The notes under the pieces: generated by a model
What the model was told of the DNA's origin: nothing
Databases searched by the model: none
Seen by the model: the letters and a program-made list of their open reading frames with translations, nothing else
Position numbers and translations under genes: made by a program
In this document: positions 1 to 44,897 of the stretch, piece by piece
Layout of the letters: each line of letters opens with the position of its first letter
How positions within the stretch are numbered: position 1 is the first letter of the stretch
Assembly: GCA_016840315.1 (NCBI GenBank)
Contig: JAEOSO010000001.1
Span: 1-44,897 of the forward strand
DNA length: 44,897 bases
Origin: Candidatus Borrarchaeota archaeon
GTDB taxonomy: Archaea > Asgardarchaeota > Sifarchaeia > Borrarchaeales > Borrarchaeaceae
Direction: 5' to 3'

Positions 1-165
1 AGTTGTGACTGTGATAACGTGATAGAGAGGGACAAAAATAGTGCGATCATCCTAATGAAACGTTACCTATCACAGAATGCCAAGTGGACGGGCTATCGGG
101 TATTTCTCGATAATCTGCGACACACAGCCGAATGTAAAACGAAAGTTTCTCCCGTAGGGAGTTAG
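1..165 (+). CDS. tnpB: TnpB-like (IS200/IS605 OrfB) C-terminal end; the 5' part lies outside the window
   Basis: Frame 1 from base 1 reads SCDCDNVIERDKNSAIILMKRYL. This is the second Cys pair of the TnpB zinc finger followed by the RuvC-III D-R-D-x-N type motif. Stop TAG at 163-165. GC-richer than the AT-rich flank that begins near 210. Confidence 0.55.
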   Translation, partial: SCDCDNVIERDKNSAIILMKRYLSQNAKWTGYRVFLDNLRHTAECKTKVSPVGS

Positions 166-209
166 GAGGACTCGCAGGAAGTCCCATCCGTCAGAGTGGG
201 GTAGTTCAC
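66..209 (+). ncRNA. TnpB omega (right-end) RNA scaffold, copy 1, ending in GTAGTTCAC at 209
   Basis: About 140 nt overlapping the 3' end of the tnpB fragment. Homologous to 44213-44352 with stem-preserving differences (TATCG/CGATA versus CATCC/GGATG). A terminal hairpin CCCA...TGGG is followed by GTAGTTCAC, a terminus shared with other IS ends in the window. Confidence 0.5.
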
Positions 210-405
210 GGTGTTTCTTCCATTACACTAATAAATTGACTTAAATTTCTATTCGTATTAAATTGAAAACTGTTGATTGAAGAAAATTAAAATCATAGTT
301 TAAAATATAGAGCAGTGTTCTTATCTTACATTTAATCTTAAATTCAAATAAACTCAAATCTAGGCCAGTCTGCATGCAAATCATGCGAAAAAGGAGGCAC
401 AATTA

Positions 406-1785
406 ATGAAAGAACAAAGTTATTTTGCTCACTACTCACAAGAGGTTAGAAATATCCTCAAAGAGAAAGAAATAGAGCCTGGTGACCGTATTCGCATTAA
501 ATCTGAGGATATCGACTATGAGGGATATATATTACCACGTATTGATATTGGAGATCCCTGGGCCATCGTATTGAAGCAAGATGACGGGTATAATGTAAGT
601 GTTGCTTATCAGTCAGGAGTTAAAATTGAGCGAATTGGCGAAGGAATTAGTCTAGAAAGTTTTCCAAAGACCTATCCAGAACAACGGCCAGATCTCCCAG
701 AGATTTCTTTGCTTGCAACAGGTGGGACAATAGCTAGCCGGATAGACTATTTAACAGGAGGCGTAGTGATGGCATTCACACCTTCAGAACTTTTCGTTGC
801 AATCCCTGAACTCTCAGAGATCGTCCGGTTTAAGGAGTGTAACCTCCTTTTTAATCTTGCAAGTGAGGATTTGTGGATTAATGAATGGCGCAGAATGGCT
901 GAGGATGCTGCAAAAGAATTGAACTCAGGTGCATCAGGCGTTGTTATTACTCATGGCACAGATTGTATGGGATATTCTGCGGCCATATTGAGTTTCATGT
1001 TACATCAAGGTCTCTCAAAACCTGTTGTGCTTACGGGAGCACAACGTTCATCGGATCGAGGCAGTTTCGATGGTGCAATTAATCTACTTTGCGCCTCATG
1101 GCTGGCTGGTCACGCAGATCTAGCAGGAGTAGTTGTATGCATGCATGGAGAGCCAGATGATACATATTGCCTTATTAATAGAGGGACAAAGGTACGAAAG
1201 ATGCATACAAGTCGACGTGATACATTTCGTCCTATTAACGAAGTGCCAATCGGAAAAGTATGGCCAAATGGAAAAATAAAATTGACAGAAAAGCCTCAAG
1301 TACCTTCTAAGAGGCGAGGTGAGACAGATGTAGTGCCAGATACTGCATTTGAGGAGAAAATCGCCCTGATTAAAGCATATCCCGGTTCAAATCCTGAGAT
1401 TATTGATTTTCTGACGGATAAGGGCTATAAGGGTATCATAATTGAAGGTACAGGACTTGGACATACACCTACTTCTCCACCCCTCTCTGAAGAACATCGA
1501 TCATGGTTGCCTCATGTGAAACGCGCCTTAGAGATGGAAATTTTTATTGGGATGACGTCACAATGCATTTATGGTCGGGTAAATCCTTATGTATACCGCA
1601 ATCTTCGTCTAATGAGCAACGCGGGAGTGGTATACCTTGAAGACATGCTCCCAGAAACTGCTTATCTGAAACTAGGCTGGGTATTGGGTCATACACAAGA
1701 AAAAGAAGAAGTAGAACGCCTTATGTTAAAAAATTTCGCGGGAGAGATCACTGAAAAAACGGATGAAAGAGCATTTCTATTTTAG
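406..1785 (+). CDS. gatD: Glu-tRNA(Gln) amidotransferase subunit D
   Basis: Asparaginase-like domain motifs (LATGGTIASRIDYLTGGV, ITHGTDCMGYSAA), archaeal GatD length, immediately followed by gatE. Confidence 0.9.
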   Translation: MKEQSYFAHYSQEVRNILKEKEIEPGDRIRIKSEDIDYEGYILPRIDIGDPWAIVLKQDDGYNVSVAYQSGVKIERIGEGISLESFPKTYPEQRPDLPEISLLATGGTIASRIDYLTGGVVMAFTPSELFVAIPELSEIVRFKECNLLFNLASEDLWINEWRRMAEDAAKELNSGASGVVITHGTDCMGYSAAILSFMLHQGLSKPVVLTGAQRSSDRGSFDGAINLLCASWLAGHADLAGVVVCMHGEPDDTYCLINRGTKVRKMHTSRRDTFRPINEVPIGKVWPNGKIKLTEKPQVPSKRRGETDVVPDTAFEEKIALIKAYPGSNPEIIDFLTDKGYKGIIIEGTGLGHTPTSPPLSEEHRSWLPHVKRALEMEIFIGMTSQCIYGRVNPYVYRNLRLMSNAGVVYLEDMLPETAYLKLGWVLGHTQEKEEVERLMLKNFAGEITEKTDERAFLF

Positions 1786-3717
1786 GTGAATGAAATGGCA
1801 AAAGAAAATACTCTTAGTTATGAGAAACTGGGGCTCATGGTAGGTCTAGAATTTCATCAACAGTTAGAGACTCACAAATTGTTTTGCAAATGTCCTTCAG
1901 ACGTACGAACTGATGAGCCTGATATCAAGATTGAGAGGCAGTTAAGAGCTGTTGCTGGAGAGACTGGAGAAGTAGATTTGGCAGCGGCATTCGAAATGCA
2001 AAAAGAAGCAAATGTGATCTATGAAGGTTATTCAGACACAACATGCTTGATTGAATTTGACGAAGAGCCGCCGGCCCTAATTAATCGGAGAGCAGTTGAT
2101 ATTGCTCTCGAAATAGCCCTTATTTTTGAAATGCAACCCATTGAAGAGATTCAAGTAATGAGAAAAACAATCATAGATGGGTCAACACCAATGGGGTTTC
2201 AAAGAACCGCAAAAATTGCGATTGGTACTAAAAACTCTTATCTAATGACCTCACAAGGAAAAGTTTTCATTACTCAACTCTATGTGGAGGAAGATGCTGC
2301 AAGGATCATAAAACAAACAAAAGAAGGAACTACGTTCCGAGTTGATCGTCTTGGAATTCCCTTGATCGAGATCAGAACCGATCCTGATATTCATAGTCCT
2401 GAGCAAACAAAAGAGGTTGCTGAACGAATTGGTGCAATTATACGAGCTACTGGTAAGGTAAAGAGAGGCTTAGGAACAATTCGACAGGATATAAATGTAT
2501 CAATAAAGGATGGAGCCCGCGTAGAAATCAAAGGGGCACAAGAATTGGACCTTGTCGGGGAGTATGTGAAAAATGAGGTATTAAGGCAATTAAATATGAT
2601 AAAAATTCGAAAAGTACTTGAAGAGAGAGGAGCTCAGGAAGATCACATCGCTTTAGAACATCAAGATGTTTCAACTATTTTTACTGAAACGAAAGCCAAA
2701 TTCGTGCAGAAAGCCTTGAAAAAAGGAGAGCGTGTCTTAGGTGTAAAACTTTCGAAATTTGGAAAATTATTAGGTAGAGAACTTCAACCAGGTCGTCGAT
2801 TGGGAACTGAATTTGCGGATGCTGTTAAAATCTATGCTGGACTTGGAGGTATTTTACATTCAGATGAATTACCGAATTATGGAATTTCTGAAGACGAAGT
2901 TAACGAAGTGAGACCGGTTTTAGAATGTGGAGATGAAGACGGTTTTGTTCTTGTAGTAGGTCCGAAAGGCAAATGTGAACAGGCGATTTGGACCATATGC
3001 AATTTAGCCAAAATCTATATTACTCACGTTCCAAAAGAAGTTCGAAGACCAAACCCAGATGGGACAACTGCCTTTTTAAGACCTCTTCCAGGGTCAGCAA
3101 GGATGTACCCTGAAACTGATGCCGTGCCGTTACGTATATCTTCTGAAATGGTAGAAGAAATCAAACAACATCTTCCAGAACTCCCAGAAGAAAAGAAAAA
3201 ACGCTATATCGAAGATTATAAACTTTCAGTAGAGTTAACTGAAGAATTATACCTTAATCCGAAGAGTCTTTGGTTCGAAGAAATTGTGGATGAAGTTGGT
3301 GTCGATCCTATGTTGGTGGCGACTACCATAATCAGTACATCCAAGTATCTACAAAGAGAAGGTTTTCCAATCGACGAAGAGATAACAAAAGAAAAATTAC
3401 ATGAGATATTTGAATTCTACTCTCAAGGAAGATACGCAAAGGAAGCGCTCCCTGAAGTGTTGACATCAGTAGCAGAAAATCCAGATACACCGCTAGATGA
3501 ACTTGTGGAGAGTATTGGTCTTACCACTCTATCAAAGGATGAGGTAACAAAAATTATCAAAGAAACAATCGAAAAAAATGAAGACTTAGTTAAAGAAAGG
3601 GAAATGGACGCTCTTAAACCTCTCATGGGAGAGGTGATGAAAAAACTACGAGGAAAGGTCGACGGAAAAACAATCAGTACTTTGCTTGAACAACAATTAA
3701 AGGAGCACTTATCGTAA
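1786..3717 (+). CDS. gatE: Glu-tRNA(Gln) amidotransferase subunit E
   Basis: GatB/E signature LGLMVGLEFHQQL..KLFC and a C-terminal YqeY-like tail. GTG at 1786 abuts the gatD stop; an alternative ATG lies at 1795. Confidence 0.9.
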   Translation: MNEMAKENTLSYEKLGLMVGLEFHQQLETHKLFCKCPSDVRTDEPDIKIERQLRAVAGETGEVDLAAAFEMQKEANVIYEGYSDTTCLIEFDEEPPALINRRAVDIALEIALIFEMQPIEEIQVMRKTIIDGSTPMGFQRTAKIAIGTKNSYLMTSQGKVFITQLYVEEDAARIIKQTKEGTTFRVDRLGIPLIEIRTDPDIHSPEQTKEVAERIGAIIRATGKVKRGLGTIRQDINVSIKDGARVEIKGAQELDLVGEYVKNEVLRQLNMIKIRKVLEERGAQEDHIALEHQDVSTIFTETKAKFVQKALKKGERVLGVKLSKFGKLLGRELQPGRRLGTEFADAVKIYAGLGGILHSDELPNYGISEDEVNEVRPVLECGDEDGFVLVVGPKGKCEQAIWTICNLAKIYITHVPKEVRRPNPDGTTAFLRPLPGSARMYPETDAVPLRISSEMVEEIKQHLPELPEEKKKRYIEDYKLSVELTEELYLNPKSLWFEEIVDEVGVDPMLVATTIISTSKYLQREGFPIDEEITKEKLHEIFEFYSQGRYAKEALPEVLTSVAENPDTPLDELVESIGLTTLSKDEVTKIIKETIEKNEDLVKEREMDALKPLMGEVMKKLRGKVDGKTISTLLEQQLKEHLS

Positions 3718-5307
3718 GTATTTACTCACGTAAGCCCCATCACGAGCATATCCTTGCTTATAAAACCATTGTCTTACGCCTAAACCACTAAGGACTGAAA
3801 TTTTCGCGACATCGTAGTGTTCTCTGCTGAGGCGTTCTGCCTCATTTAATAATAATTCTCCTATCTTACGGTGTTGGACCTGATGGAGATTTGGTTTTTT
3901 TCCAATTGGAACCAGTTCTCCAAAAACACGCAGTTCTCTTACGATAGTTGTCATCGTTTCTGTGATTTCTTTTCGATGGGCTTTCTCAGATGGGACACGC
4001 AGCCGTATTAATCCAAGAAGAATATCTTGTTTTGTATCCTCGTATGAAATGAAATTTTCGATTCCTTCTGAAGCGTCATTTTTATCTATGATGATTTCGA
4101 GATTTTCTGGTTTTGGAGTGATTCCTGATTTTCTATGAACGATACCTTGTTCGCGACATCTAATACAAGAGCATGTTATTCCACTTTTGCTTAATTCTTC
4201 ATGCGCAAGCTCTCTAAGATTGCCTTTCTTGACTCCATCTTCGATCATCTTCGCAGAAATATCTCTTTGAATTCTCTGTATACGAACCCACCTTGGAATA
4301 TTTGGTAAAACTTGCGATAATAGACTCGTCATTGTTTCAGTGTTATAAGGTTTGTAGTTACCACTCTGCCATAATTCATACAGTTCTGTGTCTTTGATAA
4401 CCAAACAAGGATAAATCTTCAGATTATCTGGCTTAAAAAAGGGGTTTTCAAAGATCTCTTGAAACATTTTCAGATCTCGTTCTACATTCGATCCCGGAAG
4501 ACCTGGCATAACATGAAATGCAACCTTTATTCCAGCATCCTTTAGAATGCGAGTGGCTTCAATAACGTCCTGAACTGTGTGACCTCTTTTGCATATCTCA
4601 TAGACATCGTCAAAAATAGTTTGTACACCCAATTCAACAGTAGTGACGCCCAAATGAAGCATATCATCTGTATGGGATATCTTGGAATAATCCGGGCGCG
4701 TTTCGACAATGATACCTACAAGCTTTCGTTGTGCTGTTTCTACAGCCCTTTTGAGTTCTTCAAAATCAGAATAGCTTTCATCACATAGCGCTTCAAGGCA
4801 TCTGTGAACGAAACTTAATTGATATTCATAGGGTAAATAAGTAACCGTCCCGCCTTTCAAGGATAGGAGAATCTTGTCTGTGGCATGACCTATAAGTTCC
4901 AATTGATTAAGCCTCGTCTTTACCTGCAAATAAGGGTCGTAATCGTTTTGTATACCTCGCATCGTTGAAGGTTCGTGTCCAGTGTAACTCTTTGGAACAT
5001 CTGAAAAAGTTGGACAATAGATACATGACTGATTAGGGCAGGGATAAGGCTTTATCATAACTGCAACGACAGCAATACCTGAGATTGTTCGCATACTCTT
5101 TGTCTTTAATATAGGAAGAAGAAGCATTTTTTCCTCTGGAGTTGTGTGGGAAAGAATAGTCGCGTTCGAGACAATACCTACTGAAGGATATTTCTTTGCA
5201 TGACGTTTTTTGAGTTTCTGAACAAGCTGTGCATCTACCTCAGATAAAGTCGTAAGTAATTCCTCAATAATTCCCCTGCAAACACTTTCTTCTAACGTAC
5301 TGGACAC
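3709..5307 (-). CDS. elp3: Elp3-type radical SAM / GNAT tRNA modification enzyme
   Basis: Radical-SAM Cys cluster region (CPNQSCIYCP), Elp3 core, C-terminal GNAT-like domain (HRKIGELLLNEAERL). Confidence 0.85.
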   Translation of the reverse strand: MSSTLEESVCRGIIEELLTTLSEVDAQLVQKLKKRHAKKYPSVGIVSNATILSHTTPEEKMLLLPILKTKSMRTISGIAVVAVMIKPYPCPNQSCIYCPTFSDVPKSYTGHEPSTMRGIQNDYDPYLQVKTRLNQLELIGHATDKILLSLKGGTVTYLPYEYQLSFVHRCLEALCDESYSDFEELKRAVETAQRKLVGIIVETRPDYSKISHTDDMLHLGVTTVELGVQTIFDDVYEICKRGHTVQDVIEATRILKDAGIKVAFHVMPGLPGSNVERDLKMFQEIFENPFFKPDNLKIYPCLVIKDTELYELWQSGNYKPYNTETMTSLLSQVLPNIPRWVRIQRIQRDISAKMIEDGVKKGNLRELAHEELSKSGITCSCIRCREQGIVHRKSGITPKPENLEIIIDKNDASEGIENFISYEDTKQDILLGLIRLRVPSEKAHRKEITETMTTIVRELRVFGELVPIGKKPNLHQVQHRKIGELLLNEAERLSREHYDVAKISVLSGLGVRQWFYKQGYARDGAYVSKYLR

Positions 5308-5394
5308 TATAACTGCGCCTCAGTTCTCTTTAAAATGTAAATTCATTTGTCTTAAAGACTTAAGATCTTTAAAAGGCTTCGTTTGTGCACAATT

Positions 5395-6207
5395 TTAGTC
5401 AGTAATAGGGATAAGTCTACCCGAAGGGTCTCGCTTAGAATGCCCGAACTCATTCATAGTGCGAAGTACTTTAGACTCAAAAATCGGACCATCTGTACAG
5501 ACGATTTGCTCATTAATACAGCAACTACCACATAATCCAATGCCGCACTTCATATATCTCTCAAGACTAGCTTGGAAAGCAATGTTTTTTGATTCTGCAA
5601 TATTAAACGCAGTTTTAAGCATAGGTTCAGGACCACAAGCATAGATTTGATCAAAGGTTTTCTTTCGAAGAGTTTTATCCATCAACTCAGTCACTAGTCC
5701 ATGAAAGCCCATTGATCCATCATCTGTAGCTATGGACAAGCGAAAGTTTTCAAGTGATGTATATTCTTGCAATGAATTCTGGAATAGGAGTTCATTCTTA
5801 GTTAATGCTCCAATAAGAACAGTCACAGATTTCTGTGCTTCAATAAGTTGTAAAATAAGTGGAAAGAGACATGCCATACCGACTCCTCCTCCCACGACTA
5901 ATATGCGACTACCTGCAATTTTAAATCCATTCCCATAGGGACCTCTCACACCAATAAGTGAACCTTCAGGTATCAAGTGCGTCTTTTCTGTAGAAGACCC
6001 CACCTTTTTCACAGTAATCCCGATAAGTTCTTTTTTAGGATCAATATAAGATAGGGACATAGGAATTTCATCATTGAATGTCCATATCATAAGAAATTGA
6101 CCTGGAATTCCTTGCTGGGCTATTAAAGGAACTTTCATGAAAAAGGTTTTAATAGAGGGGGTGTTTGTTTCGATTTTTTCGAGAGGTACTACAATAGGTT
6201 TGTTCAT
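5395..6207 (-). CDS. pyrK: Dihydroorotate dehydrogenase 1B electron-transfer subunit
   Basis: Ferredoxin-reductase fold with C-terminal 2Fe-2S motif CGIGLCGSCC. Start placed at ATG 6207 (MNKPIVV) because the longer ORF to 6273 would overlap the upstream gene. Confidence 0.8.
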   Translation of the reverse strand: MNKPIVVPLEKIETNTPSIKTFFMKVPLIAQQGIPGQFLMIWTFNDEIPMSLSYIDPKKELIGITVKKVGSSTEKTHLIPEGSLIGVRGPYGNGFKIAGSRILVVGGGVGMACLFPLILQLIEAQKSVTVLIGALTKNELLFQNSLQEYTSLENFRLSIATDDGSMGFHGLVTELMDKTLRKKTFDQIYACGPEPMLKTAFNIAESKNIAFQASLERYMKCGIGLCGSCCINEQIVCTDGPIFESKVLRTMNEFGHSKRDPSGRLIPITD

Positions 6208-6229
6208 GCTATTATCACCTTTCTCGACC

Positions 6230-9200
6230 TTACAAAAACAATTTCTTGGCAGCTTTCTCAAACATATTAACATTGTTTCGCTCTATCTCTAGATCTGAGC
6301 GCGCTATTTTTTCTAATCTTTTATCTGCACAGTTTTTATCATTTTTTATCGTGTTTGGCATAAGAGAGATTTGCCGTCTTGTCAAAGAAACATTTGCAGC
6401 GATTTCCAAGGCTTTTGGAACACACTTCTCACCGTATTTCTCTTCTATTCTCAAGAACAAATCATATCCTAATGCGTAGGGATTGATAGTAGAGTTCTCA
6501 TATTTTAAGGCGAAATACTCATGCCTCACATTGAATTCTTCGCTTTCAAGTACCGTTTTTTTGAAATATTCTATCTCGTGATGTATCTCTTGAATAAACA
6601 GTTGATCCTGATCAGCGATTTTTTCAAGCAGTTTTTCGAAAGTCTTTAACTCTAACCATGTTGCGAATCCTTCATCGACTACCAATGTAGACACACAAAG
6701 CCATTGAATCCCTATGCCATACTTATTTGATATTTTTTCTAAATCTTTCATAAGCAATTCGATGCCTTTGTGGTAGTATTCTAATTCAAGCAATTTTTTC
6801 CCTAATGTCGTATGCTGATGGAAGTAACCATGACCAAATTTTTCATGGATGATAATGCTCAGAAGGTTCGCGATGGATTGCGGATAAAGATATGTCTCCA
6901 GATCATAAAGGATATTCATCTCACCAAGAGGATCTACAAAAGCCATCTGTTGTATTGGGATTTTGGAAATGGCTGTCTTTTTTGGAAGATGCGTCTTTCC
7001 ATCTTCTTCGGTTTCATAACGAAAATAATACTCTGATAGCGCTTCGCGAAATGAATTGATATCATGGTATACGATAGGAAATTCCCCCAATGTAATTCCT
7101 AATTCCTTCACGATATTCGCTACCAGACTGACTTTCTTATTGATTTCACTTACCACACCAGTTTTCAATGTTTTTTTAGGGTACACTTGTAACGTAACAG
7201 GCGATGTAAAAGCGCGGCATTTCACATTTTTTTTGTTGAGATATATTAGTTGTGGGTGCATCCTGCTATAGAATGGCATGGATGCCCGAACTGTGAATTC
7301 GATAAGAATTGGATCATTAGTTGATAGAAAGCGATTGATTTCTATCGTGCCATCATTTTCCAATTGCGTCCTTGAGATTACTTTTACTTCCTTTTTAGGG
7401 AACACACCATCGATTTGCTTAATATAGACCGAAGTATCGGAATTGATCTTTATTGCGTAATGTATTTCTTCATCCACCTCTACTTGAGCCTTATCAAGGG
7501 ATATAACAAAGTTTATACTGCTAGGTTCAAACTTAGTTGTTGCATCGAATACAGGAGTGTAAGGCGTAAAAGGTATAGCGATGGATTTGAAGACATTTTC
7601 CTCTATAGCCTCTAATTGAGGCAGGGTGGCAAGCGAGTCCCTTACAAATCCATATCGTTCCATATCTTCCGCATCTTTAAAATACTGAAGTGCTTCGCTC
7701 AACACGGCTGTCATTTTATCCTTAAGCGTGCTTTTCTCAGTAGGATCGTCGCTTTTCTGGAATAATAATGAATAATAGATATATTTCAATAACTTCTCGA
7801 ATCCAGAAACCCCACTGGATGTTTTTTTGAACATTTTCAAAGCACTGGTCGCATTTTCAAAAAACTTATTGGAAAAAGCAAAATTTGTATTCAATTCTGC
7901 GAGATTAAGGTCTGTGTCACGGCGCATAATTTCTAACGCATACATCCAACCTTGACAAAAGAACTTTAATCCTTCACATAATTGTTTCAATCGTTCGTCG
8001 GTTGCTAGCACCAGTGATGCATTTTCAAATTGATCGGATGCACTAGCAAGATATGAGGCTGCACTTTTATATTCACCATTTTTTATGGCAATTTCGGATT
8101 TTTCGAGCCCGAATAATCCGTTAGCAAAATTATAGTAGCCTGCAATGTGAATATTTCGATCAGTAAATGGTTTTAATAGAGCATTAGCCTCTTTAAGTAG
8201 TTTTAATGACTTCTCGCTGTATCCAGTATTACGATAGATTAATGATTTCAAAATATTGGATTGAGCAACGCAAAACGCCTTTGAGGATTCAAAAAAGAAT
8301 TGTTGTGAGTCATAAGCGCTTCTATCAATAAAATATTGAAATTGAGGTTTATGATCTTCAACATAGTGTTTCCCAGCCTCCTCAAATAGACGAGTAATAT
8401 TGGTCAGAATTTTGAGCGTTTCTCTGTAATTTTCCTCTACAAAACACAAAAATGCCTCTTCAAGCAAGGAATATACCTTATATAATACACTTTCATATGA
8501 ATACAGTTCATGTGATTGTAACAGTGAACCTGCCCTATTGTATAATGCCAAAGCGTGGGTATAATTTCCATTATGATGTGAGTCCTTTGCTTTTGAAACC
8601 ATCAACCTAGCTTGTAGGTATGTGTTCAAATTATGATAATACGGATAATCTTTTCCTGCTTGGATTATCTTATCTATAAGATGAATCGCTAGTTCGTAAT
8701 GTTCTATTGATAACGGGTAATCTTGGTAATCTTCCGCAATTATGGCGATTTTATATGCCTCAAAAAACGCATCCTTGAACTCATCGGTCTCTAATGCAGA
8801 TTTATATGATTTCTTAGCAAATATTACTGCCCTTTTAAAGTAGGTCTGGTTGTGTTCGACTTTTGATAAGTCTAAATATAGTGAAGAAAGATCACGCCAA
8901 TTAGAATATACATGTGCCGACCAAGCTGCAGAAATTTTTTCATCGTCTATGAGTAATTCCTCACATTTTTTCAAATAGTCTAACTTCTCTTTTCGTGAAG
9001 TAGCAAATGATGCCTTTATCATATACACTGTGTTCAGGGCGTGATGCAATTCTGCCTTATCGCGAGTACTCTTCATTTTCGCAGATAGAGATATCTCGTT
9101 CATCTTTTCTGCAGATTTTATAGCTTCGTTGATATAATAATTAAATTTTTTCTCTTTTACTGCTTCGAAATAGACAATAGAGGTATAGATAAGTGCCTGG

Positions 9201-10120
9201 ATTTCATATCGATAGAAATGTAGGTGTGGCATGCAAATCAGGGTTTCGTATTTATGTAGTTTCTTGAAATCATTCAAAATTTCATTGAATAATGCTCTTT
9301 TTCTCTCACTTACCCCCGCTGCATGATTTACGCGCTCTAAGTTGAGCCGAACGTAGTTTAATAGAGCCAAATATTCAAATTCAATTGAACCATATGAACG
9401 AGCCACCTCAAACAAGGTATCATAAGGACGCATAAATTCTATAAAATCTGCTTCAGTAGTAGCTTTGTCTCCTTGTAGTATTAGTTTTGGCAAATAATCG
9501 ATAAAGGCAAAAATATAAGCTGATAAGACACGTGCGTCTCTGTTGTTCGTGTTTTGACTTAGTTCTAGGGCTTTATGTGCTAATTCTCTAGTTTTCTCTA
9601 AAACATCCCTTTTTTGTTTAAGAGTTGCCTCCTTAAATTTATGAAAAAGTTGCAAAACGAGTCCGTAGGCACGCCAAACACATCCTAAAGAATAATAATC
9701 ACTGATTTCAATATCAAGATATTTTTTTGGCGCTAGTGTCACTTTTTTGATTATTTTTCCACCTAAGTTGCAGATATCCTGAATAGATGCTTCTTCGTTT
9801 TCATATTTCATGGTATGGTACTTTAGGAAGCATTCTAGATGGTATGATCTCAAAAGTTGTCTTATCTGGTTCATTTCTTCTAAAAGGCTACGCGCATTGA
9901 ATATTAGTTCAAGAGCTCGATTATATTGTAGTAGACGCTTTTCACTATTCTTGATCACTAAGCAGTATTCGATAATAACTTCTGCCGTGTTTAAGCAGAT
10001 GACCGGATCCTTCAGTTGTTGCATTGTTTCTAATTGAGAAAGGATGTCATGTATTTTCTTTTTTCTTTCTTCCAGAGTTCGGATTTTAAAATAACTTTGC
10101 ATCTCACTTTCAAAATTCAT
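6230..10120 (-). CDS. Large uncharacterised protein (1296 aa): about 850 aa of alpha-helical TPR-like repeats, a beta-rich middle domain and a C-terminal HExxH/DEGFA gluzincin-like peptidase domain
   Basis: Uninterrupted 3.9-kb ORF. HEKFGH is encoded at 6830-6847 and VVDEGFATWLE lies about 45 aa downstream, the pattern of MA-clan peptidases. No P-loop, no signal peptide and no TM segment were seen. Confidence 0.6.
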   Translation of the reverse strand: MNFESEMQSYFKIRTLEERKKKIHDILSQLETMQQLKDPVICLNTAEVIIEYCLVIKNSEKRLLQYNRALELIFNARSLLEEMNQIRQLLRSYHLECFLKYHTMKYENEEASIQDICNLGGKIIKKVTLAPKKYLDIEISDYYSLGCVWRAYGLVLQLFHKFKEATLKQKRDVLEKTRELAHKALELSQNTNNRDARVLSAYIFAFIDYLPKLILQGDKATTEADFIEFMRPYDTLFEVARSYGSIEFEYLALLNYVRLNLERVNHAAGVSERKRALFNEILNDFKKLHKYETLICMPHLHFYRYEIQALIYTSIVYFEAVKEKKFNYYINEAIKSAEKMNEISLSAKMKSTRDKAELHHALNTVYMIKASFATSRKEKLDYLKKCEELLIDDEKISAAWSAHVYSNWRDLSSLYLDLSKVEHNQTYFKRAVIFAKKSYKSALETDEFKDAFFEAYKIAIIAEDYQDYPLSIEHYELAIHLIDKIIQAGKDYPYYHNLNTYLQARLMVSKAKDSHHNGNYTHALALYNRAGSLLQSHELYSYESVLYKVYSLLEEAFLCFVEENYRETLKILTNITRLFEEAGKHYVEDHKPQFQYFIDRSAYDSQQFFFESSKAFCVAQSNILKSLIYRNTGYSEKSLKLLKEANALLKPFTDRNIHIAGYYNFANGLFGLEKSEIAIKNGEYKSAASYLASASDQFENASLVLATDERLKQLCEGLKFFCQGWMYALEIMRRDTDLNLAELNTNFAFSNKFFENATSALKMFKKTSSGVSGFEKLLKYIYYSLLFQKSDDPTEKSTLKDKMTAVLSEALQYFKDAEDMERYGFVRDSLATLPQLEAIEENVFKSIAIPFTPYTPVFDATTKFEPSSINFVISLDKAQVEVDEEIHYAIKINSDTSVYIKQIDGVFPKKEVKVISRTQLENDGTIEINRFLSTNDPILIEFTVRASMPFYSRMHPQLIYLNKKNVKCRAFTSPVTLQVYPKKTLKTGVVSEINKKVSLVANIVKELGITLGEFPIVYHDINSFREALSEYYFRYETEEDGKTHLPKKTAISKIPIQQMAFVDPLGEMNILYDLETYLYPQSIANLLSIIIHEKFGHGYFHQHTTLGKKLLELEYYHKGIELLMKDLEKISNKYGIGIQWLCVSTLVVDEGFATWLELKTFEKLLEKIADQDQLFIQEIHHEIEYFKKTVLESEEFNVRHEYFALKYENSTINPYALGYDLFLRIEEKYGEKCVPKALEIAANVSLTRRQISLMPNTIKNDKNCADKRLEKIARSDLEIERNNVNMFEKAAKKLFL

Positions 10121-10783
10121 TATTTTCGCCCAGAAAAATCAATGAACTAGTCTGCTAGAGGATTGATCTATACACCTTTCTAAATTAAGTAAAACAAGAT
10201 TAAATAATATAACCAAGTAACTGATGGAAATCCCTCTAAAGGCTTTTTATCCAAATATTTTGCGTCCATTTTAATTAAAAAAATTTTAAAAATTAATTTC
10301 CTTTTTATTCTTTTAATTATTTCTGTGTTCATAGCCGTTAAGTCATATATTGTCACTTAAACTGACATTTTGTCCTTTTAATCGACTTTTAGTTTCAATA
10401 GATTTATGGTCTTTAAATATAGGATTGAATTCTGCTGCCAGTATAATGTTTAGGAGGGTATATCTTTGGATCCAGGCGTAGGTCTTCCATGGTAAAAACT
10501 CTGATTGAAAGTTTTATACATCAAATTTTTTTTTCTCAAATAACCTAACAATATTGTTATACACTTTTTTTTTAATAGAAGACATAGCGTTTATTTTTTA
10601 CTTTTTCTAGTGCCCGATCAAATTTCAATAGTCTCCCGTCATTATTGTGGAAAATAAACTACTGAATTTAGTTTTGAGACAACCTAAGAACGTTCGATTC
10701 TAACTTAGTAAATAAAATTATTAGTTAAGATCAAGGATTTATCTGGCATTCTTTATTTTTAGAAATAATTAAATACAAAATAT

Positions 10784-10900
10784 AGTATTATAATATATAA
10801 TTCGACAAAACATAATGATAATATTAAAAGACAATTAGAATACTGCATTATAATCTGCTAATCGACAAAAGTTGATAATAATGTCGAAAGACAAGAAAAA
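10784..10900 (+). repeat. Imperfect tandem direct repeat of about 60 bp spanning the promoter and start of the wHTH gene
   Basis: ATTATAAT..AA(T)TCGACAAAA..TGATAATA..AAGACAA occurs twice, at about 10784-10843 and about 10844-10900. The second copy contains the ATG at 10881. Confidence 0.6.
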
Positions 10901-11477
10901 GAAGAAATTTATTCAAAAAACGGAAAAAGAAGGTAGTTCCTCCTCATTCATTGGATTAAAGGTTGAATCCTTCACTAAGGAAGATCTTGATACTCTAAAT
11001 GATCTATTTAGTATACTTGCCAGCGATAAGAGACTTTCAATATTAGACACGACCATTTCCGATAGTGCCACCAGATTAAAGGACATAGCAAAAGAATTTG
11101 GGTTGAAAAGCAGCGCACAAGTTGCATTACATGCTAAAAAATTGTTAGACGCAGGTTTATTGATAAAGAAGGGTGAATCTCTTAGAGATTCACGTGAATA
11201 CCTCCCAACAATTCCCGAAGAGACTTATATTTTTCTTCGCCTGGCCTTAATATATACAAAAATCTTACAATCACGGAAGGTGGAACTAGAACTCGAACAA
11301 TTAAAAGATGTTGCGGAAGCGGCGCATGAAAAACTCTTAACCAGTCCCATTCGCACTACTACTGCAAAGTTGTCCAGAATTCCCGCTCAATATGAAGAAT
11401 CAATAAAACTTGCTCAAGAGAACTCTCAAAAGTTATCAAAGAAATTTACAAAGATAATCAATGTAAAAAAAATCTAA
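10881..11477 (+). CDS. ArsR/TrmB-like winged-helix protein with a C-terminal coiled coil
   Basis: LASDKRLSILDTTISDSATRLKDIAKEFGLKSSAQVALHAKKLLDAGLLIKK matches the wHTH pattern. Lys-rich N-terminus. ATG at 10881 preferred over TTG at 10872. Confidence 0.55.
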   Translation: MSKDKKKKKFIQKTEKEGSSSSFIGLKVESFTKEDLDTLNDLFSILASDKRLSILDTTISDSATRLKDIAKEFGLKSSAQVALHAKKLLDAGLLIKKGESLRDSREYLPTIPEETYIFLRLALIYTKILQSRKVELELEQLKDVAEAAHEKLLTSPIRTTTAKLSRIPAQYEESIKLAQENSQKLSKKFTKIINVKKI

Positions 11478-11606
11478 TTGTTTATAGAATGCATCATTTC
11501 GTATTTATTGGGGATGAAATTTTGGGAGGAGGAAGATGGATCGCCATATGCTTTTTAAAATTCCCATTTAAAGAACACTTGCATTGTGCTATCCCTTTAG
11601 CAAGGA

Positions 11607-12530
11607 TTAAAGTCTGTGTGTCAGTCCAATGATTTCTTCCAAACGAGTATAACCTTTTCTTTTTAGATAACTTAGAATTCCCTCGGTTAAATTATTAAAC
11701 ATATCTAGGTAAGAGGTCCAAAGAAGTCCGGTCCCCACTTGAATTGCAGTAGCTCCAGCAAGAAAGAATTCAATAGCATCTTCCCAAGAAACGATACCGC
11801 CAACGCCGATAAGAGGTATCTCCACTTCTTTATAGAGATCATAAATATGTTTTATTGCGATGGGCTTTATTGCAGGCCCAGAAAGTCCTCCAAACTTATT
11901 TGACAAAAGGGGCAGGCCTGTTTCAATTTCTATACACATTGCCCGCACTGTGTTTATAGCCGTAATAGCATCTGCCCCATTATTTTCCGCACTTTTTGCA
12001 ATGGGAATCAGATCAGATACGTTTGGTGTGAGTTTTACAAAAACAGGAATATGAACGGCTTTTTTTACGGCGTTTACAATTTCACCAGTTAATTGAGGAT
12101 CTTGTCCGATAGCGGCACCATATTTTCCTCCATGGGGGCACGAAAGGTTTAGTTCAAGGGCATCTGCGCCGCATTTTTCCATTTCTTTTGCAATAACGCA
12201 AAATTCTTCTATTTCTGCACCAAATATACTAACAATTATTGGAGCATTTCCTTGTTTCGCCTCGGGTATTTCTTTGGAAAACTCTAAATACCCTGGATTT
12301 GAAAGACCAACTGCATTCAAACAACTAAATTCATTTAGAGCTATAACTGTTGGATTATCATAACCTTCTCTGGGTTCAGGACCGATGGACTTTGTAACAA
12401 CCGCACCAGAACCAGCTTCCGCAACTCGTTTAAGTACCGGTCCAGAAATACCTAGAATTCCAGCAGCTAACATGACGGGATTCTTAAGCTGTAATGTTGC
12501 GAGGTTAATCGATAGAGTTGGCATACTCAT
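11607..12530 (-). CDS. pyrD: Dihydroorotate dehydrogenase 1B catalytic subunit
   Basis: Class-1 DHODH motifs LKNPVMLAAGILG, GLSNPG, ELNLSCPH, GGLSGPAIKPIA. Confidence 0.9.
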   Translation of the reverse strand: MSMPTLSINLATLQLKNPVMLAAGILGISGPVLKRVAEAGSGAVVTKSIGPEPREGYDNPTVIALNEFSCLNAVGLSNPGYLEFSKEIPEAKQGNAPIIVSIFGAEIEEFCVIAKEMEKCGADALELNLSCPHGGKYGAAIGQDPQLTGEIVNAVKKAVHIPVFVKLTPNVSDLIPIAKSAENNGADAITAINTVRAMCIEIETGLPLLSNKFGGLSGPAIKPIAIKHIYDLYKEVEIPLIGVGGIVSWEDAIEFFLAGATAIQVGTGLLWTSYLDMFNNLTEGILSYLKRKGYTRLEEIIGLTHRL

Positions 12531-12649
12531 AAATCATAAACAACCTATCATTAAATCTAGTTGTTACCAAACAAATGAATGGTTTCAATACTAATTTAAT
12601 ATCTTCTCTAGATTTGATTAATGAGATGCATTTATAGGATGAACGGATT

Positions 12650-13906
12650 ATGAAACGTGCATATATTGTGGAGAACGTCGCAGGAATCTATGGAGTTGAC
12701 GAGAATAGCGAAATTATTTATCGCGTGCTCTTTCCAAGTACACCCGAGAAAATTGTAGAAAAAATTGAACTCATTCAATCAGGACAACTTGTAGACGAAT
12801 TGAAAGATGTTCTAAGCGCACTAAAGCAAAAAGAAATTCAAGAAATCGTTGTTGAAGGCGAGAAATTAGCAAAAAGCATACAGGAACAATTCGATATTCA
12901 AATTACGATCGAGAAAGGAAATACTGTCGCTAAAGATTTTCGTGAACGATTTTTCCCGATTGCGAAAGAAGAAGGAATTAGCAACTTTCAATTTATATTA
13001 CAATCAGTAGGCTTATTGCAAGCACAAAAGAAGATAAAACGGGCCTCTGAACGAAGAGATAAAATGGTCGCACAAGCGATTAAAGCAATAGATGACATTG
13101 ACCAAACGTTGAATTTATTCTCAACTCGAATCCGAGAATGGTATGGTCTCCATTTTCCAGAATTGGACAAACTCGAAAATCATGAGGCTTATGTAGGTCT
13201 GGTAGGATCATTAGGTCCACGCCACCATTTTTTAGTTTCGGAAATTCAAAAAATAACGGACATGTCTTCAGATAAGGCGAAGGAAATAGAAAGCAATGTT
13301 AAAAGATCAATAGGCGCAGAAATGACTGAAGATGACCTAAAATCACTTATAGGATTTGCAAATATAACACATGACTTATATAAAGTCAGAAAAGAGAGTG
13401 AACATTACATAGAAGAAACCATGAAAGAGGTTGCGCCAAATGTGACGGCTGTTGTTGGTGCGCTACTCGGAGCGCGAGTTATCAGCATTGCAGGAGGCCT
13501 TCTAGAACTAGCACGCCTTCCTTCGAGCACAGTACAAGTTCTCGGTGCAGAAAAAGCATTATTTAGAGCTATAAAAACGGGGAGTAAACCTCCAAAGCAT
13601 GGTGTGCTATTTCAGAAACCAGAAATACATAATGCAAAATGGTGGCTACGCGGAAAAATTGCGAGGTGCGTCGCGGGCAAACTAACAATCGCCGCAAGAG
13701 TTGACGCCTACGCAGGTGAGTTTATTGGAGACGAGTTAGCATTAAGCGTAGTCAGAAGGATTGAAGAAATAGAGAAAAAATATCCCTCGCCGCCTGCTAA
13801 AAAAGAAGTAACAAGAAAAAAGAAAAAGAAGAAAAAGAAAAAGAAAAAGAAAAAGAAAGGCAAAGAAAAAGGAGTGCCTGAAAGAAAAAAACCGTCTGAG
13901 GGGTAG
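12650..13906 (+). CDS. nop5: C/D box sRNP core protein Nop5 (Nop56/58) with a long Lys-rich tail
   Basis: NOSIC/Nop domain motifs (IREWYGLHFPEL, GAEKALFRA). Ends in a KKKKKKKKKKKKKKGKEKG tail. Followed directly by fibrillarin. Confidence 0.9.
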   Translation: MKRAYIVENVAGIYGVDENSEIIYRVLFPSTPEKIVEKIELIQSGQLVDELKDVLSALKQKEIQEIVVEGEKLAKSIQEQFDIQITIEKGNTVAKDFRERFFPIAKEEGISNFQFILQSVGLLQAQKKIKRASERRDKMVAQAIKAIDDIDQTLNLFSTRIREWYGLHFPELDKLENHEAYVGLVGSLGPRHHFLVSEIQKITDMSSDKAKEIESNVKRSIGAEMTEDDLKSLIGFANITHDLYKVRKESEHYIEETMKEVAPNVTAVVGALLGARVISIAGGLLELARLPSSTVQVLGAEKALFRAIKTGSKPPKHGVLFQKPEIHNAKWWLRGKIARCVAGKLTIAARVDAYAGEFIGDELALSVVRRIEEIEKKYPSPPAKKEVTRKKKKKKKKKKKKKKGKEKGVPERKKPSEG

Positions 13907-13908
13907 AT

Positions 13909-14565
13909 ATGAACGAAAATATTCATTTTATAGAAAAAAGGGTCACCACAAAGAATCTAGCGCCGGGGAAAACAGTCTATGGGGAGCGTTTACTTCAATA
14001 CGAAGGAGAAGAATACCGAGAATGGGATCCTTATCGTAGTAAATTCGCTGCAGCCATTCGAAAAGGGCTAAAACAAACTCCTATCGAGCCAAAAATGCGT
14101 GTACTTTACTTGGGAGCTGCGTCAGGCACAACATCAAGCCATGTTTCAGATATTGTAGGAGAAGAGGGTATTGTGTACTGTGTAGAATTTTCCCCTCGTG
14201 TAATGAGAGATTTATTACGCGTATGTGAAAGCAGACCCAATATGATACCGATTTTAGCGGATGCACGTTTTCCAGAGAAATACAGGATGTTTATTGGGCC
14301 TGTAGATGTGATATATCAAGATATTGCCCAACCTGCGCAAGCGATCATTTTAGTGGATAATGCCAAGTTATTTCTTAAAAGCGGAGGCTATGCGGTGCTA
14401 GCTATTAAAGCCAGGAGTATTGATTCAACCAAAGAGATCTCTTTAATATTCTCAGAAGAGATTAATATTCTTAAAAAAAGCGGTTTCGAAGTGAAAGAGA
14501 ACATTGAAAGCTTGAAACCTTTTGATAAAGATCACTGTATGGTAATTGGTCAATTTATTGCCTAA
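13909..14565 (+). CDS. flpA: Fibrillarin-like rRNA/tRNA 2'-O-methyltransferase
   Basis: VYGERL..YREWDPYRSKFAAAI and SAM-binding VLYLGAASGTTSSHVSD. Confidence 0.9.
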   Translation: MNENIHFIEKRVTTKNLAPGKTVYGERLLQYEGEEYREWDPYRSKFAAAIRKGLKQTPIEPKMRVLYLGAASGTTSSHVSDIVGEEGIVYCVEFSPRVMRDLLRVCESRPNMIPILADARFPEKYRMFIGPVDVIYQDIAQPAQAIILVDNAKLFLKSGGYAVLAIKARSIDSTKEISLIFSEEINILKKSGFEVKENIESLKPFDKDHCMVIGQFIA

Positions 14566-14650
14566 ATTAGTTTTCTTTTATTTTTGTGATTTATATTTTC
14601 ATGGAAAAGGAAAAGCCATAAATAAGACTTAGAAGGGGGGAGGAAAGTTG

Positions 14651-15368
14651 ATGAAGATCGCGATTGTAGGCATAGGAGGCGTGGGAGGATACTATGGAGG
14701 AAAACTGGCCAAAAGATATGCTACCACAGGTGAGCATGAAGTTTTATTCTTAGCCCGGGGTGAACATCTAACCGAAATCAAGAGAAATGGACTGTCGGTA
14801 ATAACCCACGAGGGCGATGTTACAGCGATACCCACGGTAGCGACAGATAATCCAAAAGACTTAGGATTATTAGATCTTGTTTTCTTCTGTGTAAAGACTT
14901 ACGATCTTGAAAATACAGCACGGCAGTTAATAGACAATATGCATGAGAACACTGTTGTGGTCACTCTACTAAATGGAGTCGATAATACAGATAGATTAAA
15001 ATCTATACTGTCAAAGGGCACCGTACTTAATGGAGGTGCGTACATTAACTCTTTTATTCAGACACCTGGTGTCATAAAACAAGTTGGTGGTTTCCGTCAA
15101 TTGATATTTGGTCCCGAAAACGGCACGCCAGAAAAATATCGGTATATCGAGGACCTTTTAAGGAATGCCGTCATAAAGGCTGAGCTGACTGCTGACATCT
15201 CAGTTCAGGTTTGGACAAAGTACATTTTTGTCGGTCCGCTGGGAACCATAACTTCACTATTGCAAAAGCCTGCTGGTGCAATAATTGAAGATGATAAAAG
15301 CAAGCAAATGTTGAAAGGACTTATGGAAGAACTTAAGTTAATAGCTAAAAAAAGAGGAATAATTTTAC
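14651..15368 (+). pseudogene. panE: 2-dehydropantoate 2-reductase, 5' portion, interrupted by a TnpB element
   Basis: Rossmann N-terminus MKIAIVGIGGVGGYYGGKLA. PanE-like sequence stops being PanE-like after ..AKKRGIIL, where GC-rich IS sequence begins. Confidence 0.75.
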
Positions 15369-15489
15369 TGCAAATGTGCAAAGAAAGCCCAGTCCTTCAG
15401 GGCGGGGATGAATTTGCACAAACTTTATATAGGATTCTGCCCTTAAATACTTAGTGATATGTTCCGAGAGTCGCATCGGAGTTATTTTT

Positions 15490-16770
15490 ATGCAGGTGAA
15501 GAAAGGAATCAGGTTGCAGATATATCCGAATAAAGAGCAGAGCATACTGCTCAATAAAACGCTCGGTTGCTGTCGATTCCTTTATAACAAGATGCTGGAA
15601 GAACATGTCAAGATTTATGCTCAATTAAAAGACGATAAGGACGCGCTCTACAGTCATCAATACAAGACTGCGAAGCAATACAAGCAGGAGTTCCCGTTTC
15701 TTAAAGAAGTGGACGCTAAGGCTCTGCAAACTGAGAACCGACACCTGTTTGCCGCCTACCAGCACTTTTTTGAGGGGCTTAAAACGGGCAGGGCGGTGGG
15801 CTTTCCCAAGTTTAAGTCAAAGAAACAATACCCGCAGACCTATACCACGTATAACATCAACAACAGCATACGGATCGACAACCAAAAACGGAAGATACGC
15901 ATTCCGAAGGTCGGTTGGATCAAGTACAGGGATAACCGCGCGATTACCGACCCGATCAAGCACATCACCCTCAGCAAGACGGCAACTCACAAATACTTCG
16001 TGGCGGTAACGGTGGTGTGTGAGATGGAAATACCGCCCAAGAAGACGGTCTTAAACCGCGAGGATATTGCGGGGTTCGACATGTCGGCGACACACTTTCT
16101 GATCGGCGAAAGAGTGCAGTACGAGAACCCGCGATTTTATAGGGAAGAAGAGAAACGCCTCAAGAAACAACACAGAGAATTATCGCGGAAAGAAAAGGGA
16201 TCAAATAATTGGGAAGCGGCACGGCTCAAACTGGCGAGTACCTATGAAAAAATTAACAACCGAAAGCGCGATTGGTTACACAAGACCACCCATGACTTGA
16301 GCGAGAGATACGATGCCGTTATCTTAGAAAACCTCAATATCAAGGGGATGCAGCAGTTCAACTCGGGTCTTAGTAAGTCCATCGCGCTGGACTTCTCTTG
16401 GTGTCAGTTTCGGACGTATTTGGACTACAAAGTGGACTGGAAGGGCAAGTATTTCGTCCTGATTGACCGTTTTTTCCCCTCCAGCAAACTGTGTTCGGTC
16501 TGCGGTCAGATAAACAATGACCTCACACTGAGCGATAAAGCCTGGACTTGTAAACATTGCAGCACTACACACCATCGAGATAAAAATGCCGTCGTCAATA
16601 TCAAAAGCGAAGGTGTCAGAATCCTACAAGAAGAAATCGGAATCGTGGTCTACCCACACCATGATACGTCTACCGTAGGGACTACGGGAAGTCACGCCTC
16701 TGGAGAGAATGTAAGACCCTATACCGATACCGGGCAGTTCTCGTTGAATGAGGAATCCACTTGCCTTTAG
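15490..16770 (+). CDS. tnpB: TnpB RNA-guided endonuclease (IS605 OrfB type), apparently intact
   Basis: N-terminal KGIRLQIYPNKEQ..LGCCRFLYN. RuvC motifs GFDMS, ILENLNIKGM and HRDKNAVVNI. Zinc finger CSVCG..CKHC. Confidence 0.85.
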   Translation: MQVKKGIRLQIYPNKEQSILLNKTLGCCRFLYNKMLEEHVKIYAQLKDDKDALYSHQYKTAKQYKQEFPFLKEVDAKALQTENRHLFAAYQHFFEGLKTGRAVGFPKFKSKKQYPQTYTTYNINNSIRIDNQKRKIRIPKVGWIKYRDNRAITDPIKHITLSKTATHKYFVAVTVVCEMEIPPKKTVLNREDIAGFDMSATHFLIGERVQYENPRFYREEEKRLKKQHRELSRKEKGSNNWEAARLKLASTYEKINNRKRDWLHKTTHDLSERYDAVILENLNIKGMQQFNSGLSKSIALDFSWCQFRTYLDYKVDWKGKYFVLIDRFFPSSKLCSVCGQINNDLTLSDKAWTCKHCSTTHHRDKNAVVNIKSEGVRILQEEIGIVVYPHHDTSTVGTTGSHASGENVRPYTDTGQFSLNEESTCL

Positions 16771-16785
16771 GCTGTGGTAGTTCAA
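16640..16785 (+). ncRNA. Predicted omega (right-end) RNA scaffold of the TnpB element; 5' limit approximate
   Basis: Overlaps the tnpB 3' end as in characterised TnpB systems. Terminal nested hairpin CCAC-ttGCCTttAGGCt-GTGG is followed by GTAGTTCAA. The guide would start at 16786. Confidence 0.45.
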
Positions 16786-16991
16786 CTGAGGATATCATTT
16801 CTTCGTCATTAGAGACGCTATCCCGCTTTCCTTATGATGCAACAACTTCAATGCAGAGGGATTTCGAAAGTGGAAGAAAAACAGAACTTGAGACCTTTAC
16901 CGGTTACATTGTAAAAAGTGGCAAGGAATTAGGAGTGGAAACACCATTATATCAGGAAGTCTACAATGAACTTCTCAAGAGACTTCCTTAA
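16786..16991 (+). pseudogene. panE: 2-dehydropantoate 2-reductase, 3' portion
   Basis: (P)EDIISSSLETLSRFPYDATTSMQRDFESGRKTELETFTGYIVKSGKELGVETP is a typical PanE C-terminal domain. Confidence 0.7.
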
Positions 16992-17046
16992 TGCATGGAC
17001 AAGAATGCATTTTAAAAAATATAAGTGTAAATATTGCGAAATGCAT

Positions 17047-17199
17047 CTAGTCTGCTTTTATAAATAGTTGCACTTCTCGTATGTCTTCCGGTATATCTCT
17101 TAACTCTTTAGTAAGACCAAATACAACACTACGAAAGACTGCTTTAACAAATGGATGAAGTTCTATTACGTCATCGTTTACTTGTAATTTAACTTCCAT
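17047..17199 (-). CDS. Small hypothetical protein (50 aa), below the ORF-track cutoff
   Basis: GGAGG about 7 nt upstream of ATG 17199. Reads MEVKLQVNDDVIELHPFVKAVFRSVVFGLTKELRDIPEDIREVQLFIKAD. No recognised family. Confidence 0.3.
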   Translation of the reverse strand: MEVKLQVNDDVIELHPFVKAVFRSVVFGLTKELRDIPEDIREVQLFIKAD

Positions 17200-17327
17200 A
17201 AAAAAACCTCCTTTCTTAGAATGTAAGAAAATGGAAACTTGTGGAGTATTTCCTCAACGACTTTGGTAAGCAGTAAGCATAAATTTATAAATCTCACGCA
17301 CAGATTGAGTAGTGAGGTGAAAAGGAA

Positions 17328-17489
17328 ATGCCAGGTTCTCATGGTTCATTGACAAAGGCTGGTAAGGTTCGCTCCCAGACACCAAAGGTTAAGGGTAAAG
17401 AGAGACATTCACCAATACCTAGAATGAGAAATAAGAAAAATTATCTTAAACGTTATGTAAAAGGGCGCGAAGTTGGTCAGGCACGTTAA
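17328..17489 (+). CDS. rps30e: Ribosomal protein eS30
   Basis: 53 aa, [43 protein letters not shown]. Contains the GSLxxAGKVRxQTPKV signature of eS30. Missed by the ORF track because it is short. Confidence 0.8.
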
Positions 17490-17589
17490 TTTTTAATAAA
17501 AACAACTATTCTTTCTTTAAATTTGTTTAATTAACATCTTATTTATTTTAATACGAGTATTAATTTTCTATGTAAGGCAGTGACAAAAG

Positions 17590-18051
17590 GTGAAATCAAC
17601 TCCCAGGAAGTCCATAGATATTTTATACAAACTAGACATCGCAAGAATAAACAATCATCTACCACGACAATTTAAGACTCTTGCTACACTTTTAAAAGAA
17701 GATAGACCCTCTGTTTTGACAAAAGATGGGACGAAATTTATCTTTGACAGGGAGGAACTGCATACGGTCGCGTCGGTTCTTCCAGAAGAATTCTATACTC
17801 AATTAAAATTGCCATTTCTTTTTGTTCGTCGAACAGATCTTGGAAAGTCAATATTTCATCTTAACGGAGGAAAACTCGAAAATTTTATAGCTCGAAAACT
17901 CATTAACTTAATTGAAGGTCCCATCAATCAGTATAAAATATTTAATGCAGATCTTCCACATTATTTCTATTGGGCGGATATACGTGCGTTTCGGAAAAAA
18001 TTTAAAACACTTTTTACGATCGGATTTAGCGCCAGCGCTAGAACCTTCTAA
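17590..18051 (+). CDS. UPF0216/DUF61-family archaeal protein
   Basis: INNHLPRQFKTLATLLKEDRPSVLTKDGTKFIFDREELHTVASVLP..LKLPFLF resembles the conserved core of the family as I recall it. GTG start. Confidence 0.5.
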   Translation: MKSTPRKSIDILYKLDIARINNHLPRQFKTLATLLKEDRPSVLTKDGTKFIFDREELHTVASVLPEEFYTQLKLPFLFVRRTDLGKSIFHLNGGKLENFIARKLINLIEGPINQYKIFNADLPHYFYWADIRAFRKKFKTLFTIGFSASARTF

Positions 18052-18136
18052 CTCCAAGTGTATTACAGGTAAAGGTTCTCACTTTCACCTCAATACGCAT
18101 CTAAGTACTCTTCCTCAAGATGGTTCAGTGAAAATC

Positions 18137-18811
18137 ATGGGAATTGATGAGGCAGGTAGAGGGGCGGTTCTAGGGAATTTAGTTATTGCTGGATTATCTT
18201 TTAAAAAGGAAGACGAAGCTCAACTCATCAAGATAGGTGTTAAAGACTCAAAAAAGCTGACTGCTAAGAAAAGAGAAGCTTTGTTTCCTGAAATCATGAA
18301 TTTATGCAAAGAATGCAAGATTATAGAGGTCGAACCTCAGGAGATTGATGATTCAGTGTTCGATATTAAATCGAACTTAAATCTCCTTGAAATAAATAAA
18401 ATATGCGAAATAATTAATGCAATTCAACCGTCTATTGTGTATATTGATGCACTAACTTCAGATGCAAAAAAATTTGCAGATACACTGAAACAATACTTAG
18501 TTCAAAGGCATATTACACTAATTGCAGAAAATAATGCAGATGAAATATATCCTATAGTTTCGGCGGCATCAATTGTTGCTAAAGTCACACGAGATAATTC
18601 ACTTAATAGTCTAAAACAAGAGTTTAATTTGCCGCATATAGGAAGCGGTTATCCTTCTGATCCTAAAACAATAGAAGCTCTGAAACAGTGGATAAAAAAT
18701 AGAAATATTCCTTTTTTTGTACGAAAAAGCTGGCATACATTTGTTAAGATGAGAGATTTGCAAAAAAATGCAAAAATTACACAGTTTTTCGATGTTCGAG
18801 GAGAACGCTAA
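18137..18811 (+). CDS. rnhB: Ribonuclease HII
   Basis: MGIDEAGRGAVLGNLVIAG catalytic N-terminus, DSKKLT, AASIVAKVTRD. The start is moved to ATG 18137; the longer ORF overlaps the previous gene. Confidence 0.85.
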   Translation: MGIDEAGRGAVLGNLVIAGLSFKKEDEAQLIKIGVKDSKKLTAKKREALFPEIMNLCKECKIIEVEPQEIDDSVFDIKSNLNLLEINKICEIINAIQPSIVYIDALTSDAKKFADTLKQYLVQRHITLIAENNADEIYPIVSAASIVAKVTRDNSLNSLKQEFNLPHIGSGYPSDPKTIEALKQWIKNRNIPFFVRKSWHTFVKMRDLQKNAKITQFFDVRGER

Positions 18812-19800
18812 CTAGAACTACCCTTACGCTTCTTAATCGTTCTTTTTAATTCATTTGGAGTCTCAAATTTGGACAATTCTTTGAGTCTCATAATTGGTAC
18901 GCCTTCGATATTTCTGGTTGATGATCCCTCCAGCACAAACATTGCAATTTTTCTCGTGATATCAGAGATACTTCCTGTTATTTGAACCCGCTTTTTGATG
19001 TTTTTTTCGGATTTATGTCCTACACCGGCAATAATTAACGTTGTAGCCTCATTTTCTGTTTCTTTTTCTTTTTCTTTTTCTTTTGTGACGGCGTCAAATG
19101 GCGTACATTCAGTCCAGAAAACTTCAAAACCCATTCCTATTAATTTTTCTTGGATAATTTGTTCAAAATCGTCAATCTTTGCTGGGCTATGTTGTTTTAT
19201 ATTGCCAAAATCGTACTCTAAAAGATCGATTGGTAAGCTTAAGTCGGTATTAAGAATTTTTTCTAGTCGCAGAAGGTTTTCTTTACTAGCATCCATTGTT
19301 CCCCGTTCATACTCGTAAATGCAGCGTTCTGAAACACCAACTTTTTCTGCAAGTTGAGCCCGTGATAAATTCACTTCTTCTCTTCTTTCTCTTAAGGTTT
19401 CTCCAAGAATTCTAGCGTAAAGGCCACCACGTTGCGCAAATACTTTTGGAAGGAATTCATGAAATAGAATAGACCTAAAGGTAGGAGGATTCACTGCAGG
19501 AACTGAATATCTTTTGTAAACCACACCATCTTCTAATGGTTCTCTGTGCGTTTTTTCTCCAACAAGCAAAGGTGTACCTGAAAATAAGTTACCCAGAAGT
19601 TTCAATTCATCTGCATGGTACTGCTGTAGACTGTCGATATTGATTAAAACTTTAATGAGCCATAATATTACATCCTTTCGAGCCAAAAAGTCGAAACATG
19701 TAGATTTAAGATCACACTGACTGATAGCGAACTCTTTTTGAATAAACAGTTTCTGCACGTAGTTTTGGAGTTCAGAGCGATTGCCGAACATTAAGTTCAC
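18808..19800 (-). CDS. Archaeal putative HTH-type (Cro/C1-XRE) transcriptional regulator, about 330 aa
   Basis: Central LRERREEVNLSRAQLAEKVGVSERCIYEYERG helix-turn-helix. Architecture resembles the conserved archaeal 'putative HTH-type transcriptional regulatory protein' family. Confidence 0.55.
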   Translation of the reverse strand: MNLMFGNRSELQNYVQKLFIQKEFAISQCDLKSTCFDFLARKDVILWLIKVLINIDSLQQYHADELKLLGNLFSGTPLLVGEKTHREPLEDGVVYKRYSVPAVNPPTFRSILFHEFLPKVFAQRGGLYARILGETLRERREEVNLSRAQLAEKVGVSERCIYEYERGTMDASKENLLRLEKILNTDLSLPIDLLEYDFGNIKQHSPAKIDDFEQIIQEKLIGMGFEVFWTECTPFDAVTKEKEKEKETENEATTLIIAGVGHKSEKNIKKRVQITGSISDITRKIAMFVLEGSSTRNIEGVPIMRLKELSKFETPNELKRTIKKRKGSSS

Positions 19801-19873
19801 CTTCGGGGCAAACAGTTGAATTTGTATAAAATCTGTAGAATCTTTTATAAATTTCTATCTTTAAGCAAATTGA

Positions 19874-20440
19874 TTAAATGATTCTTAGGCCAAGGAGTTT
19901 ACATATTTCTTGATAAACATATTCCATGTTCGCTCTATTTGGTGTTAGCACTTTTACGTCTGAACTAGACTTTAATAATCGCACGAACGGATGATTAATC
20001 ATGCCCATCGTACCTACAACAGGCTTACTCGAATTTAGTCCTTTTTCAACAACCTTTTGGAATTTTTCGGAAAACAGTTCCATCTTTCCAATCTCATCAA
20101 TTACGATTAAATCACATTTTTCTATAGCGGAGTTTATTGCGGTGAGGGCGAGCTCATCAAAGGCATTAATATCTACACCATATTTGCTGACTTTGAACAT
20201 GCTTTTAATATTAATGTGGGCTAAAATTTCCTTTTTCCTAGTATAAAGATCAACTACCCAGAAACCTACACGTCTATTTTTTTCCTTAATCTCAGGAGTT
20301 ACGATTCCTCCAACGTTGTACCCTTTTTTTTTCAACATAGAACAAAGTTTTCCAATCAACGTACTTTTTCCAGTTCTGGGAGGCGCTTGTATGAGTGCAT
20401 TCATCTTTTTAAGCGAGACGAAATCGGGCATACAACTCAC
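19874..20440 (-). CDS. THEP1-type nucleoside-triphosphatase
   Basis: P-loop APPRTGKST and Walker B VIDEIGKMELFSEKF, about 180 aa. The start could be ATG 20404. Confidence 0.7.
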   Translation of the reverse strand: MSCMPDFVSLKKMNALIQAPPRTGKSTLIGKLCSMLKKKGYNVGGIVTPEIKEKNRRVGFWVVDLYTRKKEILAHINIKSMFKVSKYGVDINAFDELALTAINSAIEKCDLIVIDEIGKMELFSEKFQKVVEKGLNSSKPVVGTMGMINHPFVRLLKSSSDVKVLTPNRANMEYVYQEICKLLGLRII

Positions 20441-20644
20441 TAATCCTGTAGAGCATTGTATAATGTAATGGTTTTATAGACTTTCAAATTTGACAAAACA
20501 TAATAAAACTTCTACTAATTCATCATATCGAAAAAAGCTTTATCTTTGACATGAACAAAGCCTAATTAAATCCTCAAGAGAAGGTTAGAATTGATGAAAT
20601 AATGCTCTTACACTAACTGATAAGAACAAGTAAGTGACAACGAA

Positions 20645-21925
20645 ATGAACGAATTTTACACACCCACTGCAATTTTAGTCGAGCGAAGGCGCAAAGAAGA
20701 AAGATCAAGAATTGCTGAACTCAATACGTTGGCTTTAGACGCAGGATACAATGTCATCGACGTTTTAAACCAAATTGGAAAACCTAACTCTTCTACCTTA
20801 ATCGGAAAAGGAAAAGTTAAGGAACTAGTAGAACTTGTGAATCAAATACAACCCTCTAAGGTTATTTTTGAGAATGAGTTGAAACCAATTCAGGTCTATA
20901 ATCTCCAGAAACAACTCAATTGTGAAGTCATTAGTAAAACAGAACTAATACTCGAAATATTCGCCTTGAGAGCAGGTTCTAAGGAAGCAAAACTTCAAAT
21001 AGAACTCGCCCGTCTTAGATATGAACTCCCACGCCTGAAAGAATATGTTAGTCTCTCTAAGAAAACAGAATCACCAGGATTTCACGGACCTGGTGGGTAT
21101 GCTATCGAAAGACATTATGAATCGGCAAAAGGCAAAATAAAAAGAACACAAAATAAATTGGAGCAGTACAGGCAGAGAAGAACAGTTATTAGAACAAGAA
21201 GAAAAAAATTGGACTTCTCACTCGTCGCATTGATGGGTTATACGAATTCAGGCAAAAGTTCATTACTTAATGCGCTGACTGAAAGTTCTGTTCCTGTAGC
21301 AAACAAACTTTTCACAACATTGAATACATTTACAAGACTTTTAAACGTCAGGGGTCGTAAGATTCTAATAACCGATACAGTGGGTCTCGTGGACGGTCTT
21401 TCTCATAAGATGATCCGTGCCTTCCACAGTACGTTAGAAGAAATAAACCTAGCAGACGTTATTGCTATATTAGTGGATATTAGTGATTCAATTGACGAGA
21501 TAAGTCGCAAATACACAGTTTGTCTACAAACATTGAAAGATATTACGGTGGGCAACACGAAACCCTATTTTGTTGTAGCTAATAAAGTGGATCTTTGTGA
21601 TGAACTAGAAATTGAAGAGAAGATGCTATTATTTAGAAATAAGGTGTGTATACCTGCTTCTACATGTCAAAAAATTAATCTTGATAGAATAAGAGCGGCT
21701 ATTATGGATTTTCTTCCTATACAACGCGCATATATCACTGTACCCTCAAACGGTAAAGTCATGAGTTTTATTTCATGGCTTTATGATCAAGCATTTATCC
21801 TCGATCAGCAACATGTGAACTCAGAAATTTCTCTTGAAATTGAAGCGTCATCTCAGGTGATGGCTAAGGCAAAAAAATACGTGAACGACCTTAAAGGATC
21901 ATTTGTTATCCAAAACAACATTTGA
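20645..21925 (+). CDS. hflX: GTPase HflX
   Basis: HflX N-domain (LIGKGKVKEL, LILEIFALRA) and G-domain GYTNSGKSSLLNALT, DTVG, NKVD. Confidence 0.85.
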   Translation: MNEFYTPTAILVERRRKEERSRIAELNTLALDAGYNVIDVLNQIGKPNSSTLIGKGKVKELVELVNQIQPSKVIFENELKPIQVYNLQKQLNCEVISKTELILEIFALRAGSKEAKLQIELARLRYELPRLKEYVSLSKKTESPGFHGPGGYAIERHYESAKGKIKRTQNKLEQYRQRRTVIRTRRKKLDFSLVALMGYTNSGKSSLLNALTESSVPVANKLFTTLNTFTRLLNVRGRKILITDTVGLVDGLSHKMIRAFHSTLEEINLADVIAILVDISDSIDEISRKYTVCLQTLKDITVGNTKPYFVVANKVDLCDELEIEEKMLLFRNKVCIPASTCQKINLDRIRAAIMDFLPIQRAYITVPSNGKVMSFISWLYDQAFILDQQHVNSEISLEIEASSQVMAKAKKYVNDLKGSFVIQNNI

Positions 21926-22015
21926 GTTAGTTACGTCTGTCAGAGGTCCACGTCTTAAAGTATGGGCTCAAGATGACGTAAGCCGCAAGCGTTGATTATT
22001 TTTATAGTTTGGAAT

Positions 22016-22234
22016 ATGAAACGGTCAATGCTTGAGATCGTTAAAATACTTTTTGAAACTCTTGATGAAAATGGGTCAAATCCATTTATTCGCACCAAAG
22101 AGATCGTTGAGAAAACCGGCATAAGTCATCGTTCTCTAAAGCCGCTTGTTGAATTGATTCAGTTTATTCAAAAACTAAAAACCCTAAAATTTCTCCAACA
22201 ATCGCCAAGAGTAACACTCTATTTTCTTGAGTGA
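22016..22234 (+). CDS. Small winged-helix-like hypothetical protein
   Basis: 72 aa, IRTKEIVEKTGISHRSLKPLVELIQ helix-turn-helix-like. Weak call. Confidence 0.3.
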   Translation: MKRSMLEIVKILFETLDENGSNPFIRTKEIVEKTGISHRSLKPLVELIQFIQKLKTLKFLQQSPRVTLYFLE

Positions 22235-22451
22235 GGAGGGCATTTTTAAAAGGAAAAAGTTCACAGGGAGCAGATTCTTAGAACGTATGTTCAAATTGAA
22301 CTCAAACGCTGTGCTGTAACAACCTGCTCTCATCGGTAATCACAACGACTACCGCAAGCTGAAAGTTGAATAAATCTTCCTGGCAAGTATTCTCTAAGGT
22401 CATCAGTCAATTCAAATAACTCGAATGCCATAATTTCCTCAGTTCTCCAAA

Positions 22452-23072
22452 TTATTCCTTTTCCTTCTTCTTTTTACGAAATTTCACGACCTCTCCAAGT
22501 GTTGTAAAATCTTTTCCCTTCGTTGGAGGTGGCGAATATTCCTCCTTCTCAATAGGTTTGTGGATTGTGATGTTTAGCGTACGCTCCAGCTTTATAATAC
22601 TCTTAGGATCGGTAGGTTTCACCCGCCCAGTTTCAATTTTTTGAATAACTGATCCCTTTTCATTTAATTCTTGGCCAAGTTCTTCTTGCGTCAATTCCAT
22701 TTTTTCTCGAGCTTTTCGAATAAGAGTTGAGTAATTCTCTACAATTTCATAACGTGTTGCCCATTTCTCTGGAGAGGGGATAGATACCTTTTTTCTCCTA
22801 CTTCTAGGAGTAGGTGTTCGAGTAGTGGTTCCTTTTTTCCTTCTTCGAACAGGGCTGACAGAAGTTGCGGAAGTGACTGGAGGCGCCCTTTTTATTGCCT
22901 CACCAAATCGCGCGCAATTACCACAGACCATCATTTTAGTCCCTTCAATCATTCTTTCAATCCCTCGACCTTCAATTACGCTTCCACATATCTCGCAATA
23001 TCTTACTACATTTCTTTTTGGCAAATTTATCCCCTCAGACTTGTACAATAGCCATTCCAAGAATAAGAGCAT
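22452..23072 (-). CDS. mbf1: Multiprotein bridging factor 1 (aMBF1)
   Basis: N-terminal zinc ribbon CEICG..CGNC, an Arg/Pro/Thr-rich linker and a C-terminal XRE HTH (LTQEELGQELNEKGSVIQKIETG). The true start may be the internal TTG preceded by GAGGGG. Confidence 0.7.
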   Translation of the reverse strand: MLLFLEWLLYKSEGINLPKRNVVRYCEICGSVIEGRGIERMIEGTKMMVCGNCARFGEAIKRAPPVTSATSVSPVRRRKKGTTTRTPTPRSRRKKVSIPSPEKWATRYEIVENYSTLIRKAREKMELTQEELGQELNEKGSVIQKIETGRVKPTDPKSIIKLERTLNITIHKPIEKEEYSPPPTKGKDFTTLGEVVKFRKKKKEKE

Positions 23073-23224
23073 AGGGAGAATTTCATGAAATATAATCTTT
23101 CTGATAAAAATAAACCTTTGTTTTTGACAAAATTGCTATAGTTTCCCTTTTTGGGTAGAAATATAAAAACACATTTATTCGTTACTGCGTTCAATAAGAC
23201 TAATGAGTGAACTGAGGGAACTTG

Positions 23225-24568
23225 ATGAACGAAGGTACAGAATCACCAAACGACAGAGAAGAATTTGCAAGTGATGTGATAAGAACACTTGAAAATAGAA
23301 TTCGTATGATAGAGACAGAAAGAGAGATACTTAAGGCTGATAAAATCAAACTAGAGCGCGAACTTGAGGAATTGGTCTCGAAACTGGAACGAAAGACGGG
23401 AATGATGAAACACTTTGAGCAAAGGATTCGTACTCTTGAGACAGAAAAGCAAATAATCAAAACTGATAAAACCAAACTGGAACGAGAGCTTCAAACATTA
23501 CATACTGAACTTGAGCAGTTAAGGGCACCTCCACTTTTAGCAGGTAGTATTAGTGATGTCTTGAAAGACAATCGTGTCATCGTAAAAAGTACTACAGGTC
23601 CTCATTTTGTTGTTCAAGTGTCGCCTTCCCTTCCCAAAGAATCAATTATTGCAGGCTCAAGAGTGGCGCTCAACCAGCGTTCGATGTCTATCGTCGAAAT
23701 ATTGCCTCCCGTCATGGATCCAATGGTCAGCGGGATGGAGGTCGAAGAAGCACCACAGGTGACTTACCAAGACATCGGTGGCTTGAGCGATCAAATCAAA
23801 GAGATACGTGAGATTGTTGAACTGCCTCTATTGAGACCAGAACTCTTTGAGCAGGTGGGAATCGAACCTCCAAAGGGATTACTCCTTTACGGATCTCCGG
23901 GCACAGGTAAGACCTTATTAGCACGGGCTGTCGCCCATGAAACGTCGGCATTATTCATTCGTGTTATTGGCTCTGAATTAGTTCAGAAGTACATTGGTGA
24001 GGGCGCGCGCTTAGTTCGTGAAATTTTCACTTTTGCGCGAGATAAATCACCGAGTATTGTTTTTATTGATGAGTTAGATGCCATTGGCGGAAAAAGACTA
24101 GAGATAGCTACAAGTGGTGATAGAGAGGTACAGAGAACACTCATGCAACTATTGAGTGCGATGGATGGATTTGACCCAAGAGGAGATGTCAAACTTATTG
24201 CTGCTACTAATCGGCCAGATATACTAGACCCTGCACTTCTTCGCCCTGGTCGCTTCGATCGAATTATCGAGATTCCCTTGCCAAATAAGGAAGCAGGAAT
24301 TACAATATATAAAATACATGCCAGTAAAATGAAATTGGATTCCGAAATTGACTTTTCTCGGTTGATGAATGCAAGCGAAGGCGCAACTGGCGCTGACATC
24401 AAGAATATTTGTACGGAAGCCGGAATGTTTGCAATTCGTCGAATATTTGCTCGTCCTGAAGAAAAGGATGAGTCAATTCGAGTTACAGTAGATGATTTCG
24501 AAAATGCTATTGAAAAAGTCTTAGGAAAAAGCAGAGATAGTGCACGAAAAGTACAGTTCTACGCCTAA
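23225..24568 (+). CDS. pan: Proteasome-activating nucleotidase
   Basis: Coiled coil, OB domain and AAA+ motifs (GLLLYGSPGTGKTLLA, IVFIDELDA). The C-terminal F-Y-A fits the HbYX motif. Confidence 0.9.
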   Translation: MNEGTESPNDREEFASDVIRTLENRIRMIETEREILKADKIKLERELEELVSKLERKTGMMKHFEQRIRTLETEKQIIKTDKTKLERELQTLHTELEQLRAPPLLAGSISDVLKDNRVIVKSTTGPHFVVQVSPSLPKESIIAGSRVALNQRSMSIVEILPPVMDPMVSGMEVEEAPQVTYQDIGGLSDQIKEIREIVELPLLRPELFEQVGIEPPKGLLLYGSPGTGKTLLARAVAHETSALFIRVIGSELVQKYIGEGARLVREIFTFARDKSPSIVFIDELDAIGGKRLEIATSGDREVQRTLMQLLSAMDGFDPRGDVKLIAATNRPDILDPALLRPGRFDRIIEIPLPNKEAGITIYKIHASKMKLDSEIDFSRLMNASEGATGADIKNICTEAGMFAIRRIFARPEEKDESIRVTVDDFENAIEKVLGKSRDSARKVQFYA

Positions 24569-24569
24569 A

Positions 24570-24630
24570 GTCAACTACCCCACCCTAAAGGAAAGGGGCT
24601 TCCAGAGGCGGGAGTCGTGAAGTCATTCTG
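24570..24630 (+). mobile_element. Solo remnant resembling the left-end hairpin region of the IscB element
   Basis: GTCAACTACCCCACCCTAAAGGAAAGGGGCTTCCAGAGG aligns with 28251-28290 GTCAATTACCCCTCCCTGTCGGAAGGGGCTTGAAAGAG. GC-rich patch directly after the pan stop. Confidence 0.35.
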
Positions 24631-24705
24631 TTGAATAGATATTTTAATGCGCTTAAGATCTGCACTAAAATAAATTGTAGGATAGAAGTTTATTCCCAAC
24701 TCGTC

Positions 24706-25905
24706 CTATTTTTTAGGGCTAATCACACCTTTTTTATGAAGTGATTCAATTTCCTTTTTTGAATAATCAAGAGATCTTAGAATTTCATCAGTATGCTCGC
24801 CATATCCAGGCGCTCTCGCTCTGATACTACCGGGGGTTTCTGAAAACTTGAATGGCATACCTATACACTTGATAATGCCCACACGTTCATCTTCAAAATC
24901 TACAATCATCTCACGTGCTTGAACTTGTGGATCATTCATTATTTCATCTAATTCATTGACTGGTGAAATGCAAATATCGGTCTGTTTTGAGATTTCAAGC
25001 CATTCATCTCTGGTTTTAGTCGATATAGCGTTCTTTAGGCAATCAATAATTTCTTTTTTCTTCTTACCTGTTGATTCTTGTACATCAATTAAATCCTCTC
25101 TATCAATAGCAGTGCAGAGGTTCCTCCAAAACTTTAACTCCAATGCGCTAATAGCAATGAATTTATTATCCCTTGTTTTGTAGATCCCATAGCCCGGGCG
25201 CCCTCCAGTCAATAAGTCATCGCCTCTCATGGGAATCTCTTTTGACGCCCAATATCGTGGAAATGTAAACGCTAGCCATGTTAGCGCTCCATCTAACATT
25301 GCAACATCAATGTATTGTCCTTTACCTGTTTTATTACGGGCAATTATTGCCATCAAAATAGCGATGGCTGCATTTAGACCGCCAGCGCCAATATCTGCCA
25401 CTTGGACTCCCATTAACTTTGGTTGATCAGGCTCTCCCGTTAAACTGCCAACCCCTGCCACCCCCAGATAATTCACATCGTGACCAGGCAGATCTTTATA
25501 AGGCCCATTCTGCCCATATCCCGATAATGAACAATAAATAATCTGTGGATTAATTCTTCTGAGTGTTTCGTAATCAATCTGAAGTTTTTTCATAACACCG
25601 GGTCTGAAACTCTCAAAAATCACATCTGACTTCTCGGCTAATTTATAGAAGATCTTCTGTCCTTGAGGATCTTTCAAGTTCAGGATAATTGATTTCTTAT
25701 TTCGGTTCAAATGAAGGAATGTCGCACTCTCTTTATATGCGCCCTTAGTGTAAAAAGGTGGCCATCGGCGTAAATAATCTCCTTGAATCGGATCCTCAAC
25801 TTTTATTACTTCCGCACCAAAGTCTGCCAGTAACATGGTGGCAAACGGTCCAGGTAGAAGCCGTGATAAATCAAGAATCCTGATTCCTTCTAAAGGTAAT
25901 GTCAT
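24706..25905 (-). CDS. Family III CoA-transferase (CaiB/BaiF / racemase-like)
   Basis: LEGIRILDLSRLLPGPFATMLLADFGAEVIKVE N-terminal signature, about 400 aa. Confidence 0.8.
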   Translation of the reverse strand: MTLPLEGIRILDLSRLLPGPFATMLLADFGAEVIKVEDPIQGDYLRRWPPFYTKGAYKESATFLHLNRNKKSIILNLKDPQGQKIFYKLAEKSDVIFESFRPGVMKKLQIDYETLRRINPQIIYCSLSGYGQNGPYKDLPGHDVNYLGVAGVGSLTGEPDQPKLMGVQVADIGAGGLNAAIAILMAIIARNKTGKGQYIDVAMLDGALTWLAFTFPRYWASKEIPMRGDDLLTGGRPGYGIYKTRDNKFIAISALELKFWRNLCTAIDREDLIDVQESTGKKKKEIIDCLKNAISTKTRDEWLEISKQTDICISPVNELDEIMNDPQVQAREMIVDFEDERVGIIKCIGMPFKFSETPGSIRARAPGYGEHTDEILRSLDYSKKEIESLHKKGVISPKK

Positions 25906-25931
25906 AAAAATTGCATTAGATGCAGTTTGTT

Positions 25932-26792
25932 CTAATAAGCCTTCAGATAGGCTGAAATCCTTCCATGTACGATTTTCGGAGCATAAGTCTTTACGAGCCT
26001 AATTTTTTTGTCCTTTATTTCGAAGCCAAGCGACTCGCTTGTTGTCTTTATCCTTTTCATGGGTAGATGAGGGAAATCATGGCGAGATAAAGTCTCATGA
26101 TAATGTATCCATCCCCCTTTTGGTTTTAATGCGTTAATACCTTTATGCAAGTATTTAAATGTATTAAACAAATAGCCAAGAATCACATGATCAGCACATT
26201 TCTCTGGTGCTACTTTAATGCAGTCACCCAGCAGGGGCGTTATTCGATCCTCAAGTTTGTTCAGACGGATATTTTCTCGTAAATAAGAATAAGCAAGTTC
26301 GTTAAGTTCTATCGCGACAATTTTTTTTGGTTCACTATTCTTACCAATGGGAATTGACCATTGTCCAACACACGCAAAAAAATCCACGACTACGTCATTC
26401 TTTTGGATGAACAAAGGTAATCGTTGGCGCTCTTCAGTGTTTCCAGGCGAAAACATTATTTTCAGTGGATCAAGCTTAAAAACACAGCCCGCCTCTTTAT
26501 GTATTGTTTCAGCATGCGGGTCTCCATATACAATTTCATACTGAGGAACCCGAAATTCGCCGATTATTTTCCCTATCTGCATTGCTGCTGTTTTTACAGG
26601 TCTGTGATCCACATCTAATAATAATTTACCGATAATTTCCTTCCAGGGAAGCAGTTTAGGATGAAGTTGAAAAAGAAGTACATGTCCTAAAATAAACCAT
26701 TTTATGGGGAGATATTGAAGGAGTTCTTCAGGAATTGTGCCTCTACACTTTTGATGAAGCGATTTAGCATCTACCATGTGATCTTTTCGCAC
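25932..26792 (-). CDS. Trm5/Tyw2 (Met-10+) family tRNA methyltransferase
   Basis: SAM-MTase core VVDFFACVGQWSIPIG and length typical of archaeal Trm5/Taw enzymes. Confidence 0.65.
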   Translation of the reverse strand: MRKDHMVDAKSLHQKCRGTIPEELLQYLPIKWFILGHVLLFQLHPKLLPWKEIIGKLLLDVDHRPVKTAAMQIGKIIGEFRVPQYEIVYGDPHAETIHKEAGCVFKLDPLKIMFSPGNTEERQRLPLFIQKNDVVVDFFACVGQWSIPIGKNSEPKKIVAIELNELAYSYLRENIRLNKLEDRITPLLGDCIKVAPEKCADHVILGYLFNTFKYLHKGINALKPKGGWIHYHETLSRHDFPHLPMKRIKTTSESLGFEIKDKKIRLVKTYAPKIVHGRISAYLKAY

Positions 26793-26801
26793 CTCATGTT
26801 A

Positions 26802-27179
26802 TCATAATGATTGAGTTTTTAAAGCAAGTATTGCTTTTGCTAAATCACCGCCAGCATCTTCAAGCGCTGCACGTGCTGTTTCGACGTCAACTCCTGCTTG
26901 CTGCGCAACTAAATGAACATCTTCCTCTGGAATCTCCACTACTGCTCCTTCTGCACTACCTACTTCACCGGAAAGTGGTCTTTCTTCAGTATCCTGTCCC
27001 ACTACTTGCCAAAGCTTTTGCCCCGCTTGTGTCATAACAGTGACTTGAGGCTCTTTTATTACTAGCTCTTTCTCTAAAGTCCGAATAATAACTTCTTGGA
27101 CATCTGATATTTCCTTAAGACCCATTTGCGCCATCATTCGTCGAAGTTGTCTTGGACTCATCTTCTTCTTCTTCACCAT
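26802..27179 (-). CDS. nac: Nascent polypeptide-associated complex protein
   Basis: NAC domain (MSPRQLRRMMAQMGLK..VIIRT) plus C-terminal UBA (VETARAALEDAGGDLAKAI). Confidence 0.85.
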   Translation of the reverse strand: MVKKKKMSPRQLRRMMAQMGLKEISDVQEVIIRTLEKELVIKEPQVTVMTQAGQKLWQVVGQDTEERPLSGEVGSAEGAVVEIPEEDVHLVAQQAGVDVETARAALEDAGGDLAKAILALKTQSL

Positions 27180-27343
27180 AAAATCACCACGAGAGAATCA
27201 ATTCTCCACCATCAAAGATGGATTTATTTGTAATTTGATTTTAATCTTTCGCGTCTTTCAAGAAAGATTTTGTAGAAATGATTTCATATATTAGAGAAGG
27301 AATAAGGCTAGTAATTGGTTAGAACAACTCAAGGCAGAGCACA

Positions 27344-27832
27344 TTATGGAGTTTTTTCGTCTATGCCTCGCCTTACCTTTACTGCTACCCCTCTCTGAAA
27401 GGCGAGCATTTCTTCTCCAGACAATACACTTTTTCCAACAGCAAGAAGGTTATCTAAACTATCTACTACAATCACTTCAGACTTAGGACGTATATCTGAA
27501 CTTGCCTTAAACACATGCTTTGCAAATACACTTCTGCCTTTTCTAACAAACGGAATGGACTCATCACTTACTTGGACCTTAAAACGGATTTCTCCTCGCG
27601 TTTTTTCTAAAATATCTTGTGCACCAATTAAGGTCAATGCAAAAAGTCCATCTTTCGGACGTAATGTTGCAAGCAGTTTATCATTTAAATAAACATAGCG
27701 AATCCGTTTTGTACTTGGTGAACATACTATATTTACTTCTGATGGAAACAAAATGTCTCCGATTTTGTCCCCAAATTGATAGTTTGCTATACCTCGAATT
27801 TTTCGAAGCATTTCCCACGATTCTAGATTCAT
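27344..27832 (-). CDS. PUA-domain RNA-binding protein
   Basis: N-terminal IRGIANYQFG motif and C-terminal PUA-like segment (VVVDSLDNLLAVGKSVLSGEEM). Confidence 0.6.
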   Translation of the reverse strand: MNLESWEMLRKIRGIANYQFGDKIGDILFPSEVNIVCSPSTKRIRYVYLNDKLLATLRPKDGLFALTLIGAQDILEKTRGEIRFKVQVSDESIPFVRKGRSVFAKHVFKASSDIRPKSEVIVVDSLDNLLAVGKSVLSGEEMLAFQRGVAVKVRRGIDEKTP

Positions 27833-27855
27833 GTAAACACCTCAAGGAAATTCAC

Positions 27856-28191
27856 GGCTTCAACTGTGGGAGGAATTGAGGAACGTTTCCACTTTCACAT
27901 AGGTCTCTCCACTTTTAAATATTTAAAAGACGATGGTAATAATATAATGAAAGTCGTGGTCACCGCGAAAGTCAAACTGACTGATTTTTCCCCATTACTT
28001 GACAAGGTAATGAGGGTCAATGCTCAAGCAGTCCAGTTTTACATTGATACGGCTTGGCAACACCACATTAAACACAAGACTCCACTCCATGCAAATTTAT
28101 ACAACGAACTCCGTGAACGCTCTGATCTCCATTTTCAATTGTGATCTCAACCGTAATTAAAAGCCCACTCCTTTAGGTGTGGGTAGTTTAC
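27856..28191 (+). mobile_element. Internally deleted TnpB element (N-terminal tnpB stub fused to its right end)
   Basis: The tnpB stub is followed within 50 nt by hairpin CCCAC-tcctttaggt-GTGGG and GTAGTTTAC (28183-28191). The right end closely resembles that of the 15369-16785 element. The left boundary is approximate. Confidence 0.45.
27947..28144 (+). pseudogene. tnpB: TnpB N-terminal fragment (65 codons)
   Basis: MKVVVTAKVKLTDFSPLLDKVMRVNAQAVQFYIDTAWQ..LHANLYNELRERSDL is a typical IS1341/TnpB N-terminus. It is truncated before any RuvC motif. Confidence 0.6.
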
Positions 28192-28250
28192 ATTCTTAAC
28201 CTACAGCGAATCAGATGTTAGGGCACTTTTCTTCAATGAATAAGTTCAAC

Positions 28251-28561
28251 GTCAATTACCCCTCCCTGTCGGAAGGGGCTTGAAAGAGTCCCTGTAGAGG
28301 GGTAGGAGATTAGCCTGAGTGATGTCTCCTCCAGGGTGGAGGCAGATGAACTACGTTCGGGGCTGAGTGTCTGAAAATCACCCCGGAATGCTCCTCAAGT
28401 TCCGGGCTCTGAAAGACATGGTGGACGACCCAGGTCGCTATCCTGAGACCTGCACCATCATCATGTCCTGTGCCTGCCCCAACATTGGCGATGAGGACCT
28501 ACCCGCTTCGGCGGAGCTGACCTTTACAGGTCGTTAAAGATAGTTAGTTTGGGAGTTGTTA
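28251..28561 (+). ncRNA. Predicted IscB omega RNA scaffold (upstream of and abutting iscB); limits approximate
   Basis: About 310 nt, non-coding and GC-rich. Many local stems: AGGAGA/TCTCCT, CCGGAA-11nt-TTCCGG, CCGC-TTCG-GCGG, GACCT-TTAC-AGGTC. Its position matches known IscB systems. Confidence 0.55.
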
Positions 28562-29770
28562 ATGTTACTGATGAAAGCCTACGTTCAAACTGCACGGGGA
28601 AAACCCTTAGACCCTACCACTCCGGCCAGAGCTAGACTCTTGATAGCAGGAGGCCGAGCAAAAGTGGTAGCGCGAACGCCGTTCACCATTCGTATGCTAA
28701 ACCGAGACATGGGCTATACTACCGAAGTAACGCTGGGAATTGATAGCGGCTATTCAAAGGTGGGGTTTTCAGCCGTTACCCAGAAAGAGGAACTGCTGGC
28801 GGGCGAACTGGCGTTACGAAGCGACATGTCTAAGAAATTGGAGCAGAAGAGAAACTATCGAAGAAACCGGCGCAGCCGCAATACCCGATATCGGGTGCCG
28901 CGGTTTGATAACCGGAAACGGGAAGAGGGTTGGTTGGCCCCATCTCTTCGCCATAAGAAGCAAGCTCATATCACACTGATTGAAATGATTAAGACCCTGG
29001 TACCCGTCATCCATACCGAACTGGAGGTAGCTACCTTTGATACCCAGTTGCTACAAAACCCGGAAATCTCGGGGGTCGAATATCAACAGGGGACGTTGCA
29101 AGGTTACCATATACGAGAGTACCTGCTGGAAAAATGGGGACGGAAGTGCGCCTATTGCGGAAAAACTGGAGTGCCACTTCAGGTGGAACATATCATCCCC
29201 AAGTCACGGGGTGGCAGTGATCGGGTCTCGAACCTCACCCTGAGTTGTAGCTGCTGCAATCAGCAAAAAGGTGATCGCACCGCCGCCGAGTTCGCCCACC
29301 CTGAAATCCAACGACAGGCGAAGACATCAATGAAAAGCGCGACTTTCATGAATCTGGTCCGATGGCAACTGGTTAACGACTTGGAGTGCAATCACACGTA
29401 CGGCTACCTCACCAAGAAACGACGGATTGAGGCGGGGTTAGTAAAATCACACCTCAATGACGCCTTTATTATCGCCGGAGGCCACCAGCAAATCAGGTGT
29501 AGCCCCTTCATGTTGATCCAACCCCGGCGCAACAATAGAAGTATCCAATTGAATAGAAAAGGGTATGGACGCAGCATCCGGACACAACGGTATGTCTTAC
29601 AGCCTCATGACCTCGTCTCTTATGAGGGACTGCGGTGTCAGGTCAAGGGAATGTTCAACCGGGGGCGTTGGGTGCGATTGAAAACCCCAACCGGCGCTAC
29701 CGTTAATACCCACGTCAAAAAAGTGAAATTAGTGAGGTATGGCAGCGGCTTGCAGTTCAGCCGCCCATAA
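28562..29770 (+). CDS. iscB: IscB RNA-guided nuclease (RuvC split by HNH), apparently intact
   Basis: PLMP-like N-terminus (GKPLDP..ARLLIAGGRAKVV), RuvC-I GIDSGYSKVGFS, Arg-rich helix RNYRRNRRSRNTRYRVPRFDNR and RuvC-II LEVATFD. HNH is CAYCG..LQVEHIIPKSRGGSDRVSNLTLSCSCCNQQKG. RuvC-III is KSHLNDAFIIAG, followed by a beta-rich C-terminal tail. Alternative ATG at 28571. Confidence 0.85.
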   Translation: MLLMKAYVQTARGKPLDPTTPARARLLIAGGRAKVVARTPFTIRMLNRDMGYTTEVTLGIDSGYSKVGFSAVTQKEELLAGELALRSDMSKKLEQKRNYRRNRRSRNTRYRVPRFDNRKREEGWLAPSLRHKKQAHITLIEMIKTLVPVIHTELEVATFDTQLLQNPEISGVEYQQGTLQGYHIREYLLEKWGRKCAYCGKTGVPLQVEHIIPKSRGGSDRVSNLTLSCSCCNQQKGDRTAAEFAHPEIQRQAKTSMKSATFMNLVRWQLVNDLECNHTYGYLTKKRRIEAGLVKSHLNDAFIIAGGHQQIRCSPFMLIQPRRNNRSIQLNRKGYGRSIRTQRYVLQPHDLVSYEGLRCQVKGMFNRGRWVRLKTPTGATVNTHVKKVKLVRYGSGLQFSRP

Positions 29771-29999
29771 TAACAAACTAACTCACTCATGGTAATCCCA
29801 GGCCTCCTGTACTCTCAGACTTAGTTAGTTATGGAGACCCTCTTTTCGGAGGTGTGAGAGAGAGGAAGAAACGCGATTCTCTTACCAAAATGCGATCAGA
29901 GAGTCATCTCCTGCCTCTCTGAAGGGGTTTTCTCGCTGATATCAGATAAAGTTTTAAAAGAAAACCTATTGACAAATTGCATAAAACTAAATATCATCA

Positions 30000-32900
30000 A
30001 TGAGGGAAATCATAATGACTTATGATACCATGAAGGAATATAGAACATCCAGCAAAGTTACAGGTCCGCTTCTTTTTGTTGAAGGTGTATCAGGTGTAGG
30101 ATATGCTGAAATTGTTGAGGTAGAAACACCATCAGGCGATAATCGACGCGGTCAAGTGCTTGAAGTAGCAGAAGGCCTTGCTGTAGTTCAGGTTTTTGAA
30201 GGAACTTCTGGTTTAGACACGTCAGTTACGTCTGTGAGATTTCTTGGTGAGACGCTCAAACTACCCGTCTCGGCTGATATTCTGGGACGTGTGTTTGATG
30301 GCAGTGGAGAACCAATAGATGGCGGTCCTAAAATTATTCCTGACGACCATTTCGACATTACAGGCGCACCAATTAATCCGGACGCACGTACCTACCCAAG
30401 AGAATTCATTCAAACTGGGATCTCAACGATAGATGGATTAAACACTCTCGTTCGTGGTCAGAAACTTCCACTATTCAGTGGTGCAGGGCTCCCGCACAAT
30501 TATATTGCGGCTCAAATTGCGCGTCAAGCTCGTGTGCTAGGAGAAGCGGAAGATTTTGCTATAGTGTTTGCCGCCATGGGAATCACATACGAAGAAGCAG
30601 CTTTCTTCCGTAAAGACTTTGAGGGAACTGGTGCATTAGAACGTGTTACGCTCTTTCTGAATCTAGCTGATGACCCTGCAGTTGAACGTATAATCACACC
30701 ACGTGTAGCACTAACTTGTGCAGAGTATCTCGCGTATGAACAAGATTATCAGGTATTGGTTATTCTTACAGATATGACTAACTATTGTCTCCACGGCAAG
30801 TCAAGGATATTTCTAGAAGATGGAACAATTACTACGATCGGTGAACTTGTTGAAGCAATTAAAGCGGGTAATCTCGATTTAAAAGATATTCGTGTTGCTA
30901 CGTTAGATATGAATTATAAATTGAACTATAGATCAGTAATTGATGTGCAAAAAATTCCATCGCCAAGAAAGCTTCTGGTGATAAAAACCCGTTCAGGTGG
31001 GGAAGTAATTGTCACTGGAGATCACAAAATACTCGTAGACATGATAGAAGGTCCGAAGATGATTCCTGCTGAGGAATTAGAAATAGGACAAGAAATCTAC
31101 TCCGTGAATCGCTTAGATGTAGATGCCAATACTGAAGATCTACCTTCATTGCTTGAAGTTTTGCAAGATTCTCCAGAACGTTTTTTCGTAACCTTTTCTG
31201 ATAAAGACATAAGTGAGAGCATTAATAACGCGTTAAAAAATAAACATGGTAGTCTTGGTAAAGCATGTGAATTACTCGATTTAAAATACAACCGTATTAC
31301 TGATAATTATGAAAAAAGAAGATACACGGTTGACGAACTGGGTAGAATAGGCAAAGCGCTTTCCTGGGAGAAATACCAGTGGAAATTGCTTTCATCTAAG
31401 ATTGATAAGATTGGTGCAGGTAAGAAAAGAACTGATTTAGCAAAAGGTTTTGATCTTTATACTGATGATTTCTTCTACTTTCTCGGTTTCATAGCTTCAG
31501 ATGGAACTGTTGGGATTTATGAAAATAAACGAAAAGATGGTAGCCTAAAAGGTTATACATACAAAGTTGGATTTGCCAATAAAATCAAAGATGTCGTTGT
31601 AAATACCAAAAAACTGGTCCAAAAATACATTCCTTCATTTGATCCGTCTTTACAACAAAACCAAAACGGCGTTTGGATTTGTGATACCAGTAATTTATTC
31701 CTAATGCGGTTAATAGAGATTTTCGGTGTTAAAGGCAGAGTAAAGGATGAAGAATGCTATTACCCCATCTTTAAACTCCCCGAGAACCTTATTGCGAGTT
31801 TCTTGCAAGGATATTTTGATGGTGACGGAACCGTACCACGTAAAGAAAAAGCTGTAAAGTTCGCTGTAGGTAAATTACCAGATTCTTTAGCACCAGGTTA
31901 TCCTCCTGAGCAGAGTAAAGAGAGGGCTAAAAACATTCAGCTACTGCTAAAAAGGCTTGGAATAGCCTCAAAAATATTAAAACGTGATACAACGAGTATA
32001 AAACCCGGCGACGAAAAAGGAACAAGTATAATTTATGATGTAGTAGTTAGAGGTAAACGGGATGTTCTCAAATTCATCGAGAATATTAACTCCAGACATC
32101 CAGAAAAGAGTGAAAAACTCAAAAAATTAGCAAGAGAATTAGAATCGATTCCTGATGTAACAACAGACTTCGAAAAAGCACCGTTAATCTCTGGTTCGTT
32201 GATTAAAAAGACGCGTGAGCATTTAAATCTACCTCAAACTTTCTTTGGCACATCTAGTCGGATTAGTGAAATTGAAAGTGGTAAAAAACGGCTGGGGAAT
32301 TTTGATTTATTACAAATGGCAGATAAAGTTGTAGAAGTTTATTTCAGTAATCCTGGACATCATAATATCAACGAATTGCATGATATGGAGAGTTTTGGCA
32401 GTGGCGACTTCATTCTTGATAAAATCGTAGAAATTGAAGAAATAGAATCTGACTCAGATTTTGTCTATGATATAACCATGGCTGAGGTTATGATCGGAAA
32501 TGAATTGGGTTCTCGTAAATCAGTAGGGTTCCGCGACAAAACTCATCGATTCGTTACTGATAATGGGTTAGTTGTTTCTAACTGTGAAAGTTTACGAGAG
32601 ATCTCCGCTGCCCGCGAAGAAGTTCCAGCTAGAAGAGGTTACCCAGGGTACCTCTATACCGACCTCGCAAGTATTTACGAACGGGCAGGGAGAATTACAG
32701 GAAGAAAAGGAACAATAACACAGATGCCTATTCTTACAATGCCCAATGACGACATCACACATCCCATACCCGACTTAACAGGCTATATAACCGAAGGACA
32801 GATTTACGTTGATCGTGGTCTACATAGAAGAGGTATTTATCCTCCAATCGATGTTTTACCTTCACTATCACGCTTGATGAAGGAAGGTATTGGAAAAGGA

Positions 32901-33206
32901 CTAACACGTGAAGACCATAGAGAAGTTGCTGACCAATTGTATTATGGTTACTCTGAAGGAAGAGATCTGCGAGAACTAGTAGCAGTAGTAGGCGAAGAAG
33001 CGCTTACAGAGAGAGATAGAAGATACTTAGAGTTTGCCGAGCGTTTTGAGCGGGAATTCACAAGCCAACGGATGGATGAGGATCGTTCAATCGATGATAC
33101 ATTAGATATAGGGTGGGAACTTCTTGCAAAATTACCCGAAAAGGAACTCAAGAGGATCGATCCTGATACAATTAAAAAATGGCATCCTTCATATCGCGCG
33201 CGCTAA
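30000..33206 (+). CDS. atpB: A/V-type ATP synthase subunit B, containing an intein
   Basis: The exteins read ..[11 protein letters not shown] / [29 protein letters not shown].. The start could be a downstream ATG (30015 or 30030). Confidence 0.9.
30786..32582 (+). mobile_element. Full-length intein (599 aa) with a LAGLIDADG homing endonuclease
   Basis: Block [14 protein letters not shown], block [19 protein letters not shown] motifs [14 protein letters not shown] and [13 protein letters not shown]-terminal GLVVSN followed by the +1 Cys. Confidence 0.85.
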
Positions 33207-33266
33207 AAATAAGATATTCTTAAGCTACATCCTTTCCTTTATAGTAGGATCGTGGAGGAAAAGTAA

Positions 33267-33932
33267 ATGAGTGAACTTATGTCGGGCATCCGACCCACTA
33301 GAATGGAATTATTATCTTTAAAGGACAGACAGTCACTTGCCGTGAAAGGCCACGGACTTTTGAGTGAAAAAATGGATGCTCTCATACTAGAGTTTTTTGC
33401 AATTCTTGAAGATGTTAAGACGGCACGAGCATCACTCTCTGAAATGCTTGCAAGGGCATTTAAGTTTCTAATGGAAACGAAAATGGTTTTAGGGGCGATT
33501 AAACTTAAGGAAATTGCTACGGCGGCGCCAAGTCTCTTTAAATTAGAGGCCGAGACGCGCAATCTGATGGGTGTGAGGGTTCCTGTCTTACATCTTGAGA
33601 AAAAACTCGATGAATCCGAAAAAATACCCTTTTACGGATTTGTAGACACACCGACAGTGCTAGACGAATCGGTAACTCTTTTCCAGAAGATACTTGAAAA
33701 AATAACAAAATATGCCGAAGTTATCGCAACAATGGAACGGCTAGCCGACGAGATCATAAGTACTAAGCGACGGGTCAATGCACTTAATTATGTGATTATT
33801 CCTCGTCTCGAAACTACCATTAATTTCATAGAACAATATCTAGAGGAAAGAGAACGCGAATCATTTGTTAGAATGCGTCACATAAAACGATTATTAGAAA
33901 AAAAGGGAGTTAAAGAAAAAAGTAGCGTATAA
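33267..33932 (+). CDS. atpD: A/V-type ATP synthase subunit D
   Basis: IRPTRMELLSLKDRQSLAVKGHGLLSEKMDAL N-terminal signature and a coiled-coil protein of about 220 aa. Confidence 0.9.
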   Translation: MSELMSGIRPTRMELLSLKDRQSLAVKGHGLLSEKMDALILEFFAILEDVKTARASLSEMLARAFKFLMETKMVLGAIKLKEIATAAPSLFKLEAETRNLMGVRVPVLHLEKKLDESEKIPFYGFVDTPTVLDESVTLFQKILEKITKYAEVIATMERLADEIISTKRRVNALNYVIIPRLETTINFIEQYLEERERESFVRMRHIKRLLEKKGVKEKSSV

Positions 33933-34099
33933 ACTGATAGCATATTATCAATCATAAATGAACTTTCTTTTTGAAAGTCTCCGAAAATCAGATCATACGT
34001 CTAGTAATAAAAGGGGAACTTCATTTTTTAAACAAAACCAAAAAGAAACTTTACCGTTCCTTTCATAATAGCATCTATTTCTTAGCCAGATAGTGTCTA

Positions 34100-34310
34100 T
34101 CCATTCACGAGAACGTATGTGTAGTTCACGCTAGGACGGCTGAGCGGGATACCTGTCGCCATATAGGGGACAGGCTTTATGTGCTAAACTACCACCGTTC
34201 CCCAAATCATATATATGTTTCCTGCTTTACAATTGCCGCGCCTTGATTGTTCCCTAGGCGGATTGAGGCAACTCGTGAGGTAGGGCATGATGGCTACAGA
34301 TTGGTATCAT
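34100..34310. other. GC-rich non-coding island with IS200/IS605 right-end-like motifs on both strands (probable IS debris)
   Basis: Hairpin plus exact GTAGTTCAC at 34121-34129 (+). GGTGGTAGTTTAG on the minus strand at about 34177-34189. Stem CCTGTC-11nt-GACAGG. No ORF. Confidence 0.3.
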
Positions 34311-34526
34311 TAGGCATAACAGCAATAAAATTTACATTACCCCATTGAGAATACTTTAAATGATACGAACAATATACTAAATGGAATTGAACATACAAGC
34401 CTTTGAGGACTAGTTTAGATCCACACTAAGCCGTTGAATCTATCCAAGACGCAAAAAGGTACAATTAATTCAAAAACACAAGGGTTTAGGAGACAGACAG
34501 GAGTGTCATCTTTGGAAGACAAAGCC

Positions 34527-34877
34527 ATGAAGGTCATTCTAGATACTGGAGTGCAAGGCATATTACAGTCTGATCTTTGGAAAAAGCTGGAAACTACAAG
34601 CCGAGAGGGCTCAAGACTAGCTGTACGCTTGGAAAAGACTGGGTTGGTTAAGCGGGTAAAAGAATTAGTTGATGGAAGATGGACCTTCCGACTTTATGCA
34701 ATCTCAGATGCCTTAAAAACTAAATCGGGAAATACTCTTGAAGGCTGTCCGTGTTTTAAATGTGCAGATCTGGCGAGATGCGGAAACCTTCAATCAATAT
34801 CCCCTGTTTTCTGTGCTGGTTTGGATCACTGGCTTCAAATACTCTCTAAGACTGGTCGCAGGAATAATTCTTCATAA
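34527..34877 (+). CDS. TFE-beta-like (TFIIE-beta/RPC39-like) protein: winged helix plus a 4-Cys Fe-S type motif
   Basis: wH segment ILQSDLWKKLETTSREGSRLAVRLEKTGLVKRV, then C-P-C-x2-C-x5-C-x10-C (CPCFKCADLARCGNLQSISPVFC). ATG 34527 preferred over TTG 34434. Confidence 0.5.
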   Translation: MKVILDTGVQGILQSDLWKKLETTSREGSRLAVRLEKTGLVKRVKELVDGRWTFRLYAISDALKTKSGNTLEGCPCFKCADLARCGNLQSISPVFCAGLDHWLQILSKTGRRNNSS

Positions 34878-34956
34878 GATATTCGATAAAATGGGAAGGG
34901 GATCTAAATCACTGTATTTTTTCATATTGAATCATGAATATTGGAGATTTTTGTCA

Positions 34957-35577
34957 ATGGGTAAACGGAGGATGTGGTTGAACGAGAAGAAAAAGGATCA
35001 TTACTATAAAAAGGCAAAAAAAGAGAATCTCCGTTCAAGAGCGGCGTTTAAGCTTATTCAGTTAAATGAAAAATTCAAATTCAAATTAATAAAAAAAGGA
35101 GACAGTGTTTTAGATTTAGGCTGTGCGCCAGGCGGCTGGCTAAAAGCGATTAAAAACCTTGTAGGTGAAAAAGGTATAGTTGTAGGAGTAGATTTACAAC
35201 CTATAACTCCAATCCCCCAAGTAAAGTTTGTTTTAGGCGATATCACGGACGAAAATACCATAGCTGAAATTAAAGAATATAATTCTAGTTTTGATGTAAT
35301 TACCTCTGATTGCAGCCCCAATGTAAGCGGAAACTGGGAAGTGGATCATGCCCGACAAATTTATCTGGCTGAGATGTCGCTAGAAATTTGTCAACAACTT
35401 CTTTGTGAGGGAGGTAATTTCGTAGTTAAAGTTTTTCAAGGAGAACTCTTTGAAGATTTCATTGAAAAAATGAAACAAATGTTTGAGAAGGTAATTATAA
35501 GCAAACCCGATGCTTCGAGAAAAAGGAGTTCAGAAATATACGTAGTTGGTCGCCAGTATGACCCCAAATATTCTTGA
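34957..35577 (+). CDS. rlmE: 23S rRNA 2'-O-methyltransferase RlmE/FtsJ
   Basis: RSRAAFKLIQLNEKF and VLDLGCAPGGW, plus the catalytic K-D-K-E context. Start moved to ATG 34957. Confidence 0.85.
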   Translation: MGKRRMWLNEKKKDHYYKKAKKENLRSRAAFKLIQLNEKFKFKLIKKGDSVLDLGCAPGGWLKAIKNLVGEKGIVVGVDLQPITPIPQVKFVLGDITDENTIAEIKEYNSSFDVITSDCSPNVSGNWEVDHARQIYLAEMSLEICQQLLCEGGNFVVKVFQGELFEDFIEKMKQMFEKVIISKPDASRKRSSEIYVVGRQYDPKYS

Positions 35578-36466
35578 AAATGTCAAGGCAAAAATTTACT
35601 CAGAATTTTATCAGCGAGCCTTAGACGATATAATAATTTATGAACGCGAATCTAGTGATTTAGTTGATCTTTCGCTGCTAGTTGGTTTATGTAGAAATTT
35701 TCTCCCTTGGGACCACGAGAGGATTCAGTCCAAAGCAGAACAAATTAATAATGCCTTAGGTCTTCATATCAAGTATGTTCGTTGTTGTAATCACAAGAAT
35801 CCGAGTTGTAATGCACGACAAATGTTAGAAGTTCAAGAAATCCCACTTTCTCACATTCCTAAGGTAATATGGGGCTTTCAATCGGTTATGTTGCACTTCT
35901 TTTTTAAGATCCCATCAGGTTCTAAATTCCCAATACGATGTGAACAACATGCCAACATTCTAGCCGAACATAATTTCAGATTAACTCGAATTAATCTCTC
36001 GCGCGGATTCTCAATTTTTCAAGAACCCCAAGTTGAAGTGGAATTACAATTTAAAGGAGATTGGGTAATTCACATCCCGTACCAGATCGGAGACTGGGGA
36101 AAACTCTTGGAATCAGCTAAAGCATTAGAGATGATGATTATTCAGCCTAGGCTTCAAACTACAGGTGATTTGTATATAATGACACGTCTCGTTTGGAATA
36201 AAGAAAAAATGCGTCCAAGGGACGCAGATGAAAGATTTACAGAATTAGTTATACAAAATGGATTTGTAGTCGGAAAAAAGATATTTCCGATGTTCTTTTT
36301 GGCTCATCCAATGTTTGAAACTCTAAATGATCTTGTGCAAAAACATCGAGAAGACATTAAAGAAATCACATTCAATTCAATCTTACTTAGACATACTATT
36401 GATCTTGCAAAGGATATTTCAAAGGCTAGAGAACTTAGTGAAGAGTTTGGTGCGTTAGCTCACTGA
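35558..36466 (+). CDS. Hypothetical protein (302 aa), no recognised domain
   Basis: Long ORF whose ATG overlaps the last 20 nt of rlmE. Host-like AT-rich composition. Confidence 0.5.
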   Translation: MTPNILENVKAKIYSEFYQRALDDIIIYERESSDLVDLSLLVGLCRNFLPWDHERIQSKAEQINNALGLHIKYVRCCNHKNPSCNARQMLEVQEIPLSHIPKVIWGFQSVMLHFFFKIPSGSKFPIRCEQHANILAEHNFRLTRINLSRGFSIFQEPQVEVELQFKGDWVIHIPYQIGDWGKLLESAKALEMMIIQPRLQTTGDLYIMTRLVWNKEKMRPRDADERFTELVIQNGFVVGKKIFPMFFLAHPMFETLNDLVQKHREDIKEITFNSILLRHTIDLAKDISKARELSEEFGALAH

Positions 36467-37671
36467 CGTAACTTCAGCAGTATATCCTTAAGATCGTCGA
36501 TGTTGGCAGTAGTACGAAGTGCTGTAGGCTTAAAATGCGTTCTCGTTGTTTTAAAATCTTTTTTTTCTAAAAGATTCATTACGTGCTCTATTTTTGGAAC
36601 TTGGATTGATAAATCGTCACATAACGAGTGAATATCATAGTATAAAGGAGGGCCGTCTGCTTCTTCAATAATCCGAATTAAAAGTCGCATTATACGTTTT
36701 TTTGTAGCGTCAAGTTGTCTTTTTTCTGCTTCAGCTTTCATTCTCTCGCAAAGTGATTTATCGAATAGTTTACCAACAAACAAAGGTCCACCAATGGATA
36801 AGGGAGACGTACAGTTAGGGCACAAATGGGTAAACAAGGTAGTAATTCCTTCAACAAGATCTCTATAACCACATGAAAAACAATGCAGAAGAAAACCAAG
36901 ACTCTCTAAAGAAGCATCTGCTTTTGTATCGCCATGATCAGCTTCAATATAAACACGAATATAATGATCTGTACTATGAACGAATCTCACTTTCGTGCCC
37001 ATACTAAACCGTGCAGCGATTCTTATAATACATCCTGCTAATAACCTAACTGCGATTTCATGGCAATATTTTGTCTTTAATGGATATCCTCCATACTTTC
37101 GAAAGCTTGCCTCTGGATAGACTCCACAAAGCGGAGCCATATCTGTTGCCGTAGCACACAATAAACTTTCTTTTTTCTTAAGGGCGCGTATAGCTGCATC
37201 GATGTATGGTGCCGGTGTTCCAAAAGGGTCGACATCAATGACGTCAAATCGATTTCCACTAGCGGTGTGCTTATCCAAAAAGAGATTCCCGTCTTCATTT
37301 GATACTTTGACTTTTTCCCGTACTTCATTTACTCTAATATTTTCCTTTGTCAACTCGTATGCAGGAGTACTCCTGTCATTTAGATATACTTCTTGAATTC
37401 CACGAACTTCTAGAGCAATTCGAATACCCCGGACTCCACAACCAGTTAATGGTTCACAAAACTGAATTAGGCGTTGTTTTTCTTCCTGAAATACTTGAAC
37501 TGCTAATATAGATAAATCTCTGTTCAATTCCATTTGAGGATTGTAAAATACTGGCGTTTTTACAAAATCTGTTTCCATATCTGGTGTATCTGGTATATAG
37601 AAAGAGACTCTTCCTTCAGTAACTCTGCGTAATGGAAACTTTATTTTATCTCCTTTAGTACTAGGCACCAT
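36460..37671 (-). CDS. trm1: tRNA (guanine26-N2)-dimethyltransferase
   Basis: FYNPQMELNRDLSI, EPLTGCGVRGIR, DVDPFGTPAPY and a C-terminal Cys cluster (CFSCG..CPNC). Confidence 0.9.
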   Translation of the reverse strand: MVPSTKGDKIKFPLRRVTEGRVSFYIPDTPDMETDFVKTPVFYNPQMELNRDLSILAVQVFQEEKQRLIQFCEPLTGCGVRGIRIALEVRGIQEVYLNDRSTPAYELTKENIRVNEVREKVKVSNEDGNLFLDKHTASGNRFDVIDVDPFGTPAPYIDAAIRALKKKESLLCATATDMAPLCGVYPEASFRKYGGYPLKTKYCHEIAVRLLAGCIIRIAARFSMGTKVRFVHSTDHYIRVYIEADHGDTKADASLESLGFLLHCFSCGYRDLVEGITTLFTHLCPNCTSPLSIGGPLFVGKLFDKSLCERMKAEAEKRQLDATKKRIMRLLIRIIEEADGPPLYYDIHSLCDDLSIQVPKIEHVMNLLEKKDFKTTRTHFKPTALRTTANIDDLKDILLKLRQ

Positions 37672-37765
37672 TCGGATTTCACACTTTTGTTTGCCTTTGT
37701 GTTACTTTAGGTGAATTTCTTAAAAGTATTATTAGGATCTTGTGTAAAATATTCGGTAAGAAGGG

Positions 37766-38311
37766 ATGAATTTGCCAAAAGTTGTTATATTAAGATACGG
37801 TCATCGCACAATACGCGATAAGCGAGTTAGCACACATACAGCGCTTGTTGCCAGAGCATTTGGAGCGGATGGACTATACTTTGACACGATTGACAAAGAA
37901 CTCAAAACTAATATAGAAAGGGTCGTAGAACGATTCGGAGGACCATTCTTTGTCAAAATGGGCGACTCTTGGAATGATATGATCGAAAGATGGCGATCGG
38001 AGGGAGGTGAGATTATTCATTTAACGATGTATGGGCTTCCACTTCCAGAAGTTATCGAGGAAATAAAGCAATCATCAAAGAAAAAACTGGTCGTAGTAGG
38101 CTCAGAGAAGGTACCTGGAAAGATTTATCAGATCTCAGATTACAATGTTGCTGTTACGAATCAGCCACACTCTGAAATCGCAGCTCTTTGCATATTTTTA
38201 GATCGTATCTTCGATGGAAGGGCGGTTGAGGGAAGTATACAATTTAAAGGTGCAAAATTGAAAATTATTCCGAGTGCACGAGGTAAACATGTGAAAGAAT
38301 GCAGTATTTGA
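37766..38311 (+). CDS. trm56: tRNA (cytidine56-2'-O)-methyltransferase aTrm56
   Basis: LRYGHRTIRDKRVSTHTALVARAFGADG SPOUT N-terminus, about 180 aa. Confidence 0.85.
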   Translation: MNLPKVVILRYGHRTIRDKRVSTHTALVARAFGADGLYFDTIDKELKTNIERVVERFGGPFFVKMGDSWNDMIERWRSEGGEIIHLTMYGLPLPEVIEEIKQSSKKKLVVVGSEKVPGKIYQISDYNVAVTNQPHSEIAALCIFLDRIFDGRAVEGSIQFKGAKLKIIPSARGKHVKECSI

Positions 38312-38465
38312 CATACGAAAGGTGTACACGCTGAACTTTAAGAGCCATCCTGTTGACTAACACACGCGAAAGATATGAGGACGTCTTAGCGTTCTAATAG
38401 AGGTTGAAAAAACAGAAATTACTTGGATAAAAGAACATAAAAACTTTTACGTCCTATACTATGAG

Positions 38466-39082
38466 ATGAGGGGTATTTCAAGGAAAGCCACAAAGCGTTC
38501 ATTGGTGTCCAGAAAAAAGGGAGTTTAGATACCTTTGTCAAGGAGGAATCGAAGATCCAGAGTGAGGCAAAGCAGCAGGAGATACTGAATACCTTTGTAG
38601 AAGAGATAGGAGGCAGTGATGCACTCCAAATCATCGAGATCTTATCTTCTTCGAATAAAGAAATAACGGATGAAGAATTATCTACAGAAACTGATCTCCG
38701 CTTAAACATTGTAAGAAAGATTCTTTATAAATTATATGACAACCAACTTGCTTCTTATCGAAGAACAAGAGATCAAAATACAGGCTGGTTTGTATATTAT
38801 TGGAAATTGGTTCCAAATCGAGTAAAAGAATTATTGCTTAAACGAAAGAAACAAGTCTTGAAGGTCCTTGAGGATCGTCTCGCATACGAACAGACAAATA
38901 TGTTTTTTGAATGCTCGACGTCAACCTGCTCTCGTCTAACCTTTACACAGGCCGTAGAAAACTCATTTCGGTGTCCAACCTGTGGTAAGGTATTAAATCA
39001 TCAACAAAATGAAAATATTATTACATTTCTTGAGAAAAAATTGAAAGACTTAAAACGCTCAATTGAAAATGGAACCTCATAG
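38466..39082 (+). CDS. tfe: Transcription factor E alpha; the conserved frame (38519-39082) has no canonical start and joins ATG 38466 only through a -1 shift at 38513-38519
   Basis: EEIGGSDALQIIEIL..ITDEELSTETDLRLNIVRKILYKLYDNQLASYRRTRDQNTGWFVYYW is the winged helix. The zinc ribbon is C..C..CPTC. The ORF track only reports 38807-39082. Confidence 0.7.
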
Positions 39083-39296
39083 CTTTTAAACCCTTATTTG
39101 ATGTTAAGTGGTTTCTTTTTATAATTAAGACAATTTATGGGGCTTTGAGGTAAATTTGATATGAAAGGACACGTTCACGAATATAGCAAAACCTTTTTTA
39201 GTAAAATTGCATGAAAAATTTGGAACTCGGTTGTAACTAATATCATTGAAAGAGCTATATCACGATGATTCCATAAAATTTTGGTGAAATAAAAAA

Positions 39297-40151
39297 ATGA
39301 AGGTTAACGAAATAGTCCAAGAGATCCAAACTACTTATGATATCGTTGGAAGAGAGCATGAACTCAAGAAAGTGGTAATAGCAAATCTTGCAGGACAACA
39401 TGCACTTATTGAAGGGTCCGTTGGTGTTGGAAAAACAATATTAGCAAAAGCAGTTGCATCACATTTTAACAAAGACTTCCTAAGGGTCGATGGTGATGAA
39501 CGCTTTACAGAAAGCAAACTAGCTGGTATATTCGATCCTCCTATGGTTCTTAAGGAAGGGTGGACCTGGAATTCTTTTGTCCCTGGTCCTTTGACTAAGG
39601 CAATGCAAACAGGTGCTATTCTGTTTATTAATGAGGCCAATCGCCTTCCAGAGGGCACACAAAACGTGCTGTTACCAGCTCTTGATGAACGGCAAATTAT
39701 TATCCCTAAACTCGGGATTGTTAAAGGAGAAAATGGTTTTCAGATTATTGCTACTCAAAACCCTGAAGAATTCATTGGAACAACTACTCTTTGTGAAGCG
39801 TTAAAAGATCGATTTGTGTGGGTAAAATTAGACTACCAAAGTGAAGAGGAAGAAAGAAGAATTGTTAAACTCCAGTCCCAATGCGAAGACGACCAAACAA
39901 TTAAGAAGGTAGTCGCTATTGTTCGTACAACACGGGATTATGCTGACCTTCGAAGAGGGTCCTCAGTAAGAGGCGCATTAGATCTCGCAAACATTATACG
40001 CTTCTATGACTCTCCCGCCACAACATATGAAGATTGGGTAAGCAGCGCTATTATGGCATTGGCAACTAAGATCGAACTTGAGGATGGTTTGGAAAAATCT
40101 ATAGAAGAAGTAATTCGTGAAATTGTAGGATATGTATTGGGGGATTTTTAG
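39297..40151 (+). CDS. MoxR-like AAA+ ATPase
   Basis: Walker A GSVGVGKT. Walker B region ILFINEANRL has Asn where MoxR proteins usually have Asp. Sensor ATQNP, DRF. Confidence 0.8.
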   Translation: MKVNEIVQEIQTTYDIVGREHELKKVVIANLAGQHALIEGSVGVGKTILAKAVASHFNKDFLRVDGDERFTESKLAGIFDPPMVLKEGWTWNSFVPGPLTKAMQTGAILFINEANRLPEGTQNVLLPALDERQIIIPKLGIVKGENGFQIIATQNPEEFIGTTTLCEALKDRFVWVKLDYQSEEEERRIVKLQSQCEDDQTIKKVVAIVRTTRDYADLRRGSSVRGALDLANIIRFYDSPATTYEDWVSSAIMALATKIELEDGLEKSIEEVIREIVGYVLGDF

Positions 40152-40294
40152 AAAAGGAGAGGACATTTCAACTAGATGTCCTTGATGATATACCACAAAA
40201 AGAGTTTTCTCCATCATGGGATTTCTCAAAAGAAAATATCCTAGAATCAGAAATTGCTTCTGGATCCAAAAAATCTCCAAAGTCTTATTCTCAG

Positions 40295-41263
40295 TTGGCA
40301 GAAGGTCTTCCATATAGCACGATTTCTCGTCTAGCTGAATCTGCCATTCAAAATGAGAATCTTTCTGCTCTTCTAGGACTCGCAATATGCAGTCAACGAG
40401 CTGTAGCAGATACTTTATCCTCTAAAGATGGCGTTGAATTATTTTCCAATAATATTCAGAAGAGTTCAGAAGCGATTCCAGAGTTATTCTTTCTCCTTAA
40501 GAAGTCATTCTCTCAAGGATATCTCCCTATTTTTCGGAGATTAACGCGAAATTTCATCATAAAGGCCGCAATGCGGATAAGTGGACGAGGATTAAGAGGA
40601 GATCTTAAGAGGGATGCAATATTTGAACCCGGAATGTCAGAGTTCTCCGTGGAAAAAACCATTGATCGCTTTTTGGAAAAATATTCTGAAGATAACTTGC
40701 TAACCTATAAGGACATTGTAGGTATAGAGAAGACTGAACGGAGAAAGACAGGTGTGCTGATGTTAGATACTTCTGGATCCATGTATGGAGAAAAAATGGT
40801 GAATGCCTGCCTTACTGTTGCGGTGCTCAGCCATCACATGCAGAAAGATGAATACGCGGTTATAATTTTCAACAATGATGCGAATGTCATTAAAAAAATT
40901 GATGCAAAAACTGAAATTTCCGAATTGATTGAAGCGATACTCGACATGGAACCCGCCGGATACACCAATATAGAAGCGGCCTTAAAGAAAGGTTTACTCG
41001 AATTGGGGAAAAAAAGAATGAATCCACGAAAATGGGGTATTCTCGTAACAGACGGAGAGTACAATAAGGGGGGAGATCCCAGACCATTTGCACGTAGTTT
41101 CCCAAAACTTCATGTCATCCAGTCGCCTTCCCAAAGCGCCGCCATAAAAAAGGGCGAACGTTTATGCAAAGATCTGGCTAGATATGGAAAAGGACGCTAT
41201 GCAAAGGTGCATTCTCACGCAGAGATTCCTAGAGTACTGATGAACTTGCTGAAAAAAGTGTAG
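40295..41263 (+). CDS. von Willebrand factor A (VWA) domain protein; the real start is probably upstream of the TTG at 40295
   Basis: MIDAS LMLDTSGSM and ILVTDGE. The same frame is open and protein-like back to 40121. Confidence 0.75.
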   Translation: MAEGLPYSTISRLAESAIQNENLSALLGLAICSQRAVADTLSSKDGVELFSNNIQKSSEAIPELFFLLKKSFSQGYLPIFRRLTRNFIIKAAMRISGRGLRGDLKRDAIFEPGMSEFSVEKTIDRFLEKYSEDNLLTYKDIVGIEKTERRKTGVLMLDTSGSMYGEKMVNACLTVAVLSHHMQKDEYAVIIFNNDANVIKKIDAKTEISELIEAILDMEPAGYTNIEAALKKGLLELGKKRMNPRKWGILVTDGEYNKGGDPRPFARSFPKLHVIQSPSQSAAIKKGERLCKDLARYGKGRYAKVHSHAEIPRVLMNLLKKV

Positions 41264-41510
41264 TTATTTTTTTTGCTAACAAATTTCTAATCAGATTTTC
41301 CAAACTCACATTTATTTTCATAGCTTTTTGTGATTTTGTAAAAAAACCATGAAATTTTGGCACCATTTCCGTATCACCTATCAAGGTTAAGAATCACGAT
41401 CACGGCTTTTCTGCCTATTAAAAGAAAGATTGGCACAGAATTTATCAATGCCCGTGAAGATTTGAAGACTACCAATAACTGCGCTAAAAAATTCCAAATT
41501 TACTGGGGTG

Positions 41511-41858
41511 ATGCACATGGAATGGGATATTCAAAGTGTCCTTAAAAGTGTCTTTGGAAAAATCGTTGAAGTTGGATTCAATGAAAACGGACCACATGCC
41601 GACATATATCTTAAAAATCTATTAACACCATTGAGAGAATACATCTATCAGTTTTTTGAAGTTGTAGATGCGAAATTACTACTACCTCGCGATCATCATT
41701 TGTTTTCGCAATTCATGAAAGCAATTGCTGATATCTTCGTTGGAGTCGAAGCTTTTCTGTCCGGAGTACTTGATCGGGAGAAATTACTCAGTCTATTACA
41801 AAAAACTGAGAAGATTCTGTTGAACTCCGATGCTGCGACACTTTTCCTAGGATCTTAG
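41511..41858 (+). CDS. Small predicted helical hypothetical protein (about 115 aa)
   Basis: ORF with GGGG upstream of GTG/ATG 41508/41511. No recognised motif. Confidence 0.45.
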   Translation: MHMEWDIQSVLKSVFGKIVEVGFNENGPHADIYLKNLLTPLREYIYQFFEVVDAKLLLPRDHHLFSQFMKAIADIFVGVEAFLSGVLDREKLLSLLQKTEKILLNSDAATLFLGS

Positions 41859-41900
41859 GCGATTTTTGCCAAATATATAAGATTTGGAGGAGAATAAATT

Positions 41901-42002
41901 ATGGAAATAAATAATCAAAGTCCAAAAATAGATGAAAATAAAAGAGATAACACTAAGCGTTTTCTCTTCTATAGAGAAGATGTTTTTCCAGTTCCCTTTT
42001 GA
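41901..42002 (+). CDS. 33-codon upstream ORF whose stop overlaps the GTPase start
   Basis: GGAGGAG about 7 nt upstream of ATG 41901. The TGA at 42000-42002 overlaps TTG 41999-42001. Confidence 0.3.
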   Translation: MEINNQSPKIDENKRDNTKRFLFYREDVFPVPF

Positions 42003-42631
42003 AGGGGGTGACAAAATTTCAAAAAAACTCTCTAAAAAACTCATTACGTCTCGTTGAAAGAGAAACCAGTGAAAAAAGCACTGTAGAAGAACGCGAGAGA
42101 CCAAAAAAGGAATATGTAGTCAAAATAATCGTTGCTGGAGACGGGGGCGTAGGGAAAACAAGTTTACTAAATAGATATATCTCAAATGAATTTGTAGAAG
42201 GCATGAAACTTACTGTCGGGACTGATTTCTTTACTCACGTCTGCGACTGTAAAGGGCGTACCTTAAAAATTCAAGTCTGGGATTTTGGTGGCGAACCAAG
42301 ATTCAGATTCATCCTCCCAGATTATTGCAAGGGTGCGTGCGGTGTTTTGCTGGCCTTTGACCTAAATGATTTTGCCACGTTGATAAACTTGAATGAATGG
42401 CTACAAATTATCAGGGAAAACGTAGCAGATTCCGTAACAATTCTGGTTGGAACGAAAGCAGACCACGCAGAGTTTTTGGACGAGGAAACTATTAAACAAT
42501 TTTGTATAATAAATGAAATCGACGAATTCATCCCAACAAGTTCGAAAACGGGTGAAAACGTAGATTTTGTATTTTACGAGTTAATAAGACGTATTATAAC
42601 AAAAAAAATAAGTTTTGGCGGGGTTAAGTAA
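41999..42631 (+). CDS. Ras/Rab-like small GTPase
   Basis: G1 GDGGVGKT, switch I Thr (LTVGTDF), G3 WDFGGEPRF, G4 TKAD, G5 SSK. Start uncertain (TTG 41999 or GTG 42008). Confidence 0.8.
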   Translation: MKGVTKFQKNSLKNSLRLVERETSEKSTVEERERPKKEYVVKIIVAGDGGVGKTSLLNRYISNEFVEGMKLTVGTDFFTHVCDCKGRTLKIQVWDFGGEPRFRFILPDYCKGACGVLLAFDLNDFATLINLNEWLQIIRENVADSVTILVGTKADHAEFLDEETIKQFCIINEIDEFIPTSSKTGENVDFVFYELIRRIITKKISFGGVK

Positions 42632-42990
42632 TGTTAAACAGTCTGGCAGAGAATGAAAGTAATAATCAAAATCCAAATTTGGAAATTTTATTCTTTACGT
42701 CTTCCATTAATCCTCATCCTAAGATAGAAAAATATCTTGTAGAGACGATTGAGAAAAGAAAATTACCGATAAAAGTTACTAAGATAGACGTATTAAGAGC
42801 CCCGGAAGCCGCGGAGAAACATAATATAATCGTATGCCCTACACTTATTTTCCGTGACTTTATGAAAGTGTACGGTAATTGTGAGCAAGAAGAACTAGAA
42901 GACCTTTTATCTACCTATGGTTCTCTGACGACTTCTGAATTTCAGCATCAATCAGTCATTACACCAATTGGTGAGAGTCATTATGTATAA
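42631..42990 (+). CDS. KaiB/thioredoxin-fold protein, paralog 1 (no CxxC)
   Basis: LEILFFTSSINPHP..IDVLRAPEAAEKHNIIVCPTLIF, with a cis-Pro loop of the Trx fold. The ATG overlaps the GTPase stop (TAATG). Confidence 0.65.
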   Translation: MLNSLAENESNNQNPNLEILFFTSSINPHPKIEKYLVETIEKRKLPIKVTKIDVLRAPEAAEKHNIIVCPTLIFRDFMKVYGNCEQEELEDLLSTYGSLTTSEFQHQSVITPIGESHYV

Positions 42991-43342
42991 TAGTCCAACG
43001 GTAGAGAATGCAAGTCATAATCAAAATCCAAATTTGGAAATTTTATTCTTTACGTCTCCCTTTAGTCCTCATCCCAAACTAGAGCGGCGGCTTTTGAAGG
43101 CGATTGAAAAAAAAGAATTGCCAATAAAGGTAACCAAAATAAATGTTTTAAGAGCCCCCGAGGCTGCGGAGGAATATAATATAGTCGCATGTCCCACACT
43201 TATTTTCCGCAACTTCATGAAAGTATATGGAAATTGTGAACGAGAAGAGTTGGAAGAGCTAGTATTAAATTATTCCTTATTGTCTTCAGAATTTCAACAT
43301 CAATCAACTATTACAGCTTTTGGCGGTGTAAATCATGTTTAA
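42983..43342 (+). CDS. KaiB/thioredoxin-fold protein, paralog 2 (no CxxC)
   Basis: Near-duplicate of paralog 1, sharing a stretch of about 38 identical nt (aatcaaaatccaaatttggaaattttattctttacgtc). The ATG overlaps the preceding stop by 8 nt. Confidence 0.65.
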   Translation: MYNSPTVENASHNQNPNLEILFFTSPFSPHPKLERRLLKAIEKKELPIKVTKINVLRAPEAAEEYNIVACPTLIFRNFMKVYGNCEREELEELVLNYSLLSSEFQHQSTITAFGGVNHV

Positions 43343-43685
43343 CTATCCGACAACAGAGAAAAAAAACCATAATCAAGATTCAATTTTGGAAATCTTATTT
43401 TTTTCCTCGCCAGCATGCGGTCCTTGCCCCATAATGGAAAAACGTATTTTAGAAGCAATAGACAAAAAGAAATTGCCAATAAAAGTGAAGAAAATCGATG
43501 TTATAAAATATCCTGAGGCAGCAGAGGAATATGATGTAGTAGCGTGTCCAACACTTATTTTTCCCAACTTTATGAGAGTGTGTGGTTGCTATGAGACAGA
43601 GATCATTGAGGAATTGATATCTACTTATTTTGCTTCTGCTTTTGAATTTCAGACGATCAAGCAACCAGAAATAAGTTCTAAATGA
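43335..43685 (+). CDS. Thioredoxin-like protein, paralog 3, with a canonical CGPC motif
   Basis: LEILFFSSPACGPCP..IDVIKYPEAAEEYDVVACPTLIF. Same 8-nt overlap junction as paralog 2. Confidence 0.7.
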   Translation: MFNYPTTEKKNHNQDSILEILFFSSPACGPCPIMEKRILEAIDKKKLPIKVKKIDVIKYPEAAEEYDVVACPTLIFPNFMRVCGCYETEIIEELISTYFASAFEFQTIKQPEISSK

Positions 43686-43704
43686 TTGAACAAAGCAAAT
43701 TAAT

Positions 43705-43935
43705 TTACTCTGGACGACGTTCTGGAATAGAGCCCGTTTGTTTGCCTGACGCAAAAAGTTCTTTCGTTAAATACAGGCCGCAATAACATTGACCATATTC
43801 TTCCAAATCAGGTTTAGCATACACACAAGGGCAGATTATATCCTTATCTTCGTCCCTCAAGCCCTCCACAAGTCGACAGGGGCAAGAAAAATACTCATAG
43901 CGATTCCAGTTAGTTGTCAATCCTTCACGAAGCAA
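43705..43935 (-). CDS. Ferredoxin:thioredoxin reductase catalytic-subunit-like protein, 5'-truncated by a MITE; the conserved frame continues to 43968
   Basis: CPCRLVEGLRDEDKDIICPCVYAKPDLEEYGQCYCGLY shows the CPC..CPC..C(H/Y)C signature. Only a TTG start remains at 43935. Confidence 0.65.
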   Translation of the reverse strand: MLREGLTTNWNRYEYFSCPCRLVEGLRDEDKDIICPCVYAKPDLEEYGQCYCGLYLTKELFASGKQTGSIPERRPE

Positions 43936-43968
43936 CTGTACAAGTTCTTTATCGTGATTTAACTTTAT

Positions 43969-44352
43969 CGGCGGGAAGTCCCCATCCGACAGCGAGGATA
44001 TGAAAGCCGCTAGCTTTATATAGTTTGTTGCAACGAAGAGTTACGATGAATATCGGGAGGAAGGCAGGGATACAAGACTCCCGGTAGGAGGACAGAAGAG
44101 GCGGCCTTGTGAGCGAGGATTTTACAGTTGTTAACCAGCGCGAATAACCGCGAAGGTAACAGTACAATGGCATTTGACGAATCCGTATAGTGTGATGCTG
44201 GAACTGAAGTTTCCTATCACAGAATGCCAGGTGGACGGGCCATCCTCAAAAGGGGATGAACTGCGACACACAGCCGAACGTAAAACGAGAGTTTCCCGCA
44301 TGGGTTGGGAGGACTCGCAGGAAGCTCCAGCCGTAAGGGTGGAGTAGTTCAC
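43969..44352 (+). mobile_element. tnpB-less IS200/IS605-derived MITE (384 bp) carrying an omega-RNA scaffold
   Basis: GC-rich. It starts after TTAT (43965-43968) with a hairpin region similar to the right-end hairpin and ends in GTAGTTCAC (44344-44352). No long ORF in the sense orientation. Confidence 0.65.
44213..44352 (+). ncRNA. Orphan TnpB omega (right-end) RNA scaffold, copy 2 of the 66-209 family
   Basis: Aligns over about 140 nt with 66-209, with identical blocks (cctatcacagaatgcc, ctgcgacacacagccgaa, ggaggactcgcaggaag) and compensatory stem changes. Confidence 0.55.
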
Positions 44353-44379
44353 TTCCCAGCCTTGATGTTTGGCAACCAT
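44353..44379 (-). pseudogene. Displaced first nine codons (MVAKHQGWE) of the interrupted FTR-like gene
   Basis: ATG at 44379. The reading frame runs directly into the MITE right end. It joins 43968 in frame if 43969-44352 is removed. Confidence 0.5.
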
Positions 44380-44469
44380 TTTAGTAAATAATTATGTATC
44401 TTCGATGGCTTTTTTCGTAATGACACATCACCATTCTAATAAACAAAATATCTTAGTAGCGAGATTTCA

Positions 44470-44897
44470 TCAGTATATGCCGAATACTGCTCCGTATTCA
44501 GCTTCATCAAAGCCAACTACACATTTTTTATCATCAACAATAAGAAAAGGATAGGAAACATATCGACCGAATTTTTCTTTCAAAACTTCACGTAATTTAT
44601 TTGCAGTATTTTCGGTTAATTCATCTACATACACATATTCAAATTCAATAGAATTAGCCCTCAAGAATTCAAGTGCACGACGACCAAATCCGCCTCTTGA
44701 CAACACGTAAAGTCTTACTTTCCAACGTTTATTTTCGCCGGGTTCGCGTATAAATTGTATCTCTGATGGATGTGTAGGAGTGGGTTCAGGTATTTCAGGA
44801 GGAACAGGAGTGGGTTCAGGTATTTCAGGAGGAACAGGAGTGGGTTCAGGAATTTCAGGAGTAACAGGGGTGGGTTCGGGTATTTCAGGAGGAACAG
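44470..44897 (-). CDS. Glutaredoxin-fold protein lacking CxxC, with an N-terminal Pro-rich decapeptide repeat; the N-terminus lies outside the window
   Basis: KVRLYVLSRGGFGRRALEFL..YPFLIVDDKKCVVGF follows the Grx/NrdH pattern but has GFGR in place of CxxC. The frame stays open upstream to the window end. Confidence 0.6.
   Translation of the reverse strand, partial: VPPEIPEPTPVTPEIPEPTPVPPEIPEPTPVPPEIPEPTPTHPSEIQFIREPGENKRWKVRLYVLSRGGFGRRALEFLRANSIEFEYVYVDELTENTANKLREVLKEKFGRYVSYPFLIVDDKKCVVGFDEAEYGAVFGIY
44777..44897 (-). repeat. 30-nt tandem repeat, at least 4 copies, coding (VPPEIPEPTP)n
   Basis: ggagtgggttcaggtatttcaggaggaaca repeated head to tail with 0-4 mismatches. It continues past the window end. 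Confidence 0.9.

Follow-up and report, generated by a model that had tools for sequence, protein, structure and literature searches.

The sequence analyzed here, referred to as the window, is a stretch of 44,897 nucleotides (positions 1-44,897, forward strand) of contig JAEOSO010000001.1 from assembly GCA_016840315.1, which was deposited as Candidatus Borrarchaeota archaeon. The MAG that contains the window comprises 1.70 Mb in 181 contigs and has a completeness of 77%. The host is an Asgard archaeon congeneric with Candidatus Borrarchaeum weybense, a species that is itself represented by a MAG (G002). The public runs in which this stretch was found were metagenomes from marine sediment, cold seep, and subsurface, and there was no RNA run among them.

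Within the window, a gene of the ApbA/PanE type (panE) is divided into two parts by an element with a single gene, tnpB, all on the + strand. The 5' part of panE (14651-15368) consists of codons 1-239 and the first base of a split codon 240, and it was recognized by Pfam as ApbA (1.2e-32) followed by profile positions 2-56 of ApbA_C. The ApbA/PanE reading frame was open from the ATG at 14651 to the left junction and picked up in another frame at 16788. The 3' part (16786-16991) contributes the remaining two bases of codon 240 and then codons 241-307 with the stop codon, and it matched positions 66-121 of ApbA_C (1.2e-13). The insert between the two parts (15369-16785) is 1,417 nt long, which is 1 mod 3, and is directly preceded by the codon TTA (15365-15367) and the base C at 15368. 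At the left junction (15368/15369) ..GGAATAATTTTAC is followed by TGCAAATGTGC.., and at the right junction (16785/16786) ..GTGGTAGTTCAA is followed by CTGAGGATATC.. A first-pass annotation of this DNA had proposed that the two parts, which lie in different frames, become one continuous reductase when exactly 15369-16785 is deleted, and this proved correct. Joining 14651-15368 to 16786-16991 gave a full-length open reading frame of 924 nt in which the joint reads ..KKRGIIL-P-EDIISS.., though the encoded protein is 307 amino acids in length rather than the 299 that had been given.

Alignment to PanE/ApbA homologs, which had been proposed as a check on this reconstruction, spanned the joint from end to end. 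In tblastn searches the rejoined protein matched three same-genus genomes with 75-77% identity across 290-308 amino acids, in single unbroken HSPs that had no gap at the joint, and in more distant PanE homologs (28-37% identity) the joint was likewise spanned by single HSPs. The 5' part considered separately was 75-78% identical to the same-genus homologs. The ApbA_C profile is split between the two parts (positions 2-56 and 66-121), and the nine profile positions missing between them are filled by exactly 9 residues in the rejoined protein. The domain architecture on which the predicted assignment to PanE is based, an ApbA Rossmann domain and ApbA_C in one chain, is present in the rejoined gene only. 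Neither half of the gene contains a stop codon or a frameshift, and dN/dS relative to the homologs was 0.15-0.20. The conserved TSMQRDFESGRKTE block is located in the 3' part. The insertion truncates the ketopantoate reductase after residue 239, with loss of the conserved C-terminal substrate-binding block, and so has very probably knocked out the gene.

One further difference was seen in the 5' part of panE. Base 15171 is a T in the window and an A in all four of the public runs designated X1-X4; the T turns an aspartate conserved throughout the genus (Asp174) into a valine.

Uninterrupted alleles had been suggested as something to look for in related genomes, and the site was found uninterrupted, without a gap, in six relatives: four same-genus genomes and two metagenome contigs. 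In the four genomes the DNA at the site reads GGAATA(A/T)TTTTAC followed directly by C(G/T)(G/A)A(G/T)GATATCATT, with the point of insertion between these two segments. One of the metagenome contigs has 84.5% nucleotide identity to the window and is syntenic over 14 kb, and the other has 91.5% identity. The empty site in all six relatives corresponds exactly to the left flank joined to the right flank, with no target-site duplication. The boundary is unambiguous because a shift of one base in either direction destroys the match to the empty sites. The right boundary was also set by four other copies of the element, all of which finish in ..GTGGTAGTTCAA and are divergent beyond it. With empty sites and copy ends in agreement, the location of the element precisely inside panE, 3' of TTAC, ending in TCAA (16782-16785), and without duplication, is confirmed to the nucleotide, far above chance expectation. 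A metagenome scan for the empty-site pattern, which may not have included the records nearest to the window's genome, returned the two metagenome contigs but no empty allele from the same species.

The whole element (15369-16785, + strand, 1,417 nt) has the end structure of the IS200/IS605 family. Immediately outside its left end is the sequence TTTTAC (15363-15368, with the core TTAC at 15365-15368), which is the target and predicted TAM; it is part of the host gene rather than the element and is intact in all six of the empty-site relatives. The left end (15369-15489) consists of a 19-nt spacer (15369-15387) that finishes with AAAG (15384-15387), followed by a hairpin formed from the imperfect palindrome CCCAGTCC-TTCA-GGGCGGGG (15388-15407), as identified from the sequence and the DNA fold. 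Between this hairpin and the ATG of tnpB there is a TATA-like sequence, TTTATATA (15424-15431), and a GGAG (15478-15481), and their positions and conservation among copies suggest that they are a promoter and a ribosome binding site, respectively. The right-end core (16753-16785), identified in the same way from sequence and fold, is made up of GAAT (16753-16756), a hairpin formed from the imperfect palindrome CCACTTGCC-TTTA-GGCTGTGG (16757-16777), TAGT, and TCAA. The 34-nt pattern of the right end is unique within the window, for which the chance expectation was 0 matches. Both subterminal hairpins have a tetraloop and a mid-stem irregularity that are conserved among the copies, and there are no terminal inverted repeats.

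These ends closely resemble the published end code of IS608 (ISHp608) from Helicobacter pylori. In IS608, 19 nt separate the left cleavage site, TTAC, from the foot of the hairpin located 3' of it (PMC3201880), the right cleavage site is TCAA, and directly 5' of the left and right hairpins are the guide tetranucleotides that read these sites, AAAG and GAAT, respectively (PMC5934647). Compared with this code, the panE element shares insertion 3' of TTAC without duplication, the TCAA right end, AAAG and GAAT directly 5' of the subterminal palindromes, and the distance of 19 nt from the TTAC cut to the foot of the left hairpin. The tnpB genes are also in the same orientation in both elements and extend almost to the right end. 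The panE element differs from IS608 in that it is without tnpA and its host is not a bacterium but an Asgard archaeon. In addition, the foot of its right hairpin is separated from the cut by 8 nt, compared to approximately 10 nt in IS608, and its target is apparently extended to TTTTAC.

The only gene of the element, tnpB (15490-16770, + strand), encodes a protein of 426 amino acids with matches to Pfam HTH_OrfB_IS605, OrfB_IS605, and Cas12f1-like_TNB. Alignment of the catalytic motifs identified the RuvC residues as D197 (16078-16080), E280 (16327-16329), and D364 (16579-16581), and both CxxC motifs of the zinc ribbon (residues 335 and 354) are intact. With the D-E-D triad, both CxxC pairs, and the full domain architecture present, the protein is predicted to be catalytically intact, in agreement with the first-pass annotation. 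The match to the TnpB of ISDra2 from Deinococcus radiodurans (8h1j, 8exa) covered residues 5-376 (E-value 1.7e-66) and brought the catalytic motifs into register: D191, E278, and D361 of ISDra2 TnpB (8h1j, 8exa, 8bf8) correspond to D197, E280, and D364, and the zinc ribbon is the same. The two systems differ in target/TAM, which is TTGAT for ISDra2 and TTAC or TTTTAC here, and ISDra2 carries tnpA. The nearest TnpB proteins from outside the genus were 37-39% identical and were found in Clostridia, Halanaerobiales, and Methanolobus.

In ISDra2, the final ~16 nt of the reRNA are derived from the DNA that flanks the right end (PMC8612924), and in the panE element, too, one would expect an RNA scaffold that shares sequence with the 3' end of tnpB and takes a guide of ~16 nt from the flank. 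The predicted omega (right-end) RNA scaffold was placed by conservation at 16637-16785 (+ strand), where it would overlap the 3' end of tnpB; its 5' limit is an estimate. The 3'-terminal ~150 nt of the element are the block most conserved among seven copies, and third-codon identity was 0.87-0.96 in this 3' block compared to 0.51-0.85 in the middle of the gene. RNAalifold predicted four stems with 38 pairs, 4 of which showed compensatory changes, and the fold of 16560-16801 as a single sequence was not better than that of shuffled sequences (z = +0.28). There was no Rfam match at gathering score in the whole window. Sub-threshold matches, which we take as no more than leads, were obtained to RAGATH-18 at 16697-16755 (27.7 bits, gathering score 44.9) and, with permissive thresholds, to HPnc0580 (21.8 bits, gathering score 37) and SNORD105. 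The RAGATH-18 motif is part of the guide RNA of IS607 TnpBs (PMC11061315). The papers that name HPnc0580 merely list it and make no link to IS605 or IS608. Taken as a whole, the results on conservation and folding are compatible with an omega RNA without proving its existence. On the ISDra2 model, the guide would be the 16 nt at the start of the 3' part of panE, CTGAGGATATCATTTC (16786-16801, + strand), and its predicted target would be the empty joint, TTTTAC followed by CTGAGGATATCATTTC.

The element was found at eight places in the MAG, with 78-91% nucleotide identity, and several of these copies are located at contig ends. The tnpB frame was open in at least four copies (86-88% nucleotide identity), two of the four being cut by contig ends. 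A copy in the same-genus genome G002 contained two stop codons. Between copies dS was 0.37-0.52 and dN/dS was 0.14-0.22, and because of these values the sequences indicate that the family is old and under purifying selection.

Because TTTTAC was present in the left flanks of the family copies in all five independent cases, the target, and hence likely the TAM, is probably longer than the TTAC proposed in the first-pass annotation. TTAC does directly precede the insert, as proposed, but it probably represents the core of a TTTTAC target. There are five TTAC sites in panE, and TTTTAC is found only at the insertion site.

The GC content of the element was 46.6%, compared to 38.5% for the remainder of the window, and GC3 was 0.61 in the element compared to 0.35 in panE. 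The element is thus richer in GC than the gene that it splits, as had been noted earlier, but the suggestion that this is a sign of recent insertion did not hold. All of the diverged copies (dS 0.37-0.52) keep a GC3 of 0.57-0.61, so GC richness is uninformative with respect to the time of arrival. Recent insertion is better supported by the undamaged halves of panE, by the empty sites in close relatives, and by the contig with an empty allele from one public run that is described below.

Because it does not contain tnpA, the element was assigned to the IS200/IS605 family as a non-autonomous, tnpB-only member. No Y1 TnpA (PF01797) was found in the MAG at its completeness of 77%, while 19 matches to the TnpB zinc ribbon were above the Pfam cut-off. 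Y1 TnpA was present in two same-genus genomes as part of a tnpA-tnpB element. The right-end hairpin of this autonomous element, CCCCATCCTTCAGGGTGGGG followed by TAGTTCAC, is identical at 17 of 20 positions to the left-end hairpin of the panE element; the TnpB of the autonomous element, however, shares only 26% identity with that of the panE element, and from its left guide tetranucleotide the target would be TTTA, which is different. Mobilization in trans by a related TnpA is plausible. The tnpB-only IS1341 group has these same features: a single tnpB open reading frame between IS200/IS605-type ends, multiple copies, and a need for TnpA in trans. A search conducted without ISfinder identified no specific catalogued relative within that group. 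Membership in the IS607 family was also considered and rejected: there is no second open reading frame and so no serine-recombinase TnpA, the ends follow the IS608 code, and the match to RAGATH-18 is below threshold.

These results lead us to conclude, with high confidence, that an IS200/IS605-family element of the IS1341 group, carrying tnpB only and bounded by IS608-type ends, has inserted into the panE gene of an Asgard archaeon. Insertion would have taken place through single-strand 'peel and paste', 3' of TTTTAC and without duplication. Movement would require a Y1 TnpA supplied in trans that binds both of the subterminal hairpins, and the cut sites would be selected in cis by pairing of AAAG with TTAC and of GAAT with TCAA. 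TnpB together with the ~150-nt right-end RNA and ~16 nt of flanking sequence may cut the empty joint, TTTTAC plus CTGAGGATATCATTTC, which would lead to the element being copied back by recombination.

The main rival left is that the element is an immobile relic, stranded without a transposase. In that case the matching TnpA would have been lost from the lineage, and the copies would be maintained solely through vertical descent or through allele-to-allele homing driven by TnpB. Such a history is possible, though improbable. The 19 TnpB zinc-ribbon matches in a MAG with no detected Y1 TnpA are in keeping with it, but the MAG is 77% complete and repeats are often left unassembled. It would also account for the age of the copies (dS 0.37-0.52) and for the two stop codons in the G002 copy. 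However, the values of dN/dS (0.14-0.22) point to selection on TnpB, and both ends of the panE element retain the full IS608 cleavage code. Furthermore, the insertion in panE is absent from every relative, including the one at 91.5% identity, and an empty allele seems to coexist with the filled one, which suggests that at least the panE copy moved recently.

It is very unlikely that the insert is an intron-like element (an IStron or another self-splicing insert) that is spliced out of the panE transcript to leave the gene functional. The element and panE are oriented in the same direction, and the frame is exactly restored once the element is taken out. However, Rfam found neither group I nor group II introns, nor any ribozyme, in 15300-16900, either at gathering score or with E-values up to 5. 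The distance from the left end to tnpB is only 121 nt, less than a group I intron would need, and the ends obey the IS608 code, which operates at the level of DNA.

An assembly artefact, in which a repeat-induced chimeric join placed the multi-copy element into panE, might be suspected from the copies at contig ends and from the public-run contigs that cross the right junction by only 22-30 nt, but the exactness of both junctions rules it out for practical purposes: a chimera would not restore the host gene to the base, 3' of TTAC and with an end in TCAA. In runs X1, X2, and X3, contigs extend across the left junction by 58-134 nt, with a single mismatch. These runs come from at least two studies; the X1 and X2 contigs are equal in size and may represent one data set filed twice.

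Insertion of a tnpB-only element into panE is therefore the preferred explanation, and the public runs also bear on whether the site varies in nature. In the marine-sediment run X4, one contig joins 15368 to 16786, skipping exactly 1,417 nt. The depth of this contig is 4.7 and the shorter side of the joint is 30 letters, and the X4 pieces that were listed do not cross the filled junction. This contig, with the exact joint that the first-pass annotation had suggested seeking in read data, is a weak but direct hint of an empty allele in nature. A more tentative proposal, and one that we regard as doubtful on present evidence, is that the panE site is polymorphic in natural Borrarchaeum-like populations, filled in X1-X3 and empty in X4, with the element either moving now or excised and re-homed.

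For annotation, these results indicate that panE in this MAG is one gene disrupted by a transposon, rather than two genes or a frameshift error. The presence of many TnpB genes in a MAG in which no TnpA was detected fits the persistence of TnpB-only elements through mobilization in trans together with homing. If the panE site were indeed polymorphic, it would provide an in situ system for the TnpB homing model in Asgard archaea, as well as a compact TnpB with a TTTTAC TAM. The transposon family concerned is well known and the element is an ordinary representative of it, so that current understanding is unchanged. Its ends show conservation of the IS608 cleavage code and the 19-nt spacing, without change, in an Asgard archaeon. 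For an uncharacterized archaeal TnpB that is close to that of ISDra2, the ends of the element are now given exactly, and a TAM (TTTTAC) and a guide are predicted.

Matches to the TnpB zinc-ribbon domain (PF07282) were abundant in the 1.7-Mb, 77%-complete metagenome-assembled genome (MAG) to which the window belongs, where 19 exceeded the Pfam cut-off. Many of these were located at contig ends, indicating that TnpB elements have probably fragmented this assembly. A search of the same 77%-complete MAG for the Y1 TnpA transposase (PF01797) found none.

Complete IS605-type elements encoding both tnpA and tnpB were found in two genomes of the same genus, that of Ca. Borrarchaeum weybense (L036:1330-3300) and G004 (locus L035). 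Their products were 142 aa for tnpA and 427-435 aa for tnpB. The right end of this element terminates in TCAC, and we infer TTTA as its target. The 10 nt past the right end (ATAGACTTGG) duplicate the beginning of the same element's left end, an arrangement resembling a right-left circle junction or what is left of a tandem.

Two copies of the element that interrupts panE, both in the window's own genome, carried an additional and different IS608-type left end, positioned approximately 163 nt further upstream than the usual left end (L003:1359-1521 and L007:1695-1857, on contigs C10 and C68). In both, TTTTAC was followed by 19 nt and then the hairpin CCTCACCGC-TTGA-GCGTGGGG. The copies were 95.8% identical across the 358 nt that they have in common, that at L007 being a stump that ends approximately 190 nt into the element. 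This second left end may be a nested or tandem one.

Two Rfam families, RAGATH-18 (27.7 bits) and the Helicobacter pylori sRNA HPnc0580 (21.8 bits), matched the predicted omega RNA below threshold at window positions 16697-16759. Because H. pylori is host to both IS605 and IS608, HPnc0580 could be a right-end RNA in its own right; the papers found that mention it do no more than name it in lists.

In the interrupted panE, the T at 15171 makes codon 174 GTC (Val), while contigs from all four public runs had A at this position, giving GAC (Asp), the residue found in every same-genus homolog. The T is either a consensus error in the MAG or the first degenerative change of the disrupted gene. A 76-codon frame (16761-16991) opens at a TTG within the right-end hairpin and continues into the 3' part of panE, and from this putative start the C-terminal fragment of PanE could in principle be separately translated.

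Follow-up and report, generated by a model that had tools for sequence, protein, structure and literature searches.

Gene and feature content of the locus

The DNA analyzed in this study, referred to as the window, is a 44,897-nucleotide stretch of the Candidatus Borrarchaeota archaeon contig JAEOSO010000001.1 (GenBank assembly GCA_016840315.1). Gene comparisons place the host as an Asgard archaeon close to Candidatus Borrarchaeum: its Trm1 is 74 to 80% identical to homologues from Promethearchaeota and Ca. Borrarchaeum, with the next matches at 48%, and the window encodes a Ras-family GTPase as well as archaeal marker genes. Positions 28251 to 29945 have a GC content of ~52%, compared with 38% for the window, and contain an iscB gene preceded by a noncoding region (Table 1). 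IscB is an RNA-guided DNA cutter of small mobile elements and the ancestor of Cas9. The absence of a nearby TnpA, pointed out in the original prediction, was borne out, with no match to TnpA (Y1_Tnp) among the window ORFs scanned or read. An upstream ORF of 65 aa has no match in PDB, NCBIfam, or Pfam and is tied to TnpB by exhaustive representative search only.

Table 1. Coordinates of the element, its parts, and the adjoining host DNA (window numbering)
Feature	Position	Strand	Description
Whole element (probable ISC)	28251..29945	+ (iscB sense strand)	1,695 bp; canonical TnpA orientation is right to left
Predicted omega RNA guide segment	28235..28250	+	AATGAATAAGTTCAAC; encoded by host flank
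Omega RNA scaffold	28251..28561	+	HEARO-homologous core (28251-28502) plus two clade-specific 3' hairpins
Subterminal imperfect hairpin, omega RNA end (RE in TnpA terms)	28259..28278	+	CCCCTCCC-TGTC-GGAAGGGG; 8 nt from element end
3' hairpin CCGC-TTCG-GCGG	28503-28514	+	
3' hairpin GACCT-TTAC-AGGTC	28519-28532	+	
iscB CDS	28562..29770	+	ATG 28562 to stop 29770; 402 aa
iscB-distal end (LE in TnpA terms)	29771..29945	+	Conserved with L001, L084, L085, and L086
Distal hairpin	29908-29927	+	CTCCTGCC-TCTC-TGAAGGGG; 18 nt to element end
Predicted TAM or TnpA target site ATAAA	29946..29950	+	TTTAT on the TnpA-oriented strand; host DNA, outside the element
Predicted excision product or empty-allele junction			AATGAATAAGTTCAAC/ATAAAGTTTTAAAAG

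A compact IscB with all catalytic residues

The original prediction that the ORF encodes an IscB of full layout is confirmed by profile searches and by a structural model. The searches proposed with it returned NCBIfam guided_IscB (NF040563; 383.1 bits, with the cutoff at 175; E = 9e-115; residues 7 to 304), Pfam RRXRR (PF14239; 202 bits, 6e-60), and HNH (PF01844; 1e-13), and a protein of 84% identity is named "RNA-guided endonuclease IscB [Candidatus Borrarchaeum sp.]" at NCBI. All motifs quoted at the time are present, in the order PLMP-like domain, RuvC-I (D61 in GIDSGYS, nt 28742 to 28744), Arg-rich bridge helix, RuvC-II (E155 in LEVATFD, nt 29024 to 29026), HNH (H210, N233, and four Cys), RuvC-III (H297 and D300 in HLNDAF), and a beta-rich C-terminal region that is the putative TAM-interaction domain, and a REC-like insert is absent. 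The PLMP motif reads PLDP, residues 6 to 45 forming a small beta domain in the model, and the bridge helix spans residues 89 to 107 (KKLEQKRNYRRNRRSRNTRY). The residues of the split RuvC, with the HNH domain and its CxxC...CxxC lying between RuvC-II and RuvC-III, align to those of OgeuIscB and TbaIscB; in an alignment of 40 homologues, D61, E155, H210, N233, the four Cys of the HNH domain, H297, and D300 are invariant, in keeping with the earlier claim that no catalytic residue has been lost.

The predicted fold (AlphaFold2, pLDDT 76.7) matches solved IscB-omega RNA complexes, the best Foldseek match being 8csz_D (E = 1.5e-24, TM 0.62), and a PDB sequence search returned TbaIscB and OgeuIscB. 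The sequence alignment with OgeuIscB ends near residue 345, and the tail described as beta rich is modeled as beta strands from 351 to 400 (pLDDT ~78 to 84). TTG 28556 and ATG 28571 are alternative starts, no start being conserved among relatives. Between family copies, dN/dS is 0.19 to 0.30, indicating purifying selection.

The HNH region also gives weak partial matches to Cas9d and Cas9 models, as would a miniature type II (II-D-like) CRISPR-Cas9 effector in place of a transposon nuclease, and CRISPR typing tools have been reported to miscall such loci as II-D in a 2026 survey, according to which many putative archaeal type II-D calls are OMEGA systems, including IscB-HEARO (PMC12988326). 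However, the scores are far under the cutoffs (65 against 375 for Cas9d and 46 against 100 for Cas9) and are confined to the HNH region, there is no CRISPR array throughout the window, cas1 and cas2 are absent among the neighbors, and the protein has only 402 aa and no REC lobe. A Cas9 identity is refuted by these low HMM scores, the missing array, the missing cas1 and cas2, and the size, and we regard its probability as negligible.

A diverged HEARO omega RNA upstream of iscB

The ~310 nt upstream of iscB were originally described as noncoding, GC rich, and the source of an omega RNA, all of which agrees with our results: the GC content of these 311 nt is ~53%, compared with 38% in the remainder of the window; their sole ORF (28367 to 28537, 56 aa) has no Pfam match; and Rfam model HEARO (RF02033) aligns over positions 1 to 211 of 211 with 69.4 bits and an E value of 2.3e-13. 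The suggested covariance-model check succeeded in that the match is full length, but the score lies below the gathering score of 83, and at gathering thresholds Rfam yields no match in the window, HEARO surfacing at E-value thresholds only. Judged by these scores, the omega RNA is a diverged HEARO relative that Rfam-based annotation would miss, and similar elements are probably underannotated because the variant falls under the curated threshold.

The structure of the omega RNA is supported by the covariance model and by covariation and not by its single-sequence MFE, which is no better than that of shuffles (z = -1.2). Compensatory changes are found in 20 of the 40 consensus pairs, an observation that is supportive, not rigorous, as the MAFFT alignment of 12 sequences with other archaeal HEAROs holds few independent lineages. 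The omega RNA is 93 to 95% identical between copies whose dS is 0.25 to 0.47, and HEARO occurs upstream of every related archaeal iscB tested. The CCGC-UUCG-GCGG hairpin noted earlier is present, and relatives keep its stem with a variable loop (TTCG, GGTT, GTAA, or GGAT). Elsewhere, a solo omega RNA lacking iscB is found in B. weybense (L001, 401 to 715). A weak minus-strand match to Hammerhead_HH9 at 29795 to 29870 (E = 0.96) was rejected, as it lacks the CUGAUGA core. A search of viral contigs for the omega RNA pattern gave no match, and so no sign of a copy carried by a virus.

Element ends, guide, and predicted TAM

The element ends were set by comparison of five or six independent insertions and coincide exactly with the positions 28251 and 29945 given in the original prediction. 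Homology among copies begins at GTCAAyTACCCC (28251) in six independent left flanks and stops at GATATCAG, just before ATAAA, in five different right flanks, so that we infer the right boundary to lie between 29945 and 29946; no direct repeat of flank sequence was seen at the element junctions. Similar imperfect hairpins lie subterminally on the same strand at both ends, with CCCCTNCC-N4-GGAAGGGG separated from the element end by 8 nt on the omega RNA side and by 18 nt on the far side. In L085, L086, L090, and the distant L009, both ends carry the pattern CCCCTNCCNNNNGGAAGGGG without mismatch; by chance, 0.02 matches to it would be expected in the window. The hairpin at the omega RNA end is also the first omega RNA stem-loop. 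The distal hairpin of the window copy carries two mismatches to the family pattern, which may make this copy a poor TnpA substrate, and at the iscB-distal end L001, L084, L085, and L086 have in common an indel of ~19 to 24 nt relative to the window copy.

The abrupt GC step at these ends could also arise from a GC-rich bacterial fragment misjoined to an AT-rich archaeal contig, and misjoins or recombination at the repeat do occur, as L085 shares the left flank, is ~87% identical after ~28880, and has another right flank. However, L097, a 41.3-kb JGI contig assembled independently from another sample, is 99.97% identical over 26000 to 37206 and confirms both junctions; the left junction is also covered by L082/L087 and several Logan contigs, and the closest relatives all reside in Borrarchaeum genomes. 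For the window, these junctions and relatives refute an assembly chimera or contaminant, which we consider extremely improbable. L085 itself was rejected as a simple orthologue, being 100% identical up to ~28880, and this mosaic is either a chimera or the result of recombination between copies.

A search for an empty site through exact matches to the PUA protein and the product of the 92-aa ORF found none: apart from L092, the contigs contain the element or stop at 28250 or 28286. L092 was rejected as an empty site: it breaks at 28191 and not at 28250, and the similarity of its 63-nt tail to a reconstruction of the empty site is not significant, as 47 of 500 shuffles do equally well.

In IscB systems, the guide is found beyond the transposon end, 5' of the scaffold (Meers 2023), and in the present family the sequence 5' of 28251 is unrelated in each copy. 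The omega RNA lies upstream of its cognate iscB, on the same strand, with a 5' guide predicted to derive from the flank; the guide length of 16 nt is assumed by analogy with OgeuIscB, and the segment is unique in the window with up to two mismatches allowed. At the other end, ATAAA(R) directly follows the element in five different right flanks, and ATAAA is also found 3' of the diverged Methanolliviera element L009 (52% identical), though the adjacent 18 nt differ. The assignment of ATAAA as TAM or target site is a prediction that agrees with the published target sites N/ATAA and N/ATGA of ISC and related IS605B (TnpB) elements (PMC4810608) and with the Geobacillus TAMs TTTAT (TnpB2) and TTCAT (IscB) (Meers 2023).

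Copies, mobility, and state of the window copy

Copies with a CDS nucleotide identity of 85.4 to 90.7% lie in five or six different flanks, and the surrounding genes differ between B. weybense, B. yapensis, and three metagenome contigs. Across five sequencing runs, six Logan contig entries break off 35 nt inside the element, which is typical of assembly at a repeat. The family is compositionally foreign to its hosts (GC3 of 58 to 65% against 25 to 35%), and the comparison of copies indicates mobility within the Borrarchaeum lineage; the Borrarchaeum genomes that carry it also contain other IscB lineages, with a GC3 of 39 to 46%. The original suggestion of a recent horizontal arrival is supported for the element family by this GC3, but the family has diversified within Borrarchaeum, with dS of 0.25 to 0.47 and at least five different sites occupied. 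The rarity of IscB in archaea, put forward as a reason for interest, does not hold: Methanosarcina ISC elements were described in 2016, archaeal IscB-HEARO has been published, a Borrarchaeum IscB is named at NCBI, and 11 of the 13 best full-length genome matches are archaeal. At 65 to 66% identity lie the sequences P0015 and P0016, the latter from a Deltaproteobacteria MAG.

Our main reading, to which we give a probability of about 0.85, is that 28251 to 29945 (+) is a non-autonomous ISC insertion sequence of the IS200/IS605 superfamily in a Borrarchaeum-like Asgard chromosome, with a catalytically intact, compact IscB and a diverged HEARO omega RNA. Two accounts of the present state of this copy have to be weighed against it: (i) the family is or was mobile, but the window copy is a stranded relic, no longer excisable and drifting to decay, whose IscB-omega RNA has no donor joint to cut; and (ii) the host has taken over the nuclease and its RNA for a fixed cellular role, such as defense or regulation.

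The first is suggested by the two mismatches in the distal hairpin, the pattern being perfect in L085, L086, and L009, by the absence of TnpA from the window, by the B. yapensis copy L002, which has already lost its distal end, and by the fixation of the same insertion in several samples (L082/L087, L089, L091, and L093 to L097). Set against this, the ORF has retained its full length and every catalytic residue, the omega RNA is conserved as in other copies, dN/dS relative to other copies is 0.23 to 0.30 and not ~1, and the mutated distal hairpin can still pair via G-U and one extra mismatch, so that we consider a relic unlikely. Fixation at the locus across samples, together with purifying selection, would also suit the second account, and the solo omega RNA of B. 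weybense could provide other guides in trans. However, close relatives lie at different loci in each genome and have transposon-type ends and flank-derived guides, the window guide matches its own flank only, the codon composition is still foreign, and no conserved neighborhood accompanies the gene, which is the opposite of a shared syntenic position and a conserved guide across Borrarchaeum species. Domestication is thus far less probable still.

Proposed mechanism and significance

The anatomy of the ISC element can be read directly from its copies, and its activity we infer from characterized relatives. Transcription of the omega RNA would start in upstream host DNA, so that its 5' 16 to 20 nt (AATGAATAAGTTCAAC) copy the left flank, and the scaffold would be bound by IscB. 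A Y1 TnpA encoded elsewhere in the genome could excise the element as single-stranded DNA via the matching subterminal hairpins, after which the flanks would rejoin as AATGAATAAGTTCAAC/ATAAAG. This joint would combine the guide match with the TAM (ATAAA) and would be cut by IscB-omega RNA, with HNH cleaving the target strand and RuvC the nontarget strand, and the element would then be restored by recombination with an element-bearing copy. We tentatively propose, at somewhat less than even odds, that this family of REC-less, ~400-aa IscBs with an omega RNA of ~310 nt is a currently active homing element, acquired fairly recently by the Borrarchaeum lineage from a GC-richer donor, and that its nuclease could be redirected in trans by solo omega RNAs such as the one in B. 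weybense. Were this the case, Asgard archaea would have their first demonstrated functional OMEGA system, one with a compact nuclease and an A/T-rich ATAAA TAM.

The window element is an intact copy of a known, ordinary element type and not a new system; similar proteins are already named in public annotation, and the understanding of how IscB works is unchanged. The analysis documents the exact ends, guide, and predicted TAM of an Asgard IscB-omega RNA element that is intact, and full-text literature searches turned up no experimentally characterized IscB from an Asgard lineage. At 402 aa and with no REC linker, the protein is among the smaller members of its family, and the persistent foreign codon composition together with the multisite distribution offers a small, clear example of how a transposon lineage spreads within Borrarchaeum.

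Comparison with known systems

ISC transposons were defined by Kapitonov et al. in 2016 as IscB-encoding, non-autonomous IS200/IS605 elements, including ISC2-1_ML and ISC2-2_ML of Methanosarcina lacustris (PMC4810608). The window element has the same length of ~1.7 kb, iscB as its sole gene, the same 5'-GTCA terminus and subterminal imperfect hairpins at both ends, and it appears to lie, as they do, just upstream of a short A/T-rich target, no sign of a target-site duplication being seen at the junctions. Recorded targets are N/ATGA for ISC and ATCA or ATAA for the related IS605B-1_MS (TnpB) (PMC4810608), compared with a predicted N/ATAAA for the window element. Both are multicopy and have an end type in common with a neighboring TnpB element, but the hosts of the known ISC transposons are bacteria and methanogens, in contrast to the Asgard host of the window family with its strongly foreign GC3.

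The window omega RNA shares with HEARO a long-range closing helix (GUCAA...UUGGC), the conserved hairpin CACC...AUGC...AGU...GCUCUG, and a location directly upstream of an HNH/RRXRR ORF. It scores 69 bits, compared with 121 to 134 for other IscB lineages in the same Borrarchaeum and other Asgard genomes, and differs from the model in that the second hairpin is replaced, two internal loops are larger (27 nt versus 8 and 35 versus 27), and ~60 nt of extra 3' structure extend beyond it.

OgeuIscB (PDB 7XHT, 7UTN, and 8CSZ) and GstIscB (Meers et al. 2023) resemble the window system in domain order and catalytic residues, in an omega RNA that lies upstream of the ORF and takes its 5' guide from the flank, and in a TAM that is located 3' of the target, as read on the iscB strand, and equals the TnpA target motif, ATAAA being the predicted TAM of the window element. 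Unlike theirs, the window omega RNA has ~310 nt, including insertions specific to its clade and two additional 3' hairpins. The window IscB is ~22% identical to OgeuIscB by structural alignment and ~95 aa shorter, because it lacks the beta-hairpin REC linker before the FNNR-like motif (RFDNR in the window). The best sequence match among solved structures is TbaIscB (PDB 9K30), an IscB described as the founder of the lineage of Cas9, with an E value of 2.5e-45 compared with ~1e-28 to 1e-30 for OgeuIscB. The RFxNR and L(A/T)PS motifs that flank the REC insertion point are common to both proteins; however, TbaIscB has 1,068 aa, with ~490 residues before the matching region, whereas the window IscB is minimal.

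Results

Judged by its sequence, the iscB product belongs to the IscB family on every defining feature testable here. It scores 383 bits against the NCBIfam RNA-guided endonuclease IscB equivalog model (cutoff, 175), carries the Pfam domains RRXRR (6e-60) and HNH (1e-13), and contains every motif quoted in the original prediction. When it is aligned with characterised IscBs, GID, LEV, EH...N...N and H..D coincide with the established catalytic residues of RuvC and HNH, and D61, E155, H210, N233, four Cys residues, H297 and D300 are invariant in a 40-sequence alignment. The closest solved structures by sequence are TbaIscB (2.5e-45), then several OgeuIscB entries and HfmIscB, and a structure search with an AlphaFold2 model (pLDDT 76.7) ranked IscB-omega RNA-DNA complexes first (8csz_D, E 1.5e-24, TM 0.62), followed by IsrB and type II-D Cas9. 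Cas9 itself was rejected, since Cas9 models match the HNH region only, far under their cutoffs. Compared with OgeuIscB, the protein is about 95 aa shorter and lacks the beta-hairpin REC linker ahead of the RFDNR (FNNR-like) motif. The gene is under purifying selection, with a dN/dS of 0.19 to 0.30 among iscB copies at different sites.

Features of the ISC element and its surroundings
Feature	Position	Strand	Basis or remark
Terminator-like hairpin or chance match (possible)	24578-24597	+	Just 3' of PAN ATPase gene; CCCCACCCTAAAGGAAAGGG fits element terminal hairpin pattern with 2 mismatches; no other element features nearby
TnpB remnant ORF	27947-28144	+	65 aa; called as 92 aa from GTG 27866
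Decayed TnpB element	27947-28191	+	59-nt spacer to ISC element
Predicted guide AATGAATAAGTTCAAC	28235-28250	+	Left flank directly 5' of element
Whole ISC element	28251-29945	+	Left and right homology limits, hairpins, literature fit
Hairpin CCGC-TTCG-GCGG	28503-28514	+	Sequence
iscB ORF	28562 (ATG) to 29770 (stop)	+	Alternative starts TTG 28556, ATG 28571
Predicted host target and TAM, ATAAA	29946-29950	+	Directly 3' of element
A-type ATP synthase B subunit gene	30000-33206	+	Product 1,068 aa
Asgard-typical cluster	39297-43685	+	MoxR-type AAA ATPase, VWA protein, Ras-family small GTPase, three tandem thioredoxin/KaiB-like ORFs
Ras-family small GTPase	41999-42631		119 bits to Pfam Ras
30-nt repeat unit	44776-44897		4.1 head-to-tail copies, 93% matches, running past window end

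The 311 nt preceding the ORF (28251-28561) have no supported coding capacity, and the tetraloop hairpin reported there is present, both as originally proposed. At gathering thresholds Rfam gave no match anywhere in the window; at E-value thresholds HEARO (RF02033), the family later shown to be the omega RNA of IscB, matches 28251-28502 over the whole model (1-211; E 2.3e-13), though its 69.4 bits fall below the gathering score of 83. The RNA is related to HEARO but falls short of the curated Rfam threshold. At the same position, other IscB lineages (from Borrarchaeum, Sifarchaeum, Heimdallarchaeota and Methanosarcinales genomes) score 108 to 134 bits, whereas values in the clade of the window element (L001, L002 and a solo copy) are 67 to 73, which makes its RNA a diverged subtype: relative to HEARO, another hairpin takes the place of the second, two internal loops are larger and about 60 nt of additional 3' structure extend past the model end. 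In an alignment with other archaeal HEAROs, 20 of the 40 consensus pairs maintain pairing through double changes; the single-sequence folding energy is unremarkable. Copies of the family share 93 to 95% of their RNA sequence while the synonymous sites of iscB have diverged by 0.25 to 0.47, so the RNA is strongly constrained. The solo copy, in Ca. Borrarchaeum weybense (L001, 401-715, minus strand), is 95% identical to window positions 28251-28545, with a HEARO score of 68 bits and a guide drawn from its own flank; no iscB ORF lies behind it, and a complete element is found about 2 kb away.

Close relatives (80 to 88% amino acid identity) are present in B. weybense (L001), B. yapensis (L002, also L081 and L083; distal end lost) and two ENA contigs (L084 and L086), each in an unrelated gene neighborhood. 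Six Logan contig entries, from five sequencing runs since L089 and L094 are one contig, break off 35 nt inside the element (window position 28286), and one more ends at 28250, as expected at the edge of a multicopy repeat. L085/L090 was compared with window 25571-29957. Identity is 100% across the left flank and the initial ~630 nt of the element (to ~28880 in L085), except for a differing patch at 28401-28600; from ~28900 on it is 84 to 93% (about 87% in L085) and drops to ~70% at the distal end, after which the right flanks differ. This mosaic can be explained by either (i) an assembly chimera across paralogous copies or (ii) recombination between copies. For the window itself, the independent assembly L097 (41.3 kb) confirms the arrangement, with 99.97% identity across 26000-37206.

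Comparison of the copies places the element ends exactly on the interval first proposed. Six unrelated left flanks give way to homology exactly at GTCAAyTACCCC (28251), and this homology stops at ...CTCGCTGATATCAG, followed by ATAAA(R), ahead of five unrelated right flanks. An imperfect hairpin, CCCCTNCC-N4-GGAAGGGG, is set in from each terminus, by 8 nt at the omega RNA end and by 18 nt at the opposite one. L085, L086 and L090 show the exact pattern at both ends, and so does a Methanolliviera element (L009) whose IscB is only 52% identical and whose 18-nt terminal spacer has diverged, yet ATAAA still comes next. In IS608 the foot of the hairpin stands roughly 10 and 19 nt from the cleavage sites, a spacing that the present ends fit. 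ISC elements have 5'-GTCA termini and insert at N|ATGA, and the related TnpB element IS605B-1_MS inserts upstream of ATCA and ATAA (Kapitonov et al., PMC4810608). The TAM common to TnpA and the nuclease sits 5' of the left end, being TTCAT for GstIscB and TTTAT, the reverse complement of ATAAA, for GstTnpB2 (Meers et al. 2023). No empty site was recovered, so we infer the right boundary and the TAM from these ends, hairpins and literature precedents. Every defining feature testable here places the element in the ISC group of IS200/IS605.

Several neighboring features deserve mention. The 65-aa ORF is what remains of the N terminus of a TnpB: it shares 43% identity with residues 2-64 of a 393-aa protein (P0248) that has Cas12f1-like TNB and OrfB_IS605 domains. 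In the 32 nt that run up to 28191 (AAAGCCCACTCCTTTAGGTGTGGGTAGTTTAC), 21 of 32 positions agree with the antisense of the ISC omega RNA end, a level reached by 0 of 5,000 shuffles. A decayed TnpB element with the same right-end type therefore faces the ISC element. A Logan contig (L092, SRR30965925) follows the window at 99.4% identity as far as 28191 (...GTAGTTTAC), exactly the end of the TnpB remnant and not that of the ISC element. Its last 63 nt (1422-1484) are AT-rich and unrelated, and show no significant similarity to the reconstructed empty site. On the other side, the ISC element ends 54 nt upstream of the ATP synthase B start codon, beside a TATA-like box (TTTTAAAA); that gene carries a large intein with a LAGLIDADG homing endonuclease domain (Intein_splicing match, residues 270-828; insertion at ...DMTNY|C...N|). 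The thioredoxin region shares ~70% DNA identity with the stretch immediately preceding the ISC copy of B. yapensis. The terminal 30-nt repeat has no spacers, which rules it out as a CRISPR array, and probably lies in coding sequence; no CRISPR array was found within the window.

Discussion

The host is an Asgard archaeon of the Borrarchaeum lineage, since its Trm1 is 74 to 80% identical to Promethearchaeota archaeon and Ca. Borrarchaeum sp. proteins (the next matches, Bathyarchaeia among them, reach 47 to 48%) and other genes of the window code for NAC, aTrm56, PAN, A-type ATP synthase B and D and a Ras-family GTPase. GC content rises from ~38% to ~50% across 28200-29950, in line with the GC-rich block first described, and GC3 is 58 to 65% in iscB of this family versus 25 to 35% in the window's housekeeping genes and 39 to 46% in other IscB lineages of the same Borrarchaeum genomes. 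The family is thus foreign in composition, as would be expected had it come from a GC-richer donor. The proposed recent horizontal arrival is accordingly upheld for the family but not demonstrably for this insertion, because the family has since diversified and moved within the lineage.

No Y1 transposase was matched among the window ORFs scanned or read, as the original prediction had it for TnpA; only about 1.5% of iscB genes lie near tnpA, so that absence is the norm (Meers et al. 2023). With the gene and RNA identified, the catalytic residues intact and the transposon ends located, and with a flank-derived guide position, a multisite distribution and purifying selection, the cycle of characterised relatives could operate as follows: (i) the guide would be transcribed from host DNA upstream, where the ORF is co-oriented with iscB, fitting the reported orientation bias (Meers et al. 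2023); (ii) TnpA acting in trans would excise the element; (iii) HNH and RuvC would cut the rejoined flanks, which carry the guide match and ATAAA; and (iv) recombination would restore the element.

The supposed rarity of IscB in archaea is no strong reason to single out this system: archaeal ISC elements were described in 2016 (PMC4810608), a 2026 survey assigned many putative archaeal type II-D calls to OMEGA systems, IscB-HEARO included (PMC12988326), and an 84%-identical Borrarchaeum protein is already named IscB by NCBI. What this system adds is its Asgard host, a lineage without an experimentally characterised IscB in the literature searched, its diverged omega RNA, and a compact IscB that lacks the REC linker and whose predicted TAM is ATAAA.

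Follow-up and report, generated by a model that had tools for sequence, protein, structure and literature searches.

The 44,897-nucleotide stretch of Candidatus Borrarchaeota archaeon DNA that was analysed, here termed the window, carries near one end a run of same-strand genes encoding an orphan protein (hyp116), a micro-ORF (sORF33), a Rab-like small GTPase (GTPase1) and three thioredoxin-fold proteins (TrxA1, TrxA2 and TrxB). An interrupted gene for the catalytic part of a ferredoxin:thioredoxin reductase (FTRc) and the C-terminal part of a second GTPase (GTPase2) lie on the opposite strand (Table 1). Related loci are cited below by L numbers and individual related proteins by P numbers.

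Table 1. Coordinates of the features at the locus, counted from the first nucleotide of the window
Feature	Coordinates	Strand	Remarks
Inverted repeat	41296..41343	+	Non-coding, upstream of hyp116
hyp116	41517..41858	+	113-aa orphan; probable first gene of the operon
sORF33	41901..42002	+	Conserved 33-codon ORF (MEINNQSPKIDENKRDNTKRFLFYREDVFPVPF, then stop); GGAGGAG 8 nt upstream
GTPase1	41999..42631	+	Rab-like small GTPase, 207-210 aa; start TTG 41999 or GTG 42008
TrxA1	42631..42990	+	A-type thioredoxin-fold protein, 119 aa
TrxA2	42983..43342	+	Second A-type copy, 119 aa
TrxB	43335..43685	+	B-type thioredoxin, 116 aa, CGPC intact
FTRc, C-terminal part	43705..43965	-	Convergent with the operon; Pfam FeThRed_B 2e-18
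Insertion splitting FTRc	43966..44343	+	378 nt, IS200/IS605-type miniature element
FTRc, N-terminal remnant	44344..44379	-	MVAKHQGWEVNY; tblastn against the L009 FTRc and direct reading
GTPase2, C-terminal part	44470..44897	-	Continues beyond the window end

Start and stop codons overlap at every junction from the sORF33 stop through the TrxB start. The sORF33 stop (TGA, 42000-42002) overlaps the TTG start of GTPase1 (TTTTGA), the GTPase1 stop (TAA, 42629-42631) shares one A with the ATG of TrxA1 (TAATG), and the TrxA1/TrxA2 and TrxA2/TrxB junctions overlap by 8 nt each (ATGTATAA and ATGTTTAA, respectively). The TrxA/TrxB overlap is the same 8 nt in all loci, and that between the GTPase and TrxA spans 1-26 nt. 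Ribosome-binding sites of the form GGnGGnG precede the hyp116, sORF33 and Trx starts, and the three Trx sites sit inside the 3' end of the preceding gene. The translationally coupled operon of a Ras/Rab-like GTPase and three tandem thioredoxin-fold proteins (~116-119 aa) proposed in the initial annotation is therefore confirmed, with overlaps of 1, 8 and 8 nt and all three ORFs present. Its start requires correction, as the ATG at 41901, taken to open the operon and the GTPase, is in another frame that closes at the TGA of the separate 33-codon ORF. The same-strand hyp116 and 33-aa ORF upstream, and the opposite-strand FTR catalytic gene and GTPase-glutaredoxin fusion directly downstream, had been overlooked. 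Together hyp116, sORF33, the Rab-like GTPase, one or two TrxA genes and one TrxB gene form one transcription unit, of which hyp116 is probably the first gene.

GTPase1 matches Pfam Ras at 2e-34 (118.9 bits, cut-off 21.6), Roc at 6e-26 and TIGR00231 at 4e-24, and its orthologues in Sifarchaeia and Borrarchaeia share 64-96% identity. The protein is extended by ~40 aa at its N-terminus, ends in the tail SFGGVK and displays a G1 motif (GDGGVGKT), a G2 Thr in LTVGTDF, a G3 motif reading WDFGGEPRF (DFGG) and a G5 motif (SSK), while G4 reads TKAD, with Thr instead of Asn; G1, G4 and G5 had been recognised from the outset. The initial reading of G3 was also correct in that the catalytic Gln after DxxG is missing and Glu occupies the Ras Q61 position (WDFGGE). 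The weight given to this Glu does not stand, because the residue is found in 35 of the 35 Asgard homologues inspected, including Lokiarchaeota- and Freyarchaeota-labelled proteins, and WDFGGE(E/K/P)RFRF is a signature of the wider Asgard Rab-like family, which rules it out as a speciality of GTPase1. By eye, the RabF-like KIQVW and RFRF are present, and YCKGA and LAFDLN agree with RabF motifs only in part. No Rab prenylation cysteines (CC or CxC) occur in the C-terminus (...ISFGGVK). By its motifs, GTPase1 is Rab-like, not a bona fide Rab. A search for a conserved Cys pair specific to GTPase1, as a candidate thioredoxin target, found none: C110 is family-wide and C169 also occurs in paralogs lacking a Trx neighbour. 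A direct disulfide switch acting on GTPase1 is unsupported.

The motifs LEILFF, LPIKV.KI(D/N)V, PEAAE and CPTLIF, already noted as common to the three small proteins, vary little or not at all across the thioredoxin-fold family. TrxB carries CGPC, a Cys before the cis-Pro and a CGC motif, its five cysteines (CGPC, CPT, CGC) being clustered around the aligned active site, and matches Pfam Thioredoxin (PF00085; 3.2e-9, 37.1 bits against a cut-off of 23.5), Thioredoxin_3 (PF13192; 25.4 bits against 24.8) and the MJ0307-family model TIGR00411 (8e-9). This CGPC had escaped the initial annotation; the first two paralogs do not contain it. In TrxA1 the CxxC is replaced by I-NPH, with Cys69 before the cis-Pro and Cys84 (GNCE) retained, and in TrxA2, which is 69% identical to TrxA1, by F-SPH. 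TrxA1 and TrxA2 reach 18.0 and 20.1 bits with Pfam Thioredoxin, below threshold; they share 50% identity with TrxB, and this, together with the family profile and the tree, places them in the thioredoxin family. When compared with the PDB, the family profile retrieves the archaeal thioredoxins 1FO5 (1e-8) and 1NHO (1e-5), with KaiB at 7e-3; in the alignment, the CPT motif lies opposite the cis-Pro loop (AVPT) of 1FO5, and the MJ0307-family thioredoxin ranks first in NCBIfam. The AF2 model of TrxA1, of low confidence (pLDDT 57), presents a beta-alpha-beta-alpha-beta-beta-alpha order, and in Foldseek thioredoxins account for 50 of its top 50 matches, with KaiB among none. By profile, alignment and fold, all three small proteins belong with the MJ0307-type archaeal thioredoxins and not with KaiB, and TrxA1 and TrxA2 are, as their active-site positions indicate, thioredoxin-fold paralogs and not thioredoxins in the catalytic sense.

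The initial annotation had found the small proteins to resemble KaiB as much as classical thioredoxin. A local similarity is real: a weak match to Pfam KaiB (PF07689) occurs in 19 of 20 family members and is marginally the best single-sequence match for TrxA1 (20.3 vs 18.0 bits) and TrxA2 (21.9 vs 20.1 bits). Membership fails, since the Pfam scores (20.3, 21.9 and 23.3 bits) do not reach the cut-off of 27 and the matches extend over no more than positions 20-56 of the 82 in the profile, TIGR02654 (KaiB) gives 12.9 and 17.1 bits against 145, NCBIfam KaiB models give 13-17 bits against 110-145, and the PDB profile and Foldseek comparisons favour thioredoxins. The profile search suggested at the time as a check accordingly went against KaiB, which stayed sub-threshold, while TrxB exceeded the Pfam Thioredoxin cut-off. 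The absence of a nearby kaiC was noted correctly: no match to KaiC or a relative was found in any ORF of at least 100 aa in the window, nor in related loci.

TrxA1 and TrxA2 are, according to the alignment and tree, a lineage-specific tandem duplication of a copy already without CxxC; other lineages have a single A copy, and the close relative L031 has two. The same tree and alignment arrange the A-type active sites in a decay series, CGPC (P0010) to S-PC to S-PH or SHQ. The TrxA of L032 retains CGPC; non-catalytic TrxA is therefore a derived form and not found in every lineage. Cysteine-less TrxA proteins are 57-75% identical across lineages. Between the window and L031, dN/dS for TrxA1 and TrxA2 is ~0.6, calculated from very few changes, and relaxed selection on the duplicates is possible.

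The FTRc C-terminal piece carries the six cysteines of CPC...CPC...CYC, matches FeThRed_B under PF02943 and shares 85% identity with the gene of L009, which is intact at 112 aa. FTRc is split by an insertion in the window, L013 and L031, and is intact (112-116 aa) at the same place in all other lineages. The insertion has a GC content of ~50% compared with ~36% in its surroundings, and its positions 244-377 share 80% identity with window positions 62..199, which follow a tnpB 3' end, and 74% identity with a tnpB 3' end in L001. By these similarities, the insertion is an IS200/IS605-type miniature relic with a right-end/omega-RNA-like segment and no tnpB. It was also considered as a known RNA or intron, and this was rejected: no Rfam match appeared even at E up to 5, and its folding energy is ordinary.

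Within the window, GTPase2 comprises PEIPEPTPV proline-rich repeats followed by a glutaredoxin-fold domain with GGFG in place of CGFC (LYVLSRGGFGRRAL), in a frame that stays open through the window end. The reading of the glutaredoxin-like segment as a 78-aa gene of its own, or as lying behind a recoded stop, was discarded because this open frame makes it part of GTPase2. Full-length orthologues (431-468 aa) consist of a Ras domain, a Pro-rich linker and a glutaredoxin (Grx) domain, and the ORF is uninterrupted in L010, L011, L014, L015 and L019. GTPase2 and GTPase1 are 58-64% identical. The Grx domain scores below threshold with Pfam Glutaredoxin (PF00462; 20.2-20.4 bits against 22.9). Its stand-alone relatives P0141 and P0142 keep CxxC; in P0141 (Glutaredoxin 4e-13) this reads CGFC, and the protein is 62% identical to the GGFG-bearing domain of GTPase2. 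Thus, on sequence evidence, the GTPase2 Grx domain is one that has retained its fold and lost its chemistry. Because GTPase2 is naturally fused to this domain, a physical partnership between the GTPases and thioredoxin-fold proteins gains support.

Upstream, hyp116 follows a ribosome-binding site (GGGGTGA) 5 nt before its start, is 76-87% identical across all loci, where it always lies directly upstream, and is under purifying selection (dN/dS ~0.11). No match was found in Pfam, NCBIfam or the PDB, and exhaustive phmmer searches recovered just 2 clusters among 1.84 billion representatives. Its AF2 model (pLDDT 72) is all helical, a predicted four- to five-helix bundle, with no significant fold match in Foldseek; these searches together suggested no function beyond a generic helical bundle. 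sORF33 keeps a constant length and position in 10 loci, is annotated by gene callers in L005, L006, L031 and L032, and has a nearly invariant C-terminal stretch of 20 residues. Its median dN/dS is 0.35, a weaker signal of purifying selection than for hyp116, and its variable sites by codon position number 17/15/24. The frame of sORF33 with respect to that of the GTPase varies from locus to locus, being the same in L007 with a stop in between, so sORF33 is not a frameshifted GTPase N-terminus. A GTPase start at 41901 and a programmed frameshift from sORF33 were both rejected on this ground, and because sORF33 survives in L019, where the GTPase is gone. sORF33 would encode a micro-protein subunit or else a leader peptide. 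The inverted repeat upstream of hyp116 (TTTTCCAAACTCACA, 18 nt, TGTGATTTTGTAAAA; 13 of 15 positions complementary) belongs to a block conserved in 6 loci and may be an operator or leader hairpin. No compensatory changes were found in it, and a conserved RNA structure in the hyp116 leader was rejected because the sequence is conserved with essentially no covariation.

The arrangement and its overlaps were found again in ~20 independent contigs from ~9 lineages and are thus more than chance. In every Sifarchaeia/Borrarchaeia contig with enough flank, spanning two NCBI-level Asgard phyla, the order of hyp116, sORF33, GTPase1, TrxA, TrxB and the opposite-strand FTRc and GTPase2 is kept, and synonymous divergence among loci is near saturation (hyp116 dS ~1.1-1.3). 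The co-occurrence with GTPases in other genomes on which the initial proposal had been made to depend is therefore conserved, with the addition of a paralogous GTPase fused to a thioredoxin-fold domain. Synteny extends to the flanking genes (TFIIE-like, MoxR, VWA), with a MoxR AAA+ and VWA pair lying just upstream in all loci; since all loci come from one fairly narrow clade with syntenic flanks, synteny alone is weak evidence. In L019, GTPase1 is cleanly deleted and sORF33, TrxA, TrxB and GTPase2 are kept, so the thioredoxins are not strictly dependent on GTPase1. Scans of GTDB species representatives and JGI metagenomes did not find the module outside Sifarchaeia/Borrarchaeia-type contigs. 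The next-closest GTPase paralogs (P0038 and P0058) have no thioredoxin-fold neighbour, and none of the 120 best GTPase homologues listed contains a Trx or Grx Pfam domain.

We interpret the locus as a lineage-specific, redox-linked GTPase-thioredoxin-fold module of Sifarchaeia and Borrarchaeia (Asgard archaea), a reading to which we assign a probability of about 0.5. The GTPase and the thioredoxin-fold proteins probably act together as a redox-linked switch. The cysteine-less proteins would no longer be reductases and would bind the GTPase as regulators or effectors, made in ~1:1 amounts, a partnership that in GTPase2 would be fixed by fusion. TrxB would provide the redox input, normally being kept reduced by FTRc from ferredoxin. 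This input would probably pass through cysteines of TrxA and TrxB, namely the invariant one preceding the cis-Pro and that of GNCE/CGC, which by analogy with thioredoxin structures are expected near the active-site surface, and the GTPase cycle would report or respond to the ferredoxin/thiol redox state of the cell. hyp116 and the 33-aa product may be additional subunits or regulators, although sORF33 could instead act as a leader ORF, setting the translation of downstream genes through termination-reinitiation. In the window lineage, with FTRc broken and TrxA duplicated, the ferredoxin link may have been lost or replaced. A bolder version, which we hold only tentatively and consider somewhat unlikely, is that thioredoxin-fold pseudo-enzymes constitute an unrecognised class of Asgard small-GTPase partner (regulator, effector or GDI-like) and would form, with a live thioredoxin and FTR, a redox-gated Rab-like switch having the 33-aa micro-protein and the four-helix orphan as dedicated components.

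The most serious competitor, although an unlikely one, is an ordinary thiol-redox cluster in which the GTPases are merely co-expressed neighbours without contact and the cysteine-less copies are decaying duplicates. Clustering of Trx, FTRc and glutaredoxin genes is expected for a ferredoxin-dependent disulfide-reducing system, and the retention of thioredoxins in L019 after GTPase1 was dropped, the TrxA1/TrxA2 dN/dS against L031 and the equally conserved flanking synteny all fit. However, the GTPase2-Grx fusion, an open frame in at least five independent assemblies, would be difficult to account for if the two were functionally unconnected, the start/stop overlaps with the GTPase occur in every locus, and cysteine-less TrxA has kept its identity across lineages, together with invariant non-catalytic motifs, despite near-saturated synonymous sites. 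Less probable again is that the GTPases are delivery or assembly factors, which would position thioredoxins or FTRc, at a membrane for example, or would gate the Fe-S/metal loading of thioredoxin-fold proteins rich in cysteine, in the manner of G-protein metallochaperones or Rab-effector recruitment. The clustered cysteines of TrxB, the position of MoxR AAA+/VWA, a typical maturation chaperone pair, and the long, probably rigid Pro-rich spacer and conserved N-terminal Cys of GTPase2, which could serve as an anchor, would suit such a role, but metallochaperone GTPases known so far belong to the SIMIBI/G3E class and are not Ras-like, and the MoxR/VWA linkage may be mere clade-wide synteny. Finally, KaiB-type fold-switching regulators re-partnered from KaiC to a small GTPase would make an apt functional analogy, KaiB being a cysteine-less thioredoxin-fold regulator of a P-loop NTPase with local similarity here over beta2-alpha2-beta3 (IDVL..P..AEE..I.A.PTL) and a weak Pfam match throughout the family, yet this is very improbable given the partial, sub-threshold scores that in NCBIfam fall far short, a family profile that favours archaeal thioredoxins by ~six orders of magnitude, CGPC in sister TrxB and some A-type members, and the lack of KaiB in the Foldseek top 50 and of KaiC in the window.

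As the initial annotation had supposed, no description of a module linking a small GTPase to thioredoxin-fold proteins was found in the literature searched; several known systems resemble parts of it. The MJ0307/MTH807-type thioredoxins (1FO5, 1NHO) present the same four-stranded beta-alpha-beta-alpha-beta-beta-alpha layout and cis-Pro loop, with the CxxC at the place it has in TrxB. In contrast, all scores of the present family lie below equivalog cut-offs, N- and C-terminal extensions of ~15-25 residues are present, a Cys directly precedes the cis-Pro, an additional GNCE or CGC Cys occurs, most A-type members have no catalytic cysteines, and the genes form an operon with a small GTPase. KaiB-KaiC and the SasA N-terminal domain likewise offer a cysteine-less thioredoxin-fold binder of a P-loop NTPase, resembling the family locally over beta2-alpha2-beta3, whereas here the NTPase is a Ras-like GTPase instead of a RecA-like KaiC, clock genes are absent from the neighbourhood and an intact sister thioredoxin is present. 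FTR systems (cyanobacterial/plant FTRc/FTRv with Trx; the archaeal FTRc-like ferredoxin:disulfide reductase; NCBIfam FtrB) also place a six-Cys FTRc near a CGPC thioredoxin and a glutaredoxin-type domain; at this locus no variable subunit is seen, the adjacent Grx domain is cysteine-less and GTPase-fused, and the window FTRc is interrupted.

Eukaryotic precedents exist for G proteins or their cycles being engaged through a thioredoxin fold. Phosducin is a cysteine-less thioredoxin-fold binder of G-beta-gamma. TXNL1 acts on the Rab5/GDI cycle (PMC2043495) and ERp57 acts on RalA-GDP in a GDI-like manner (PMC3511393). All three bind G proteins or components of their cycle, in some instances redox-sensitively and without disulfide chemistry on the GTPase; in contrast with the present proteins, with which they share no detectable orthology, these eukaryotic cases are not genetically linked, and at this locus the interaction is deduced. 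MglA-MglB, the Rag-like GTPase-roadblock fusions of Asgard archaea (PMC10933270) and the LAMTOR-like/Rab-like/DENN operon (bioRxiv 10.1101/2020.10.19.343400) similarly have a GTPase beside or fused to a small partner, from which partnership is deduced. They differ in that their partners are of roadblock, longin or DENN and not of thioredoxin/glutaredoxin fold, and the present module is wired to a ferredoxin:thioredoxin reductase gene.

Asgard archaea encode many eukaryote-like small GTPases whose partners and roles are largely unknown. According to Tran et al., GTPase genes of MK-D1, the one cultivated model examined, are generally not in operons with regulators (PMC10933270), which makes it difficult to match GTPases with partners. 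This locus pairs a GTPase with partners through translational coupling, conservation in two Asgard phyla and a sister-paralog fusion, and appears to link it to ferredoxin/thiol redox state. Its short soluble proteins can be expressed and suit direct tests of complex formation and redox-dependent nucleotide cycling. The locus also displays thioredoxin-fold enzymes turning into non-catalytic binding modules, from CGPC through S-PC to S-PH. Should the bolder version prove true, the eukaryotic connections of thioredoxin-family proteins to the Rab/Ral cycles, which are scattered, would have a counterpart in prokaryotes.

The operon comprises six tightly spaced ORFs on the plus strand of the window sequence, from 41517 to 43685, which encode an orphan protein (hyp116), a 33-codon ORF (sORF33), a Rab-like GTPase (GTPase1) and three small thioredoxin-like proteins (TrxA1, TrxA2 and TrxB). 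The overlaps described in the initial annotation proved exact: the TAA of GTPase1 (42629-42631) and the ATG of TrxA1 (42631) have one base in common, and the TrxA1/TrxA2 and TrxA2/TrxB junctions are ATGTATAA and ATGTTTAA, each of 8 nt. The GTPase start placed there at 41901 had to be abandoned, since the ATG at this position lies in a different frame and stops at TGA 42000-42002. The GTPase1 frame is opened by TTG 41999, which overlaps the sORF33 stop (TTTTGA), with GTG 42008, the gene callers' choice in orthologues, as the alternative start. Ribosome-binding sites of the GGnGGnG type (in order GGGGTGA, GGAGGAG, GGCGGGG, GGTGAGAG and GGCGGTG) lie 4-8 nt before hyp116, sORF33 and the three Trx starts, and, translated in frame, these sites account for the "GGV" tails conserved at the C-termini of GTPase1 and the A-type thioredoxins. 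A conserved 15-nt inverted repeat (TTTTCCAAACTCACA / TGTGATTTTGTAAAA), followed downstream by more conserved blocks, is located in the non-coding region of ~250 nt upstream of hyp116; no covariation supporting RNA structure was found at this repeat, which may be an operator or leader element.

Coordinates of the operon and of other features in the window
Feature	Position	Strand	Description
tnpB 3' end	1..~200	+	TnpB/Cas12f-like (...ERDKNSAIILMKRYL)
1296-aa ORF	6230..10120	-	No Pfam match at E up to 0.01
Complete tnpB	15454..16770	+	438 aa; HTH_OrfB_IS605, OrfB_IS605, Cas12f1-like TNB
RRXRR gene	28556..29770	+	RRXRR plus HNH endonuclease
A-type ATP synthase subunit A gene	30000..33206	+	1068-aa protein with intein, LAGLIDADG homing-endonuclease domain
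Inverted repeat	41296..41310 / 41329..41343		15-nt arms
hyp116	41517..41858	+	113-aa protein
sORF33	41901..42002	+	33-codon ORF
GTPase1	41999..42631	+	Ras-family GTPase
TrxA1	42631..42990	+	Thioredoxin-like ORF (set of three, 116-119 aa)
TrxA2	42983..43342	+	Thioredoxin-like ORF (set of three, 116-119 aa)
TrxB	43335..43685	+	Thioredoxin-like ORF (set of three, 116-119 aa)
FTRc pieces	43705..43965; 44344..44379	-	Interrupted gene
FTRc insert	43966..44343		378 nt
"Glutaredoxin-like" ORF	44470..44706	-	78 aa; rejected as separate gene

GTPase1 matches Pfam Ras (2e-34), Roc (6e-26) and Arf (6e-11) and displays the motifs GDGGVGKT (G1), WDFGGEPRF (G3), TKAD (G4) and SSK (G5). The glutamate at the position of Ras Gln61, to which the initial annotation drew attention, is present without being specific to the operon, as WDFGGE(E/K/P)RFRF was found in 35/35 retrieved Asgard homologues, including those labelled Lokiarchaeota and Freyarchaeota; judged from these homologues, it characterises the Asgard Rab-like family at large. 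The features that set GTPase1 apart are an N-terminal extension of ~40 residues and an SFGGVK tail.

The three small proteins are members of the thioredoxin superfamily. TrxB retains an intact CGPC and scores above the Pfam thresholds for both Thioredoxin and Thioredoxin_3, while TrxA1 and TrxA2 have lost the CxxC motif (I-NPH and F-SPH, respectively) and remain sub-threshold for KaiB (20.3 and 21.9 bits) as well as for Thioredoxin (18.0 and 20.1 bits). The resemblance to KaiB is confined to profile positions 20-56 of 82, in the stretch IDVL..P..AEE..I.A.PTL that had originally suggested it. Run against the PDB, a profile built from 23 family members retrieved the small archaeal thioredoxins 1FO5 (MJ0307; 1e-8) and 1NHO (1e-5), with KaiB chains at ~7e-3 at best, and in NCBIfam first rank went to the MJ0307-family thioredoxin (7e-6 and 8e-9; KaiB 0.09 and 0.004). 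When members were scanned singly, 20/20 matched Thioredoxin (best 9e-10) and 19/20 matched KaiB, every one sub-threshold. The AF2 model of TrxA1, of low confidence (pLDDT 57), nevertheless runs beta-alpha-beta-alpha-beta-beta-alpha, and thioredoxins account for all of its top 50 matches in the PDB. Because of the local KaiB match, the profile and NCBIfam rankings, the member scans and the model matches, the likeness to KaiB is real yet superficial, and the family forms a divergent branch of the MJ0307-type thioredoxins.

This family, represented by 18 clusters in 5.8 billion proteins searched, separates by tree and alignment into two orthologous groups. B-type members keep CGPC, contain a CGC motif and end in YFASAFEF. 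A-type members end in SEFQHQS.IT.IGGV.HV, and their active site decays gradually from CGPC (P0010) through S-PC (P0004, P0012) to S-PH or SHQ. Both types carry an unusual Cys immediately preceding the cis-Pro (ACPT), and nearly all members also have a Cys where the last helix begins (GNCE or CGC); from general thioredoxin structures, we expect both residues to lie near the active-site surface. The gene content in other lineages is a single A followed by a single B. The window carries A in two copies (69% mutual identity) ahead of B, a layout also present in the close relatives L013 (all mapped genes identical) and L031 (~96% identical). The three tandem genes reported initially thus exist but do not constitute the general pattern: as the A-A-B layout is limited to the window and these relatives, the triplet arose when the cysteine-less copy was recently duplicated in tandem. 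A third, more divergent paralog, cysteine-less, 104 aa long and 45-47% identical to TrxA1/TrxB, occurs in L012 (6983..7297), L020 (3842..4117) and L021 (5001..5276), solitary beside a FEN1-like gene and lacking a GTPase in the vicinity; in Pfam it matches KaiB best, sub-threshold (25.0 vs 27).

Genes were mapped in 23 of the 32 retrieved loci, those with a Trx-family member, and in the window's own tail. These loci include the GTDB representatives Ca. Sifarchaeum marinoarchaea, Ca. Borrarchaeum weybense and Ca. B. yapensis, which span two Asgard phyla in the NCBI classification. The GTPase-thioredoxin pattern recurs across them, and in every contig with enough flank the order is (TFIIE-like, MoxR AAA+, VWA), hyp116, sORF33, GTPase1, TrxA, TrxB. 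Facing the operon on the opposite strand, in every sufficiently long contig, are FTRc, a ferredoxin:thioredoxin-reductase catalytic gene, and then a second GTPase (GTPase2). The 8-nt TrxA/TrxB overlap is the same in all loci, and the GTPase1/TrxA overlap ranges from 1 to 26 nt and is never absent where both genes are present. Since the synonymous divergence of hyp116 between the window and Borrarchaeum loci is ~1.1-1.3, conservation of order reflects more than recent common ancestry. The exception is the Borrarchaeum-type locus L019 (Ga0180437_10015213), where GTPase1 is cleanly deleted (4458..4600), leaving its last ~10 codons (MSFGGVKN) with the TrxA ribosome-binding site; sORF33, TrxA, TrxB, FTRc and the fused GTPase2 are kept. 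The GTPase paralogs next in similarity, P0038 and P0058, have no neighbours of thioredoxin fold.

The first gene, hyp116, is a strict orphan, with only 2 clusters in 1.84 billion representatives, and evolves under strong purifying selection (dN/dS ~0.11). It is predicted to form a four- to five-helix bundle, for which no informative structural neighbour was found. In ten loci the length, start and ribosome-binding site of sORF33 are constant and its C-terminal half is near-invariant (KRD.TKRFLFY(R/K)EDVFPVPF). A frameshifted GTPase N-terminus was ruled out, as the frame relative to the GTPase differs among loci. The variable sites of sORF33 by codon position number 17/15/24, and its synonymous rate is below that of hyp116. 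Selection on its coding content is likely, and selection on the nucleotide sequence may also act. The ORF could encode a micro-protein subunit, or else be a leader, ending at TTTTGA, from which ribosomes pass to the GTPase1 start.

The 78-aa "glutaredoxin-like" ORF is not a separate gene, because its upstream frame remains open to the window end through PEIPEPTPV repeats. In full-length GTPase2, an unbroken frame of 431-468 aa in L010, L011, L014, L015 and L019, a Ras domain that shares 58-64% identity with GTPase1 is followed by PEIPEP..PP repeats spanning 150-200 residues and then by a C-terminal glutaredoxin-fold domain. This domain reads LYVLSRGGFGRRAL, with both CxxC cysteines substituted, where its stand-alone relative P0141 (62% identical; Pfam Glutaredoxin 4e-13) reads LSTCGFCHRAL. 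Sister GTPases therefore flank the redox genes: one is joined to a cysteine-less thioredoxin-fold protein by translational coupling, the other to a cysteine-less glutaredoxin-fold domain by covalent fusion. The repeats break many assemblies, which explains the "partial" Rab family GTPases listed in databases. GTPase2 has a conserved Cys near its N-terminus, ILCAS(T/K)TKKEY (L010 8122..9528 (-), L011 8184..9479 (-), P0041, P0043, P0044; P0041 begins MCASTTKKEY), and this Cys and the repeat spacer might provide anchoring and a rigid tether. The short contig L024 (228..2209) carries three stand-alone CGFC glutaredoxins, two of them adjacent, related to the GTPase2 C-terminal domain.

FTRc (FeThRed_B 2e-18), with six Cys arranged CPC...CPC...CYC, is by sequence a clear homologue of the reductase catalytic subunit and is unbroken in every other lineage. 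In the window a GC-richer insert, flanked by an imperfect direct repeat of ~12 nt, interrupts it between the codons that correspond to W-K-L-N in the orthologue. Window 62..199, the region after the C-terminal RuvC motif of the truncated tnpB at the window start, shares 80% identity with part of the insert, which is also 74% identical to a tnpB 3' end in L001 (456..585). These matches favour an IS200/IS605-type miniature element, whose right end looks omega-RNA-like, antisense to FTRc. The insert also occurs at L013 2672..3049 and in the L031 tail; its presence in three independent assemblies, all of this lineage, indicates that it is real, and it is probably fixed in the lineage that duplicated TrxA, where it may uncouple the module from ferredoxin. 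The complete tnpB directly follows a ketopantoate-reductase-like gene. The RRXRR gene lies just upstream of atpA, and a related RRXRR gene is inserted between FTRc and GTPase2 in L005 (2985..3968 (-)), suggesting a mobile gene with repeated landings in these genomes.

From the directly observed gene set, families, coupling, conservation, catalytic-cysteine loss and fusion, we infer, with a probability of roughly one half, a redox-linked GTPase complex. The cysteine-less thioredoxin-fold proteins would be stoichiometric partners of the Rab-like GTPases, as regulator, effector or GDI-like factor. TrxB, which FTRc would normally keep reduced at the expense of ferredoxin, would carry redox state into the complex. 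A plausible route is offered by the non-canonical cysteines conserved in TrxA and TrxB; a GTPase1 disulfide is less likely, as sequence comparison revealed no conserved pair of cysteines particular to this protein. Mere co-expression inside a redox cluster is considerably less probable. The flanking genes are syntenic too, so that gene order alone is only moderate evidence of a functional link; the strongest argument that GTPase and thioredoxin-fold parts work together physically is the Rosetta-stone-type fusion in GTPase2. It is unlikely that the GTPases serve in delivery or maturation, and a KaiB reading of the small proteins is highly improbable.

KaiB and phosducin exemplify cysteine-less thioredoxin folds turned pure binding regulators. 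Eukaryotic thioredoxin-family precedents in the small-GTPase cycle are TXNL1, which acts on Rab5/GDI (PMC2043495), and ERp57, which binds RalA-GDP in a GDI-like manner (PMC3511393). A structural survey of Asgard GTPases notes that GTPase genes of MK-D1 generally lie outside operons with regulators (PMC10933270). A full-text search on Asgard GTPases with thioredoxin or glutaredoxin gave nothing relevant, and neither a large Asgard comparative-genomics preprint nor this structural survey mentions such a link; the literature searched thus agrees with the initial view that no such module has been described. The components themselves are from known families, and a small GTPase with dedicated co-encoded partners is an already known kind of arrangement; what appears to be undescribed is their combination, together with the fusion and the two orphan components. 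Limited to one Asgard clade and with a mechanism that we infer, the locus offers a concrete GTPase-partner set for testing in Asgard archaea, with an unexpected redox connection.

Follow-up and report, generated by a model that had tools for sequence, protein, structure and literature searches.

The distal part of the analysed window (the whole 44,897-nt stretch of contig JAEOSO010000001.1 of a Candidatus Borrarchaeota archaeon) contains a minus-strand gene resembling the catalytic subunit of ferredoxin:thioredoxin reductase (FTR), split between codons 9 and 10 by an insert of 390 nt. The insert has a GC content of about 50%, against about 35% in its flanks, and no TnpA or TnpB open reading frame was found inside it, either in the list of open reading frames or by tblastn with the TnpB of a full-length related element (L022). 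The insertion site comprises the following features:

43705–43962, minus strand: 3' fragment of the FTR-like gene, 85 codons (LNHDKELV...RRPE) and a stop, with the motifs CPC..CPC..CYC
43958–43962, plus strand: TTTAA, the target site and predicted TAM, adjoining the 5' end of the element and conserved before related left ends
43963–44352, plus strand: the whole non-autonomous element, assigned below to the PATEs, 390 nt, delimited by the empty allele and by alignment of full-length copies
44353–44379, minus strand: 5' fragment of the FTR-like gene, MVAKHQGWE, with ATG at 44379
44392–44394, minus strand: in-frame TAA inside a 16-aa N-terminal extension that is conserved in homologues, with a 12-nt deletion just upstream

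Excision of positions 43963–44352 restores an open reading frame of 94 aa from the ATG at 44379, and the resulting DNA aligns without gaps to the syntenic loci L008 and L009. The restored protein matches PF02943 (FeThRed_B; E = 1.3e-21, 77 bits) and is 91% identical to P0001. Many of its 418 homologues are named FTR catalytic domain proteins of Asgard archaea, and CPC, CPC and CYC are invariant in their alignment; judged by these matches, the split gene is FTR catalytic-subunit-like. Its restored junction reads ...MVAKHQGW-E-LNHD..., consistent with the GW-[E/K]-LNHD of about 400 homologues. The first-pass annotation had correctly recognized an FTR-like gene, alignable to this family once restored, that is split by a tnpB-less non-autonomous insert carrying an omega-RNA module. 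It had, however, taken TTAT as the left flank, which lies inside the element, and had set the left boundary at 43969 and the length at 384 nt; homologues, seven copies of the element and the empty allele all place the boundary at 43963. Excision of 43969–44352 yields a 96-aa protein with two additional residues, EI, that no homologue has, and is at variance with the empty allele. The N-terminus expected from it, MVAKHQGWE-IKLNHD, differs from the MVAKHQGW-E/K-LNHD of the homologues as written and agrees with them after a 6-nt shift of the boundary. The 3' fragment has no in-frame start before TTG 43935. In current gene calls the insert breaks the FTR-like gene into annotated fragments of 54 to 92 aa.

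An empty-site allele, which the annotation had proposed to look for, was found in the same population (L101). It joins window position 43962 exactly to 44353, reading GTGATTTAA|TTCCCAGCC, so that TTTAA|TTCCC in the empty allele corresponds to TTTAA[390 nt]TTCCC in the occupied one, and the junctions contain no target duplication. The site is occupied in at least six independent assemblies (L096, L098, L099, L103, L104, and L110), which together with the precise empty site rules out an assembly artefact or chance. Seven copies at different loci share the left boundary T-TTAA followed by CTTTATCGG... and diverge right after ...GTAGTTCAC; about 25 related elements have (T)TTAA immediately before their left ends, and all copies terminate in a GT(A/C)GTTCAC-like motif beyond which the flanks diverge at once. 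The right boundary had been drawn correctly, with GTAGTTCAC as the end and the sequence after 44352 as the start of the split gene. Other placements were rejected: a 389-nt element at a TTAAC target is at odds with L101 and would put the restored gene out of frame, and a slippage deletion between the ACTT microhomologies at 43962–43965 and 44351–44354 predicts TTTAACTTCCC, while TTTAATTCCC is observed. An intron or IStron was likewise dismissed, there being no intron family match and the empty-allele junctions being of transposon type.

The element belongs to a family. As the annotation had anticipated, further copies exist: six full-length ones were found at unrelated loci in metagenome-assembled genomes of Borrarchaeum yapensis, Sifarchaeum marinoarchaea, and B. 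weybense, in a scan of GTDB representative genomes, among which the window's own genome is not included. Shorter variants (L001, L004, and L012) occur alongside them. Over its full length the element is 85–92% identical to L002, L003, L005, L006, and L007, and 97.7% identical to the orthologous L104. A motif scan revealed no tnpB in the flanks of L001–L007; L004 holds another short variant instead. Cognate full-length elements, also anticipated, were identified as well. In L022 a 396-aa TnpB (PF07282, PF01385, and PF12323) is enclosed by a PATE-type left end and a PATE-type right end, while in L016 and L020, from other metagenomes, a Y1 transposase (PF01797, Y1_Tnp) lies between a PATE-type left end and tnpB. 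These comparisons indicate that an omega-RNA-bearing PATE family is present in Asgard archaea of the Borr-, Sif- and related lineages.

Within the insert, in its right flank and at the window start the following features were distinguished:

43970–44010, plus strand: left-end subterminal hairpin region, with the outer stem GGCGG/CCGC(C) kept and the inner hairpin CCCC..CC-GACA-GG..GGGG destroyed
44015–44022, plus strand: TATA-box-like archaeal motif TTTATATA, an AT-rich box being present at the same position in all PATE copies
44122–44184, plus strand: decayed tnpB coding remnant, approximately codons 313–333 of the L022 TnpB
44169–44228, plus strand: possible 5' extension of the RNA, with stems GGCATT (44169–44174)/AATGCC (44223–44228) and TGTGAT (44191–44196)/ATCACA (44216–44221)
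44213–44352, plus strand: omega-RNA scaffold, a full-length match (166 bits) to the 140-nt model R1 that ends at the right-end boundary
44325–44352, plus strand: right-end subterminal hairpin CTCCAGCC-GTAA-GGGTGGAG (44325–44344) and terminal motif GTAGTTCAC
44353–44372, plus strand: predicted guide segment TTCCCAGCCTTGATGTTTGG in the right-end flank, antisense to codons 3–9 of the split gene
1–209, plus strand: copy 1, with the last 54 codons of tnpB (1–165, ..CDCDNVIERDKNSAIILMKRYLSQNAKWTGY..), an overlapping omega-RNA scaffold (66–209) and the right end ..GTAGTTCAC

The ends of the element, CTTTATCGG... and ...GTAGTTCAC, are not terminal inverted repeats. The left-end (GGAAG-CCCC..GGGG) and right-end (GGAAG-CTCC..GGAG) hairpins have the same orientation and covary across the family. 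A strict MITE is defined by terminal inverted repeats related to those of DDE transposons and by a target-site duplication; since both are absent here, the element is by the definition of PMC3119063 a PATE and not the MITE it had been called. The insert is very probably a protein-less internal-deletion PATE, derived from an IS605-type element with tnpA and tnpB, in which the left and right ends and the complete omega-RNA module have been kept; this judgement extends to the whole explanation, the PATE identity together with the mode of action in trans proposed below. Its descent from a tnpB element is recorded in the coding remnant: tblastn with the L022 TnpB detects it in other PATE copies (E = 5e-5 in L003 and 5e-4 in L007) and weakly in the window copy (E = 0.026). 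The AT-rich box TTTATATA has an equivalent in L022 some 55 nt before the ATG of tnpB, and by its position is probably the former tnpB promoter, now the sole candidate promoter for the RNA.

The left-end hairpin folds and covaries in L001, L003, L007, L020, L034, and L074, and a folding hairpin is likewise predicted for the orthologous allele L110, at -8.2 kcal/mol. In both the window copy and L104 the sequence reads GCGAGGATATG in place of GGCAGGGGATG or GGTGGGGGATG, and no hairpin forms; four clustered substitutions have mutated its 3' arm in the window copy. The resemblance of the left end to the right-end hairpin, pointed out in the first-pass annotation, is one of true homology, while the fold itself is lost here. 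Because the left-end hairpin is destroyed, the window copy is probably no longer excisable, and the folding predictions suggest that it is probably an immobile, fixed gene disruption.

The presence of the scaffold at tnpB 3' ends and its strong covariation justify the omega-RNA label. The R1 model has 81 matches, 69 in metagenome loci, every one of these at a tnpB 3' end, and 12 among its own training sequences, and the scaffold is found at the tnpB 3' end in about 70 of 80 related metagenome loci. Double-sided changes are present in 30 of the 39 consensus pairs, and none of 500 shuffles attains the observed values. Paired cells amount to 94.5%, against 31–42% when the partners are slid, the former percentage being inflated by an alignment fitted to the model. 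In the PATE 38 of the 39 pairs are formed. The scaffold is also the most conserved part of the PATEs (91.5% identity against 84–85% elsewhere; 80% invariant columns against about 60%). Between the window copy and L104 it has two changes, which are non-compensatory, one of them breaking a pair. Helix 8, the right-end hairpin, has compensatory changes in seven of its nine pairs across the family and one G.G mismatch in the window copy; it could be conserved as DNA for TnpA binding and not as RNA. Both the MFE fold and RNAalifold predict that the RNA may extend further 5', and the corresponding arms of copy 1, CTGTGATA (8–15) and TATCACAG (69–76), flank a coding loop of 53 nt, which in the PATE has been reduced to 19 nt. 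Across the whole window, searches of Rfam returned no match at the gathering threshold; with the limit relaxed to E ≤ 10, only chance-level hits (SscA and snoZ6) were obtained in 43900–44420, with RF02656 and RF02657 unmatched. Judged by these searches, the scaffold is a separate lineage without a curated Rfam family.

A second copy of the scaffold stands at the window start. Copy 1 matches R1 with 148 bits and shares 86% identity with the 3' end of L022, a full-length element; the last 144 nt of the insert are 80% identical to window positions 62–209, which cover the tnpB 3' end and the sequence downstream, and both copies end in GTAGTTCAC. This copy had been named as a possible source of TnpB. 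A tnpB 3' end is indeed present there, but it consists of the last 54 codons only, and the window holds no complete TnpB. The source contigs begin at window position 1 or 15 nt later, copy 1 being cut by the contig start. When the 54-aa TnpB C-terminus served as query in a word-based protein search, three short fragments only were returned, and full-length TnpBs were reached by an exhaustive profile search; most database relatives of this C-terminus are short fragments.

In IS200/IS605 elements the omega-RNA guide is the right-end flank (PMC8612924, PMC10055086). It follows from this geometry that the predicted guide, starting at 44353, runs antisense to the opening codons of the split gene, as had been suggested. 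At up to three mismatches the guide has no other match in the window. In L101 TTTAA is directly followed by TTCCCAGCCTTGATGT, so that the TAM and the guide target are recreated at the empty site. Experiments on the archaeal SisTnpB1 have established TTTAA as its TAM (bioRxiv 10.1101/2023.03.06.531077). The TAM and the TnpA target coincide in TnpB–omega-RNA homing (PMC8612924, PMC10055086), and PATEs frequently carry genes for omega-RNAs that are usable only in trans (PMC10055086). A life cycle of the following kind is proposed. The PATE would be inserted as a single strand ('peel-and-paste') 3' of TTTAA without target duplication, its left and right ends being recognized by a Y1 TnpA supplied in trans. 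Transcription of its RNA would start from the TATA-like box that it has kept, with the guide read from the right flank (TTCCCAGCCTTGATGT...). A TnpB from a full-length relative in the same genome, for which the window-start tnpB is a candidate, could load this RNA; the scaffolds of copy 1 and the PATE being only 80% identical, the compatibility of that TnpB is an assumption. The complex would then cut chromosome copies from which the element has been excised, where TTTAA stands next to the guide match, and repair from an occupied copy would retain the PATE at no coding cost.

It is also conceivable, though unlikely, that the insert is an inert relic, an IS200/IS605 deletion derivative spread purely by TnpA in trans with its RNA module unused. 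The 3' 140 nt would then be kept only through the youth of the copies and the need of TnpA for the right end. The 85–92% identity among copies, which leaves little time for decay, is consistent with this, as are the non-compensatory scaffold differences between the window and L104, with one pair broken, and the frequency of short fragments among the database relatives of the TnpB C-terminus, a sign that decay is common. Youth and end recognition, however, sit poorly with a scaffold better conserved than the remaining PATE and having all but one of its pairs intact. A Y1 transposase needs 30–60 nt at an end, a length that the scaffold far exceeds. Furthermore, the independent deletion variants L001, L004, and L012 have lost different upstream parts while keeping the whole scaffold.

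Domestication of the immobilized copy, whether to express a truncated FTR-like protein from an outward promoter or start, or to regulate the locus through an antisense or guide RNA, is highly improbable. It would account for a left end killed by four clustered substitutions beside an intact RNA part, and the TATA-like box, nearly palindromic on inspection, could fire towards the gene remnant. Past the insert, the 85 codons differ between the occupied window and L104 alleles by three synonymous and one non-synonymous substitutions (pN/pS 0.09; P about 0.03 under neutrality by a binomial estimate), a signal of selection resting on four substitutions among alleles in which recombination is evident. 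A protein started at TTG 43935, the first in-frame start, would lack the conserved N-terminal part of the domain. The TAA and the 12-nt deletion in the N-terminal extension are present in every allele, in empty L101 as well as in the occupied window and L104, and the empty allele persists in the population.

The empty allele L101 may be read as a product of excision and omega-RNA-guided cutting instead of an untouched ancestral site, although this reading is itself quite unlikely. L101 is the closest flank relative of the window allele (99.7%, with shared derived bases at 43868 and 44409), and the PATE is present in the more distant strain L104 (97.7%). Since the nearer allele is empty and the more distant one occupied, loss of the PATE in L101 is more parsimonious. 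L101 also carries a derived complex lesion, TTG to C, located 17–19 bp downstream of TTTAA within the guide-matched sequence. The TnpB of ISDra2 cuts 15–21 bp from its TAM (PMC8612924), and the TTTAA-dependent SisTnpB1 cuts 15–18 and 20–28 nt from it (bioRxiv 10.1101/2023.03.06.531077). Error-prone repair at this position would have made the site immune to re-cutting. Against this, only one empty contig is at hand, and the four differences within 60 nt of the junction would be explained equally well by recombination with a diverged empty allele over a short tract. The tree is contradicted by site 44395, and the window-type left end looks excision-dead, the intact hairpin being that of the L110 ortholog. 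If the scar reading is true, a protein-less PATE programs TnpB in trans, and L101 bears a trace of transposon-encoded RNA-guided cleavage in a wild archaeal population.

The element closely resembles the PATEs of Haloquadratum walsbyi, among them HqIRS71 (Dyall-Smith et al., 2011; PMC3119063). Those are also transposase-free, with near-terminal palindromes, without terminal inverted repeats or target duplication, and of IS605-type internal-deletion origin, and form 'homogeneous' families of more than 85–90% identity; in HqIRS71, too, some of the coding sequence for the TnpB C-terminus survives. The sequences are unrelated, the host being a haloarchaeon there and an Asgard archaeon here, and the retained 3' region of HqIRS71 was not recognized as a guide RNA in 2011. 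Other archaeal RNAs overlapping the tnpB 3' end in sense are the sotRNAs RF02656 and RF02657, omega-RNAs of haloarchaeal IS1341 elements (PMC12558985), which differ in having no match to the window scaffold. In ISDra2 (Karvelis et al., 2021; PMC8612924) the reRNA similarly overlaps both the 3' end of tnpB and the right end of the element, with the right flank as guide and the left-flank target as TAM; its TAM, however, is TTGAT, its host is bacterial and its scaffold sequence is different. Sulfolobus islandicus SisTnpB1 (bioRxiv 10.1101/2023.03.06.531077) is an archaeal system with tnpA and tnpB, 5'-TTTAA as TAM and target, a right-end omega-RNA and staggered cleavage 15–28 nt from the TAM. 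Its elements are full-length and protein-coding, and the likeness is drawn from the TAM and the layout.

The Asgard PATE family is documented here with its TTTAA TAM, parent elements with tnpA and tnpB, and a covariation-supported scaffold outside Rfam. It is of use for genome annotation, since such inserts break gene calls, and for the mining of compact TnpB/omega-RNA pairs. The PATE-like elements of Geobacillus stearothermophilus (Meers et al., 2023; PMC10055086) are likewise protein-less IS200/IS605 derivatives that share their ends with tnpB/iscB elements, carry omega-RNAs, have a TAM identical to the TnpA target and follow the same homing and retention logic. The use of orphan omega-RNAs in trans is already published (PMC10055086), and the element alone is not surprising. 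The G. stearothermophilus elements differ in their bacterial host, in their TAM and TEM motifs and in their scaffold, whereas the Borrarchaeota locus combines gene disruption with a natural occupied/empty polymorphism. What this locus adds is a set of naturally occurring alleles: one occupied and with its left end intact, another occupied but with a dead left end, and an empty one bearing a lesion where cutting is predicted. With this series the homing and retention model can be tested directly in environmental read data.

The minus-strand gene coding for a ferredoxin:thioredoxin-reductase-like (FTR-like) protein is interrupted, as proposed in the first-pass annotation: the ORF fused by removal of 43969–44352, the insert as then delimited, matches PF02943 (FeThRed_B) with 77 bits and has 418 homologues, the best named relatives being in Promethearchaeota, Hodarchaeota and Odinarchaeota. 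Its two pieces are:

ATG at 44379, minus strand: 5' piece of the FTR-like gene, reading MVAKHQGWE
43962 down to the stop at 43705, minus strand: 3' piece of the FTR-like gene, containing ..LNHDKELVQLLREGLTTNWNRYEYFSCPCR..

This fusion leaves two extra residues, EI, relative to all homologues, and in place of the assumed N-terminus MVAKHQGWE-IKLNHD the homologue alignment gives GW-[E/K/Q]-LNHD, the junction being MVAKHQGW-[E/K/Q]-LNHD in all aligned homologues. Removal of 43963–44352 (390 nt) restores GW-E-LNHD and yields a gapless DNA alignment to the syntenic intact genes in loci L008 and L009.

Further copies were found by blastn of the insert against loci retrieved with a conserved 28-mer: five are full-length with 85–92% identity (L002, L003, L005, L006, L007), and L001 carries a shorter variant. 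In copies aligned with their flanks, similarity starts on the left at T-TTAA-CTTTATCGGCGGGAAG and ends directly after GTAGTTCAC, the next bases being different in every copy. Contigs of the same population from other samples were found by looking up the neighbouring thioredoxin protein. Over the insert, three of them (L096, L098, L099) have 99.9–100% identity with the window; another, L101, is an empty-site allele, matching window 43300–43962 with 99.7% identity and continuing straight on to 44353–44452, with GTGATTTAA joined directly to TTCCCAGCC. This junction is the decisive evidence that the element comprises 43963–44352 and lies 3' of TTTAA without target duplication; TTAT, after which the insert was thought to begin, is internal to the element. 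About 25 related elements have (T)TTAA before their left end, and TTTAA is the experimentally determined TAM, the target motif needed for TnpB cutting, of archaeal SisTnpB1 (bioRxiv 10.1101/2023.03.06.531077).

Homologues share a conserved N-terminal extension of 16 aa; here it is damaged by a deletion of 12 nt and by an in-frame TAA (44392–44394), lesions present in occupied and empty alleles alike. Downstream of the insert, the remaining 85 codons (43705–43962) show three synonymous and one non-synonymous differences (pN/pS 0.09) between the window and L104, a 97.7%-identical strain with an occupied site, a hint that selection may still act on this fragment although the gene is split. Adjoining the split gene and a glutaredoxin-like gene are three thioredoxin-like paralogues in tandem (42631–43685; ~116–124 aa, 355-nt period, 65–89% DNA identity). 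Together these genes look like a thiol-redox gene cluster, which is kept in syntenic loci L008–L011. A 30-nt tandem repeat (44746–44895; at least four units, 93–97% identical) extends to the window end within the N-terminal region of the glutaredoxin-like gene (minus strand), where it codes for a Pro/Glu-rich repeat.

In agreement with the initial reading, neither a TnpA nor a TnpB ORF is present in 43963–44352; its centre retains a faint leftover of tnpB codons ~313–333. A profile built from the TnpB C-terminal fragment (window 1–165) and its three database relatives recovered the full-length TnpBs P0125, P0135 and P0169 amid many short fragments, and a metagenome scan with full-length TnpBs yielded 80 loci. 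A complete element with a full-length tnpB lies in locus L022:

L022: TTTAA, then CTTATGCGGTGGGAAGTCCCCTTCCGACAGGTGGGGG.., a 396-aa TnpB (PF12323, PF01385, PF07282), and ..GGAGTAGTTCAC

At its 3' end L022 shares 86% identity with copy 1 (window 1–209), and both of its ends, left and right, match the insert ends with 78% identity. In loci L016 and L020 this left end precedes a Y1 transposase gene (PF01797), after which comes tnpB; the insert therefore descends from a tnpA+tnpB element of IS605 type. The insert has no terminal inverted repeats and is a palindrome-associated transposable element (PATE) as defined by Dyall-Smith et al. (PMC3119063) rather than a MITE. It counts as homogeneous, since at least six sites share this deletion architecture. 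The database relatives of the TnpB C-terminus (P0124–P0225) are mostly fragments of <200 aa, and one, P0127, is a 200-aa internal-deletion protein. Short variants in L012 (3907–4230, ~325 nt), L001 and L004 (2511–2684) have lost different internal parts, always keeping the RNA scaffold.

The proposed omega-RNA scaffold was modelled by R1, a covariance model with 39 pairs built from the aligned last 140 nt of twelve copies (PATEs, copy 1, L012, L013, L022). Its 81 matches comprise the 12 training sequences and 69 in metagenome loci, and it matches at the tnpB 3' end in ~70 of the 80 loci. The only matches in the window are 44213–44352 (166 bits), with 38 of the 39 pairs formed, and 66–209 (148 bits). 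In the alignment (itself fitted to the model), paired cells make up 94.5% vs. 31–42% with the 3' partners slid by 1–3 columns, double-sided changes occur in 30 of the 39 pairs (318 cells), and the observed covariation values were reached by none of 500 shuffles. Conservation across six non-orthologous PATE copies peaks in the scaffold (91.5% identity vs. 84–85% elsewhere). No Rfam family matches, haloarchaeal sotRNA families included. The features are:

GUGGAC/GUUCAC: closing helix, placing the scaffold 5' part beside the guide junction
CUGCGA/UCGCAG: another helix, besides the terminal hairpin, which is also the right-end hairpin
44169–44228: two extra predicted stems upstream of the scaffold
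44015–44022: TTTATATA box, conserved in all copies, located ~55 nt before the ATG of the L022 tnpB

The predicted stems look like a shortened form of the copy 1 stem enclosing coding sequence, and the TTTATATA box is likely a promoter.

In published IS200/IS605 systems, the right flank of the element serves as omega-RNA guide, the TAM is the TnpA target on the left flank, and cutting of the rejoined empty site by TnpB forces homologous repair from the occupied copy (PMC8612924; PMC10055086). PATEs are described as frequent carriers of omega-RNAs that have to act in trans (PMC10055086). The PATE guide would be 44353–44372, and in the empty allele TTTAA directly precedes its match. At the sequence level, all prerequisites of TnpB–omega-RNA homing are present at this locus, and we infer that the PATE functions in trans. 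Copy 1 covers only 54 tnpB codons, as the source contigs start at that point. In L094 and L095, which are independent assemblies of this GatD/GatE region, the first base falls on window position 1 or 15 nt further in, within the tnpB 3' end. Contig starts of this kind suggest a repeat-induced assembly break and, with it, the presence of several copies of tnpB in this genome.

The flanks of L101 cluster with the window, sharing derived bases at positions 43868 and 44409, and L104 is more distant but occupied; this pattern favours loss of the element in L101. Within the guide match, at +17 to +19 from the TAM (TTTAA), L101:1673–1700 (= window 44353–44380) shows a derived TTG>C lesion; the outgroups L008 and L009 have the window bases there. 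TnpB enzymes cut at this position, 15–21 bp from the TAM in ISDra2 (PMC8612924), and SisTnpB1 (TTTAA TAM) makes a staggered cut 15–28 nt from it (bioRxiv 10.1101/2023.03.06.531077). A T6>T5 run change and a SNP lie nearby. We consider it unlikely that the lesion is a TnpB cleavage/repair scar. A recombination tract fits the L101 differences equally well, as four of them are clustered within 60 nt of the junction and site 44395 is at odds with the tree; the single empty contig (n = 1) also speaks against a scar.

Covariation between elements is seen in the left-end hairpin (CCCC..CC-GACA-GG..GGGG within GGCGG/CCGCC). In the window and L104 its 3' arm is gone via four clustered substitutions and the region no longer folds, so the window copy is probably not excisable. 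The orthologous occupied allele L110, from another sample (SRR30965922), keeps the hairpin (−8.2 kcal/mol): L110:936–987 (= window 43963–44014) reads GGCAGGGGATG, vs. GCGAGGATATG in the window, L096 and L104. Within the population, this insertion thus exists both in a form that looks excisable and in a dead one.

The window also contains another element of this type:

28556–29770, plus strand: complete iscB ORF, 404 aa (NF040563 guided_IscB, 383 bits; RRXRR and HNH)
28251–29951, in the opposite orientation: IS200/IS605-type element around iscB

On the minus strand it begins at 29951 with CTTTATCTGATATCAGCGAGAAAACCCC.. after TTTTAAAA and finishes at 28251 with the CCCCTTCCGACAGGGAGGGG hairpin and GTAATTGAC. 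An iscB omega-RNA should lie at 28251–28555 (plus strand). These ends are similar to the PATE ends, and a single TnpA could move all three: the PATE, the tnpB element and the iscB element.

The window encodes the archaeal gene set GatD/GatE, Nop5, PAN ATPase and Trm1, together with Ras/Roc-type small GTPases. The GC content of the insert is 46–56% vs. ~35% for the source DNA, and its DNA relatives are in Borrarchaeum and Sifarchaeum MAGs. The gene set, the relatives of the split gene and those of the insert mark the source as an uncultured Asgard archaeon. Overall, the finding is real and was in essence correctly interpreted, with boundaries, target motif and class name corrected: the insert adds a new member, from Asgard archaea, to a known class, the omega-RNA-bearing PATEs of IS200/IS605.
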